From the NCBI GenBank assembly GCA_001938485.1, contig MQRK01208173.1, positions 4,719 through 68,718 on the forward strand: DNA of 64,000 nt. The letters are read 5' to 3'. This DNA comes from Girardia tigrina (lineage: Eukaryota). A program made the position numbers and the translations under genes. Below, piece after piece: positions 1 through 64,000 of this stretch (position 1 is its first letter; every line of letters begins with the position of its first letter). The notes under the pieces are model-generated. The model did no database searches and was not told the origin of the DNA. It saw only the letters and a program-made list of their open reading frames with translations.

Positions 1-53
1 GTTGCTAGGGTAATCGCGACCGTTGCCATGGTTATCGTTCCTGGGGGGGGGGT

Positions 54-2115
54 AGTGAGGGAGAACTCTCATTTTCCCACTACTGCTGTATGTTAATTTA
101 AATATGTTGAATTTAGAATGGTGATTCTCCCACCCAGATGGAAATTGGTATTTTTTTTATTTTAATTTAAAGTGATTAACTATTCGAACATTATTAAAAT
201 AATCATTTTATAAATTAATATTTTTTTAATTTAACAATTAAAATTAAGTTTAATATTTTTAGTAAAATTTAAATTAGATGCATTTTTAATAATTTGATGA
301 CATTTGATGACACCGATCCTAGCATATTAATCCTACAAGATGAACAAACACGAACTGGGATACTGTATTACAAGAAAAGAATTATTAGCTATCTATTACT
401 TTACCCAAGACTTCAAACATTTCGTATACGGAAAGAAGTTTCTACTTAGAACAGACCATAAGGCTATCACATTCATGATGACAACGAAGAACGAATAACT
501 CCACAATTCCAAACTTGGATGAACTTCCTTAGTGGACTAGACATTAGGATGGAATACCGCAAGGGCGAAAAACACACTAATACAGACACAATGTCAAGAA
601 ATACATGTGAACTATGTGTACAATGTCTGGCAATGCACGATGACGTCAAAAAAGTTAAAACTAGAATACTTGCATTAACTGAAGATTCAGAAGAGTTCAT
701 TTAACAGACGAATGATGAAGAAATAGAACATATTAAAAAAATATTAGAATGGGAAAGACAAAGGAATGGCTACTGAAAAACAATATCGTGACGACAAGAG
801 ATAACAATTGGATAATAATATTGGATCCCTATGAAGAAGAGAACAGACTTTATAGAAGATATACATAAGATATTATGACATGCAGGAAGTAAGAAAGTAT
901 ATAATTATATAAAAAATGATTTCGATATGTATGAAATAAGACAACAGATAAAGAAAATCGTACAAATTTGCGAAAACTTCCAGAAAAGGAAGACACTGAC
1001 GGCAAAAACGAAAGAGAAACACATTAAAAATCTGCCAACGAAGCATTTCAAAAAATTGAACCACCAAAAGAGATAGACGTTGATAGAGGGAAAACTTTCG
1101 AATCAGCACTCTTTAAAGAAACGACGACGAAATTTAAGACGGTCCTAATTTATTTAAGTCCTTATCACCATAACACTAACGGGATAATAGAAATACAATT
1201 CAGAACAATAAGAGACGCCATAAATATAAGATTAAAGGATGAAATGCATAGAGATTGGATATAAATGTTGGCAGAAATAGAATTTATGTTAAACGTTACA
1301 ATTCAAGCAACAACTGGAATATCTCCAGTCGAGATAATCTTTGGAACTCAAAACTCAATCATTGGTGGAAGACAACAACAGAAGGAAAAAGTGGAGAAAA
1401 AAAAATAAAAATACAATTGAAACAAAGCGAATATTTCAGGTAGAAGATAAAGTATTGATAATGAAAGTTAACCCATCAAAAGATGATATCCGTTATATGG
1501 GACCAGCTAAAATTATAAAGTAAAGACACGAAAGAAGTTATGAGATACAACTAGAGGACGGCAGGATCTTGATCAGAAATGTAGAATGGTTAAAGCCATT
1601 TAAACCGAGGGGGATGTGAGGAATATTTTGTTTGAAATTGTTTGTTTGAATGTGTAAATGTATTGATTTAAGTATGTTGAATTTAGAATGATGATTATCC
1701 AATCCATTTGAAAATTGGTATTTTTTATTTTAATTTAAAGTGATTAACTATTCGAACTTTATTAAAATAATCATTTTATAAATTAATATTTTTTAATTTA
1801 ACAATTAAAATTAAGTTTAATATTTTTTTAGTAAAATTTAAATTAAATGCATTTTTAATAATTTGATGACATTTTTCATTATTTTGGAATTTATTGAGAA
1901 ATGGTAAAAATTATTATTTTTAATTAATAATTTTTAAAAGTTAAATATTTTAAAAACTGACTTAGAAAAATTGTTCGAATAATCATCATTAAAAATAGAA
2001 ATAAGAAAACCAATTAGAAGGATGACAAACGATGAAAGACATTCTGAGAGTCATAATGACTCTACATGTAATTGTAATAAAAATTTAAACGAGACTTGTT
2101 TAAATGTTCTTAATA
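54..2115 (+). mobile_element. Internally deleted Ty3/gypsy LTR retrotransposon
   Basis: Partial 5' LTR (~85-310) matches 1660-1871. Decayed RNase H (YCITRKELLAIYY...LRTDHKAI...YRKG), integrase zinc finger (HKILxHAG...CxxF) and integrase core (SPYHHNTNGIIE...TGISP). PPT gaggggga at 1607-1614 precedes the 3' LTR (1615-2115). Confidence 0.9.
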
Positions 2116-4011
2116 TTGCACTTGTTTGGATTTTTCTGAATTGAATAAGGATCTGATAATTACTGCTTTTTATTATTAACGATAATTAATTGCCTAGTTT
2201 ATTGATTGAAATTAATGATTTTTTATTAATCAAGGAAACAAAGTAAAACAAATTATATAAATATATAATTATATATTATAAATTATATAACTATATGCTG
2301 ATTTTAATATAAATAAATATAATTATCGGCACAGTATTCATCATCCACAATCCTGTAACTTTTGAGAGAAGTCATTAAACAGTTATATTAATCATATTTG
2401 TTTCCTATTTGACAGAATATTCTTTTCGTTATTGATTCATAACTGATTCATGATATTTATATTACATAATATATTCATATTAATAAACATTTAATATTAT
2501 TAATAAATTAATTTTGATTTTTTATTGTAAAACGAAATAAATTGTTTAAACCTCTAAACACATCACAGTTTTACTCCACAGTCTGGCAGTCGAGAAATAA
2601 CCAGACCAAAGTTCACGAATGTAAACTCAAGTGCTGCCACCTTAATCAACTTCATCTAATTATGATTACATTTTTAATTGATTGTATGAAAAACAATATT
2701 CATTTTTCTTATTCTACAAAGTTCTAAAATTTAATTGTGAGATACTTACCTTTCCTTATTTGTTTTCCATAATATTCTATTTCTATTTATTTTAATTTGT
2801 ATTCTTTTTTTCTCATTCCATTTTACTGTAAACGTTTACTATTTATTTACTAATTATAAATATGAGGGGTTAGTTTTAAGTTTCGCCAAAATAGTTTATT
2901 GTTTTTTTTTTAATTTGAAAATTTATAAATAATTATAAATTAATTTGAAAATTAATAAATACTTATTTAAAATATTTTTATAGTAATAATAATTAACATA
3001 TTTTAATAAAAGTTATAGAATAAGCTAAATAAATTTTAATTAACGGATTAATATTTTCAGAAATAATTTTTTTAATAAAATGTATTGTAAAGTTTCGTAA
3101 GAATGTAAAAAATTTGGTTACATTAAAAATTTATAAATTTTTTGTAAGAAAATGTAAATTATTTAAGGGTAAAATTTTTGTAAAAATATAAGATTATATA
3201 TTCTTTGTAAAAAAATATAAGATTAATTAAGATTTAATATTGTAAAATTTTTGTAAAAAAATGTAAGATTATTTTAGATTTAAATTTTTGTATATTTTCA
3301 AAATTTAATCGAAAAAATTAATGAACTAATTTTGGGCGAAATAATTGAATTAATAAGAAATTTGTTTAAGTATATGAATCGTGAATATGAATAAATTTTT
3401 GTGGTGTTAAATTATGGCTTTAGAATGTGATAATACTGAAAGTGGCATAAACGCTACTTACAATAAATATATATTTTTAATGTTAATTCAGAAATAAAAC
3501 ATTTTTATTCGTCTCATAAGAGAAATAGTCCACCTAGATTGAATAAATAATTATAAACCAAATCATAAAGTGCTGTCCCTCTTGTAATTATAATTTGCTG
3601 TAAGAAACCAAAACCCAAACATAACAAGCTAAACGACAATGTTACAACTACATTTTCACCAACACATGATCACACAAATAACAACAAATTTTAACTCCTA
3701 TTTTATATATTTATTTTTCAAAATCTTACCTTTTATATTCGTTAAGTTATTAATATAAAGTTATTATTTTGTTTTAATTTATTATACACTTTCTCAGATC
3801 ACCCAATCATTTGTTATGATTTATCGAAAATATTATTTAATTGTTTAAGTTTATTTTAGCTACGTAATTTTGAACAAAACGTAATGTACATGAACGTACC
3901 GTAATGAACGTACGTAATGTACAAAACTTGTACGAAATAAAGATAATTGTGAATAAATTGAAAAAAAAATTGGCAGATTATTAAAATCAAAAATCGAAAG
4001 CCAATTGAAAA

Positions 4012-4053
4012 TATTTATTAATTTCGACGGTTTAAACCGTCATCGTCAGAACA
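4012..4053 (-). ncRNA. Minimal type I hammerhead ribozyme (Penelope pLTR), intact core
   Basis: Minus strand: uguu CUGACGA u GACGG-uuuaaa-CCGUC GAAA uuaa UA aaua. Palindromic stem III (AUUAAU) and 4-bp stem I. Confidence 0.8.
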
Positions 4054-4646
4054 AATGATTTTTCAAACGAAATTTACTTATATAGTGCAGTTAATGATTA
4101 TGTAATCAATACGTAATCAGGACATCATTTAAAAACTCTCAACAAAGTTGTAGAGAATGCAGTTTGAACGTTTATTTTAGGATCCAAAGATCTTATATAT
4201 AACGCTTCACATGTCACTCTCTCCCAATAATTTTTAAATTGAGGCAATAAATCTCCAACGCCATTTGGATTGTGTTCGGATCTCATTTACCAATATACAT
4301 GTAATGGGTGTAACGCCACATACATCGGAGAGACTTCACGTCATCTCTGTAAGAGAATCCAGGAACACAGTTGCAATGAAGGTGGAAGTAACATTGCAGG
4401 ACATAGAAGACAATGTAAAGGAGATGTAACTTCACAACACTTTAAAATTCTGTGCACTCAATTTAAAAATTATTGGGAGAGAGTGACATGTGAAGCGTTA
4501 TATATTAGATCTTTGGATCCTAAAATTAACGTTCAAACTGCACTCTCTATAACTTTGTTGAGAGTTTTTAAATGATGTTCTGATGACGTATTGATTGCAT
4601 AACCATTAATTGCACTATATAAGTAAATTTCGTTTGAAAAATCATT

Positions 4647-4687
4647 TGTTCTGACAATGACGGTTCAACCGTCGAAATTAATAAATA
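4647..4687 (+). ncRNA. Hammerhead ribozyme copy with G8->A core mutation
   Basis: tgtt CTGACAA t GACGG-ttcaa-CCGTC GAAA ttaa TA aata, the inverted partner of 4012-4053. Confidence 0.65.
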
Positions 4688-5272
4688 TTTTCAATTGGCT
4701 TTCGAATTTTAAAAATAAATATAATATAATGGTTTTATATTACATAAATTAAAGCATACAAAATAAAACATTAACATCCAAATTTTTTTTGTGAAAAATT
4801 AAAAAGAAATTTAAAATATTATTAATTAGTAGATTTAGAAAACAATTTGTATTTTCCTAATTGATATTTTAGTATGGAAGTTAAGCAGGGAAAAAAGACA
4901 ATTGAAGAAAACCTGTCGAGGGAATAAGATTGGCATATACAACATTATAGCAATATCTAGAAATGTAAAAAGAAGAGCTTTTTATTCATTTATTCAACAT
5001 TTTAAGGTTTTCATTGACAGATGTAAAGAGAGCTTAACCAAAGCAACTGAGCCAAATCTCAAATGTCTGTTATATGTATATTAAGATATTTAAAAAAATA
5101 TTTATATTTGATAATTCATAACAAAATTGTTATTTGGAATATTTTGCATTATTGTAATCAATTAAATTATAAAATAAAAATTCTTATTTTTTTAAATTTT
5201 TAAAATAAATTTATAAAAATAATGAGAATTTTTTAATACAACAATAAGAACGTCATATTAAAGTATATTTAT

Positions 5273-5312
5273 GGTAATATATTTCCATGGTTTTACCGTC
5301 ATCTTCAGACAC
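5273..5312 (-). ncRNA. Degenerate hammerhead motif at the 3' end of a probable Penelope relic (5273-5600)
   Basis: Minus strand: CUGAAGA u GACGG-uaaaa-CCAUG GAAA uaua UU. Stem II is mismatched. Confidence 0.45.
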
Positions 5313-6767
5313 TGATTACTAGCTTTTTACCGTTTATATATGATAAATGAATGATTATTGTAGTGACGCCTAACAATATATATTCACATTTATCTTGAGA
5401 TGTCATCAGTTTCGGATAAGCACAGTTTGGGGATCTTTTCATTGAGTCGCCACCACCAAACAGTTGGCCTAAACTGCATGTAAATAAAAAAACATTATTT
5501 GCAATCAATCTGTATCCAATGATTCTACTTTCAAAATTATTCAACAACAAACTCATCGTATATTCATTCATTCCATCATTCCTCAAACCATCTGCACCTT
5601 ATTATCAACCAAATCTCGATTGTTGGGTTCTTGATCAATATTAGAATTCATTAACACCAAAAATTTATTAATAACACAAATAACAATTATTTAAACATTT
5701 TTCTTGAGGAACTTTTTGTTTTCTTTCGACCAAATTTCTTATACATAAAAATATGGAATTATAAATACTGATAAGCTATTTATTAAAATGCGATTTTAGA
5801 AATTAAAATATTTTCATTAATTTTATAGATTAGTATTATATTATTTGATAAAATTTAATTTAAAATCAGTATCAAATCAAAATTTATTTTAACCAAACAA
5901 AAGAGTTTAACGTATTATTTATTATCAATAATTAAATTTAAAATACAATTTTTATTATTTGAAATACAATACATTTGATGAATTTATAATACCAAAATAT
6001 TTTATTTAAGCAATATTTAGATTTATTATTATTTAACAGTATTAATATTATTTAATAATAAATTTATTATTATTTAATAGTGATTAATTAATTATAAAAT
6101 TTTTAATAGCAGTTTTTATATATTATATATTTTATTAATTATTTATCGAATTTTAATTTGCAGAATTTCTAACTGGTTTTTAAATCTAAATTATCTTTTT
6201 TTTATTATATCTTTGACAACAAAAATTTCATAATGTTATTCTTCGAAATAATTTTTTAAAATAAATACAAAATTATTAAAATTCAATTATTTTTAAAAAT
6301 AATTCTTTTTTTAATTAATTAAGATATTTAGTTATAACTGTTTTATAACTTTTGATTTTAAATGTTTTTTTTCTTTTTTATAGAGATTATTTACAAAAAT
6401 TAATTATTCAAAAATTTAAAGAATGAGCCCGTCCATTATATCGTTCATGATTCTTTGCTAACTTTTCCATTTAAAGTTAACAACATTCGAATATAATATT
6501 ATTATCCGCCTCGCTAAATCGATTGTTTTCATTCAAATTCCTTCTTCACATGACTCCAGAATCATTGAATGATTTCTCAGATTGTATAATCCGAAATCTT
6601 CCGGTATCTAAAGTTATTAAATTTTGTTAATATTCCTCTCTCATACTATTTTTAAATTTTTAAACATTTTACCTTCTATATATCTTTCTATTTTAAAATA
6701 ATTTCTTTGTTTATTAATATAATTTTTGTTTTACAATTATTTCATTTTTTATTAAATAATTTTATTA

Positions 6768-6952
6768 CCCTAATTTACTGCGGATAACCCGCACTCGTGT
6801 ATAACCCGCATCTCTATTTTTGGTCATAAAGTACCTTTTGCAAATTAAGTTTCGTATAAACCCCGCACCTATGTATAACCCATATCGATAAATTTTTCAA
6901 AAAATGTCATTTTCAAACGTATTACCCGGGGGTTATCAGCAGTAAATTAGGG
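6768..6952. mobile_element. MITE, Tc1/mariner-pogo type
   Basis: TIRs CCCTAATTTACTGC(G/T)GATAACCC, TA on the left flank, internal tataacccgca subrepeats. Confidence 0.75.
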
Positions 6953-8439
6953 TTAATGTTTTTTTATTAGTTTTGTTTTTTTACTTACATGCAGTTTTTG
7001 GGTAAGTTTTTGGTGGGAGCGGCTCAAGGCATAGCTCTCCATACGGTGCTGATACCAAGGTGCTGACAGGTCTTAAGATAAATGTCAAGATTTATGGTTA
7101 GGTGTCACTACAATTACATAGTAATGAATATAGTTCACAGAGTTCGGAAATGAAAAACAATTCAAAGAACACAAACAAATAATCAAAATACCATATTCTG
7201 AAAGATTTAAAGCAAGAACAATAGTACAAGAACATCGGTAGTTTCAAAGTTATTTCAATGACATCCAAAGCTCAAAGTTTCCTCTCAAATAAATCGAAAA
7301 TGTTTTATGGATTGCAAGATTATTTAGTTCACAAATTTATTTTTTCTCGTCGCGTGTGTAAATTGTCGTTATTTTTAATGGAAATTAATCGTCTTTTACA
7401 GATAAAAGTATTAAAAATGACTTAAAAGAAATTAGAAAAGTATTTTCTACAGTTTTTTATATCTCTTCTTTGCTTTTTCAAGTGTGTAAATATTTTATTT
7501 TATTGAAAACTCCTGAATAAATATCCAACAAAATTATTATCTCTTGTTCTAAGACAGTAATTAGATTATTCATTGGCTTAATGTTGGTACATTTCTTTTT
7601 GCAGATTTGGAATGATTATTTTTATTTGCAGTGTTCATTAATAGAAGGAAAATAAATGATTTTCAGTTGAAGGAATTTTATTATGATAAAATAAATAAAT
7701 AAATAAAATTCTGTTACTGGATATTTGGGAAGGTTTCCTTTTCCCCAAAAAATAATTTTACATTTTATAATATCTTTATCGTTTTATGATTATTTCGTTT
7801 TTTTTGTCAAATTATTTTTAGTTTTTATTTATATTAAATATTATTTAAAATCCGAAAATAAATGAAGTTTTCTCAAAGTATTAAACGTTATTTTTATTTT
7901 ATTTCGTTCTTGAAAATGATATCAGGACTAACAAATGTAGTAATTGTTTTTAACCATTTGTGCATGCAGACTATGTGAGAACATTGATTCTAGAATTACG
8001 AGATCTTATTACACATGTTATGCCACCAAAAGTTTAATAACTTTTGTCTAACATTCTTTTTTGAGTTATTTTAATGCTATTTAATTTGTAGGGGATCTGA
8101 TTTTTAATTTTTTTAATCAATAATATATAATATTATAGACGAAAAAATTGTTTTCACGTCTATCTACTACTTGCAATTGTAAGTAGACTATGATATATAT
8201 ATATATACTAGCCAAATTCATATGTATTCTGACACGTAAAATAATTCTTTTTTTATATTTGTATTATAGATGAATTAATTTGATATTTTACGATAATCTA
8301 AATACAATTTTAAAATAATTTGAAGAAATCAAATAAAAAAGTTAACTAATAAAAATTTTATTCGTATTTAAAAATTTGTTCTCAAATTCAAAAGAATTCG
8401 GACATCTGCTTTTCAATTCAAAAGAATACGGACACCTAC

Positions 8440-9453
8440 TATTTAAAATTTTGTAACATCGCCCTTTGCTTTTATGACATCTTCCATTCTTCTATTCATT
8501 AAATTGTATAAATCCTGACATTTATCAATGGGAAAACTATTTCATATTGCTAAAATTTTATTATTCAAATCAATTTTATTTTTAAGACGTTTTTTTTTCG
8601 TAAAATCTTTTTCATAATTACCCAAACATTCTCTATGGGACTTAAATCTGGGTTTCCTGAATGCCATGTCCAGAAGAACATATTATTTTTCATCATCCGA
8701 GTTTTTTTAAATTTAGAAGTATGACAAGATGCTCCATCTTGTTGAAAAATGAAATCTCCATTGTCAAAATACTGCGTAATAGATGGGATGAGACTTTCCC
8801 TTAATATCTCGGTATACTTTGTAGAGTCCATTGTGCTCTCCATAAAGTGAAGACTGCCAAGTCCTTTGCTTGTCATACAACCCCAAATCATTACACTTTC
8901 TGGAAATTTCAGAGTTCGGTTTAAACAGTCCGATAATAATGACTCGGTACTAAGTCTTAAGATCGATTTTCCATTTTTGTCCATAGACAATTCAAAACAA
9001 GATTCGTTTGAAAAAATAACTTTATTCCAATCATTTTGGCTCCATTTACTATGATTAAGACCCCATTCAAGTCTCTTTTTTTTAATAGGTGACAGAAACG
9101 GTTTGTTTTTAGCCTTAAATAAGTGTTACGCCATGCTTATATTTCATTAAGAAAATCTTACCTTGTAGAATGAATAATTTAATTCATGTATTCGACGTAA
9201 ATAAGTGGACGGAGAAAAAGAAATGCCTGTTTATATACTCCATTTCTCGTTGATTTCTTGAACGACGATATTTGGGAATTAACCTCTTCAAACACCGGCT
9301 ATCAGTAGCGGAAGTCAACTTTGGTGGTCCAGATTTCTTGGGCGATAAGTTATTCTGACGGTATTTAACTTTTTTAATGTTATCGAACACCGTCGATTTA
9401 ATTATCTCTAAACGTTTTAAAATTTCCTTTACTGATTTTCCTTTAACATACAT
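8440..9453 (-). mobile_element. Decayed Tc1 (DD34E) transposase containing a 48-nt intron
   Basis: Paired-like HTH at 9184-9453. WNKVIFSNES (first D mutated to N), SVMIWGC, and FQQDGASCH...PDLSPIEN with 34 residues between D and E. Confidence 0.9.
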
Positions 9454-10229
9454 GACAAATATTTACGAACCATATTTTAAAAATAATGAAAATTTAATCG
9501 ACTGAAGTATTTAAACAATAATAACTACATGTGTTTTTACTAATAATACATATTGAATTTAAAATAATTCATTGCCTACATTTGTATTATATGTATGTCT
9601 TTGATATGTTTAATGTCTATAAAAGGGTTCAAATTCTTAGCAATAATTAGCTAGCATTAACAATACTCTTTGATTGTGCAGTTTGATTATGAAATATGTT
9701 TTTCTGAGATGTTAAATTGTTTTTCAAAGATTTTAACTTAGCTTTCCGTTCGCCATCGGTAAAGTTTATCAATTTCGCTATGTTTCGCTATATGAAACGA
9801 TGAAATTACAGTGATCCTATAAAAACAGGAAGTATCACTATTTTACCTCAAACACAGATTACGATTACAATAAAGTTGGATGTCGATCACATTGCAATTG
9901 TTTTGATTGATACAACTGTCCAGGAAAGAAATAAAGATGACGTTTTTTTAATTATTAAACAAAAACTTAATTTTTTCACAAACAGTTTTTTTTAATTTAT
10001 TTAAACAAAATCAAAATTGTTTTTCGATTCATAATTTTGAAGAATATTATTCTTGATTCAACACCTTACGTTCATAAATAAATTATTAATATATAACGTT
10101 GGTCTCATTAGAAATAAAATTTGTCCAATTTGAACAAAAAATGGTATATTTGTTTCCGTTAAAATCTTTTGTTATTTCGTATTAATGCCTCCTTGTAGCT
10201 CTTATTTCTGTTGTGCGTCCTGTTATCTC

Positions 10230-10565
10230 TGACTACATTTATCTGTTCTTCTGACCAATTTTCAAATAGTGAAGACGTCCGACAAAATGTTTTTCGAAGT
10301 CATTTTTTATATTTTAATATCGACTTGTCAATGGCCTTGTATCTTTTTTCACGTCTCTTTCCATAAGACATAAAATAATGATTTCCACTTTTTACTTTGC
10401 AACTCCCGCGAATCGGAAGAACGTTTCATATTCCACTATGAACGTCTCCACGTTGTCATCTTTCCTGAATTTTTTAGGTAGAAACTGATTCGTGAAGGCG
10501 TTAGTCGCCATGCTAGTAGTATTTATGCTATTGTCGTTATTCGAATTTCCTAATTCGAATTCATA
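10230..10565 (-). mobile_element. Gypsy gag N-terminal relic
   Basis: Translates as FLPKKFRKDDNVETFIVEYETFFRFAGV*...LRKHF, with stops. Confidence 0.5.
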
Positions 10566-11891
10566 ATTAACTCACAAATTTATTAAAGAAGATGATACAC
10601 GTATTTAAAAAAAATTCTTGGTAATTTAATCATTTCATCAAAATCCATTTATTAATTTTTTTTATTTAATTTAAAAATTTAAATTATAATTTTTAAATTG
10701 TAAATTTTTTTTTATAAAATTTAATTTCTTTATAAATTATAAAATTATAAAATTTTATTTATACTAAACTTTAATTTCTTTCAAAATTATTTCATAGAAA
10801 TATTATAAATTTTACCCCAATTATTAATTATTTTAAAATTTTTATTTAAATACTTTTAATGAACGGGGTAAAATGTATAATATTTTTAAGAAATAATTTT
10901 TGAACTTCGAAAGTCATTTAAACCATTTTCAAGTTACCTATATTCTTACAAATAGTCTTCTTAAATGATTTTAATCCTTCAGAATATGATATTTCGATTA
11001 TTTGTTTGTTCTCTTCTATGTGTTATTTCCTTTAGAACTTTCTTAACTCATGTTTGTGTACATAATTTGTCAAATGTAACCTTTAAATTGTGATCTATTT
11101 GTTTGTTTGGTAATTGTTTTCCCCTTAGCGTCTTTTAGGAATATTTAAATCATTTTCTGTGATTTAAAAATAAGAAAGGAAGTTCCAAATTGAGGAATTC
11201 TTTTGTTTATTATCCTTTATATCCAATAAAATCCTGAAAAAATGTTTTATTTACTGATTAAATCTCGCATTTATTAACATTTTATTGTTTGAAACATTAA
11301 ATTTAAATTGCTGATGATAGAAAATGAAATTCCGAATTATGTAAAATATGTGTATGTGTGTGTGTTTGTTTGGTGAAAGCGTCACAGCGTTGTTTACAAA
11401 ACGTTTTGTGATAAAATAGGACATAAAAGTACAAATATTATTACACAATATAATGCCCATTACTTCAATCAATTTAGTCCACCTTTAATGTAGCTTCAGT
11501 ATTACTGATTCATAAAATCTCTTGTTAAAAATATGTCTCTCAACACTGAATCAACTAAATTCATTCAATTCCGAATTTTAAGAAAACACGATTAATTCGA
11601 AAGTATACTTTTGTCATTTTTCTTATATTTCTGAAACGTATGATACATATTTTCCTTCATTTTAAGCAAGTTACGTACATTAAAAATGATTTGCGACGTT
11701 TCGTTGGAGTGACGTCGACTTGGTGAAACGATTTCTTTTCTCTTTGAAAAGTAAGATAAAGTTTATTTTGTGTGATTATCTATTAATAAAACATAATTTA
11801 CCGTATAAATTTATTAAAAATACAATATTATTGTCATTTGTTTAACAATTGATGGAAATAAATAAAATCATAAGAGAATGTGTTGAAATAT

Positions 11892-12314
11892 CTATACAAA
11901 ACTTGTTTGGTTACTTCGAATAGTGGAATGAGATTGCCTATCGTTTAGTGATACCAAATTGATTTGTGATGTCGATGAAGGTTTTGTGTTTGAAAGGGTT
12001 TCATTAAAACTGGTTTGGTTATTATTTGTTAACAATGGGGCTTTGACAGGTGCTGTTCGAATGATGCTATCATAATGGTCCAGTCTGTTGCATTTACTTT
12101 TCAGAGCTTGATATGTTTCATCAGGTTTATCAATCACTTGATACTTTGTGTATCTATCAAGAGGACTCATATAATCTTCTTTTAGACTAAACTCCATTTC
12201 TCCCGGATATTTGATGTTGCAAGGAGAATTGAGAGACTTATTCGACGGCATCATATGCATTCCTTCATAATAATTAATCGGAGAAGAGGTCATAATGTCA
12301 TTGAAGGATGAGGC
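11892..12314 (-). CDS. Protocadherin terminal exon: cytoplasmic tail ending TSFV*
   Basis: Acceptor tttttgtttcag|GCC (phase 0). Ser/Pro/Asn-rich open frame of 140 aa ending in a class I PDZ-binding-type motif (S-x-V). Same strand as exons 1 and 2. Confidence 0.75.
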   Translation of the reverse strand, partial: ASSFNDIMTSSPINYYEGMHMMPSNKSLNSPCNIKYPGEMEFSLKEDYMSPLDRYTKYQVIDKPDETYQALKSKCNRLDHYDSIIRTAPVKAPLLTNNNQTSFNETLSNTKPSSTSQINLVSLNDRQSHSTIRSNQTSFV

Positions 12315-12422
12315 CTGAAACAAAAATAACTCATTTATATGTTCCTTTCAATATATTTGGAGTTTTTTTTAATAAAAAAATGATTTTGTTATTTTATTTT
12401 ATATTAATATTTATAGGTTAAC

Positions 12423-12460
12423 TGAAAGAAATTGATTACTTCCAGGAGATGAATGTTCAT
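12423..12460 (-). CDS. Putative 38-nt protocadherin exon 3 (DEHSSPGSNQFLS)
   Basis: Acceptor ctttag|AT and donor TCA|GTTAAC. It enters in phase 1 and exits in phase 0, which is exactly what is needed to join exon 2 to the last exon without a stop. Confidence 0.6.
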
Positions 12461-13189
12461 CTAAAGTTTGAAGTTTATATTAACAAAAAAATGTTTGTAA
12501 GACTAAGATATATTATTTAAGAAGGTTTTAAGAAGATGAGTGCCTAAAAAGATTTACGAGCTTTACGTTTTCGCTACATTCAATTTTATTACTGAACTTA
12601 GTAAAATTAAACTTTCGTGTAAACAGATCTATGATCAAAGATATTATCATTCTACATAAGGGTGATTACATTCTTTGTTGTATCTTTTCTAAAAGATTTT
12701 AAAGTTACAATGTCAAAGGGCAATAAAATGTCAATACCTTAATAAATCTTCTCTGTTGGAAAATGGTTTAAACCATTATCTCTATGACGACATAATAAAA
12801 ATAACAAATCAATACAAAAATAATAAAATTTGAAATTCAAGATAGTATTGAAATTATAATTATTAATATTATTCACTTATTCTATTTCCTGAAAACAGAA
12901 GAAACTAGTAAATCAAAAAAATATATTTTACACTGGCAGAACTCTATTTGGCCAAGAGATTTTTTTGTTATCTTTTGTAGATGGGAAAATACCTATTACA
13001 TTTCTTAATATTATTAATATTTATTAATTTATATATACTTTTTTAACTTTAGTTTTTTCGCCTAATATAAACAACTTATAATTTATAAGTAGATCTGTTT
13101 TAATTAATATTGTTTAGGAACCCCGATGGGAATATTTTTCCAAACTCTGCGAATTTAAAAAGTTTTTTTATACTGTTAGTGACTTTTTT

Positions 13190-14040
13190 ATGGCTGGCAA
13201 GCGCAGAAAAAGAGATAATATTAAGAAAACATTGAGAGCTGTGGAGAGAGGAGCTTCAATAAGATGAGCTGCAAATGATCATAAAGTGGACAAAAGCACC
13301 CTTCAACGACGAATAAAAAACCTTCATTCGAGTTAAGTTGATCGTCTTTGTATTCTCATTCAGAAAGAAGAAATTACCATAGCTTATACAATGAAGCAAG
13401 TAACTGAATGTGGCTTTGGATTCACTCATGAAATTGTCTCACTGCTAATTAAACGATATCTGGATAGCAAAGGACATATAGAATCACGTTTCAATAATAA
13501 CTTAACTGGGAAAGATTTTGTGGTTTCCTTTAGGAAGAGAAACAATCTTGTTACTCGTAAAGCTGACAATATTACAACTACTCGATCATCTATGTGTGCT
13601 GAAGACATAAATTCGTTTTTTGATGAAATGTCTGAAGATTGACGAAATTTCACAAAACAACATGTTTAATTTTGATGAGACGGCATTTAACGACGACCTG
13701 GGATCAAAAACAGTAATCGTACGAAAAAGAACAAAAAGGGTAGATGTTGTCAAAGAATACATCAAAGTTAACATCTCCTTGATGTTCTGCGGAAGTGATA
13801 GTGGAGTCCTGCTACCTCCGTATGTTGTTTACAAAGCGCAAAACCTATACGCAGGGTGGACGCGTGGAGGACCCGTTGAAACATTGTACAACGTGAATCA
13901 GTCAGGCTGGTTCGATATGGATATATTTGAAGAGTAATTTGAGAAGCTATTTGTTCGTCATGTCAGAGAAGCTAAACTTGAAGGGCAAGTTTTTCTGATA
14001 AGTGATAACTTATTATCTCATTTTTCTGTGAAAGTTGGCT
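13190..14040 (+). mobile_element. Decayed pogo/Tigger-like transposase
   Basis: psq-like HTH (RAVERGASIRxAANDHKVDKSTLQRR), CENP-B-type HTH (GKDFVVSFRKRN) and DDE_1 motifs FNFDETAF, GVLLPPYVVYK, SGWFD. Confidence 0.85.
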
Positions 14041-14363
14041 TTTTTATGTTATGTTGTTATCTTTTTTATCAAGTATTAATATTTCCATTATAGGTAAAAA
14101 ATAAATATTTTTTGTGTATCTTAGATTAGCTGCTTTTTCTTCATTTTTCAACAAGTTGGAAAATAAGTTCTACAGAATTAAAATAAACTCAGATTTTAAG
14201 ACCAAATATTTTTTTCAGAATTAAGAGACATGGAATGCGGTTCATTGGTAGTTTTAGGCAATTACATGAAAGTCGAAGTTGTAAAAACTAAAGTAACTTC
14301 AAAAAGAGTCTCTAATTAGCAACTTTTAAGGTATAAAATAAAAAGAAAATTAATTATTTTCTA

Positions 14364-14741
14364 CAGGGTGCCCAGTAGAAAATCAAAGGAATTTTTGAAA
14401 CTAAAGTGCATTTTATTAAACACATGAGAAAAGCAAACAATTATATTTACATAAATAATCTTAATATAATTAATATAAAATATTTATATATAATATAATA
14501 TAATTCATTTTTAATATAATAATATATAATTATATAATATAATTACATTCTATAATATAACTATAGGACAGAAATATCAACCAATCAGATGTAGTCAATC
14601 ACATCTATATCACATGCTTAATTAAATAAAGAAAATCATTTTGTTTTATTTACGTAAATATAAATTTGTTTGGCTTTATCATATGTTTAATAAAAGACAC
14701 TATGTTTTCAGAAATCCTATGGTTTTCTACTGGGTACTCTG
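14364..14741. mobile_element. Tc1/mariner-type MITE with long imperfect arms
   Basis: CAGGGTGCCCAGTAGAAAA ... TTTTCTACTGGGTACTCTG. Inverted similarity extends about 95 bp inward, with TA on the left flank. Confidence 0.8.
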
Positions 14742-16087
14742 CGTATTTTAACAGATAGATAAAAAAATGTTAACCAATATCACAAAAAAGTAAAATTTCG
14801 GAAAAAGATTCTAAATAATGAACAGTTACTTAGAACCGTTTAACCTTAACCATACTTTCGGATTTTGAGTATCGATTGACCGTTTCAGAGTTTTTTTATA
14901 CATCGCTCTTCTTTTAAATATATTGTTGGCTATTTTTTATGTTAGGTGGATGAAAAAAAAGACATTTTTACTTAGAATTTAGGAGAAATCTTTTCTTTTT
15001 TTAAATAATTCTTTTTATATTTTTTATATTAATTTTTTTATATTTGTGTTTTTCTCGGTTTCAACTATTTAGTGATGACAGATTAAAAAATTGATCCCAA
15101 ATCCGTACTGGTCTCAAACGACGAACTCATGTCTTTACAATACATATAAATAAAATATTACTGCAGATGAAAATATAAAATAAGAATATTATAATTTACA
15201 AGTTGTTTTTTACAAATATCAATGTTTTACTTTTCTTTTAACCAAGACATTAAAACTATTTCGTTGATATATTTATTTAAGAAAAAAAGTAAAACGAATT
15301 CTGTTTTTGATACTTATCATTAATGAAATAAACAATTGTAAAGAATTATTGTTTTTTGTTTAATTTTATTGCTAAAGAAAATAACAAGTCTCCCCGGAAG
15401 AACTCGCGGGGGAATACACTATAAAATAATGCCTCTGAAAGACTGCTTTCTATTGAATAAATCTCTCTTCTTTTTCGTCCATGAAACATTTATAACTTGA
15501 TTATTATTATTATTATTGATAAAAAAAGAAAAAAATATAATTTAAATTATAAATCGAAAAAAAATCTTTTTAATTGTACTTATTTAATTACTTTTTTTCG
15601 GATTAGTTGGGAATTATAGATTCTCTTTTTCCCATACGCATTTTAGATATTCTTCCCGCACCCGTGGAACGATTCCTCGAACTCGACTCTCAATAACTTT
15701 GCTTTTTTCCCAGACAATAATAATTAAATAATATAAAAATAATTGACAAGTTTATTGTTTGTCTTTCATTCATTTGTTTATTCTTTTTTTTCAATTTTCT
15801 ATTAAATAATTAAAATTGTTTTTTTTAAATATTTTTTGGAGAAATTAAAATAAAAGGAATGCAAATTGATTTATTGATAGATTTAATTAAAAATATTTCT
15901 GTCAATCAATTTTCGAAGATAATTAAAAAAAAGAGAAAAGAAACAAACAAAAATTTGTAATTCTCAAATAATCGATGAAGAATAATTAAACAAAAAAACC
16001 TTTTGTATAATTTTAAATAATAATTAATAAAAATGATATTTTTCAATATTAAAAGAATATTTTTATCAAATTATTACTTATTCTTAA

Positions 16088-16300
16088 CCCTTCGTGACAT
16101 GGTGTGACACTACTGAAACAAACCGTTGTAACTCTTAAAGAATCTTTAACTATTAACATATCACATTGTAAATCACTGTTGCATATCTGTTGCACACCGA
16201 TCGATACAACATCGGTGATTTATTAGTACCTACAGGTGGCGTTGGTGGTAGGATGATGAATTTTACGATGATGTTTTTTAAGATATTGAGTTACGAAGGA
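16088..16300. mobile_element. piggyBac-type MITE
   Basis: TTAA|CCCTTCGTGAC ... GTTACGAAGGA|TTAA. Confidence 0.7.
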
Positions 16301-16559
16301 TTAACATAGACTTGTATCTGCAGTATGTTCATTTAAATGTCGAAATGTAGTTTTGTTTAATCGCGTTATTAAAGTTGCTTGATGGAAACACATGAAAAAA
16401 TAACATAGTGACCTTGTTTATATCAATAAATCTCAATTAATGTAACAAGCTATCATCGGAAAATGTCAAAAATTCTTAAATCGATAAAAGTTTTTGATGG
16501 TAATAATATGATGTGTGAGCCTAAAACTAACGGTCATCGTGAAAATCACGAAGAAACGA

Positions 16560-16870
16560 GCATCAGAAGTTATTCCGAGATAGCTGGATGGTGCAGTTTA
16601 CGACGTGTGGAATATTCAGAGAAATGATTCGAAGGTGAAACATGTTGAAATAGAAAACGCACTGTTAGAGGCTTTCGGCATGACAAACATTTGTTGGATG
16701 AATATGTCCAGCATATCTGTAAGTTGAGTAAATATCCGGCTTGCGTGAAAACGAAAATATTTTAGTGTTGGTTCTGGTGACAAGTTTTTCGTGCGCCATA
16801 AGGACGAAAATGAAAACAACAATTAGATTGAAGACCTCGAAAAGATGACTTTGAACGACATTGTAAAAAA
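16560..16870 (+). mobile_element. Gypsy gag relic
   Basis: EVIPRxLDGAVYDVW...EIENALLEAFG resembles retrotransposon gag; stops present. Confidence 0.4.
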
Positions 16871-17796
16871 CGTTGTGATCTTTTCACAAAAAAAGAGAGA
16901 GACGGACAAATGGCCTTTGCGAACAGATCGAAATCATATCTGCTAGACGTCGTTTGTTTTAGATGCAGTTTCTTTTAATCTCACCATTTTGACTTCGCAG
17001 TTTTGACCCCGTTTCTTTTGAACTCGCTTTGTTTTGACAATAAATGATAATGTAAAAATTTGATCAAACTAGTATATCAAAAAAATATTTTTGCAAAAAA
17101 ACGTTTTACGATTATCCACAAATATTTACACTGAATTAAATAGAATGTTTTTGGGTTTTTTCCTACCATGCTTTATATTAATAGTTAACTATCTAATTGC
17201 AAAATTGAGTTATAAAAGTTTTTTGTATGAAATTTTCTCTTCTGCAAAAGATTTAAATAGTTACTAATAACTATTTAAATTTATTAAAAAATGTAACAAA
17301 AGATAACAAAAATATTCTGTTGGTCAAGCTAAGTTCTACCCTTATAAAGAATGGACATAAAAATGTTTTTTGATGTATTAGTTGTAGTAACAGCTTCTGA
17401 TAGACTTTTAAAGGGTTCATCTCTAAAAACCCTCCAAGATCGGCTCTTAAAAGTTCCAACCTTTTCCTATAGAATCTAAATTTCATGGAGTGTAACGACT
17501 TCATTAAAATATTATATAAGACAACCTTGAAAGAAGTTGACTGCCATAGTCAACTCCGAGTTGTTTGTTAGTGTCACCCTGCTCATGTGAAATTCTAACA
17601 TTTTCCAAATACCGCTTACCCATCTTAACTAAATTTAACCAGTTTCATGAAAAATTACCGAAATTTACGACCAATAAGAAAATCAATAACTTTCATGATT
17701 TTGCTTTGCTTTATATGAATAAAATATTTTAGATGTCAATATTGCGTCTTGTGAACGATAGTTTAATATTATTGATAAATAATTTAATCTAAGAAT

Positions 17797-17840
17797 CTTA
17801 AAACATGTTTCGATGTTTAATTAAATCATCATCGGCAATT
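17797..17840 (-). ncRNA. Degenerate hammerhead (same family as 22348-22389), probably heading a Penelope 5' relic (~17230-17840)
   Basis: Minus strand: aauug CCGAUGA u GAU...AUC GAAA caug UU. Core U4->C, weak stem I. Confidence 0.55.
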
Positions 17841-18349
17841 ATAAAATTTTTACTAACTATAAAATTAAATGATAAAAAATGGTAATACGATTAAATAAAA
17901 GTAAATATTATTGATTAATAATGGCCAGCAGCACTGTCACTCGTAACGTAAATCTATATTGATAAAACTCTACAACCCCTCACAATTAACATTCAAAATT
18001 TTCTAAGCCAAGCCGCGTCTTCACAATTGACCCTACTTAGCCGAAGTTCTAGAAAGAAAGTTAAAATTATAATTCTAGTCGATCTTTCAATAAAAAAAAC
18101 CCGTTAGACATCAACATCCCTGTGGTGCTCGAATATTAAACATTTTAAATTTTGTTTTAATAAGCGACTTTAAGTGGGAAATTCAAGAATCGGAAATTTT
18201 TGTGAAATTAATGGATTACTTATTTATTATCTAACGTATTGCAATATTTCTTTCAATGGGAAAAATTTCTTTCGACTGTCTTTGGTAAAACCCTTTGGAT
18301 CTTGTATTGTTTTCGTAAACACTTTAAAATTTTTATCGATTGACTGACT

Positions 18350-18555
18350 GATGATACTGGCACTTGTCCACTGGCCGGGTAATATCGGCACGCATTGCCC
18401 ACCCATCCAAACCACCTGGTTTCGTGAGAGTAGATCGTGGAGAGCGCCCACCGTTCCAAGCTGATCTAGCTGTCACACGTTCGGCGGTGCACAACGGAGA
18501 ACCAGCGCACATCGATACCGACCCGAAACGACTGGTCTGCCAATGCCACCACATT
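18350..18555 (-). pseudogene. Fragment of an alpha2delta/CACHD-like gene (VWA_N region)
   Basis: ALADQSFRVGIDVRWFSVVH...RWFGWVGNACRYYPAS resembles alpha2delta-1 EDANF...AVH...WQVFGSATGLARYYPAS as recalled. One internal stop; GC-rich island. Confidence 0.5.
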
Positions 18556-18556
18556 T

Positions 18557-18765
18557 TGATGCCCTTAGATGTCCGCGGCCGCACGCGGTACAATGGCAGT
18601 ACCAGCGAGTTTTATTCCTAGCTAGAAATGGCCGGGTAACCTGCAGAATCACTGTCGTGTTAAGAATAGTGAATTGAAATTATCCCACATGAACGAGGAA
18701 TTCCTAATAAGCGCAAGTCACTAGCTTGCGCTGCTTATGTCCCTGTCCTTTGTACATACCGCCCG
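18557..18765 (+). rRNA. Diverged 18S rRNA fragment (3' domain), a pseudogene
   Basis: Contains near-universal eukaryotic SSU motifs tgatgcccttagatgt, gccgcacgcg, aacgaggaattcct..taagcgcaagtca, and gtccctg.cctttgtaca.accgccc, with substitutions. Only about 210 bp are present. Confidence 0.93.
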
Positions 18766-18846
18766 GGGGAGAATTTTGCAGTAATGATTGTTTTTTTGAC
18801 TGCCTTTTTTGGGGGTGTGTTATATAATTTTTTATGGGATGCATGA

Positions 18847-19195
18847 TTGAAGGGAATCTTATTAAATTTGATTATTTGGGTTTTGTACTGTCGGCACCAT
18901 GGTTGTGTTGACTATGATCAAGTCTTGAGTGATGAATTGTCCCGTTTAAATAATGGACCCAGCACCCGGATGGTTGAGATCGGCATTTCATGTGATCAAG
19001 CGGATCCTCGATGGGAGAAAATTGGATGCCAAAGTAGAATTATATACGGCTGCAATAGCGCAGCAATTGACTGAGCGAGTTAAAAAAAGAGAATCAGATC
19101 CGATCGAGGGTCAGTTGACATCGAACCGGCAGATACTTTGCGCACGAGAAACGGGTTCTGACCTTCACAGCCCGATCCGGAGGCCAGCACTATAA
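18847..19195 (+). pseudogene. 5' fragment of a secreted/membrane protein gene, alpha2delta/CACHD1-like N-terminus
   Basis: Signal-peptide-like ILLNLIIWVLYC, then DYDQVLSDELSRL, a frameshift, then LRSAF...KVELYTAAIAQQL...NRQIL. Resembles CACHD1 DEAQVLASQMRRL...NKQVV as recalled. GC-rich island. Confidence 0.4.
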
Positions 19196-20559
19196 TCACA
19201 CAACTCCTACATTTTCTTGTGATTATTCTACTTTTCTTTTTATACTTTCTGTTTGGGATTGTAGTTTAAAATATTTATTTAAAGTTATCTTATTTAATTG
19301 CGCAATTTATTAATAATATTTATAAAAAGTAAATAATTACCTCAAGATCATTTTTCTGAATAATGCAGTTGCGGTCGAGCATCGCTTGTGAGTCGCTTTG
19401 ATTATTTTTTTCCAGAACACATGAGTCTGAATATATATTTCAATTAAAGATAAGAGACAATATAATTAATATTACATTAATAAAATTGTATTAAAACATA
19501 TATAAAAAAAATATTAATCCATAATGCATGAACAAACTGCTTTATATGTTGCATGGTAAGAGCGAATTAAAATAAGTGGTACATCTTGTTAAAGAGGAAA
19601 GGGAGAATTAATTTAAAACGAATTTTTAACTCAAATAAAAGAAAAAAATAAGTGAAATTAATGTTTATTTTATTTCATGAAAGATGAAACAAATTATCAT
19701 TGAAAATATTTACTATTAATTAAATAATAATTATTATTATTTTTTATTAAATTAATGATCACTTTAGTTTTATACACTTGTTATACACTTTTTTATCCCG
19801 AATTTTATATTATTTATTGAAACATGTATAGTATCAAAAATAATAAAATAAATCAATAAAATAAAATAATATAAAGGTAAGAATTTTTAATTTTTAAACT
19901 AAATCCAAAATAGTAGAATAAAAGAGAAATAAAAATTAACTACTTTTTCTTTGTAAAAAATAAATAATATTATAATAATCCACAGTTTATGGTATCTAAA
20001 TTCATGGAGTTATTTGTCAAAATTCGTCTAAATCTATATAATTTTGTAGTAGTAACATACAAAAATATTATAGTTTATGGTAACATTTTAATTCCAATAG
20101 CTTCTTTTAATTTGACTTTCTATTCATTTAAACTTTGTTGATTATCAATTATATAAAAATATATTTCTATAAAATTTATAACTAAAAAATTCAAAAATAA
20201 AAGAATAGAAAAATTGAAATAATTAATTAATTTGGAGTACTAATTGGATAAATTATAGTAAAAATAAAATATAATTACATAGTTTATAAATTAGAAAAGT
20301 AAAATAATATTAATAATAATTAACAAGTATTATTAATGAAACTTCTGCTTTAATTTTTAAATCGTAATTTTTATAATTTATTATTTGTTGTTTCGAATTC
20401 TGTGTTGATTTAACAGTCTGTTAAATAAGTCGGCTCCCGGAGCCTTTCTGTGAAGGCGCTGTACAGACAGCCGTCTCGATGCGGACTATGCAGGTTTACC
20501 TCAACTTTACGCGGATTCACTCCCTGTGCCTCATTTTTTCGCATTTTATCTGCATATAT

Positions 20560-21490
20560 ATGATCATAGTAAAGTTTTAGCTTGAAAGTAAAGTTTTATG
20601 GGAGGATAATAAAGCACTATATTACTGAAAACCTTATTAGTATTGTGTACTGGAACATTGTCTAGCAATAGTAAAATTTTTCGATTTTCATTTTTTCATT
20701 AAGATCATGTAACCCAACGGTCAAAAATTTCATAGGTCATCTAAGAAGTTTTGTAATTCTGGTATTTTAAGCTCATCTTAGAAAAGTCGAGGTTTTTAAA
20801 TCCTCTGGGAGATTTAAATTTCCCTATTAATAGCGGGGGCTCTTTTTCACCCGTTTCATTTGAGCAAAAAAGAAGTGTTACTCTTTCTTTAGAGAATTTT
20901 CCACCAGCATTTTCTTCGCTTCTTAAAATAAGTGTCTTTTTTGAAGGACACTTAAAGAACAACCTTGTTTCGTCACAATTAAATACGTCACAGTTAGTAT
21001 ATTTATTATAAAGGTTTTCAAATTCTGCCCATGATTCACATAAAACCAAAAGGTTTACCAAATCTCCTTCGCCAAAATAAATTGTTTTTGTTTCATATGA
21101 TCTTTGAAATTTCGATATCAATGTACTGGAAGCTTTAAAGTTTCCCATTTCCAATTTTTTGGCAATTTTTAATGCCATCTCCTCCAACATTAAGTTTGTT
21201 ATTGTGTTGTTCAACTTTCTCTTCCTTGATATCCAATCGTAGAGATGCGGATATATTTCGTATGTCTTTATATTTGAAACAATATTGCCTGCAATTTCCT
21301 TTTCATTCTCTGATTTATACTTCTCCAGGTTGTTAACAATTTCGTTTACCGTTCCAGCTGACATCTTAACTTTATTGACAAGAGATGTCTGAGTTACAAA
21401 TTTATTTTCCAGTTTAAAATTTGCCGCGGCCTGTTTTTCTGCAATTAAATATCTTCTTCTTTTTGGTTTTCTGTTAATTACCATGAGCAT
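20560..21490 (-). mobile_element. Tigger/pogo (CENP-B-like) transposase pseudogene
   Basis: 249-aa ORF with LYDWI...ALKIA...FKASS, VFNCDETRLFFK and SKERVTLLFCSN...PLLIGK. Continues past the stop as RKILLLLDNVPVH. Confidence 0.9.
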
Positions 21491-22347
21491 TTTTTAATCT
21501 AAAATAATTTAAATGTAAAAAAAGTCAAAAAGTTTTATACTTAAATAAAGTCAAAATTTTCAAAAAATGTTCAAAATTTTACAATATTAAAACAAAATAA
21601 ATAATAGAAAAGCAATGTAATATATAAATATATACTTTATGATCAGTGAATATTTAAAAATTACTAAAGTAATTTCTTATTTTAAGAATTTTGCTCGTTC
21701 ATTATCAAAAAAATTATTATCTTGAAAATTTCCCTCATTTCCTAATGAAACAGTCAGTAGACTCTCATTATATATATATATATATATATATATAAGCATA
21801 TGTTTTACTATCATTTTTGATTATATTAATTATTTTTTATGGAAAAATGAATTATGAAAAATTTTATGCAAATTACGAAAATAGATTAAAAATATCATAT
21901 AAAAATGAAAAAATGCAATAAAATAAAAATAAAATTTAATAAAATATTTTATAAATTAAAACTTCAGTACATATTTGTCTTTAGAAAAGTAAAATAATAA
22001 TAAATAACTATTATTATTAATGAAATAAGCCAAAATTTTTATTATCATTTTTGCTTACATATATTATATTTTTATTGAAAAATGCATTACGAAATTATTT
22101 ATGCAAATTATGAAAATAGATTAAACATATAATGGAAAAATGAGAAAATAAAAATGTTTTTATTATTAATAATTAATGCAACATGTATTTGTTGGTTTAT
22201 TTTCTTTTAAAATTACTGTTTTATCGTAGTAAAAAAGTGTATGGATAAAATAAATTCATCTTGAAAAAAACATTCAGAGATTAAGATATATATATATATA
22301 TATATATTTCGAAAATATAATTTGATCAAAGCTTTTTTAATACAACT

Positions 22348-22389
22348 ATTGGACATGTTTCGATTTTTAAAAAAATCATCATCAGCAAT
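22348..22389 (-). ncRNA. Intact minimal type I hammerhead ribozyme, sense to the protocadherin pre-mRNA
   Basis: auug CUGAUGA u GAUUUU-uuua-AAAAUC GAAA caug UC caau. Canonical core, GUC cleavage triplet, palindromic ACAUGU stem III, 4-bp stem I. Confidence 0.85.
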
Positions 22390-22402
22390 TTTCTATTGAA
22401 TT

Positions 22403-23258
22403 NNNNNNNNNNNNNNNNNNNNNNNNNNNNNNNNNNNNNNNNNNNNNNNNNNNNNNNNNNNNNNNNNNNNNNNNNNNNNNNNNNNNNNNNNNNNNNNNNN
22501 NNNNNNNNNNNNNNNNNNNNNNNNNNNNNNNNNNNNNNNNNNNNNNNNNNNNNNNNNNNNNNNNNNNNNNNNNNNNNNNNNNNNNNNNNNNNNNNNNNNN
22601 NNNNNNNNNNNNNNNNNNNNNNNNNNNNNNNNNNNNNNNNNNNNNNNNNNNNNNNNNNNNNNNNNNNNNNNNNNNNNNNNNNNNNNNNNNNNNNNNNNNN
22701 NNNNNNNNNNNNNNNNNNNNNNNNNNNNNNNNNNNNNNNNNNNNNNNNNNNNNNNNNNNNNNNNNNNNNNNNNNNNNNNNNNNNNNNNNNNNNNNNNNNN
22801 NNNNNNNNNNNNNNNNNNNNNNNNNNNNNNNNNNNNNNNNNNNNNNNNNNNNNNNNNNNNNNNNNNNNNNNNNNNNNNNNNNNNNNNNNNNNNNNNNNNN
22901 NNNNNNNNNNNNNNNNNNNNNNNNNNNNNNNNNNNNNNNNNNNNNNNNNNNNNNNNNNNNNNNNNNNNNNNNNNNNNNNNNNNNNNNNNNNNNNNNNNNN
23001 NNNNNNNNNNNNNNNNNNNNNNNNNNNNNNNNNNNNNNNNNNNNNNNNNNNNNNNNNNNNNNNNNNNNNNNNNNNNNNNNNNNNNNNNNNNNNNNNNNNN
23101 NNNNNNNNNNNNNNNNNNNNNNNNNNNNNNNNNNNNNNNNNNNNNNNNNNNNNNNNNNNNNNNNNNNNNNNNNNNNNNNNNNNNNNNNNNNNNNNNNNNN
23201 NNNNNNNNNNNNNNNNNNNNNNNNNNNNNNNNNNNNNNNNNNNNNNNNNNNNNNNNNT
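22403..23258. other. Assembly gap (others at 27697-27912 and 32369-32728)
   Basis: Runs of N. Confidence 1.
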
Positions 23259-23353
23259 TTTTTAAAAATCGAAACATGTCCAATAGTTGTATTAAAAAAG
23301 CTTTGATCAAATTATATTTTCGAAATACTAAACTTGCGTTCACAAGACTCAAT

Positions 23354-23374
23354 AATATATATATATATATATAT

Positions 23375-23425
<51 letters not shown>
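23354..23425. repeat. (TA)n microsatellite
   Basis: Imperfect TA run. Similar runs occur at ~21770, 22286, 30065, 32342 and 63191. Confidence 0.9.
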
Positions 23426-23428
<3 letters not shown>

Positions 23429-23499
23429 AACCCCGTTAACATTCCTCCAAAAACCCTCGGTAACATTCCAAGTGATGCCAACTCTGACGGCATCTAGAA

Positions 23500-24250
23500 A
23501 CAAATCTCAGCGAATATAAAGATAAACTCCAAGATTTTTTAGCAAAACGAATGAATCTTAAAGGAGATAAATTAACATAGTCTAAATATGCTGGCAGTGA
23601 TAAAAAAACTGAAATGCTCATATAAGCTGTTATACATATATCTACATCAAAAAAGGTATATATAATAGGTGCGATGTGGTTAAAACCTTGTATGAAGGAT
23701 ATATGCGATAAAATAATTGGAACAGACTTTGGAACAAATTGTTTTAGATTACTTACGAATAGACTAGACAAAGTATAAAAAATTGGAAAGGAAATTATCA
23801 GAGAAAAAAAGCAAAATAATTGTTTCAGGAAGCCGTAACAACGAGGTTAATCTGGAGGTCGACATTGAAGGGGGGGAAGCAGGAACAAGTTATGAGTTTT
23901 AAATACATAGGCTCCACTATCATTGAGAATTGAAGAATGAAAGTAGAAATTTGAGACAGGATTGGAAGAGAGAACAAATGACTTTGTCTGGAAGAGAGTG
24001 TCAGAATCACTAGGTGAAAGACATGAATCAGTAAGAGTCATGTAAAGAGGAGGAAGATGGACTTCTTTGGACCTTAGATAACAAAAGTAGGTCTAGTAAA
24101 GGAAGGAGGCAGACCAAATAGACGATGGACAGATAATCTAAAAGAATGGAGTTGATTGAATATGGATGGTCTGAGAAGAGAGACTACAAATAGAGAGATG
24201 TGTCGAAGGCTTGTGTACAATTGGGTGCGCCGATAGCCCAACGCCTAATT
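23500..24250 (+). mobile_element. RTE-clade LINE 3' relic
   Basis: EQVMSFKYIGSTI...EIxDRIGR and GGRPNRRWTDNLKEW motifs. Its 3' end recurs inverted at ~25950-26035. Confidence 0.75.
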
Positions 24251-24708
24251 TCAAAAAGAAAAAAAATTGAAGAAAAGAAAATTTTGAATAAACTGTTTTA
24301 GTTTTAATGTTTGAATAGTATATGTAGTACCTGCAAAACGCTTTCCTCTTCATAGTATGTATATAGAAACATTTTTGTCTAAATAATAATGCAAAATTTG
24401 AAAATCAAACGTAATTGTTGTGGTCGCGTTGTCATGGATTTTGAGGACCGTTGTTCAATATTGCTGACAGACACAAAGAAACAATGTTCCTTGATTCTAT
24501 CTTTGAAAAAATACATTGTTGTCCGATTTACCTTTAGGTATAAACATAATTAAAAATTATTTATTTCTGTAAAACACATTTCTAGTTGTAAATTTAAAAA
24601 GCTAAATTAAAATCAAAAAAATTATTTATGAAATTTAAAATAAATCAAGAAGCTTAGAAGTATACAGAATTTTGATTCAAAAGTTAATAAGGTATTAAAA
24701 ATTCTTAC

Positions 24709-24931
24709 CGTGATTGGCATTGAACCTTTCGCATTTCTTTATGGTGATAATCAACACCATTAGGATCACCATGATGAACAAGCCAGCTAAGGACGCCAGA
24801 ATAATGATCATGGTTATTTGCCGGATGTCGTCTTTCGCTTGATCGGGTCGGTGGATTTTGCTGCTCGGCGGTTGGTTTTTCGAGTTACCCATACCGTTTG
24901 GATCATTTTTGAAAATAATTGTAAAGGTTTC
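24709..24931 (-). CDS. Protocadherin exon 2: end of EC7, juxtamembrane region and transmembrane helix
   Basis: Acceptor ttattttag|GAA (phase 0) joins exon 1 as SMQAE|ETFTIIFKNDPNG. TM helix ITMIIILASLAGLFIMVILMVLIITI is followed by KK. Donor G|GTAAGA is phase 1. Confidence 0.88.
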
Positions 24932-25949
24932 CTAAAATAATATAAAATAAAAGAACATACATATTTCAACAATTTTTTACAAACAGTAAATTAGAGAAGC
25001 TTTCAACATTTGATCCGCTTCTAATAACGGTAATTTTATCGTTGAACCTAATCGTCTTATATTTCTATCTTCGATTTTATTTACAAATATTTTATTTAAT
25101 ATTATGTCTCTTTTTAATGAAAAAGAATATTTATTTTGCATTTAAATATTCTTTATATAGTGTGTTTTTTTACAAATATCATTCAAATTAAATTCAATCC
25201 AAAAGATGTTCTGCAACATTCTTTATTTTCCTATGAATACATTCAAGAACAATATTTTGACCTTTACTAAATGACTGACAGAAAACGGAACTTTCTTATC
25301 TTCGAGTGTAGTAAATGTATTTTATGAATGTTCTGATTATACAAAATAAACTGTAAACGTTTAAAACACAAATTAAAAAGGAAAATAAAGTTCGACTGGG
25401 AAATTCCAACAATTTTATTGATTCGGAGTCAAGATTTCGAATCCAAAACTCAAACTACTTGTCCGATCGAGCCGGTATAGTGGTATAATGACCGGTCAAT
25501 TAAGAAGAGTATTTCGGTATATGTTTCAACGCGGTCCAACTGTAAAATAACCGTAGAATAACGAACGAATCGATCTGGCTCAAATTACTGATTCGGATAT
25601 CCAGGTCTTTGAAGGTGTTTTTCAAACCTGAAACTGTAGAAAAGTTATTTTTTTCCACGGAAAAGAGTAAGACATTCTGAGTCAGAAAACATGTTTTTCA
25701 AATTCCTCATGAAAAGGATATGACTAAACATTTATAATTAAAAAAATATTTTTTACGAATAAAATACAGAACAATCATAAAGTTACGACAAATAGAAAAA
25801 AAACATAAATTTTAATTTTGTTTTTTCTATTTAATTTATAATAACATTAGAAAATAATCGTAAAAACATTTTTTAGAATAAATAGTTTTTTAATTGATTC
25901 AGGTTTTGTCGTTGAGATTACGCAAATATGCGAAATTTCTTATTTTTTC

Positions 25950-26035
25950 TTTAGACCTTAGCCATTGGGCCTCGGCTGCACCCAATTATGCACAAGCCTT
26001 CGCCAAATCTCTCTTCAATTTTCTCTCTCTGATCA
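25950..26035 (-). mobile_element. RTE LINE 3'-end fragment
   Basis: Reverse-complement similarity to 24170-24250 (cgaaggcttgtg..aattgggtgc.gccga.gccca). Confidence 0.6.
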
Positions 26036-27469
26036 AAAGTTTTTATTTGTATCTAAATTAATAATGTTTGAGTTAATTTACAAAATATTATTTACGTTTT
26101 CTGTACGACAGTCAAACGCTCGAATTGTTACTTATTTTTGCTCAATTGGAACAGTTTACTCTCTTTACCGTTGCAATGACGACGACTCAAGAGGTATAGC
26201 TGAAAAACATTCAGGATGAAGGCAGTTCTTCATTCTAGTTTTTTTCTTCTTTCAAAACTTTTTTTTTCTTTTTCATTCCTTGATCCCGATTCTCGTGGTG
26301 GATAGGTTCAGTTTATGCGAAATCTATTGTTTGATTTATATGAAAACAAGCTTTGTTAAAATACTACTTAGCGGTAAGATAAATGATATTGTTCCAAGAA
26401 AATCAAGAGGCTAGCTGTTAATGCAGAAGAAATGGATTTTGAACTTTTATATGATACTGTGAATAAGAATCTGTGTTGAAAGGAAAAAAGAAAACTTTAA
26501 TAATTATGAACACATGTACTTCTTTTGGAGGATGTGCTAGGCACCACTCTCATCTAAGATCATTTCCTTTAGAAACAGTTATCTAGTCAGAAAATGTTTA
26601 TCAAGAGGATGTGTATCACGAATGCTTATAAAAAGAATAGAAATTGTGCTTAAAAATCGACAATATTTATATTCTCTAATTATTAACAGAGGAAGTTTAT
26701 CAGATTCATCTATAGTACCGAAATGATCGCATTACTTGAATACATACGTAAGTGTTTCATCTGTTTCGGCTTAAAGTGTTTCATGAATTCATTTGCTTTT
26801 TTCGCATCATAATAACCTTGACTATAATGATAGATACTTTTAGTACCATGGATTTCAGGATTTATTTGCATCATCGAAATCGAGTCAGTAGTAAGATTTT
26901 CTTGCTTAGGTTTGCTAGTAATTGAACCTGTTTATCTGTGTAGTGACCCAAAATTAAATATTATTATTTATAAAAATATTTATATATTAAAATTCTATAT
27001 TATTATTTAAAAAAACATGATTATAGAATTATCATCGGTTTTAATGACAAATGATATTTTATGATAACAATTGGTTTGTCCGGATCACTTTTTATTTGGT
27101 AAAAAAATTAAAATTCAAAAATAAATTTTCTTCTTGATCGTATTTTCTTTTATAATGAAATTAAACTCTGGAATTATCCGTTGAGTCATCTCTAACACTA
27201 TAATCTGCTTTATACAAATCTTTCAATATTTGTGTCGTTACATCATATTCCATTTGCAATGTAAACTTGTTTCACATTTGTGTTTTCCTCAGTGAAGTTT
27301 ATAATTTCTAACATTTGTACAAAAAATTTATGAACGCGCAGTCTCTTGCTGGGAGATACATGTTGCTATAAGGTTATTCAAAAACAATTTTAAAAATGTA
27401 AGAAATATTATAAAATATTTATTAAAATAACAAAAGGAAAATTAATAAGTTTTTTTCAGGTAGGTATTA

Positions 27470-28165
27470 TTTAATAGTTCATAATAAATTACACCCTTCT
27501 GGTCCCACCAAACGCAGAGCATTGTCTTTCTGCCAAAGCGATTTGGTCTGACTGTCGATGTGGATGGCGTACCCGGTTCTACCCATGATCTTTATCGTTT
27601 AGGATTATCAAAATAAATCCACTTTTCGTCCCCAGTAACGATGCGATGGAAAAATGACTTCTTTTTGTATCGTGCAAGCAAGATTTCACAAGTGGTNNNN
27701 NNNNNNNNNNNNNNNNNNNNNNNNNNNNNNNNNNNNNNNNNNNNNNNNNNNNNNNNNNNNNNNNNNNNNNNNNNNNNNNNNNNNNNNNNNNNNNNNNNNN
27801 NNNNNNNNNNNNNNNNNNNNNNNNNNNNNNNNNNNNNNNNNNNNNNNNNNNNNNNNNNNNNNNNNNNNNNNNNNNNNNNNNNNNNNNNNNNNNNNNNNNN
27901 NNNNNNNNNNNNTATCTTGCGATGGGGCATATTCACCATAAGCTTCTTGGAGTAATCGGTATGATTCAGCAGCAGTTTTCTTTAGATGTTAACAAAAAAT
28001 TAGTACCGTCCGCGAATGCTCCCTGCTTGGCATAAATTTGGACATCTAAAACACAGCTTGTTGTGTTATAAAAAAAATCCCTTTTGGAATTAGTTTTCTT
28101 TGTCAGGCCGGGTACATATTGAATGCATCCTGCATAACATACCATTTTGGTCTTGAGTACACATC
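27470..28165 (-). mobile_element. Truncated mariner (mauritiana/Mos1-like), spanning gap 27697-27912
   Basis: MSKFMPSREHSRTVLIFCxHLKKTAAESYRLL and HRIVTGDEKWIYFDNPKR...TMLCVWWDQKGVIYYELL. Confidence 0.88.
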
Positions 28166-29462
28166 ATTAAAAGCAAATGTCTGTTGTAAAAATTTTATAA
28201 AAATAAGAATTTTCTCATGTATTTTAATAAAAAGGTACAAAACCCAAAACATTTTTGAAGGAACGACTACCTATCTAAACCGGCTTCGTATCGATCGAAA
28301 CCGATTGTAAAAAAATAATTTAATAAACATTTATAAAGTATATTTAAATTAATTATAAAACTGTGCAATCAATCCATCCTGCTTCCTTATTTGATTTTAC
28401 GGATGTATTTTTATTTTCAGATTAAAAAAACAAAATATTCATAAATAAAAAACTTGAAAATTTTTTAATTTTGCAAACCAAAAACTTCAATATTAAAATA
28501 AAAAGGAAAATATTTAAAATTTTTCAAGGAAACAAATATAAATAAATTTTATTTATTCCTTTTATAACTAAATAAGTTTGGGTATTTTGTTTTAATTAAT
28601 TATCCAAATAATGTTACACTCGGATCACAATTCCGACCTAACCTAAATTTTAATAAAATTAAGCTTCTTTTCCTTTAATTATTACAAATTTTAATTAATT
28701 AATCTAAAATAAATATTGTAGCAAAAGACATGAGCTGTGTATAGAGCATAATAAAGGGAATCATTACATTATATTAGGAAATTTTGTGTTAATTAGACTG
28801 AATTTAATTAATACAGAAACAAATATCAAAAGAAATCTTTGTTAAAATGAGAATATTTTCTATAACTTTCAGATTGATGATCTTTTTTTAGGTATTTCAT
28901 AAGTTGTCTTAAGAAAATAATATTTAATAAATAATATTTCTAGAATTAATATTCTAAATAATTACAAAAAAGTTCGCGGACTTTTAATAAAGTAATAACA
29001 AATTCAAAAAGTTTAAAAAATATTCCTCACACCCGCAAAGGAATTCGGAATTTCCACAGAAATATTTTACATAATTATACAAACAAACTTAAAAGGTTGT
29101 AAAAATGTTATTCGTCAGAATTCACATTCTTTTTGAAAATCCTGATAACTAAAAGTAAAAGTTTACAAATGTAGTGGCTGCATATAACTCTATTCCTGAA
29201 AAAAATGTAATTGACATAAAAATGAGCAAAATCATTTCTTTTAAAGCCTTTAAAGCAGTGTCGGGCAACCTTTATAACACATTTTATGCCTAACATCTTG
29301 GGAGAGCGTCTCTCCGAATATTTTCCCGTCTATCTCCCGGCGGTTGAATTTCTTAACTTTACAATTCGAACTCTCGGCGACTTTGATTGATTTTTGACAG
29401 ACACTGATCGGTTCAATTTCAAATCCGACTATTGTGTATTTTCCATTTTCGTCATTTTTATT

Positions 29463-29897
29463 TTAGGTGAATCCAAGACGAAATCCGTGCTCGTATTGAG
29501 TGACTTGTCCGATTGTGTAGCCAGTCACCACAGGAAGATTGTCCACCAGCAGATTAACGGAATGTGAGTTCTCGATCTGCTTGTGGAATTGCCCGACTCC
29601 GACTTGCTAAGAGTGATGGCATCACATACGATCTAGCAAACGGTCTTCTCGAGCATCTTGATCCGATAGGGCGTGTTCACAATGCGCTCCCCGTGCAAGA
29701 TCTCGCCCAGATTCTCCGACGAGTACATGAGGCCTTCTTTCGACTTGCAGAATCGAAGCGAATAATACGCGTACGACAATTTTGTCTTTAGACTCATCAA
29801 TTTTACCGCCTTGACGTCAACGTTATCACCTTCCGCGAATTGGACGGGAAAAACGCCCGGATGTCATCAGAAACAAGAGAAAGAGAACGGGAATCAT
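29463..29897 (-). pseudogene. TM9SF4/TM9SF2-like (nonaspanin/EMP70) 5' gene fragment
   Basis: MIPVLFLLFLMTS / PGVFPVQFAEGDNVDVKAVKLMSLKTKLSYAYYSLRFC / SENLGEILHGERIVNTPY / NLLVDNLPV...QYEHGFRLGFT. Matches TM9SF hallmark motifs; 3 frameshifts and 1 internal stop. Confidence 0.9.
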
Positions 29898-31463
29898 TTA
29901 TTCAAATGAGCGGTTTTCTAGAGTTATTTCTTAGAGTTTTCCGTTTGAAAAGCAGTGAAGTAAGAGGAATTCAAATAATGTTTATTTATTAAAAACAAGA
30001 AACCCATTAACAGATAGACTTCTCATCCAAGTAGCAAAGATACAAAAAGTGTTATTCCCCCCATCTATATATATATATATATATATATGATTATATTGCA
30101 ATCCACTATACATTAATTATTATCACCTTTATCCACAACAGATGAATTAATATCGTATTTACTGTTATTAATTTGGCATCAGACAAATTACTTTTCATCT
30201 GACTAATTATTATAATGATTTTCTGTTCACCACTAGTTATTATTTTCATGTTTCGGTTTTATTTCTAATTTGTCAAACAATTTGATCCACTACTGGATTT
30301 CTGGCCCTTACAAACTTATCTTACTACTTATGAAACAATTGTCATTGTATTGTCTCGTTTGAAATTATACTTTTATTTTTACTAACGAATCATTATTTAG
30401 TAATTCCGAATTTAAAATGAAATAGTAGTAAATATTGCTGGCTGTTATTTATCACGGACAAGATTATCTACTAATACTTCTATTATTTCATTGGTGTACA
30501 GAATATCCATTTAGTTCTGATAGAAGGTCATGGCAACCTATCAACCTTAAAAATCGTTTTATTATTATTTATTGATTCATAATTTAAATTCTTATATTTA
30601 TGATCAATAATATAAATAATAAGAATAATAACTCAGTCTACATCTATTCAGAAATTCGATGTCAGAATCTGAAACATTTTTCCAAAAACGTAATACAAAC
30701 TCAATTAAATTAGGTTAAGAAGAAAAGTAATTTATCCTAAGACTCAAACTCTGTCCGTATATAAATCTTAATTTAAAATAAACGAAGCGTAAATTTTATA
30801 TTCAAATGCATTTCTAGCAGTGTAGTTGAGCTAAACGGGTCAGTTGAGCACAATTAATTCATTATCCACATTCTAATCAAATGAGTATTTCTTTTCCTAT
30901 TGACTCACAAAATAAATCATGTGTAAATAAATATTAAATTTTCATAATTAAAAATATTGAATTAATAATTTTTATTTTTATTAAATTTCCTCTGTTTCTT
31001 TGAAAAAAATGTTTTATTAGGATTTTATTGAAAAAAATGAATAATTAATAAACTCACAGATAAAACTCAAAACTTAATAATAAATATTCTCGCGAGTAAT
31101 AAAGATTTATGGCACTTCTTACTTGCAAACAAAATGATGTGAGAATGTTTAATATTCGTAAGAAATAATACTAAATGAGGATTTGTTCCGAAAACACTCT
31201 TACTTCTGGTTTCGAAAAGATGACTCTCAGTAAATATGAGCAATATTAATTTAGATTTTCGTTGCGTCTATAAACAACAATATTTGTCCGTCTTTCCGTC
31301 AATCCGTCAGTGAATTATTGAAAGATTCTCCATAAAATGTAAATTTTTTGTATAGGATTGACAAATGAATTATTATTATCTAAAATATTCGTTATTATAG
31401 TGAGATACGTTATTACTCATTACTTGAAGGACCTTTATTCTTGTAAAATATTTATGATTTATA

Positions 31464-32041
31464 TGACTCGGCTAATTTCGTGATATTAAGAGATAATTTT
31501 GATTTTTTATACAGAAAATTAAAACATAGATATTAGAATATTATATAAGAGCATAGGTACAAGATTCGTCCATAAATATATAATGTCAACTTTGCAAATT
31601 TCTTTTAGGTTTCGAAGTTATAGACCTAGAAGCAAACTAGGTTCTGTATGTCTAACTTCGTGATATTACGGCTAACTTCGTGATAATGAAAGTCTAATTC
31701 CGTGATAATATATTTTCAGAAAGGCTAACTCCGTGATAATTTTTTTAAATTATTAACAAAACATTTTTTTACAATAACAGAAATATGTTATTAGCAACAG
31801 GGCACGGCCTTTTCGATTTAATAAGAATTAACAAAATTATGAATAAAAATTATACACTATTTTGTGTGTTTACTATGTTATTATCAAAAACTTACAGCAG
31901 CGTTTCTTTTTGTTAGTAGAACAATTTACTGTAACAGATAAAGCAACAAAAAATGGTCTAAAGAACTGGTGTTACATTTTGCATTAGTTTTACTTAAGCT
32001 ATCACGAATTTAGCCGTGTCACGGAGAAAGCCGAGTCTCCC
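31464..32041. mobile_element. Non-autonomous TIR element
   Basis: gactcggcta.tttcgtgata at left, its inverted form tatcacgaatttagccg...gccgagtctccc at right, and internal repeats of ctaacttcgtgata. Confidence 0.5.
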
Positions 32042-33077
32042 CTAGATAATTTCATTCTTAATAATTAAATAATCTTTATTAAAATGAAACGTGAATATAT
32101 ATACATATTTAGAGAAGTGGTTAAAATTAGAATTATTAAAACATCCACAAATAAAAATTGGTTTGTTTAAATAAGTATTACTGAAATCGGTGCAAAATTT
32201 ATCGCATATTTTTTTCAGTATCACAATATTTTGAGTTTATTCTAAATTTAGAAGAATTCAAAGAAATTAATGCGACAAATGTCGTTCCTAACAACGTTTT
32301 TGACTTTGAAGGAGTTTTCGTTATTGCACACACACACACGCATATATATATATATATATATATATATANNNNNNNNNNNNNNNNNNNNNNNNNNNNNNNN
32401 NNNNNNNNNNNNNNNNNNNNNNNNNNNNNNNNNNNNNNNNNNNNNNNNNNNNNNNNNNNNNNNNNNNNNNNNNNNNNNNNNNNNNNNNNNNNNNNNNNNN
32501 NNNNNNNNNNNNNNNNNNNNNNNNNNNNNNNNNNNNNNNNNNNNNNNNNNNNNNNNNNNNNNNNNNNNNNNNNNNNNNNNNNNNNNNNNNNNNNNNNNNN
32601 NNNNNNNNNNNNNNNNNNNNNNNNNNNNNNNNNNNNNNNNNNNNNNNNNNNNNNNNNNNNNNNNNNNNNNNNNNNNNNNNNNNNNNNNNNNNNNNNNNNN
32701 NNNNNNNNNNNNNNNNNNNNNNNNNNNNTGACTGAAATGCCTGACCAAATGGAAATCTGAGAGAACGTTGTGTTCTCTCAACTGTACCAGGTTTGACACT
32801 GGGGACACTCAGCATAATAACACATTTGGCCAATGCAAAACAATCTCACACCGACAAAATACATTTTGTTTTGAATTCCTTCGTTCTTTTCAAGTTGTTC
32901 AAAAAGTGATTGATTTTAACGTCAGAATATACACAGAATATTGTAATTGGAAAATTGTATTGTAATTGGAAATTTGTATTTGGAAAGAATTACTTGTAAT
33001 GTATTATTGATTCTTTGTTGAAAATATTTAATAAGTCATTACGCAAGATGTTTACATAATCATCAATTTGCTATATA

Positions 33078-33303
33078 TTAGGTCTACGGAAAGTTCTACC
33101 CGTTTCTTTCACCAAATGTTCCGACACGTCGGCATCAAAAGATCAAATATTTTACAAAAATGGGATAAAAAAATTGCCTTCGCGCTGGAAAGATGTCGTC
33201 AATCATGATATCAATTATATTATTTAATAAAATTTATTGACGGTAAGAAAAATTTGTATTTTGTTTTATTCCAAAAACGGACAGAACTTTCCGGTAGACG
33301 TTA
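33078..33303 (+). mobile_element. Internally deleted mariner (MITE-like)
   Basis: TIRs ttaggtctacggaaagttct / agaactttccggtagac. Retains the transposase C-terminus FYKNGIKKLPSRWKDVV. Confidence 0.8.
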
Positions 33304-33330
33304 TATAAGACAGTAAATTTGTTGTTAATT

Positions 33331-33370
33331 CAGCCTGACGATGGTGCAATATCCAGAGAAATATATTATT
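33331..33370 (+). ncRNA. Degenerate hammerhead motif
   Basis: CTGACGA tgg-tgcaatat-cca ga GAAA tata TT. Confidence 0.35.
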
Positions 33371-35599
33371 ATTATTACTATTAATATTATTATTTAGTTT
33401 AAAATCTAAAGTTATATAAAGAAATAATTTAAAACTTCTTTCAATTTGAAGCTGAAAAAGGTATTATAACTAACTAATAATTTAAGAAAATAACTATAAT
33501 TCTGAAGCGCAAATTATAATTATTAATGTTATGGAATATATTTTTTACTATTCAACAAATGTATTTTTATTTGATTAGAAGAACCTGAAAAAAGTTTTTT
33601 TTGTTTTATATATAATTAAATATTTTAAAAAAAATTTAATATATTTTCTTTATATATTTTTTTTAAAAATTAATTACGGATATTTTTTTATTGTTATTCA
33701 ATAAAGATATTAATAAATCCATAAATATCACTTAGTATTTATTACATGTTACTTCAAAGTTTTATATTTAAATATTATTTAATAATATACAAAGTCATTT
33801 AATACAAAATTTAAACTATGGATAAATAAATGGAGTGTTTATTTATACAAAGTTTTTTGACGTGGGACAATTTATTTTTACTTCTTAAATTCCAACCATA
33901 ATTCAAAGGATTCTTGTCATATCCTTCTTGGAAACAATATGTTTTACCTTCTCGAACATCATCATTAAATACTTTTATTGTTATTTTTAGTTTTATAATA
34001 ACTGATTATTTAATAAATCTCTTCGATGTTATTTGAGTTAGCTTAAGTAAATAATCCATTTTATCTCTTCGTTTCACCATTTTACTTATTTATGATATTT
34101 AAATAAATATTTATCCAGAATCGTTCGTGACATTCTGAAATATGATCGTCGAGTCTTTGGATAATATTCAGTTTTCGTCACAACCAAATCTTAATTCTCC
34201 ATTGTAACAAATACAAAATATAAATAAAATGTGATAACAATTTTTAATTTAAAAGAAGATTTTTTTATGGAATTCTACTAATAGAAGAAAGATATTATAT
34301 TTTTTTATTTTGTTATCATATTATTATCATTATTATTATTTATAGTTTTATATTTTTAATTAATTAAGTTTTTATTTACGTCCTCACTTGATTCAAGAAA
34401 AATTTTTGAAAGTTTTTAAATTTGTACCAAAACATAAATTTTAAAACAAATTTTAAATTCTTAATCTTTGTCAAACTAATAATTAATAGTAATATCAAAA
34501 ATAATAATTTATTTTATTAAGTATAAAATAAATTTTGTTTCTGCTGTGACCAGGTAAAATAATTTATTTTTAATTTATTTCACTATTAATAAGGTCGTTG
34601 CTCAAATATGTATCCAAAAACGTATCTACATATGTATCTATTTGAATCTATATGTATCTTTATATTTGAATCCAAAGTTTGTGAGCATATCGACTCATTT
34701 TTGTAAATTTCTTGATAACAAATTATGAAGTCAATTCCACTTCAAGCAGCTTTGAAACTTTTGAAGTTTTCACAATCATCAAAGAAAAAATTATATTTCT
34801 TTAGATATAAATTAAATTACTTTAGGAACACTATTGACAAATTCTTGCTTTGATTTAACACTCAATCCTCAAAAAAGTTTTTCCAAAAAAATCTTTTAAA
34901 TATTCTTATTTTAAGTGAAACTTTTATCCTTAAAATATTTTTTAAATTATTTATATATAAATACATATATTTATATATATGTTTATATAATTTGAAATTT
35001 TTAGAATAGATATTTGTTAAAGTATTTTTTTGATCACCATCTTCGATCACTTTTAGAAACTGTGGAAATTTTATTTTAAAAATATTTAATGCTGACGCTA
35101 CTTTACTTTTCAAATGGTTATTGTGTCTTGTTAACAATGATTCACAACCTCTAGATTTGTGAATCCAAATTCTTCTTAAGAATAGAAACCTAATCTTTTC
35201 AAATTAAAGAAGTTCTATCTTTGGAAAATCTGCAGTGATCAAGAACCTTCCTCAATATATTCGACTGTGATTACTAATCTAATCTCAACCAGCTTATACA
35301 GAGTTTTTATTAGCGTGATTTCATTCAAACGATCACACAATCATTATTTTTGCATTTCTATATATAGATTAATCAAATTTTTCATTAATGACCTGAGGAT
35401 GGATGGTTGATCCATCGAAATCTATTGTCTTTAAATACAGTTTTTAATAGATGATTTTTGTTTTTAATAAAAAACTTTTCGATCTGATTGAAGTTTATTC
35501 AGATACAATTTGTCCATCAAATTCGTATAAATTTTTGATGTTCTTAATGTGTATTTAAGATGACCGACAGGTTTACTATGAAAGCATTAGACGGCTTAA

Positions 35600-35990
35600 A
35601 GCAGGTTTAAGCTCGGATATTGTTTTGCAGGTAGTCTCAAATTGGCTCATAAAATTCATGAAATGTATTTTTAACCTTTTTAAGAATTCTCAGGGTTGCC
35701 AAGGGCAAGGGTTAGGTAACTATGGAGTCGAGTCAATCACAATGTATTCATTGAACTTCTGTGACACCCTCCATACTCACCAGACCCAGCCCCAGATGAC
35801 TACCATTTCTTCCTAAATTTGAAATTGAATTTCGAAGATGCTGTAAAATGGCTTTCTGGGAATTCAAATATTCTTGCCCAACAAATTTTTATTCAAATGG
35901 CCTCAACAAACTGCAGCTCAAATGACAAAAATGTGTTGATAATATTAATGCATAACTTGATGAATTACATCAATATTTGTATTGGTAAAT
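35600..35990 (+). mobile_element. Mariner transposase C-terminal relic
   Basis: HPPYSPDPAPDDYHFFLNLK motif. Confidence 0.7.
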
Positions 35991-36187
35991 AATCAGTAAA
36001 CTTTGACTTAAGTACTACAAATTTCGTACTTGACGACCTATTACAACAAAATATAACATTGATGAAAAAGGTACTGAAAAGTAGTTTAATAAGGATAAAT
36101 AGTTTGAGTCATCTAAGAATATAAATCAGATGGCTTTCGAATGGGTAATATTAATAATTATAGTTTTACTTTCATTCATTATTTGTT

Positions 36188-36228
36188 TGGTCTGATGATG
36201 GCGGATGATTCGTCGAAATAAATCGCGT
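36188..36228 (+). ncRNA. Minimal hammerhead motif
   Basis: CTGATGA t GGCGGA-tga-TTCGTC GAAA taaa TC. Core intact, stem I weak. Confidence 0.55.
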
Positions 36229-39200
36229 TTTTCATATAAATCTTTTTGAGGTTTACCATAATTTTTATATGAATAAAGATTATTAAATACTTTAAATTTT
36301 AAGTACCCTTTGACGAGTTGCCCTGCATTTGTGTAATATAATTCTCGGGTTTCAACGAATTTAAAATGGTTTCGATCAGTTGATTTTATGTAACCTTTTT
36401 ATGTATAATGAACATATAAGAATAAAAATATATTTGAATAACATATTTGTGGATTATGAATATTGCAAAAAATTCCAATATCTTATTATAAGCCTCTGTA
36501 AGTAGTTATATTCCTATATAAACCTTTTTTAATTTAGACTTTTATCGATCTTCTTTTAAATCTTCATTTACTTTTGGCCAGGATTTCACTGCCAAAGTTG
36601 AAATAAACCACAGAAATATAATATAATGTATTTACATGTTTATTAAAAAATAAATAAATAAATTATATAATATTCATCTTCTTTTAATTTTAATTGTTTT
36701 AATTTGATAAGAGGAATATTAATGATTGATAAGTTTATATAAATAAATTTTATAAGATAAAATAATCAATTTTAAAATAACAGCATTCCTTATGTTTTTG
36801 TATAAAAAGATTAGTAAAATGAGATTGAAATATCAATATTATTGTAGAATATAAAAATGTGTTTAGCATTTATTCTCTTTCAAACTCAAATGTCTTCCTC
36901 GATAAAACAGAAGAGTCGTAAAGGAGAATACTTTACAGAAAGAACACGGTCGTCATTAAACCGCTTCTGTCGCCGGGTGACCGGTCTTAATTCAATTATT
37001 ATATAATTTAAAAGATAAATACAAAAGGGGAAACAACCGTTCGAATGATGATTTCTGCGGTCAACATAAAATTGTAAATTTTTTATTTTCTATTTCTACC
37101 ATCATCTTTTCTAAAATTTGCAAATTAAAATTGCTTAATTTTAAAACGCTAAAAAAACCAGAATTAAACGCCTCATAATTTCAGATTGCACAGTGTTGTT
37201 TCATTTGTTATGGATGTTTTGTGATATTAAAATACCATTTAATTTTTAGATTATTTTCATTTATTTATTAAAATTAAAACAAACAACTTTTTCGATGTAT
37301 TATTTTACCCTTTACATTCGACTTGGACGAATTCATCACAGAAAATGAAAGATTACACCGAGATTAATTACGTGTGTGGACCTTAGAGAGTGAGTGTGAC
37401 TGTTACTGCAAATGTTGCGTTGTCTTTCTACGCCAGTACAATACAAACTTGCTAAACATATTAAAATTAATTCAAGCCATATTTTAACATTGGGTGCCCA
37501 GTCATTGATTAATAGATAAAGTTGGCACCCATCTAGAATATTCCATGGCGGGATATCAAATGTAGAATAGAATCATGTAAACAGTTCTGAGAGACATCAA
37601 TGAATTAATTGCATAAATCCATAATATAAGATGGAGGTACATACTTGACTTCATGAGGACATTCTTTATAAATAAAAAGAACCATTCACAAGACAGCTGT
37701 AAAATGTAGAGAGGAGAGTATATCGGCCACTCGACTGGTTCCATCCTAACCCTAACCAAAAAGTTCTTCAGTTCCGAAAATTTGTTCTGAAATGCCTGAT
37801 TATCATTGCATGTTGATTTACTATTTACCTTCTGTGTGTTACTGATATATTCATTTCCGCATTATGTGTAATTCCATCTTCCTCCACCTCCAGATGTAAC
37901 TGGTTTATCGGATAAATAAACTGTAGAGATAAACCTTATCCTTCTTTATCGCTCGCTCTCCCATTTTGACTCTTACTCTTTGCAGCAAGGCAAATAGACT
38001 GATTCATAAACTCTTTATTTTGACGATAATCACAGTTCCATTTCTATAGATCAAGTTGTGACTGTGCACGTGTACAGTGGTCAAACAGAGTTATTCATTG
38101 AAGGATGTCAACATTAAAAAAATATTTCCCGTCTGTTTTGAAAACGATGCATTTCAGAAAAATAGGTTTCCTTTTCACGACATTGTCAGAAAGTGGCTGC
38201 CGAGTAAAAAACTGTTAAAATATGGCCTGAAGTAATTCATACTTGTTCTTTAATTTTTACAAAATAACTCAGAATTTAAATGTGGTCAACTCTCCAATAA
38301 GTCCATTGCTTGAAATAATTCCTTCAAAACGTTTAATACAAATAATGAACTATTGGTAGCTGAAAGGTTTCTTATAAAATGTTATCCAAGTGTTTAATTG
38401 CAATGTTTAATTAGTTGCAATAGGTAAGTGAAATATATTTTTGTTCTTAACTTATGAAAAGAATGATAAAACAGAAAAGATTATTGTATTCATAGTAAAC
38501 AATTGATTTTAGGAAGAATATCTATTCTGAATAAAAAAAATATTTGGTTCAATGATCTAAATTAAAAAAAATATTCTAAGCTCAAAAACTTAATTCTTAT
38601 TAAGAACACTTTACTTTTTGATTTTCCGTTTTGCGACTCTAGATAGAATGAATTTAGCCAGTATTTTCATATTGGAGAGAGAATATTCAAATTTTGGAAG
38701 AGGTTGAATAAGATTCTTAAAAGGAGATATTTGGAAAGCCGTTCTTGAAGAAAGTACCTCTGGTTTATTCAAAATTACATATGTAATTTTAAAGTAATTC
38801 CATATCATAAAATAACTGTAATTTATAATTTAAACATAATTTATATGTTTAATAAATATGAGAAGAAATTATATTGTTTGAAGTTAATTTAAAATTCCAT
38901 ATACATACCATCATACGCTACCAGTTTTTCAAATCGATCAGGAAACACAAGGAATCACAGAAACAAGAAGATGAAATCCTGAACTTTTCGTATTCATACT
39001 TCGAGTTTTTCTATCTTTCTTGGTTTGGTTTAATAGACTGTGTCTTTCAACCAACCTCAATCAAATAAAAATCGCATGGTCCAAAGTCAGAACTTACAGC
39101 GGGTCATTCATGCAAATTTACTACGACTAATTGTCCCCCAGGAAATCGATAATTCAGCCATTCGCGAACAATGATTTTAAATATTGACGCAAGAACTGAG

Positions 39201-40639
39201 AATTGGCCAAACTTCGTCCCTCATCATAATGTATCACCGTTCTGTATTCATAGTATCGCAAAGGATAAATTGACACACAATTCTATCTTAAGGCATTCCA
39301 CGCCATACCCTTACTTAAGATCAATTTTGGCTGACAAATAGAATAAAAGCCTTAAATTGATTTAAAAATTATAGTTCGGCAAATTGAATTATACTATTAT
39401 CAGTTTGAAATTGAAGTATTTTTAAGAAATTGTTAAGCTTCATCTAAACCTCGAGCCTTTTGCTATGTAAAATTATCAGACATTCAATTAATCTGAGATT
39501 CACGTTGTTTTGATGGTTAAATGTAAGTTTGGGGTTATTGTCCATCAGTATTCTGGAGCTATTATTTAGGCATTGAGAAATTCGAAAGGTTTCTTTAAAG
39601 ATCTTTGAGAACATATTATTTATTTGCCTTTATGGATAAAAAGTTTTTCATCAAACACGATTTATATGACTTTTTTATAAATATTTAAACATAATTTTTG
39701 AAATAATTTGAATAAAATATTGAAAATATAAACAAACTAAATCAAAGTATTTTATCAACCAACGAAAATTCAAAAGAAACTGGACAAAAGTTATCCTGAC
39801 GATAATGGACAAATATCAGTTGAATATCTAATTTACCGACACCGCAAAACGTATACTACGCGGATTACGTCGACCTTTTGAACCCATTTCGAGAAGGACA
39901 AAATGAATCTTAAAGTTTCCTTTTTAAAGTTTAACCAAGCAATTAAAATACGTAATCTTCAAACAATCTCAGACAATACAAAAGAAGAAAAAGGAAAAGT
40001 TAGACTGTTATCTTAAAAAATTGAAAGTACCTAGAAAAGTAAAAACTTTTGCCTATGGTAACTAGTATTAAGCTCTAATTTATCAATCATTTAATAATAC
40101 AAAAAATAATGAAAATCGAAATTTACGATAAAATAATAGTTTTTATATATTAAAGGATTAAATAAATTTTAGAATATTATTAAAATAATTTATTTTTGTA
40201 AATACCCAATGAATGGACAATGGTTTAAGCTGTCTAGACTCTGATCCTGGGTCATCTTCAAAGAAGAGTTTCATTTTACTCAATATTTTTACTCAAATTT
40301 GGAACTTCTCCATTGCTTATTCAATTTGTAATCTTAATTGAGCTTCAAAGTATTTTGAAATACGATATTTCGAATATTTAAGAACAAAATTCTGCTAAAA
40401 TAAGAATGTGATAAGTTCATATGTTGATCAAGATGGAAATTAAAAATAAAATTTAGAATTGGAATGTTTCATTCCGATTTCAATAAATTATGTATTTATA
40501 TTTACATAAAAAAATTAATTACTATTAAAAATTAAAAAGGAAAGAAAAAACTCTAAAATTATTTTAGTTAATGTGAAATGAAAATTATGTTATTTGTTAA
40601 AAAAGAGAAAAAAAACTTTATGAAAAAAAGATTGATAAC

Positions 40640-40800
40640 TAGGGCACGGAATTATATGACCTTAAAAATCAAAGAAGTGACTCTATTTTTTCCTCTTTCA
40701 GGGTGAGATATTATTTTGTTCTTCCCATCTGCCAATAGAGTCGCCACCGTCACCAATCCGCCGCAATCACACCACTGCACCACCCACTCTGTTATCAATG

Positions 40801-40842
<42 letters not shown>

Positions 40843-41005
40843 AATCATTGATAACAGAGTTGGTGGCACAGTGGTGTGACTGCGGCGAATTGGTGACGGT
40901 GGCGACTCTTGACAGAGGGGAAGAACAAAATAATATCTCGCCCTGAAAGAGGAAAAAAATAGAGTCATTTCTTTGATTTTTAAGGTCATATAATTCCGTG
41001 CCCTA
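40640..41005. mobile_element. hAT-type foldback MITE with (ATT)n loop
   Basis: TAGGGCACGG...CCGTGCCCTA termini, ~165-bp inverted arms and a perfect 8-bp TSD TTGATAAC (40632-40639 and 41006-41013). Confidence 0.93.
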
Positions 41006-41493
41006 TTGATAACAAATGAAAACAAAGATATTGATTTTGTCTTAATTAATTATTACAATTATTATATGAAGCAATTGATTTTTTTTCATTGCTAGAAATG
41101 CGTCATAAAGAGTCGAAAAATGAATCTTCTTTTGGCAATAATAAAACGTTTTATAAATCTTCGAAACAAGAAAAATCCAATAAAAGATTGGAAAATTTAG
41201 ATCTCAATCAGAACAATTATGAAACAAATTCCAATTCGAAATTTAAGATCATGAATAAATTCATTCACAAAACATTTCTTTCGAAAAGCAACCACGGTGA
41301 CCACTACGAACTGGTGGACACGCTCACGCAGCACGGATCTTTGCGTCAATACTGTATCAAAGGTAACGAAATAATACTACGGATTAGTCGTTATGGATTA
41401 AATATGAATACAGGCTCGGAACTGTTGAATATTTTTATAAAAGATGTAGAACGATGACATTTTCAGTTGGGCGTGAAAAAGCGTTAGGAAGAG

Positions 41494-41665
41494 AAAAATA
41501 AAATGAAAGTGATGTTTAATGCGTCAAAAAATGATGCATATTTGGTGGGATTCGGCAAGAATATTGTGAGTGGCAGTACGGCGGGCGCTGTCTCTACCTT
41601 TCGTTTACTCCCTGGACAACGCACGTACTCGATTTGCTAACGACACCAAAAGCAACAAATGGGGG
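41494..41665 (+). pseudogene. ADP/ATP carrier (adenine nucleotide translocase) gene fragment
   Basis: KNKMKVMFNASKNDAYLVGFGKNIVSGSTAGAVS (frameshift) FVYSLDNARTRFANDTKS. Compare the AAC motif SGGxAGAxSLxFVYSLDYARTRLAND. Confidence 0.85.
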
Positions 41666-44520
41666 CCGCATCCTCCTGGGCCCGGATGCTGGTAGTCAAC
41701 CCCTCCAGAAAAAGTAATTTTAAAGAGTTTACATATGTTTTATATGACTCAAATAGATAATTAATATTTATTATTACAATCAGTATTATTATTTGTATAT
41801 ATCAGTGTAAAGGCAATTCTTTTATAGCTGCTGCGAAGTTATTCCAAACATTTACTTCATTGGCTCACCTTAGGGACTATTTATATATAAAGTGGTTACA
41901 ACACAATCTAAGGAGATTCCTAAATAAAAGATATAGAAATATAACAGTCATTTTATTAAACAGGTATCAAATGATAAGTCTTAAATTACGTTATTGTGAA
42001 CTTTGAGATTGTTTTTCAGCAAATATGGGATTAATACAAAGACCAATTCTTGAAAGACAACTATAAAGTTCCTGGACGATTATTTGGGGCATCTAGCTTT
42101 TCCTAGACATCATTTCAGTAAGTACTGAATAAAATTGCAGAGAAAAGAGCTTCCTAGTGTTAACAGATATTAGAGAGCCATGTTACTGAGTTTAGGAAAT
42201 GTTTTACTCAGTGAATAATCATTTAAAAACCAAATCGTTTCTTAAATCAATTAAATCCTCTTTCTCTTTTTCTTAAAGACTTTGAATTTTACTACTCATT
42301 ACATTTCTGAACTGTCCCAATTAGTAAAATACTTCACAAAAGATGCTGATTAACAATTCAAAGTTTCTTTAATTTCTTGCTTGAAAAGGAATTTAAGGAT
42401 GTTTGGTTTTAGTAAAACTCTGAAAAAATATTCCAAAGACAAAGGAGCGTTCTTTAGATGTATGTTGAAAGTACAGTGGTATGTTCGCCGAATAGGGTAT
42501 CAATGTGCCAAAACACACGTTGAACACGAGTCACATTTACCACTCAGTGTAACGTGTGTATTTGTTTTGTTATGCCGAGAGACGCTACAACGCGGGTCAG
42601 TTAGCAATATTATTGAATAAACGTTTTGTATATGTCTGTAAATATATTTTGAAATGGATGAATTTTGTTTTTATTAAAAAAATTTTTGTTTTTATTAAAA
42701 AAATTTATTACCTTATTAAATTTATATTTTTTATTGGTAAAAAGATTTTTATTGGTAAATATTTATAATATTGTATTTATTAATACTTTAAAGATGAATG
42801 AAGATTAAAAATTGACTAAACCATACAGAAATTTTACATTGCAGATAGAAACTTAAGTAAAACCAAATTCTTCTTCAAAGATGACCCTTGGTCAGAGTCT
42901 AGACGACTTTGACTATTGATCATCCATTACGTTCACTAGAGTATTTTATTAATTTTTGTAAATATTTTGAGAAAAATAGAAGAAAATATGAAAATGCACT
43001 TCCAAATAATAATTATTTCCACAAAGAATAGTTTAAAAGAAATGAAAGACAAAGATTCGTTTGGAGAAGAGAATATAATATCCATTAAAGAAAATAAGAT
43101 TTTTATTGCCAAAAAATTATTAATCAATTCTGAAAATTGTTTTAACCGAAATTAATTGCCACAGTTTGAGGGAAGAACTTTATTTTAGATGCATTTAAAT
43201 CAAGAAAATTGAGACATTAATTAGAATAATTTAATAATGACAAAGTTTGATTATTTTACACTCATTTCGCTTTAATTATATAAACTTTTGATGTGAGATA
43301 GAATTGATAAAAAGCAACTATTTAGGGGGGACATTTTTATTTTTTATATTTTAAACATTTTAATATTTTCATTCGTAGAGATTCAGATGTTAACAAGAAG
43401 TAACTGGTTTTAAAAGAATGAACATCTTAATCAAACATCACATTTTATATCCTTTATTTTTATTATATTTCATATTATAATGCAATATTTTTATATAGTA
43501 TTCTTATCAAAGCAACTTTGCCAATATAATTACTTTGATATGACTCAAAGTAATTAACTCAAAAACTTTGATCCTCATTTGCCTTAATTTTGTAGCAACA
43601 AATGAAAAAGTCTAAAATTTGTTTTTTAAAAAATAAGAAAAAAATAATAATAAAATTAACAGAGTACATAAATAATTTATTAATATTTAAAAACAAAAAT
43701 ATTAAAAAAAAGTTTTTTCTTAGTAAACACAAAATTTTAAAAAAATAAATAAATATATTCAAAAATAAAAATAATTTCTTTTCTTAAAAAAATAATGATA
43801 ATTCAAACAAATAATTTCCATTAATTAAAACAAGGGCGTTTTCTGTTGAGTTTTTTTTCGTTTCTTTTTTTTACAAATTTTGTTGGAGAATTTAAAAATT
43901 GTAAAATATTTTTAATTCGAAACTAATTAAAAAGTTTGTTACAATTATATTTCAAATGTAAATTTTATATTATTTATATTTCTAATAGAAATAATTGTTT
44001 CATTTTGTAAAAGTTTAATTTAATACTAATTAAAATCACAAAAGATTATTTAAACATTGACGAAAGATTTATCACATTTCTTATGGCAGAAAAAAATTAA
44101 TTTTTGCTGTAAAATCTTTTACTGTGATTTTTTTAATATTTTTCTAAAAATACTTTTAATTAAATAAAAAATAGAAATTATTTTTTTTAATAAAATTATA
44201 TTTTCCAAAAATTATTTCTAATAAATTCAGATAAATATTCAAAATTTCTTTTTGAAAATTTTCTTTTTATTTAGTTAAATAAAATATTTATTATGATTAT
44301 TTTGGATTTAATTTATCTTTCTTTTTTGAATAATTTAAATTAATTATTCGTTTTAATATAATTCATTATTCCTAAAAAAACATAAATATTAATTCTAAAT
44401 TAATTTAAATAATTTTTAAATGAATCAATTACAAATTCTAGTATAAATAATTAAATAAATAGAATCACTTGAATAATTACATTTGTGTTAGTATTATTAT
44501 TAATTTATAATTAAACATAG

Positions 44521-45172
44521 TGTGACCCAAAAATTCTAAAACTTTAACAACTCTAAGAATGCATAAGTTATTTAAGTATTATGCCAACAAAACCGCTCAC
44601 TCAATTATCATACTTCTACTGGTAGACATTTTCGGTTATCAGTGTCTATAAAGAGTATATATTATAAATAGGTTGAGACTGTTGTCGTACACGCTGACGC
44701 GTGCTGCTACTTTAGCAACGTTATGTCTACGTACTTGATGAGTAAAAGGGTTTTAGAAGAGATTTGTTGGCATCTTTTCATACATTTCATTATTTAATTT
44801 GTAACGCGAGTATTACTGTTTTTTGGATTAGTTATTCTTACTAAATATACGTGTTATATTATAGAATGTATGACATTTGACTGTTTATATTTGGTTCTAA
44901 AGGCAAGTGAAGTTCTGGCCGTCGGATCGAGTTGTTGTGACCAGCATCTCTTGATCTTGTGGGTTGTCGTCGGTCGGAGATGTTGTTTGAGTACTCAAAG
45001 AACGCACAACTTTCGGTTCGACCAGGTGACAACCGGTTGGATCTGATTCAGGAAATTGCTCTCGTAACAGCCGGTAAGAGTTCTCCGTTCCCTCAAGTAG
45101 CGCGGTAAAAAGTTTGATCGCTTCGTTCGCAAGTTGTCAGTCGTGTGAAAAGGCGATGGTGCACCAATTAAC
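44521..45172. mobile_element. Possible LTR fragment
   Basis: TGTGAC start, TATA-like elements and a GC-richer 3' part ending ...AACA. No partner LTR or TSD confirmed. Confidence 0.25.
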
Positions 45173-45529
45173 ATTTATTTATGAAAAATTACATCAACAT
45201 CGATTCTTAATTTTCAAAATTCGCTATTTGTTTTTGATTTAGTATTTTTGGTCATAGTCACTCCGAATCACCACAGCAAGAATAAGTAATCTGGGAGAAA
45301 AAAACCTTGTACAGATGCAGCTAGTGTAACAAAAGATTCTTTGTAATTGATTTTTTTTCAAAATACAATGCAAAATTATTAACCCATGTATTATAAAAAA
45401 TATAAAACATAATATAACTTTTAGAAATAAATTATAAGTGGGTTTGTGTTTTATACATTTTTGAGAAATTATCTACACAAAAGGGTTCATTGACATTGAT
45501 AGAAATATTATAGTATCAAAAACAATTGA

Positions 45530-45750
45530 TTTTATTCCATTCTTTTTATTAGCTCACTTTGTATATATATAATCCATGGAATTTAGAAACCTATTTTTGA
45601 GGGCCTTTTACCCAATCTATTTTCTGCAATCTTTGCAAACTTACTCATTCTCGATGACAATAAATGATTATGTGAAAATTTGATCGAAAAAAACTTTTTA
45701 ATATCCTAAAATGGGAAAAAACGGAAAATTCGGAGTTCCCGAAAAATATT
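45530..45750 (+). repeat. Dispersed repeat (Helentron/DINE-like), inverted copy at 55453-55670
   Basis: tccatggaatttagaaacc...tttgatcgaaaaaac...acggaaaattcggag is present in reverse complement at 55.5 kb. Family assignment is tentative. Confidence 0.7.
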
Positions 45751-46815
45751 AATTGCAATATATCTATTTATAAATTATAAGTAGTTTACATTGATTTTTA
45801 TTGTTTTTTTAATAAAAATTTGTTAAACCTTAGTTTTTTTAAACTTTGTTGCCTTTTAAAAACTTTGTCGGCAAAGTACACTTTTATCTGCATAAAGAAT
45901 GATATAAAAATTTTAATTTTTTGATTTACTAGTTTTTATGAACTAATTCTCAAAGTTATAATTTCCATGTATAATTTGATTAAGATTAAAACGTTTCGAG
46001 ATAAAAATACTATCAGCAGGTCAATCCGCACTATGTATTAAACTGACACACGTTACAGAAATATTCAATAATTATAAAAACATTTTACCAATAAATCATT
46101 GGATTAAAATAAATTTATTTAATATTTGTTAAAAATTAAGTAAAAATACACATAACGCAATCAATTCCATTCTCGCAATGTAAGAATACGAACTAGAATA
46201 AGCAGATTATAACTCCAGACGGACGGACAAAATAAAATTTGTTAATTATAAATAAATTATTTATTAACCACTTTTAATTAATAAAAAAATGGTTAAATAA
46301 TAAAATTAATTAAACTTTTGCAAACGAATTAATCAATTTTTTACTTTCTAAATTTTCAAAAAAAAATCAATAACATTTTTTTTGCAAAAAAATTTTAATT
46401 TAATTTATTTTTTAAATTTAATTTTATTAAAACGAAATTATTTAAAATGAGAATTTTTTCCGTAAAAAATAATTACAAAAAATAATTTTTTATTTTCCTA
46501 AAATATTTTTGTTAAGCATAAAAAAGAAGAAAAAAACAGGGATTAATTTGTTAATTATTTTTAAAATGATCACGAATATTTGTGGTTTCCTTTCAATTAA
46601 TGGACATACAGTATCTTCATATTTAGGCTTCCTTGAAATTCAGAGCCACCGAATCTGTAGACAAATATATTCGAGAAATCTAATTAAAATTAGAATCAAA
46701 TTTAATTAATTTTGTCTGTCAATGATTACTTTTATATTTTATTAATAATTTTAGAAAATTTGAATTAAATATGACATTATTGAAAAAAAATGACAAAAAA
46801 TTAAAAAAAACAAAC

Positions 46816-49254
46816 TTCTGCTTGCATACTGTTGTTGCCTTGTCTATCCGACGCTACCAATGTTACCTGAAGGCTTCGTAAGAGTTTCGGGGCTTGATTT
46901 ATACATATTATTGTTTGCGAGTCGTCGGACAGACTGAGTAATCCATTGTAATCATGCTTCAATTTTACGGTACAGCAAGGGTTGACGCCACCATTGTCAT
47001 CCGCGTCTTCAATGATAAAGGGTATTTGCTCACAAACGGGACCTTGTTGTAACATTTCTATTGAAATTATTAAACGAGATTTAGCAGGATCTATTAAACG
47101 AAACGTTGGTGGGCTGTCATTGAGATCACGGACGGTTATTACGACCATTGCTTCTTGAATTACATCGTTAATTATACGACTTGGGTTTTTAACTTCTACT
47201 ACAAAAGTTATGGTGGGTATCTTTTCTCTATCTATCGGATGGCGGGTTCTTATGTACCCTGACAAGGGGTCGACAGTAATAAGTTTACTAGGCCGATTTT
47301 GGGAATCGGCTTTGATATAAAATTTAATATCTTTATTCTCCGGTAAAAAATCTTTGTCTGTCGCATTAATTTGTCCAATTACATATCCAATTTCAATGTT
47401 TTCGTACACGGAAAACGAGAAATGATTTTGAGAAAATTGTGGAGCATTGTCATTTTGATCTTTTATCCGAATGATTATTGTCGCGGAACTACTCAACCTT
47501 TGCGGACTTCCTTGATCAGTGGCCACCACCAGAAAGTTATACACTGATTGTTTTTCAAAATCAAATGATTGAGAATTGAAAAGTTTTCCGGATTGAGATT
47601 CTATCCGGAAGTAAGTGATGTGAGATTTATTTTGAAAGTCTACGAGATGGTAGGACACCTTTCCGTTGAGATGCATATCTTTGTCTGTAGCATGAATGGC
47701 GGTTAACATCGTTACTTCGATATTGTTAATATTTTCTTCAATTTGCCCATAGTACATGGTTTGGGAAAAGATTGGTGCATTATCATTGATATCATTGATC
47801 ATTATATAAACACTAGCATTTGTATTTAGAGGTATTTCGTTGTCATTATCTTCACATTGGATAAACACTGTTACTTTAGAGTCGATTAAGAAGGGTTCAT
47901 TTGCTTCTCGGTCAATATTTTGAGTTGTCTTTAAAGAAAATTGTTTATACAAATTTGCTGGATGACGAAGTCGTGATTCTTCAATCATCAGCATGTTTTT
48001 TGGATACGTTAACGAGCACTGTAGTTGATTCGTTGGAGAATCAGCGTCCATGACTTGTATGTTTGCCAGCACCTTCCCACTCGATGTTCCTTCATCGACA
48101 GAAAATCCTCCAGTTATTTGAAGACCATTTCTGACGAATTTAATCTCCGGGCTCATATCATTGACGTTCAGTATTTGGATTCTTACCGTCGCCGTTGACG
48201 TGAGAGATGTCTGTCCCCCATCATGGGCTAGGATTTTGAATTCAAAGGAATGGTAAAGTTGCTCGTAATCTAATGTGTTAATTGATCGAATTTGTGCTTG
48301 AACCTTGCCAATGGAATGATCAATTATGTCAAGAGTGAAAATTTTATTAATCCAATCTTGGCCGGAAGTAAATAACTTAAGATCGATTCTTCCGTTATCA
48401 TCCTCGTCCTCATCCGTCACCAAAATATTAAAAATAGGATCCACAACAACATTTTCTCTAATAGTAGTAATATAAATTGGTCTTTCGAATTTCGGAGCAT
48501 TATCATTAATATCTTTGACTTTTATTGTGATTTCTGTCATTCCGGTGTTCCTGTTTCCTTCAATTCCGTCCACTGCAATCAGAGTAAAACTATAGAGAGA
48601 TGTCTTTTCCCTGTCTAAAATCGAAGAAACTATTAAATGAGGAGTTCCATCTTTATATGTTTGAACAAGTTCAAAATCACTCGAATTTCCCAATCTAAAC
48701 GGGGTTTGTAACTTATAAAAAGCAACACTGTAAGTGGCATTATCAAGGTCTTGAGCTTTAGGAAGAGGGATTCGAAAACCCAAAGGTTTGTTTTCCTCAA
48801 CAACGTAGTAGGGAGAATGAATTACCGGGAAAATGGGATAATTATCATTTTCATCATCAACGAACACTCGAAGGAAGTTGGATTGGGTTTCTTCGTTATT
48901 GTGGGATATCTGAAACTCCAGAATCTGGCAACATGTATGAATGGATCCACAGACCTTATTCATCTGGATCATGACTTGAGGAGAGCACAGCTCCTCTCGA
49001 TCAATGTGTTTCGACACCTTCAGGTTCGAATCCGAGTCCAAGATGAATAAACCGTTATTGATGACAGTGTTCATAAATATTTTATAATCTTTTGATCTAT
49101 TTGCATCAATTTTATTTTTCGAGATCAACAAATTTTTCAGATTGAAAACCGTTTTGTAAATCATTGAGTTTTCGGCGATGTGAAATTCGTGAATAAATTG
49201 TCCGTTTGTGAGAGCAATTACGACAAAAAGAAAATTAATATGTAAAAGAGACAT
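46816..49254 (-). CDS. Protocadherin (7-EC, delta1-like architecture), exon 1: signal peptide, EC1-EC6 and most of EC7
   Basis: 817-aa ORF with a hydrophobic signal peptide and the protocadherin EC1 motif DREELC...C. Repeated cadherin motifs: DRE/LDYE/FDFE, AxDxD, and DxNDNxP linkers (DENDNYP, DINDNAP, NVNDMSP, DINDNAP, DQNDNAP, DLNDSPP). A phase-0 donor GAA|GTTTGT at 46815 lies just before the ORF stop. Confidence 0.95.
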
Positions 49255-49369
49255 TTTTAATGGTTAAATAAAACTCGTTAAAAGGAAATTTTCCAAAATA
49301 AATAAATAAATAAATAATATTAAAATTAATAAATAAAGAATTTGGAAAATGATTATCCATTTGAAAAAA

Positions 49370-49424
49370 ATTGGTTATCTTTTTACATCTTCAAATTAAT
49401 TTCATTGGACGAAAATCAACCAAT
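49370..49424 (-). promoter_or_regulatory. CCAAT-box cluster upstream of the protocadherin ATG
   Basis: ATTGG at 49370 and 49404 and CCAAT at 49420, 115-170 bp upstream of the start codon in otherwise GC-poor DNA. Confidence 0.3.
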
Positions 49425-50089
49425 CGAATTAATTATTAATCTATTTTTAATTTTTCATTAATAATAATTAATATTGTTACGTAATTTATATTAATTTATT
49501 TTTATTAAAATATTTTAATTACAATTTTTTAAAAAAAATATTTATTAATATTCAGGAATTTTTTAAATTAATTTTAATTTTTAATTAATTAATTAATTTT
49601 AATTTAATTTTTTTTATTAATTTTTTTATAATATAATTTTATAAAATTGATTTTATAATTTATATCAGTGTAAATAATTCCAATATTAAAAATTTGTTGT
49701 ACAAATATAACTTAAACTATTATTCGTTTTGTTAGTTTTGTTTGTTTGTTTAATGAATTTATTTAGTTAAACTTATTTATTTTAGGAATTCTGAAAAAAA
49801 TGAGTCTTAAATCACGAATAATTATATTTTCAAAATTATTTTTGTAATAACGTAGAAATATGTGAATATACAAAGGAAGCTCAAATGACCGATAAAAGAT
49901 GAGAATACGTAATTTATTTTTAAAAAAATCGTCTTATGTAAGAGGATTTCACTAGATTACGACTCAAGGTGAAAGGATATCTTCACGACTCACCTTTTAC
50001 TTTTACGAATTAGGAAAGGCGACAATTTTGAGAAGTTTTTGATAATGCGAGACATTCTTTAATTTTTTGGCAATCACGAAATCCAAATA

Positions 50090-50680
50090 GAAGATTAATG
50101 TTTACTATTTGTTGGAAAAGATTTCAAAGATAAGTATGAGGTGGATAAGGCAATAAGGGGTTACAAGGATTGATTACGATAATCATTCGGTCGAACATAC
50201 TACGTTTTAGAACACCTGACAAAGGCCTGTACAAGAAGAACGGTACATTGATAGTCCTTTTTGAGATAAAAGAAAAACTCACAAGACATGTCAAAAGAGA
50301 ACATATTGTTAAGACGACATGGATATAAAAAATAAAGTGCGCTAAACAAGTAGAAGAAATATAGGAGATAAAGGAGACTATTAAGGCAGTACATAAAGTA
50401 AAATGTGGAACAAAAGACGTGAATTTGGTATAACACAATGGAGAACAAAACCGATCCCTGAGATATCGAGATGCAGGAAAAAACTGAGGTTGGGTTCGTA
50501 GAACAAATAATCCCGGATATGTTCAAGGCATGAAAACGATTAATTGTGTATTGGGTACCGAAGCAGATACTCGAGAGGGATAAATTAGGGCAATATCTCA
50601 AATCAGATTATTTTAGGGGGTTTGAATAGCGAAAGGAGCTTAATAGGGATATCAGAAGAAATCAATAGACGGTGTTTACT
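50090..50680 (+). mobile_element. Highly decayed LINE fragment
   Basis: Purine-rich coding-like bias with endonuclease/RT-like remnants (e.g. GFVEQI). No clean ORF. Confidence 0.3.
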
Positions 50681-52293
50681 TCCTCCTTTAATGATATACC
50701 TTATGAACAAGAATTCCATCAATCCCGTTTTAATTAAACATTTATTTATTTTTTTGGATTTTTAATTATTCATTTTAGTGGTTTTTTAAAATATCTTTGT
50801 AACAACTCAAAATGACTCCGAACAACAAGGGTTGAGAAAAATTTGATGGATCTGATTTTAAATTAGAGCAATTTCTGATAAGGTTAAACAGGTATTCGAA
50901 GAATATTGGTTTATCAGAAGAGCCGAAAAATCTAATGGTGACACCGTACGTTTATACAAATGCAATTTCGAAATTCACGGAAGCACCATAAAGTCTCATC
51001 ATTCAAAGAAAAAACTATTTTAGTTTTGATGAAAGATCTTACATTAAAACTTCATGTTTAAATGTATTTTAAATGTAAAACAATAATTTTAAATTTTTAA
51101 ACGAAAACTAAATTAATATTTTAAAATAATTAATTTTGTTTAAATTTTAAACCATGAAATTTATGTGAAAAATTGTTTCCGAAAATTGGATAAAAACTAT
51201 TAATATATTCTTTTTGATGTCAACGACTGAATGCTCAAATAGGGATTGTCCCAAGTATGATCAAAATTGAGTGCATTATAGCAGTCATAGTCATTGTGTG
51301 AGTTCTTATTATAACCTTTTGTAATTATTATACTTTTATGTCAATGTTTTAAGTTAATATACGTTAGTTTTTTTGTGATTCTTACTTTTTTTATTTATTA
51401 CTTTTTTTTATTTTTATTTTTTGAAAATATTTGAATTATGGGTTGTTTGGAAAGTCATTTCGTCTTTTTTAATACTTTTTTTAAATGTATTTTTTATATT
51501 AATAATCATTAATAATCATTGACTATATTATTTATTTTAGCAGTTGGTAATCATGGTGAGATTTGGAAAATTTTGGAATAATTAAAAACATTTATATTTG
51601 ATTTTTGACCTATCAAAGATGGAAAGCAAGAATCAGCATTTACGGCATGTATTACTTTTTTACTTCCAAAAAGGTAAAAACGCTGTACAAGCAAGAAGAA
51701 AATTGTGCGAAGTGTGTAGAGAAGATATGTTGGCAGAACGTTAATGCCAAAACTGGTTTAAAAAATTTAGATTCGGAAATTTTGATGTTGAGGATTCTTC
51801 ACTTTCCGGAAGGCCCATTGAGGCCGATGAAGACATAATAAAGGCATTAATTGATTCAAACCGGTGAATAAAAACTCGCGAATTTGCCCAGACATTACAT
51901 TTATCTAATTCGACCGTCCATGATCATTTGAAGCGCCTATGTTTTACATCAAAACTCGACACATGGATTCCTCATAATCTTACCGAACGAAATTTATGCT
52001 GTCGTTTAGACATCTGCGATATTCTTCTCAAAGGTCAAGAAAATGATCCATTTTTGAAGCGCATCGTCACTGTAAATGAGAAATGGGTAGTCTACAATAA
52101 TGTAAAACACAAGAGATCTTGGAGTAAAAAAGATCAACCTGCTCAAAGCACTTCGAAGGCTGACATTCATAAAAAAATGATGCTATCTGTTTGGTGCGAT
52201 TTCAAAGGACTTGTATTTTATGAGCATCTTCCGGACAAAACTACGATCAAGTCGGAGGTCTACTGTCATCAGCTGGACAAATTAAATGAATCC

Positions 52294-52904
52294 CATAAAA
52301 GTAACCTAAAGTTCAGATGCGGTGAACCTGAGACTACTTTTATAGGATAGAATAAACGAAATAACAAATCCGGGTGTGGAAATGAAATTTAATTACAAAA
52401 AGAAAAACTAAAACGAATAACACATATAAGTCAATAACCGGATAATAATTTTCTTTGTTTTTTTAACTTAAAAGATGACGTCGGACTTGAATAATATTAT
52501 TCACCGTTTATTGAGATTGTCTGGATTGTTTTTTTGGAGCATTATTGCGTAAGGAAATTCTTCTAATAAAAAAGAAAATGATAGAGAACTTTAAACAGTA
52601 AATGATTTGGAATTTGGGAAAAGTTGTTGTCGATGCAAATTCCTTTCTAATTCGTTATTAACTGATAAAAAATTGGTTTTCTTTTTTTACTGGTTGGATA
52701 TTGTGTGATTTCATTGATAGAAAGGTTGGCTGCTTGTGGTTTTGGTTGGATAATGTGTGAGTTGATGGATAGAAAGGTTGCCTGCAAGTGGTTTCTAAGT
52801 AAACTCCTCTCAAATTATTTTTTTAATTTGTAAATCAATATTTATTATTGATTTAATTATTAAATTATTATTTCCACAAAAAAAACTATTAATATACTTT
52901 TACA
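52294..52904. mobile_element. Probable solo LTR nested in the mariner
   Basis: 5-bp TSD AATCC (52289-52293 and 52905-52909). Short inverted termini (ca)taaaagta / tacttttaca. Removing it restores KLNES-IKHKRPELVNRK in frame. Confidence 0.75.
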
Positions 52905-53149
52905 AATCCATTAAACACAAAAGGCCAGAATTGGTCAATAGAAAAGATGTAGTGTTTCACCAAAATAATGCCAGACCTCATACAAGTTTGGTAACTCGCC
53001 AAATGCTTTTAAAGCGTGGATGGAACATCATACCTCACCCACCATATTCTACAGACCTCGCACCTTCTGATTATCATTTGTTAAGGTCTCTACAAAATTA
53101 TTTAGATGGTAACACTTTTGGATCAAATGAAGATGTTAAAAATCACAGG

Positions 53150-53655
53150 TATTAAGAACATTTAAACAAGTCTCGTTTAAATCTTTATTGTAATTACATT
53201 TAGAGTCATTATGACTCTCAGAAGGTCTTTCATCGTTTGCCGTCGTTCTAGTTGGTTTTCTTATTTCTGCTTTTAATCATGATTATTCGAACAATTTTTC
53301 TAAATCATTTTTTAAAATATTTAACCTCTAAAAAATATTAATTAAAAATATTAATTTGTACCATTTTTTAATAAATCCCAAAATAATAAAAATGACATCA
53401 AATTAATAAAAATGCATTTAATTTAAATTTTACTAAAAATTATTAAACTTAATTTTAATTCTGAAATTAAAGATATGAACTTATAAAATGATTATTTTAA
53501 TTATGTTTGAATAGTCCAATCACTTTAAACTTAATAAAAATAGCAATTTCCATCTGGTGGGATTTCTATTTTCACCATTCTAAATTCAACATACTTAAAT
53601 CAACATACAGCATCCATACATTTACACATTCAAACAATTTAAAATATTCCTCACT
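53150..53655 (-). mobile_element. Solo LTR of the gypsy family at 54-2115, nested in the mariner
   Basis: Reverse complement aligns along the whole of LTR 1615-2115. Flanks acagg / atagg form a 5-bp TSD with 1 mismatch. Confidence 0.88.
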
Positions 53656-54099
53656 ATAGGGAAAAGTTTTTTTAAGCAGCAAAGAACAAATATTTTTAAT
53701 GAACGTAGAATCAAGTCACTGCCAGGAAGATGGAAGAATGTATTGGACCACAATGGTCAATATGTATTTCAATAAAATATTTATTCGTCATAAAAATTTG
53801 TCTTTTACTTTTATACAAAAAAAACGAAATGACTTTCCGAATAACCCAATAGAAATACTTAAATTTATTGTAATTTTAAATTGATCTTTTTCTTAAAAAT
53901 TTTATATACGGTTTTGAGATTTTCAAATTTAGTTTGCTTTGTTTAATTTTTGAAATCATGATATTGAAAAATACAATTTTCTAAATAAATTATCTGATGA
54001 GATGAATTTTTAACTTTTAAATTAAAAAACTTAAACATCATCATAATTTAAATTTTTTATTTCTGATACATCAAGACTAATTTTTTTGTATTATAACTT

Positions 54100-54270
54100 T
54101 AAAACAAAAACCCCCAATGCAAAGAATTTAAATTTGAAACCAAACCCTAACCCTAAAACCTAACCCTAACCCGGAAACAAATAATTTGGGTCTCTATTGA
54201 ATATCTTTATTATTTTTTGTAGGAAAGGATTGATCTTAGGGGGCATTTGTCCGCGGGGGTTTTGTGCCGT
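54100..54270. repeat. Interstitial telomere-like (CCCTAA) repeats within a short TIR-like element
   Basis: aaccctaaccctaaaacctaaccctaaccc at 54143-54172, bracketed by aaaaaccccc / gggggttttg. Confidence 0.55.
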
Positions 54271-55452
54271 ATATTACTGTTATCTCTGAATCAGTTAATT
54301 TGTTAATGTAAATGAAATCATAAAATTGATATCCCAGGACAAATACCCCAAAGTCTGGATTGTGCCGTAATTAGATCATATTTATTTTGTCTAAGAATAT
54401 ATTATGTCACATATACTTTCACTATGATGTTCTTCGAATCTTTCGCACCAAGTATATCCATAATATACAGAATTTGTAAAGATTTAATCTTGATATTTTA
54501 AGATAGCAAGTTTTTCTTCATTCTAAGAGAATTCTTAATAGTCTTTATACAGTGCACTCAGTATATATCGAAGACGGATATATCGAAGATATGTTATTGT
54601 ACCGACTAAATATCAGTGCTTAGGTAATTGAAAGTGATGCTATGGCTATATCAAACTACAGATACACTGAAATTTTGTTTTGGCAAGTGTTATTTTGATG
54701 TATTTTGAAATTCTTTTGTAATAATTATTTTATTTGAAAGGTTATCATTAATTTGGTTTTAAGTTGTCTGATTTATAAAAAGTATTTAGTTGTTCTTAAT
54801 TTTTATTTTTTTAATACCGCTTTACGAATTATATTTTAATAACACATAAATTGAAGAAAATAATGGATGTTAGGTTACCTACCACTACATGAATGTTTGT
54901 AGTGATGCCTTACCATGTTATACGATGGTAAATGATAGTGTATGATGATATTGGATACAAGAGCACTGTTACCCATAATTTTGATGTAAAGATAAAAATG
55001 TGATTTTGACTTATATATTTTACAAACCACTCCATATTATAACTTGATTTATAGTCCTTATATAATTTTTCCTGGAAAAATATTTTCCTGAATCCAGAGA
55101 TAACATATATAAGTCATTGTTCACAATAAAAAGTTAATATTTTTTTCAGTAACAATCTAAGAGCTTCTATTTTATAAAATACACGAATAAGATTCATTGA
55201 ATCGTAAAAGTCTGAATCCAATATAACAAAGTAACTCAGAGAGAAAGAATGAAATGGCTATATCACAGTAAAAGGAAATTGTTAAATCCTTTCTCTCTTT
55301 TCATTTGTGACTAGTAAGTCAAAAAATTAAAATTTTAAAACAAAGTTTTTAAAATTTAAAAATTTAAGATTTTAAAATTTTTATTTAAAAAACACAATAA
55401 AAATTAATATAAACTACTTATAATTTATAAATAGATATCTTGCAATTATTAT

Positions 55453-55670
55453 TGTTCTGGGACTCCGAATTTTCCGTTTTTTTTCCAATTTTGGGATCTT
55501 AAAAAGTTTTTTCGATCAAATTTTTACATAATCATCAAGAATGAGAAAGTGTGCAAAGTTTGATGAAAATCGATTGTGTAGAATGTCTTCAAAAATTGGT
55601 TTCTAAATTCCATGGATACATGTATATGTATACTTATGGAAAGTAAGCTAATAAAAAGAATGGAAAAAAT
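55453..55670 (-). repeat. Inverted copy of the 45530-45750 repeat
   Basis: Reverse-complement similarity over about 200 bp. Confidence 0.7.
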
Positions 55671-57090
55671 TGTGTTTGGATGGTGATATTTTTTGTGTAT
55701 TATTATTATTGTTTATTTTTATTGTATGGCGTCAATTGATGTACGAAGGTGAAGAAAACGAGAATGAAAGAATAGAAAATCAGAGAAATTAAAGTTAAAG
55801 AGAACAAAGTGAAATAAGAAAGCAAAGGAAAAGATTAGAGGATCATTTTCCGTGACTGAATTAAAAGATTTTATTTTTTTAAAGTATAGATAGTCAAAGG
55901 CAAAATACAAAGAATTATTTTCCCTCACCCTCCTCAATAAAATAATTGTTATTATAATAATAATTATCAGAATTGATCTAAAAAATAAAAATCAATTGGA
56001 ATATATAAAGGAAAATTTTTATATGGTGATCTTATTCGTTGGAATATATGAAGAAAATGATAAATTACAATAATAAAGGAACTATTTTTTTGATCTGGTG
56101 ATAATTTTTGTAGTTTATTCGTGTTTAATATAATTTTGTTATTATTTTATTTATTTTTATAGTTAAAACTAGGCTCACTGGTAGCTGAATTACATTTTAC
56201 CAGATAAGTCTAATTTTACAGAAATATTGGAAATAAATAAACTCGACTTTGAGTTTTTCAGCCTTGTTTTCTTTTTTTCCCAGATCAAATTGAAGAATAC
56301 TTAAGCAAAAAGAATGGTTTTGAGAAAATACATTTAAAAAAACAAAAATAAATTTAAATAAAGTTATCTTGAGAAATTCAGGCCATTGAAGTAATCTTCC
56401 ATGACTTCCATAGCAAATTGGTCAGAATACATCTTGAAATGAAAATTTAATTATTGTATTTATGTTAAAAAAATTGTAATTAAAGTTCATAAAGTTAATA
56501 TTGGTTGTGTTACTAAAAATAAAAATGTGTCAATTTGTTTTGGAGATTGTTTTAACTGTGTAAATGAACAGTTGTAAAATGGAAACTCCACACTATTATT
56601 TAAAAAAATAACAAAATAAATAACATTACTCGTATTCTTAATAATTATAAAACAATACTGAAAAACAGGATCTCGTGTGGTTTAATACTTGAAGATCGTG
56701 TCTGAGATGTAACTCATCAGCATCAAAATCATCCACCGAATGTTTTAGAAATTATAAATGGTTTTGTGGTCAAAAGATTCACAGTTTAGACGACTTGAGA
56801 TGTCATTTAATGCTCATTCATCTTTATGACTATCATAACGAGAAAGAACCCTCGTAAAGGCCAAACTTAATAATTGGAACAATATTAAACTTAACAATCC
56901 GTTAAATCGAATTTCCATTATACGTATTGTTTAATATAAATACTCAGAATATAACGCAAAGAGGTGAAATAAAAATTGTTATTTCTTGTTTACAACTTTA
57001 TTATATTTTAATAATTTTAGTTGTTCAATATTTTCTTATCTTGTATTTATTTTAATAATTTTAGTTGTTTAAAATTTTCTTATCTTGTTT

Positions 57091-57321
57091 ATATATTCCT
57101 TTTTTATCTTTAATTTGTTTAAGCAGTTTATAGTATTTTAAAATTTTAACTCCAAGTTTGTAGGACTTCTGAGCTCAGATTTCAAGAAACATTAAAGACC
57201 AGACATATATTCCTTTTTTATCTTTAATTCGTTTAAGCAGTTTGTAGTATTTTAAAATTTTAACTCCAAGTTTGTAGGACTTCTGGGCTCAAATTTCAAG
57301 AAACATTAAAAACCAGACATA
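57091..57321 (+). repeat. Tandem duplication, 2 x ~115 bp
   Basis: atatattcctttt...ccagacat is repeated with a few substitutions. Confidence 0.9.
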
Positions 57322-57726
57322 TTATTTCAAAGGTAATAAGTTTAAAGTAATAATTCAAAATCAAGAAAAACTTTTTATTTGATCTTGATACAAAAATTTG
57401 TGTAAAAACCATAGGAATTGAAACTGTAAAAATTTATGTTATTCCCTTCTGAAAAACATATACATATCCCTAGTTTCGTTCTAATTATTCAACTAAAAAG
57501 CCAAAATCCATCCCACTAATTAGGAAATAATTGTCCATTAAATAAATCATAATCATATATTACTATTATTATTTTTCAAAATAAATCATTTACTCGTGAT
57601 GTTACAGGATTTCCAATTTCTATTTACAAAGGTAATATTATTTTACCTTATTTATGATAATAATAATGTAGTGCAAGAATTCCGTTAAGAAATAATTTGT
57701 ATGGGAAAATAACAGGAACAATTATG

Positions 57727-58481
57727 GTTTTAGGTCAATTGGTCTAAAACAAATTGATCTAAACCATAGCTTCCCAAAGTGGTCTATATCGATCCTCAGG
57801 GGTCGATATAGACCTCCAAGGGGTCTACGTGAGCGCAAAAAAATAGGGGTCTGTTGTTTTTCTTAGCAGTGGGTCTACCCGAAACCGAAAATCATGACAA
57901 GGGGTCTACGAATGAAAAAAGTTTGGGAACCTTTGGTCTAAACAAATAAATTTACCTAGCAAGAAATTTGTCTAAATTAAACTCGATTAAAATAAATCCG
58001 TTTAAAGTAAATTTGTCTAAAATCATAATAAGGATAACGGTCTCCCACTTTCGAAATCAAGATTTGAAACTTCCATGGAAGTGTTTTGGAAGGATTGCCT
58101 TTGACAAAAAAATTATAATGAGGCATGATATGGTGGCTTTATTTACCAAGTATCCAGTAATCATTCCAATATTTGGAAGTTTATCACTGCAATAAAGAAT
58201 GAACAGTCCCTAAACATACTAAAAAGTGAACAATTTGTTAGTGGACAACAATTAGCAAGGATAACATATATGTTGATTGTGCAGAGAGACTAAAAACAGT
58301 TATGCAAACTTGGGATCATGAAAGGACTAGCATACAGATTTTAGATTTTCTCCGTGGTGTAGCTCATAATGTGAAATATTAACAGTCTATCATTTGTTGG
58401 ATTTTTTACAATTTTAATTTGTTTTGTTTTAGATCAATTAATTTTAGACCAATTTGTTTTTAGACTAATTGGTCGGCTCGC
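57727..58481 (+). mobile_element. Deleted Mutator-like (MULE) element
   Basis: 9-bp TSD ACAATTATG (57718-57726 and 58482-58490), inverted subterminal ggtctaaaa/ttttagacc repeats, and transposase C-terminal remnants HSNIWKFITAIKNEQ and LDFLRGVAHN. Confidence 0.75.
57765..57935. mobile_element. hAT (Charlie-like) MITE nested in the MULE terminus
   Basis: CATAGCTTCCCAAA ... TTTGGGAACCTTTG, 8-bp TSD atctaaac/gtctaaac, and GGGGTC subterminal repeats. Confidence 0.85.
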
Positions 58482-58948
58482 ACAATTATGAAAGGATTAA
58501 CGACACTTGTTCCGCCGGATCCCCGAGTTGCCCGGAAGAACTGATGGTGGTAGCAGAGGCGCATAGAAAATTAAATAGGAGCTCGGATTGGAAGTGCTCA
58601 GCCCATTGTGATTTTGAATTTATCAAGGAAATTATTTTTTTATGTCAAAAAATAAGAATTTTTCAAAATCTATTGATTTTCCGAAAATTTCACAAATATG
58701 ATATCGTTTTTAATAATATTCAAATGAAGCAATCATTTTTTAAAATTAAAAAAATTGAGGAATCGTTTGCAATAAACGATCAAAAATTATTTACAATTAA
58801 CAATAATTCATTATTAAAATTCTTGAAAACAATCGAACATTGAAGCAATTTATCTAACTTTAATTATTTTCTTTGATTATCCATACTTTCCTGTTTATTT
58901 GGATCTGATTACTTCGTTTTCTCTGTTATATTCTTTGTAATTGAATAA

Positions 58949-60993
58949 CACTGGAACGGTGGATGAAAAGATATACCTATAACGGCGGAGAGGGCTCATC
59001 GACCCCAGGTATTTGTTTCTCAAATATGTGCCTTTCCTTAAGCTGTTACACTCGTAAACGGAAATATATCAATGAAAATATGTAAACAAAGAATAAGTCG
59101 GTTTTTAATACTTCTTCAGTCATTATAGTTTTACACTGAATAAATAATGAAAAGAATTTTATTGAAAAACAAAAAATCAATACTTTCTTACAGAAAGCAG
59201 TTGACTGAAAATATTACGAAGAAATCTTAATTCAGCAGGAATATGGGCGTTTGACAATAAAATGTTTTACAGAAAGATTAAAGAATCAATATAGAATGAA
59301 TTAAAAACTTATAGTTGAAATAATTATATTGGAATAATAAAAATCAGCAATTTCTTTCTGATAGAATATCTTTCTGATAGAGTAATGTTTGTTGAAAATA
59401 AAATGTCTTAAAACTTTCTAAATATTACACTTATTATAGTGATGCACATATGTGACCGCAGCTGAGAAAAGAGACCACAAGTCGCTGCACAGAAAGCCCA
59501 GAAATCGCCTGTAATAGTGGATTGGTCAAAAATGGGGCAAAAGTAGTTCTCTATCTATTTCAATAAGTCAATCCATGCCCCTGAATACAGTATGCATCAT
59601 TTGTTGTTCTGACCTATTTATAGGACTTAACTACCAACTTCAATTTGTGTGTATAGCAGTGATTTTAATAAACATAATGTTTCAATTCGCGTTTTCTCAA
59701 AAACGAGTTTTTTGCGAATATGACCATTTTAATATCTGTTGAAGAGTCAAATGATGGAATATCAGCATGATTTTTTACACTGTTGTGAACTATTATGATA
59801 CCTACAACGTGGCACTCTTAACTCAGTTTCCTACTTGTGGTCCTTTATCTCAGCTTTGGTCACATATATTCTAGTATCCTCATGATTTTAGAAAAAATAA
59901 TTTTTATTGATTTAATAATCGATTAATTTGAAATTTTTGGAGAAACGGTTTATCAGTGTATTTTGCTGTTTCACAAACAATATGGTTCGTCCTTCACGAA
60001 CTGATAAATCAGTGGCAATGAAGACTTTTTTGAGGAGTTACCTAAGTGTCCTGCACCTCTACTTGAGAGATTGTGTGTTGACAGAAATTAAGGGGCCTAT
60101 TGAAACGGAATATTCCTAACCACTACCAGGAGGTGATTCGTCCAATCTTTGTACGAGAGCTCAAGCGCAATTGTTGGAGCGAACATCTATTCCAGCAGAT
60201 TGTAGTGGTGATGAAAAATAATCAAGTGATGAGTCATATTTGAATTTAAACGTGGATTAAAGCTCGATAAGTGGTGACAGAGACAATGATGAACTCAGTA
60301 AAAACGAGGACCCTCCTTTTAAGTGAACCGAGTGGGAGATTTTCATCACAAAATATCATTCGAGCCAAAACAGATTGCTAGACCACGGTGGCCCTGAATC
60401 AACTTTTAGTCGAAAAAAATTTGCCAGAAAAACAGTTTGCACTTTCTGAATCTATTTCAGATCCTGATTCAATATATGTAAAAATTAAAATCTTCTATCG
60501 AGGGCTTCGTTAGAAAATCGATATTAACGATTTTTTGCGGGTAAAATGCAAAATACGTAAGAATTGCGATCAAAATAAAACTTCCATCATTTGTTACAAG
60601 TGCTCAAAACCAATGTGTAGACCATGCCAAGTGAAACTGTGTTATGGCTGTTATCATTGAATAATCTTGTAATTGTTACTATTTGTATTAGAACTGTCTA
60701 CAATAAAATTTGATTTGTTTTAATAATGGCAAGTGTAGATTATTGTAAGGATTATGACGAAAAGAAAATAGCAAATGACATTTTAGGGTCAATGACCCTC
60801 ACCTGACGTTTCTTGTATAATCTATTTTTCAGACGAAGAAGATTGGTATTTCAAAAAACATTTGTGCTTAACATAAGCAGCTACATAATTCATTACATAT
60901 CACCAAGTACGAAGTGCATAGAGCTGCTACTATGACGAGAGAACTGATGAAAAATTGAAAAGGGTCAATGTACCCATTTCCGCCGTTCTAGTG
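58949..60993 (+). mobile_element. Deleted piggyBac element
   Basis: (A)TAA|CACTGGAACGGTGG ... CCGCCGTTCTAGTG|TTAA. C-terminal cysteine-rich domain CKIRKNCDQNKTSIICYKCSKPMCRPC at ~60547-60630. Confidence 0.8.
59451..59864. mobile_element. TIR MITE nested in the piggyBac
   Basis: TGTGACCGCAGCTGAGAAAAGAGACCACAAGT / ACTTGTGGTCCTTTATCTCAGCTTTGGTCACA, flanked by TA. Confidence 0.8.
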
Positions 60994-61074
60994 TTAATAT
61001 AATCTAAAAAATAAATCTGAAAGTTGCTCCAAAATATTCAATATTTTTGTTTTATATTTGAGCTCAGTTTCAAT

Positions 61075-61692
61075 CAGTAGCGTGCATAAGAGGGGGCCAG
61101 GGGGGCCGTGGCCCTTCCCAGAGACTTGCAAAAAATATTATTTTAGCCTATGTGTACATTACTAAGATGTAATCATTAGTCATAAAATTCGTATTCTTAT
61201 TATTGGGTTCTTGATCAAAAGAAGATGTAATTAACGCAAACTTTATTTCTCAAAAATTAAATTTTATGTTTCATAAAATTGCAATTCACTTTATTAATAA
61301 ATCTATTTATTGGTTTTATGTGCACAATAAAAATTAATTTTATATAAATTACTTTTTTTGCGCTATTTTATAAAAATCTTATTTTAACTTAATCTGTCCA
61401 TAGAAATGTGAAATATTGAATTATTAAATTGATTTCAAATTCGAAAATTTTATGAACTCAAAAAAGCTACTAACACTTATAGCATTTCATTTTGGATTTA
61501 ATTATTAATTTTGACATTGTTTAATAATAAAATAAGTAATTGAAAGCGGTGTTTTAATTTAGTATTAATTAAAATTCTTTGGTTTTGCGGAATTTTCAAA
61601 TGAAGAAGCGTACATCTGATTATCGTAAAATAGATGCTTTTTCGAAAAAGTGCCGTGGCCCCCACCAGAACGAAATCGTATGCACGCCCCTG
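61075..61692. mobile_element. hAT non-autonomous element
   Basis: CAGTAGCGTGCATA ... TATGCACGCCCCTG, perfect 8-bp TSD GTTTCAAT, and GC-rich gccgtggccc subterminal motifs. Confidence 0.9.
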
Positions 61693-62648
61693 GTTTCAAT
61701 ACAATTGTTATTATTATTAATATTATTATTATTATTATTATGATTATTATTATTAACTACATGAATTACAAAAGTTCAAATTTTATTTCGTATTTAAATA
61801 TAAATAAATTGACAGCTATAACTATTATATTATTATTAATAATATTAGGATCATTACAACAAAAGACGAAACATGTTCACAAACAAAATATATTTCCAGG
61901 AAAGTTTCCCGGTTTTGTTTATTTACAAAAGCAAATAAATTCATTCTTTAAAAAAAATTGAAAGTCAAATGTATTCTTTCCATGGAGTATACATTTTTTG
62001 TTTGAATCAACATTCATCTTTTGTCAACAAATTTTCCGTCAGTTAAGCAAATAAATGGGATAAAGATTCATAAAATAAGAAGAAAAGAAAAAGATAAATA
62101 GTTTTTTTTGGTGTATTGACAAAAGAATTTAGCTCATTTTTTGTTGTAGTAATAATTTTGACTAATAAATTAGTTAATTAAATGAGAATTAATTTGATTA
62201 AGGATTTCTATGATGCATTGTTAAAATACTGAATTTGCCGGGCTGCTAATTAGTAGCCATTTTGCTAATGCTTCGTAATGTAGATTATTGTGGCCCGCCT
62301 CCTCGGACTCTTCGGGGAAGCTGAAGCGATATTTGAGATAAGATTTTTCTTTCGGTGATCAGTTATTTATAAAATGGGTAAATGTAGGGCAACTGTTTCA
62401 TAATTACGTCTTATTTAAATGTAAAGTAAACCGAGAAATATTTTTTTTTCATTAATAAAAGAAAGGAAGGAGGAGAGAAGCGTATCTTAGCTTGAAAATT
62501 TTTTAATGGACTTATTTATTTATATTTTCCCATAAAAAGAAAGCTGTTTCTTTTTTCTTTGAAAAATATAATTATAAAATATATAAAGATATAAAATTGT
62601 ACAAATATAAAATTTAATCCATGAGTATTGTAGTAGCCTTGTTACTAC

Positions 62649-63194
62649 TATAGGTTTTTGCATCATTTGACCAGAAACAACAATTGAATTGCCGTTTCCC
62701 ACATTCAATTTACCTAAAACGTAAATTGATTTAATTATTTAAAAAATTTAAAACCTGATGTGCACATTTGCGATTAATCAGGTATATGGATTGATGCATA
62801 GCCGAATAAAGGTGGAACGAGTTACAAAGGAAGCTTTTGGGGAATTTATTAAGGACTTAATTACAGCTACAAAAGATATATTCCCTCATGATCATACTAT
62901 ATATTTAGTATATTTAGATAATGCACGTCCTCATCTTGACGCCCAACTAAAAATACTTATGGAGTATATTAACCAGTATACGATTAAATATCTGCCACCT
63001 TACCTTTCTTAAACCCAGTTGACCAATATCACTCAACCTTTAAATCAAGAGTGAAAAGTTCTTTGTCAGAAGAACAAGTAAATCTTGATAATTAAATTTT
63101 TAAATAATTAAATCAATTTACGTTTTAGGTAAATTGAATGTGGGAAACGGCAATTCAATTGTTGTTTCTGGTCAAATGAATGCAAAAACCTATA
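62649..63194 (+). mobile_element. IS630/Tc1-like transposase fragment enclosed by a ~100-bp near-perfect inverted repeat
   Basis: YLDNARPH...IKYLPPY(fs)LNPV. 62649-62750 is the reverse complement of 63093-63194. Confidence 0.75.
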
Positions 63195-64000
63195 TATATA
63201 TATATATATATATGAAGTATATTATGTTTATTGATTCAATAATTTGAATCATTAAATATGAATTAAATAATCAGACGGTTGGATTTATTCATATTTTCTT
63301 TGCAATTTTAGTCTTGACAGGCGAAATACGTCAAATTTATCGATTTTGATATCAGGAATTTATATTTCAATTATTCGGATTCTTGAAGGCTATCGGAATA
63401 TTTGCCTCTTCGATCTTGGCAGGTATGATAATGCTGATTAAAGTTCAGCGATTTCGATCTTGGTGTAATTTATGGATATACGTTATCGCAGAAATCTAAA
63501 CAATATTTCTTTTAACCTTTTTCACTCCAAAGATTCGAACCTACGATTATTTAAAAGGCAACTTCAACTATAATTCTTCATTGTACAACTTTGAAAAAGG
63601 AATTAATTGATAATTGCCAACAACAGAGCATGATGTGACATCATATGTCGAAGTAATATAATTTTATTGTTCCTATTCTATGCCTAAGAATTCTGGACCA
63701 TTCGAAATCCTCTGATTTTAGTCGCTTTGAAAAAATCTTTAACCTGATTTCCCAATTATTTTTCTGTGACGCATCCAAGCGGATCACTATCCATTTTGCC
63801 GGGTTTTCTGGTTTAGCCAGAACTGAAAATTCGTCTCACTGGCACTATCGCTGACGAATTTCTATCAAACTACCACCACCTAAACCACTTCTATTGCGAG
63901 TTCAGTCGACAAATGTTTAGTAACAGACTAAACAGGGAAATCAACATTTGTATCACAAATTCCATGTTACAATTTCGATTTATTTATTTTGATTTTGCCA

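What the first reader, a model, noticed from the sequence alone, without database searches (positions are those of the whole stretch)
22348..22389. Intact hammerhead ribozyme in the sense strand of the protocadherin intron, with a matching potential dimer partner 4.5 kb downstream
Seen: a canonical core (CUGAUGA/GAAA/GUC) on the minus strand between exons 2 and 3. A decayed copy with the same palindromic ACAUGU stem III lies on the same strand at 17797-17840. Known: Penelope pLTR minimal hammerheads have an almost absent stem III and cleave efficiently as dimers. Inference: both copies are co-transcribed in one pre-mRNA and could pair in cis. Cleavage between the TM exon and the tail exons could alter splicing, termination or tail-less isoform output.
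Basis: partly seen in the sequence, partly recalled or inferred. Interest (0 to 1): 0.75.

Follow-up and report, generated by a model that had tools for sequence, protein, structure and literature searches.

The report
Penelope hammerhead in a protocadherin intron
This self-cutting RNA motif in a protocadherin intron is real, but it is one of about 900 identical copies carried on the end of a known kind of jumping gene (Penelope), its proposed partner is broken and lies in a different intron, and it likely does not cut the host gene's RNA.

Summary
The motif is there as described: a type I minimal hammerhead at 22348-22389 (-), on the sense strand of protocadherin intron 2. It is the terminal repeat (pLTR) of a young Penelope-like retrotransposon. 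Its 40-nt motif occurs 893 times exactly in the genome and 4,708 times when stem II may vary. Sister copies run into an ORF whose pieces encode reverse transcriptase and GIY-YIG endonuclease. Here it is one arm of a head-to-head insertion in (TA)n, with the typical tail and its middle lost in an assembly gap. The cis-dimer idea is poorly supported. The partner lies in intron 3, beyond coding exon 3; it has U4C and C17U and has lost stem I. A same-strand neighbour this close is expected for about 127 copies by chance. The inverted arm would be transcribed first and can form a perfect 70-bp duplex over the cleavage site. RNA-derived contigs from 4 of 4 runs splice exon 2 to exon 3 with no read-through. 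Published minimal PLE hammerheads cleave poorly even as dimers. Cleavage itself was not tested. The scan noted similar PLE remnants in other genomes before.

The parts
22348..22389 (-). Type I minimal hammerhead (core 22385-22352; predicted cut 22352/22351; palindromic ACAUGU stem III; extra U before stem II)
   Evidence: 893 exact copies of the 40-nt motif
22354..22356 (-). ATG inside the palindrome; in sister copies the first Met of the Penelope ORF, so the predicted cut falls 5 nt into the ORF
   Evidence: (298-aa frame from this ATG in L058; frames of 66-192 aa in L061, L063, L068, L071, L072)
22305..22402 (-). Sense-strand pLTR arm without tail, ending in (TA)n
   Evidence: 40 of 40 scored candidates 100% identical over 98 nt, self included; 26 of 30 fetched copies followed by 2 or more TA
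22403..23257 (.). Assembly gap (855 N, an estimated size) holding the unassembled middle of the insertion
   Evidence: the same gap-flanked arrangement at L007 and L009
23258..23354 (+). Inverted pLTR arm (70 nt, 100% complementary to 22305-22374) plus a 27-nt tail (23328-23354), then (TA)n; antisense in the pre-mRNA and transcribed before the ribozyme
   Evidence: (I9); duplex -96.4 kcal/mol
17738..17856 (-). Older, decayed pLTR of the same family in intron 3 (hammerhead 17797-17840: U4C, C17U, stem II mismatch, stem I 3' strand lost)
   Evidence: among 40 scored of 242 candidates the best near-full-length match elsewhere is 79%; about 70% to young copies
17948..17999 (+). Short inverted piece of the Penelope endonuclease end belonging to the decayed insertion
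   Evidence: blastn 81% over 52 nt to the EN region of L050
46816..49254 (-). Protocadherin exon 1 (cadherin repeats)
   Evidence: Pfam Cadherin E 4e-53; joint to exon 2 in the loose ends
24709..24931 (-). Protocadherin exon 2 (transmembrane)
   Evidence: covered with both splice joints in 4 of 4 runs
19341..19426 (-). Protocadherin exon 3 (86 nt), lying between the two hammerhead copies
   Evidence: 5' end from the loose end, mapped uniquely; 3' end from GT donor and phase (inferred)
11892..12314 (-). Inferred last coding exon 4; the four exons give one open 1,056-aa frame
   Evidence: phase, AG acceptor, contig length fits an end near 11776; the exon 3-4 joint was not seen directly

Best explanation
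The motif is the hammerhead that a young, high-copy Penelope-like retrotransposon carries in its terminal repeat, left in protocadherin intron 2 by one head-to-head insertion into a (TA)n run, and it is likely inert there. Shown: identity to hundreds of dispersed copies; linkage of the motif to an ORF start and of family pieces to RT and GIY-YIG; inverted arms with a one-sided tail; the gene model; exon 2-3 splicing in RNA-derived contigs. Inferred from published PLE work: the ribozyme serves the element, working as a dimer through the ACAUGU palindrome in tandem transcripts, probably with help from the element's protein, and cutting 5 nt after the ORF start codon. Predicted for this locus: the antisense arm is made about 0.9 kb earlier and pairs over 70 bp with the 3' part of stem II, GAAA, stem III, the cut site and stem I, so the active fold does not form and the intron is spliced out whole. 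The copy at 17.8 kb is an independent, older insertion of the same family that happens to lie nearby.
For: 893 exact, 4,708 strict and 6,334 loose pattern hits; reversed controls 0. The motif runs on into the ORF in sister copies, including 8 of the window's own stem II type. RT: RVT_1 E 7.6e-10 and 5.5e-12. GIY-YIG: E 3e-6 and 5e-6 in L060 and L063, directly upstream of such pLTRs. Head-to-head arms in 7 other loci among the 112 scanned, 6 of them gap-free, plus L007 and L028 seen by eye. Tail in 6 of 30 copies. Inverted pLTR plus one-sided 30-40-bp tail, and short-read assembly breaks, are described for PLEs (PMC3846280 and PMC8557442, passages). Antisense duplex -96.4 kcal/mol against -5.3 for the monomer fold; heterodimer active fold +0.8 against -8.0 for a homodimer. 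Exon 2 joined to exon 3 in 4 of 4 runs, depth 0 in the bin just inside intron 2.
Against: No cleavage assay was done, and no reads were laid over the ribozyme itself. The middle of the insertion is in a gap and could hold a second sense-strand hammerhead (partial tandem), a far better cis partner. The inverted arm is known only from this assembly. Contigs drop rare isoforms, and the sequenced animals may not carry this young insertion. Nearest-neighbour energies do not model hammerhead tertiary contacts or protein help. The EN piece of the subfamily closest to the window copy scored only weakly for GIY-YIG (E 0.059, below cut-off). Stem covariation rests on one G-C/U-A event.
Confidence: 0.88

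Rival explanations
1. The intact copy does cut some protocadherin pre-mRNA, but with an intact partner: a second copy hidden in the gap, another nascent transcript, or any of thousands of family transcripts, helped by the Penelope protein. This would be a side effect of a recent insertion.
For: Core, stem I and stem II are intact and identical to the youngest subfamily. The homodimer's active fold is favourable (-8.0 kcal/mol). Protein-assisted cleavage is reported for a PLE hammerhead (PMC11167929). Retrozymes are under-represented in Xenopus introns (10.64898/2026.07.22.740005, passage), which fits a cost.
Against: A 70-bp antisense duplex covers the site. The homodimer MFE (-18.0) is a different, inactive fold. 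No read ends were found at the site for the Anolis element. Spliced exon 2-3 contigs in 4 of 4 runs.
Confidence: 0.08
2. One reading: the intact and decayed copies pair in cis through ACAUGU in one pre-mRNA, and cleavage regulates splicing, termination or a tail-less isoform.
For: Same strand, same palindrome, both inside one transcription unit. The decayed copy's 5' strand can still make a 4-bp stem I with the intact cleavage strand.
Against: The copies are in different introns with exon 3 between them. The partner has U4C and a 3-bp stem II, and its own cleavage strand makes only 1 bp of stem I. Heterodimer active fold +0.8 kcal/mol against -9.3 for the two monomers; the palindrome duplex alone is -4.6; ACATGT occurs 13 times in the pre-mRNA. 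A same-strand neighbour within 4.55 kb has p about 0.02 per copy, about 127 cases genome-wide under uniform placement. The partner's changes are not those of a conserved subfamily: CCGAUGA in 2 of 72 extracted motifs, itself included.
Confidence: 0.015
3. The inverted arm is a scaffolding artefact and the locus holds a solo pLTR, inert because a lone minimal hammerhead does not cleave.
For: Both arms abut an N gap, and many family copies lie at contig ends.
Against: The arms differ (a tail on one only), and the same layout is assembled without gaps in 6 other loci.
Confidence: 0.025

Closest known systems
Minimal type I hammerheads of metazoan Penelope-like elements (Cervera and De la Pena 2014, PMC4209133; parts 1-2 of 4 read)
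   Same: Type I topology, stem I of 4 bp, long stem II with G10.1-C11.1, an extra nucleotide between A9 and stem II, palindromic 15.2-16.2/loop 3, location in pLTRs, thousands of dispersed copies, pairs on opposite strands 100-700 bp apart.
   Different: A new family in another host. Stem III carries a 2-nt loop, as in the D. virilis-type variants the paper describes. Very low divergence (893 identical copies), like the actively invading D. virilis case.
EN+ PLE insertion unit with inverted pLTR and tail (Adineta Pen2a, PMC3846280; PMC8557442; passages)
   Same: Head-to-head pLTRs, a tail on one end, a pLTR holding the first codons of the ORF, short-read assembly breakage.
   Different: The tail is 27 nt rather than 30-40. 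No target-site duplication is readable because both ends merge into (TA)n. The middle is unassembled.
Poseidon_Ac of Anolis (PMC11167929; parts 1-2 of 4 read)
   Same: The hammerhead overlaps the ORF start with the cut downstream of the AUG; two 3' ends define the tail; AT-rich targets.
   Different: Here the first in-frame AUG lies inside the stem III palindrome, 5 nt before the cut, not at stem II 26 nt before it.
Intronic host ribozymes, e.g. the CPEB3 HDV-like ribozyme (PMC10919898, abstract only) and amniote intronic hammerheads (PMC6765202, passage)
   Same: A self-cleaving motif on the sense strand of an intron, a few kb upstream of the next exon.
   Different: The CPEB3 ribozyme has measured activity tuned to splicing (abstract); that such ribozymes are single-copy, conserved and monomer-active is recalled. 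This one is a young repeat copy that needs a partner and has an antisense arm beside it.

Membership tests
PLE minimal type I hammerhead | Conserved core CUGANGA / GAAA / UH | tested here: met
PLE minimal type I hammerhead | Stem I 4-5 bp, long stem II, extra nucleotide before stem II, G10.1-C11.1 | tested here: met
   4 bp and 6 bp; 93.8% of cells paired in 22 distinct variants against 17-41% when slid, one compensatory pair (the variants were picked by motif, so the test leans towards the structure)
PLE minimal type I hammerhead | Palindromic minimal stem III | tested here: met
   ACATGT in 72 of 72 extracted motifs (extraction allowed 2 mismatches around it)
PLE minimal type I hammerhead | Self-cleavage as a dimer | not testable with these tools
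   needs an in vitro assay
PLE minimal type I hammerhead | Match to an Rfam hammerhead model | tested here: not met
   no hammerhead family at E<=1; this test is not part of the published min-HHR definition
EN+ Penelope-like element | ORF with PLE-type RT | tested here: met
   RVT_1 hits; DKG and YVDD motifs visible (their meaning is recalled, DKG also named in PMC8557442); shown in sister copies, not at this locus
EN+ Penelope-like element | C-terminal GIY-YIG endonuclease just before the pLTR | tested here: met
   Pfam GIY-YIG above cut-off in 2 of 3 pieces tested, weak in the third; EN end directly upstream of the window-type pLTR in L012
EN+ Penelope-like element | pLTRs in tandem or inverted arrangement with optional tail | tested here: met
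EN+ Penelope-like element | Clade (Penelope/Poseidon, Neptune, Hydra and others) by RT phylogeny | not tested
   no reference sequences fetched
Non-LTR retrozyme | Non-coding tandem monomers, each with a hammerhead | tested here: not met
   copies are pLTR ends joined to ORF pieces, and this locus is head-to-head, not tandem; gap content unknown
Domesticated intronic ribozyme (CPEB3-like role) | Single-copy and conserved at the orthologous site | tested here: not met
   893 identical copies; cross-species conservation itself could not be tested (no relatives' genomes held)

The most novel reading that the evidence does not exclude
With about 900 identical and 4,700 near-identical dimer-dependent hammerheads spread through the genome, Penelope transcripts or protein could act in trans to cut host pre-mRNAs that carry a sense-strand copy. 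Transposon activity would then switch genes such as this protocadherin off, or truncate them after the transmembrane exon, and the head-to-head layout that masks the ribozyme would be what lets sense-strand intronic insertions be tolerated.
Probability: 0.05. Interest if true: 0.7.

Novelty: new member of a known kind. Interest (0 to 1): 0.15.

Why it matters
As found, it matters little: it is one more copy of a described transposon motif. Its use is as test material. Whether PLE hammerheads ever cut RNA in vivo is open (PMC4209133, PMC11167929, PMC8557442 passages), and this genome holds a very young family with thousands of copies. A strand-bias count in introns, split by solo versus inverted-arm copies, and end-mapping at uniquely flanked loci like this one would address that question. 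My one search for this angle (Penelope + hammerhead + intron + antisense + host gene) listed one unrelated plant review, and Penelope + hammerhead + planarian listed three papers, none of them on this by title or abstract start; that is not proof that it is unpublished.

Tried and rejected
Rfam scan: no hammerhead hit. Homolog searches to build the gene model failed: the TM exon against longer proteins found nothing, the tail ORF against 1.84 billion representatives found nothing, and the best relative of exon 1 (73%) covers exon 1 only; RNA contigs solved it instead. Search for an empty-site allele in the assembly: neither flank has a second near-identical copy, so polymorphism is untested. 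PDB search with the RT piece: no hit at E<=0.01. A third regex hit at 27264-27292 lacks stem pairing by eye and was set aside. No RNA was laid over the ribozyme or the exon 3-4 joint, so nascent coverage at 22351/22352 remains open; depth 0 in intron 2 beside exon 2 in contigs is not evidence of absence. Lunse et al. 2017 is not held; I saw only its title in a reference list, and it may report better dimer cleavage than the papers read. No paper on U4C rates was found, so that U4C is damaging is recalled. Supplements were not read; those of PMC4209133 hold the cleavage gels and alignments. The MIR530/MIR834, FTX and snoR41 Rfam hits are below gathering score and were ignored.

Full report
Observation. 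The 42 nt at 22348-22389 on the minus strand form a type I minimal hammerhead: a 4-bp stem I, CUGAUGA, one extra U, a 6-bp stem II, GAAA, the palindrome ACAUGU and the GUC triplet, with the cut predicted at 22352/22351. A second copy with the same palindrome lies on the same strand at 17797-17840, 4,550 nt downstream. Rfam does not report either, and the monomer folds no better than shuffles, as expected for a motif with almost no stem III.

Immediate surroundings. The motif lies just beside an 855-N gap (22403-23257). On the far side, 23258-23327 is a 100% inverted copy of 22305-22374, which runs on for 27 further bases before a (TA)n run; the near arm stops without these bases and also ends in (TA)n. 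The locus is therefore two diverging arms, one with a tail, inside a TA microsatellite.

It is a young, high-copy repeat end. A genome search with 22305-22402 gave 523 candidates; all 40 scored were 100% identical over 98 nt, the window's own included. Pattern counts over the whole assembly: 893 exact copies of the 40-nt motif, 4,708 with the middle of stem II free, and 6,334 with a looser pattern that also fits the decayed copy; reversed controls gave 0 each time. Among 30 fetched copies, 6 carry the tail and 26 are followed by at least two TA units. Head-to-head arms recur in 7 other loci of the 112 scanned, 6 without a gap, and by eye in L007 and L028, so the layout is not a local scaffolding slip.

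The repeat is a Penelope-like element. DNA joined to a window-type arm in L006 led to loci with RT frames (RVT_1 E 7.6e-10 and 5.5e-12). Sequence just upstream of the pLTR encodes the end of a GIY-YIG endonuclease (above cut-off in 2 of 3 pieces, weak in the one closest to the window's subfamily). In sister copies the hammerhead runs on through the tail into the ORF, and the ATG inside the palindrome opens a frame of up to 298 aa in the stretch fetched; 8 copies of the window's own stem II type run on in this way. Inverted pLTRs with a one-sided tail, a pLTR holding the first codons, and broken short-read assemblies are described for PLEs (PMC3846280 and PMC8557442, passages). PMC11167929 (parts 1-2 read) explains the tail by two RT start sites. 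Across 22 distinct ungapped variants, drawn by motif from the loci (one search extracted 72 motifs), 93.8% of stem cells pair against 17-41% in slid controls, with one compensatory G-C/U-A change in stem II that separates subfamilies; 9 of 500 shuffles reach the covariation score. This is one event, so it is modest support.

Host gene. Exon 1 encodes cadherin repeats. Contigs from 4 of 4 runs laid (at most three studies; RNA by guess, but they are spliced) cover the TM exon 24709-24931 and leave it at both splice sites. The downstream loose end maps uniquely to 19426, the start of an 86-nt exon 3 with a GT donor. Exon 4 from 12314 is inferred: the four exons give an open 1,056-aa frame, and the 3,404-nt contig's remaining length fits an end near 11776. 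So the intact copy is in intron 2, 2.4 kb after exon 2 and 2.9 kb before exon 3, and the decayed copy is in intron 3 (or past exon 3 in any model). No contig read from exon 2 into intron 2, but contigs drop rare forms and the animals sequenced may lack the insertion. The host is likely a planarian: an earlier scan note on this window says so, and the best named protein hit is from a trematode at 29%; I did not test this further.

The proposed cis partner. In a type I dimer each catalytic junction takes its core and stem II from one copy and its cleavage strand from the other (established topology; PMC4209133 fig. 1 legend). The decayed copy has CCGAUGA, GUU, a 3-bp stem II and no stem I 3' strand. 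The intact core would find a 1-bp stem I on it, and the intact site would depend on the damaged core. The drawn active heterodimer scores +0.8 kcal/mol, the homodimer -8.0, the monomers -5.3 and -4.0, the bare palindrome duplex -4.6 (these energies ignore tertiary contacts). The decayed copy has no close relative (best near-full-length match 79% among 40 scored), so it is an old insertion and not a co-adapted partner. At 6,334 copies in 1.43 Gb a same-strand neighbour within 4.55 kb has p about 0.02 per copy, some 127 cases by chance under uniform placement. Taken alone 0.02 is low, but the scan selects such windows and exact patterns undercount decayed copies.

Likely behaviour. In the pre-mRNA the inverted arm is transcribed first, as antisense, and can pair perfectly over 70 bp with most of stem II, GAAA, stem III, the cut site and the 3' strand of stem I (-96.4 kcal/mol). 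Published minimal PLE hammerheads show no monomer cleavage and low dimer cleavage (PMC4209133; review passage PMC6765202). The Anolis one needs the element's protein and left no read ends at its site in RNA-seq. I conclude that this copy is most likely inert transposon cargo (0.88). The main open rival is occasional cleavage with an intact partner in the gap or in trans (0.08).

Comparison and verdict. It works like, and by every sequence feature tested is, a PLE minimal hammerhead in an EN+ PLE insertion; cleavage and clade were not tested. It is not a tandem retrozyme and not a domesticated intronic ribozyme of the CPEB3 kind (abstract). Earlier scan notes describe comparable remnants in other genomes; I read them after forming my view. 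New member of a known kind; interest 0.15.

Noticed in passing
L060:513-1022, L063:1872-2258 versus L012, L050: Two clearly different endonuclease C-termini stand upstream of the same hammerhead and ORF start, suggesting recombinant subfamilies or one PLE family inserting at another's pLTR.
   Followed up: partly
window 29253-29863 (-): GC-rich, frame-broken piece of an EMP70/TM9SF gene inside protocadherin intron 1 (Pfam EMP70 E 2e-9 and 7e-5); a pseudogene or transposon-captured fragment.
   Followed up: partly
   Followed up: no
window 40635-41010: Long fold-back element with an (AAT)n centre in intron 1 (I7, I14, I18); source of the spurious MIR hits.
   Followed up: no
window 2861-3094, 7165-7342, 10947-11170, 35116-35256: Further decayed Penelope ORF fragments, 71-88% identical to the young family.
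   Followed up: no
window 8568-9125, 20744-21493, 27445-27981, 51868-52347: Tc1/mariner- and pogo-type transposase remnants (DDE_3, HTH_Tnp_Tc5 with DDE_1, Transposase_1); the one at 20744-21493 shares intron 2 with the hammerhead.
   Followed up: no
window 24139-24228: Short repeat with very high contig depth in all four runs laid, about 500 nt into intron 2.
   Followed up: no
window 4032-4668, 62663-63179: Two further inverted-repeat elements with arms of 212 and 86 nt at 95-99% complementarity.
   Followed up: no
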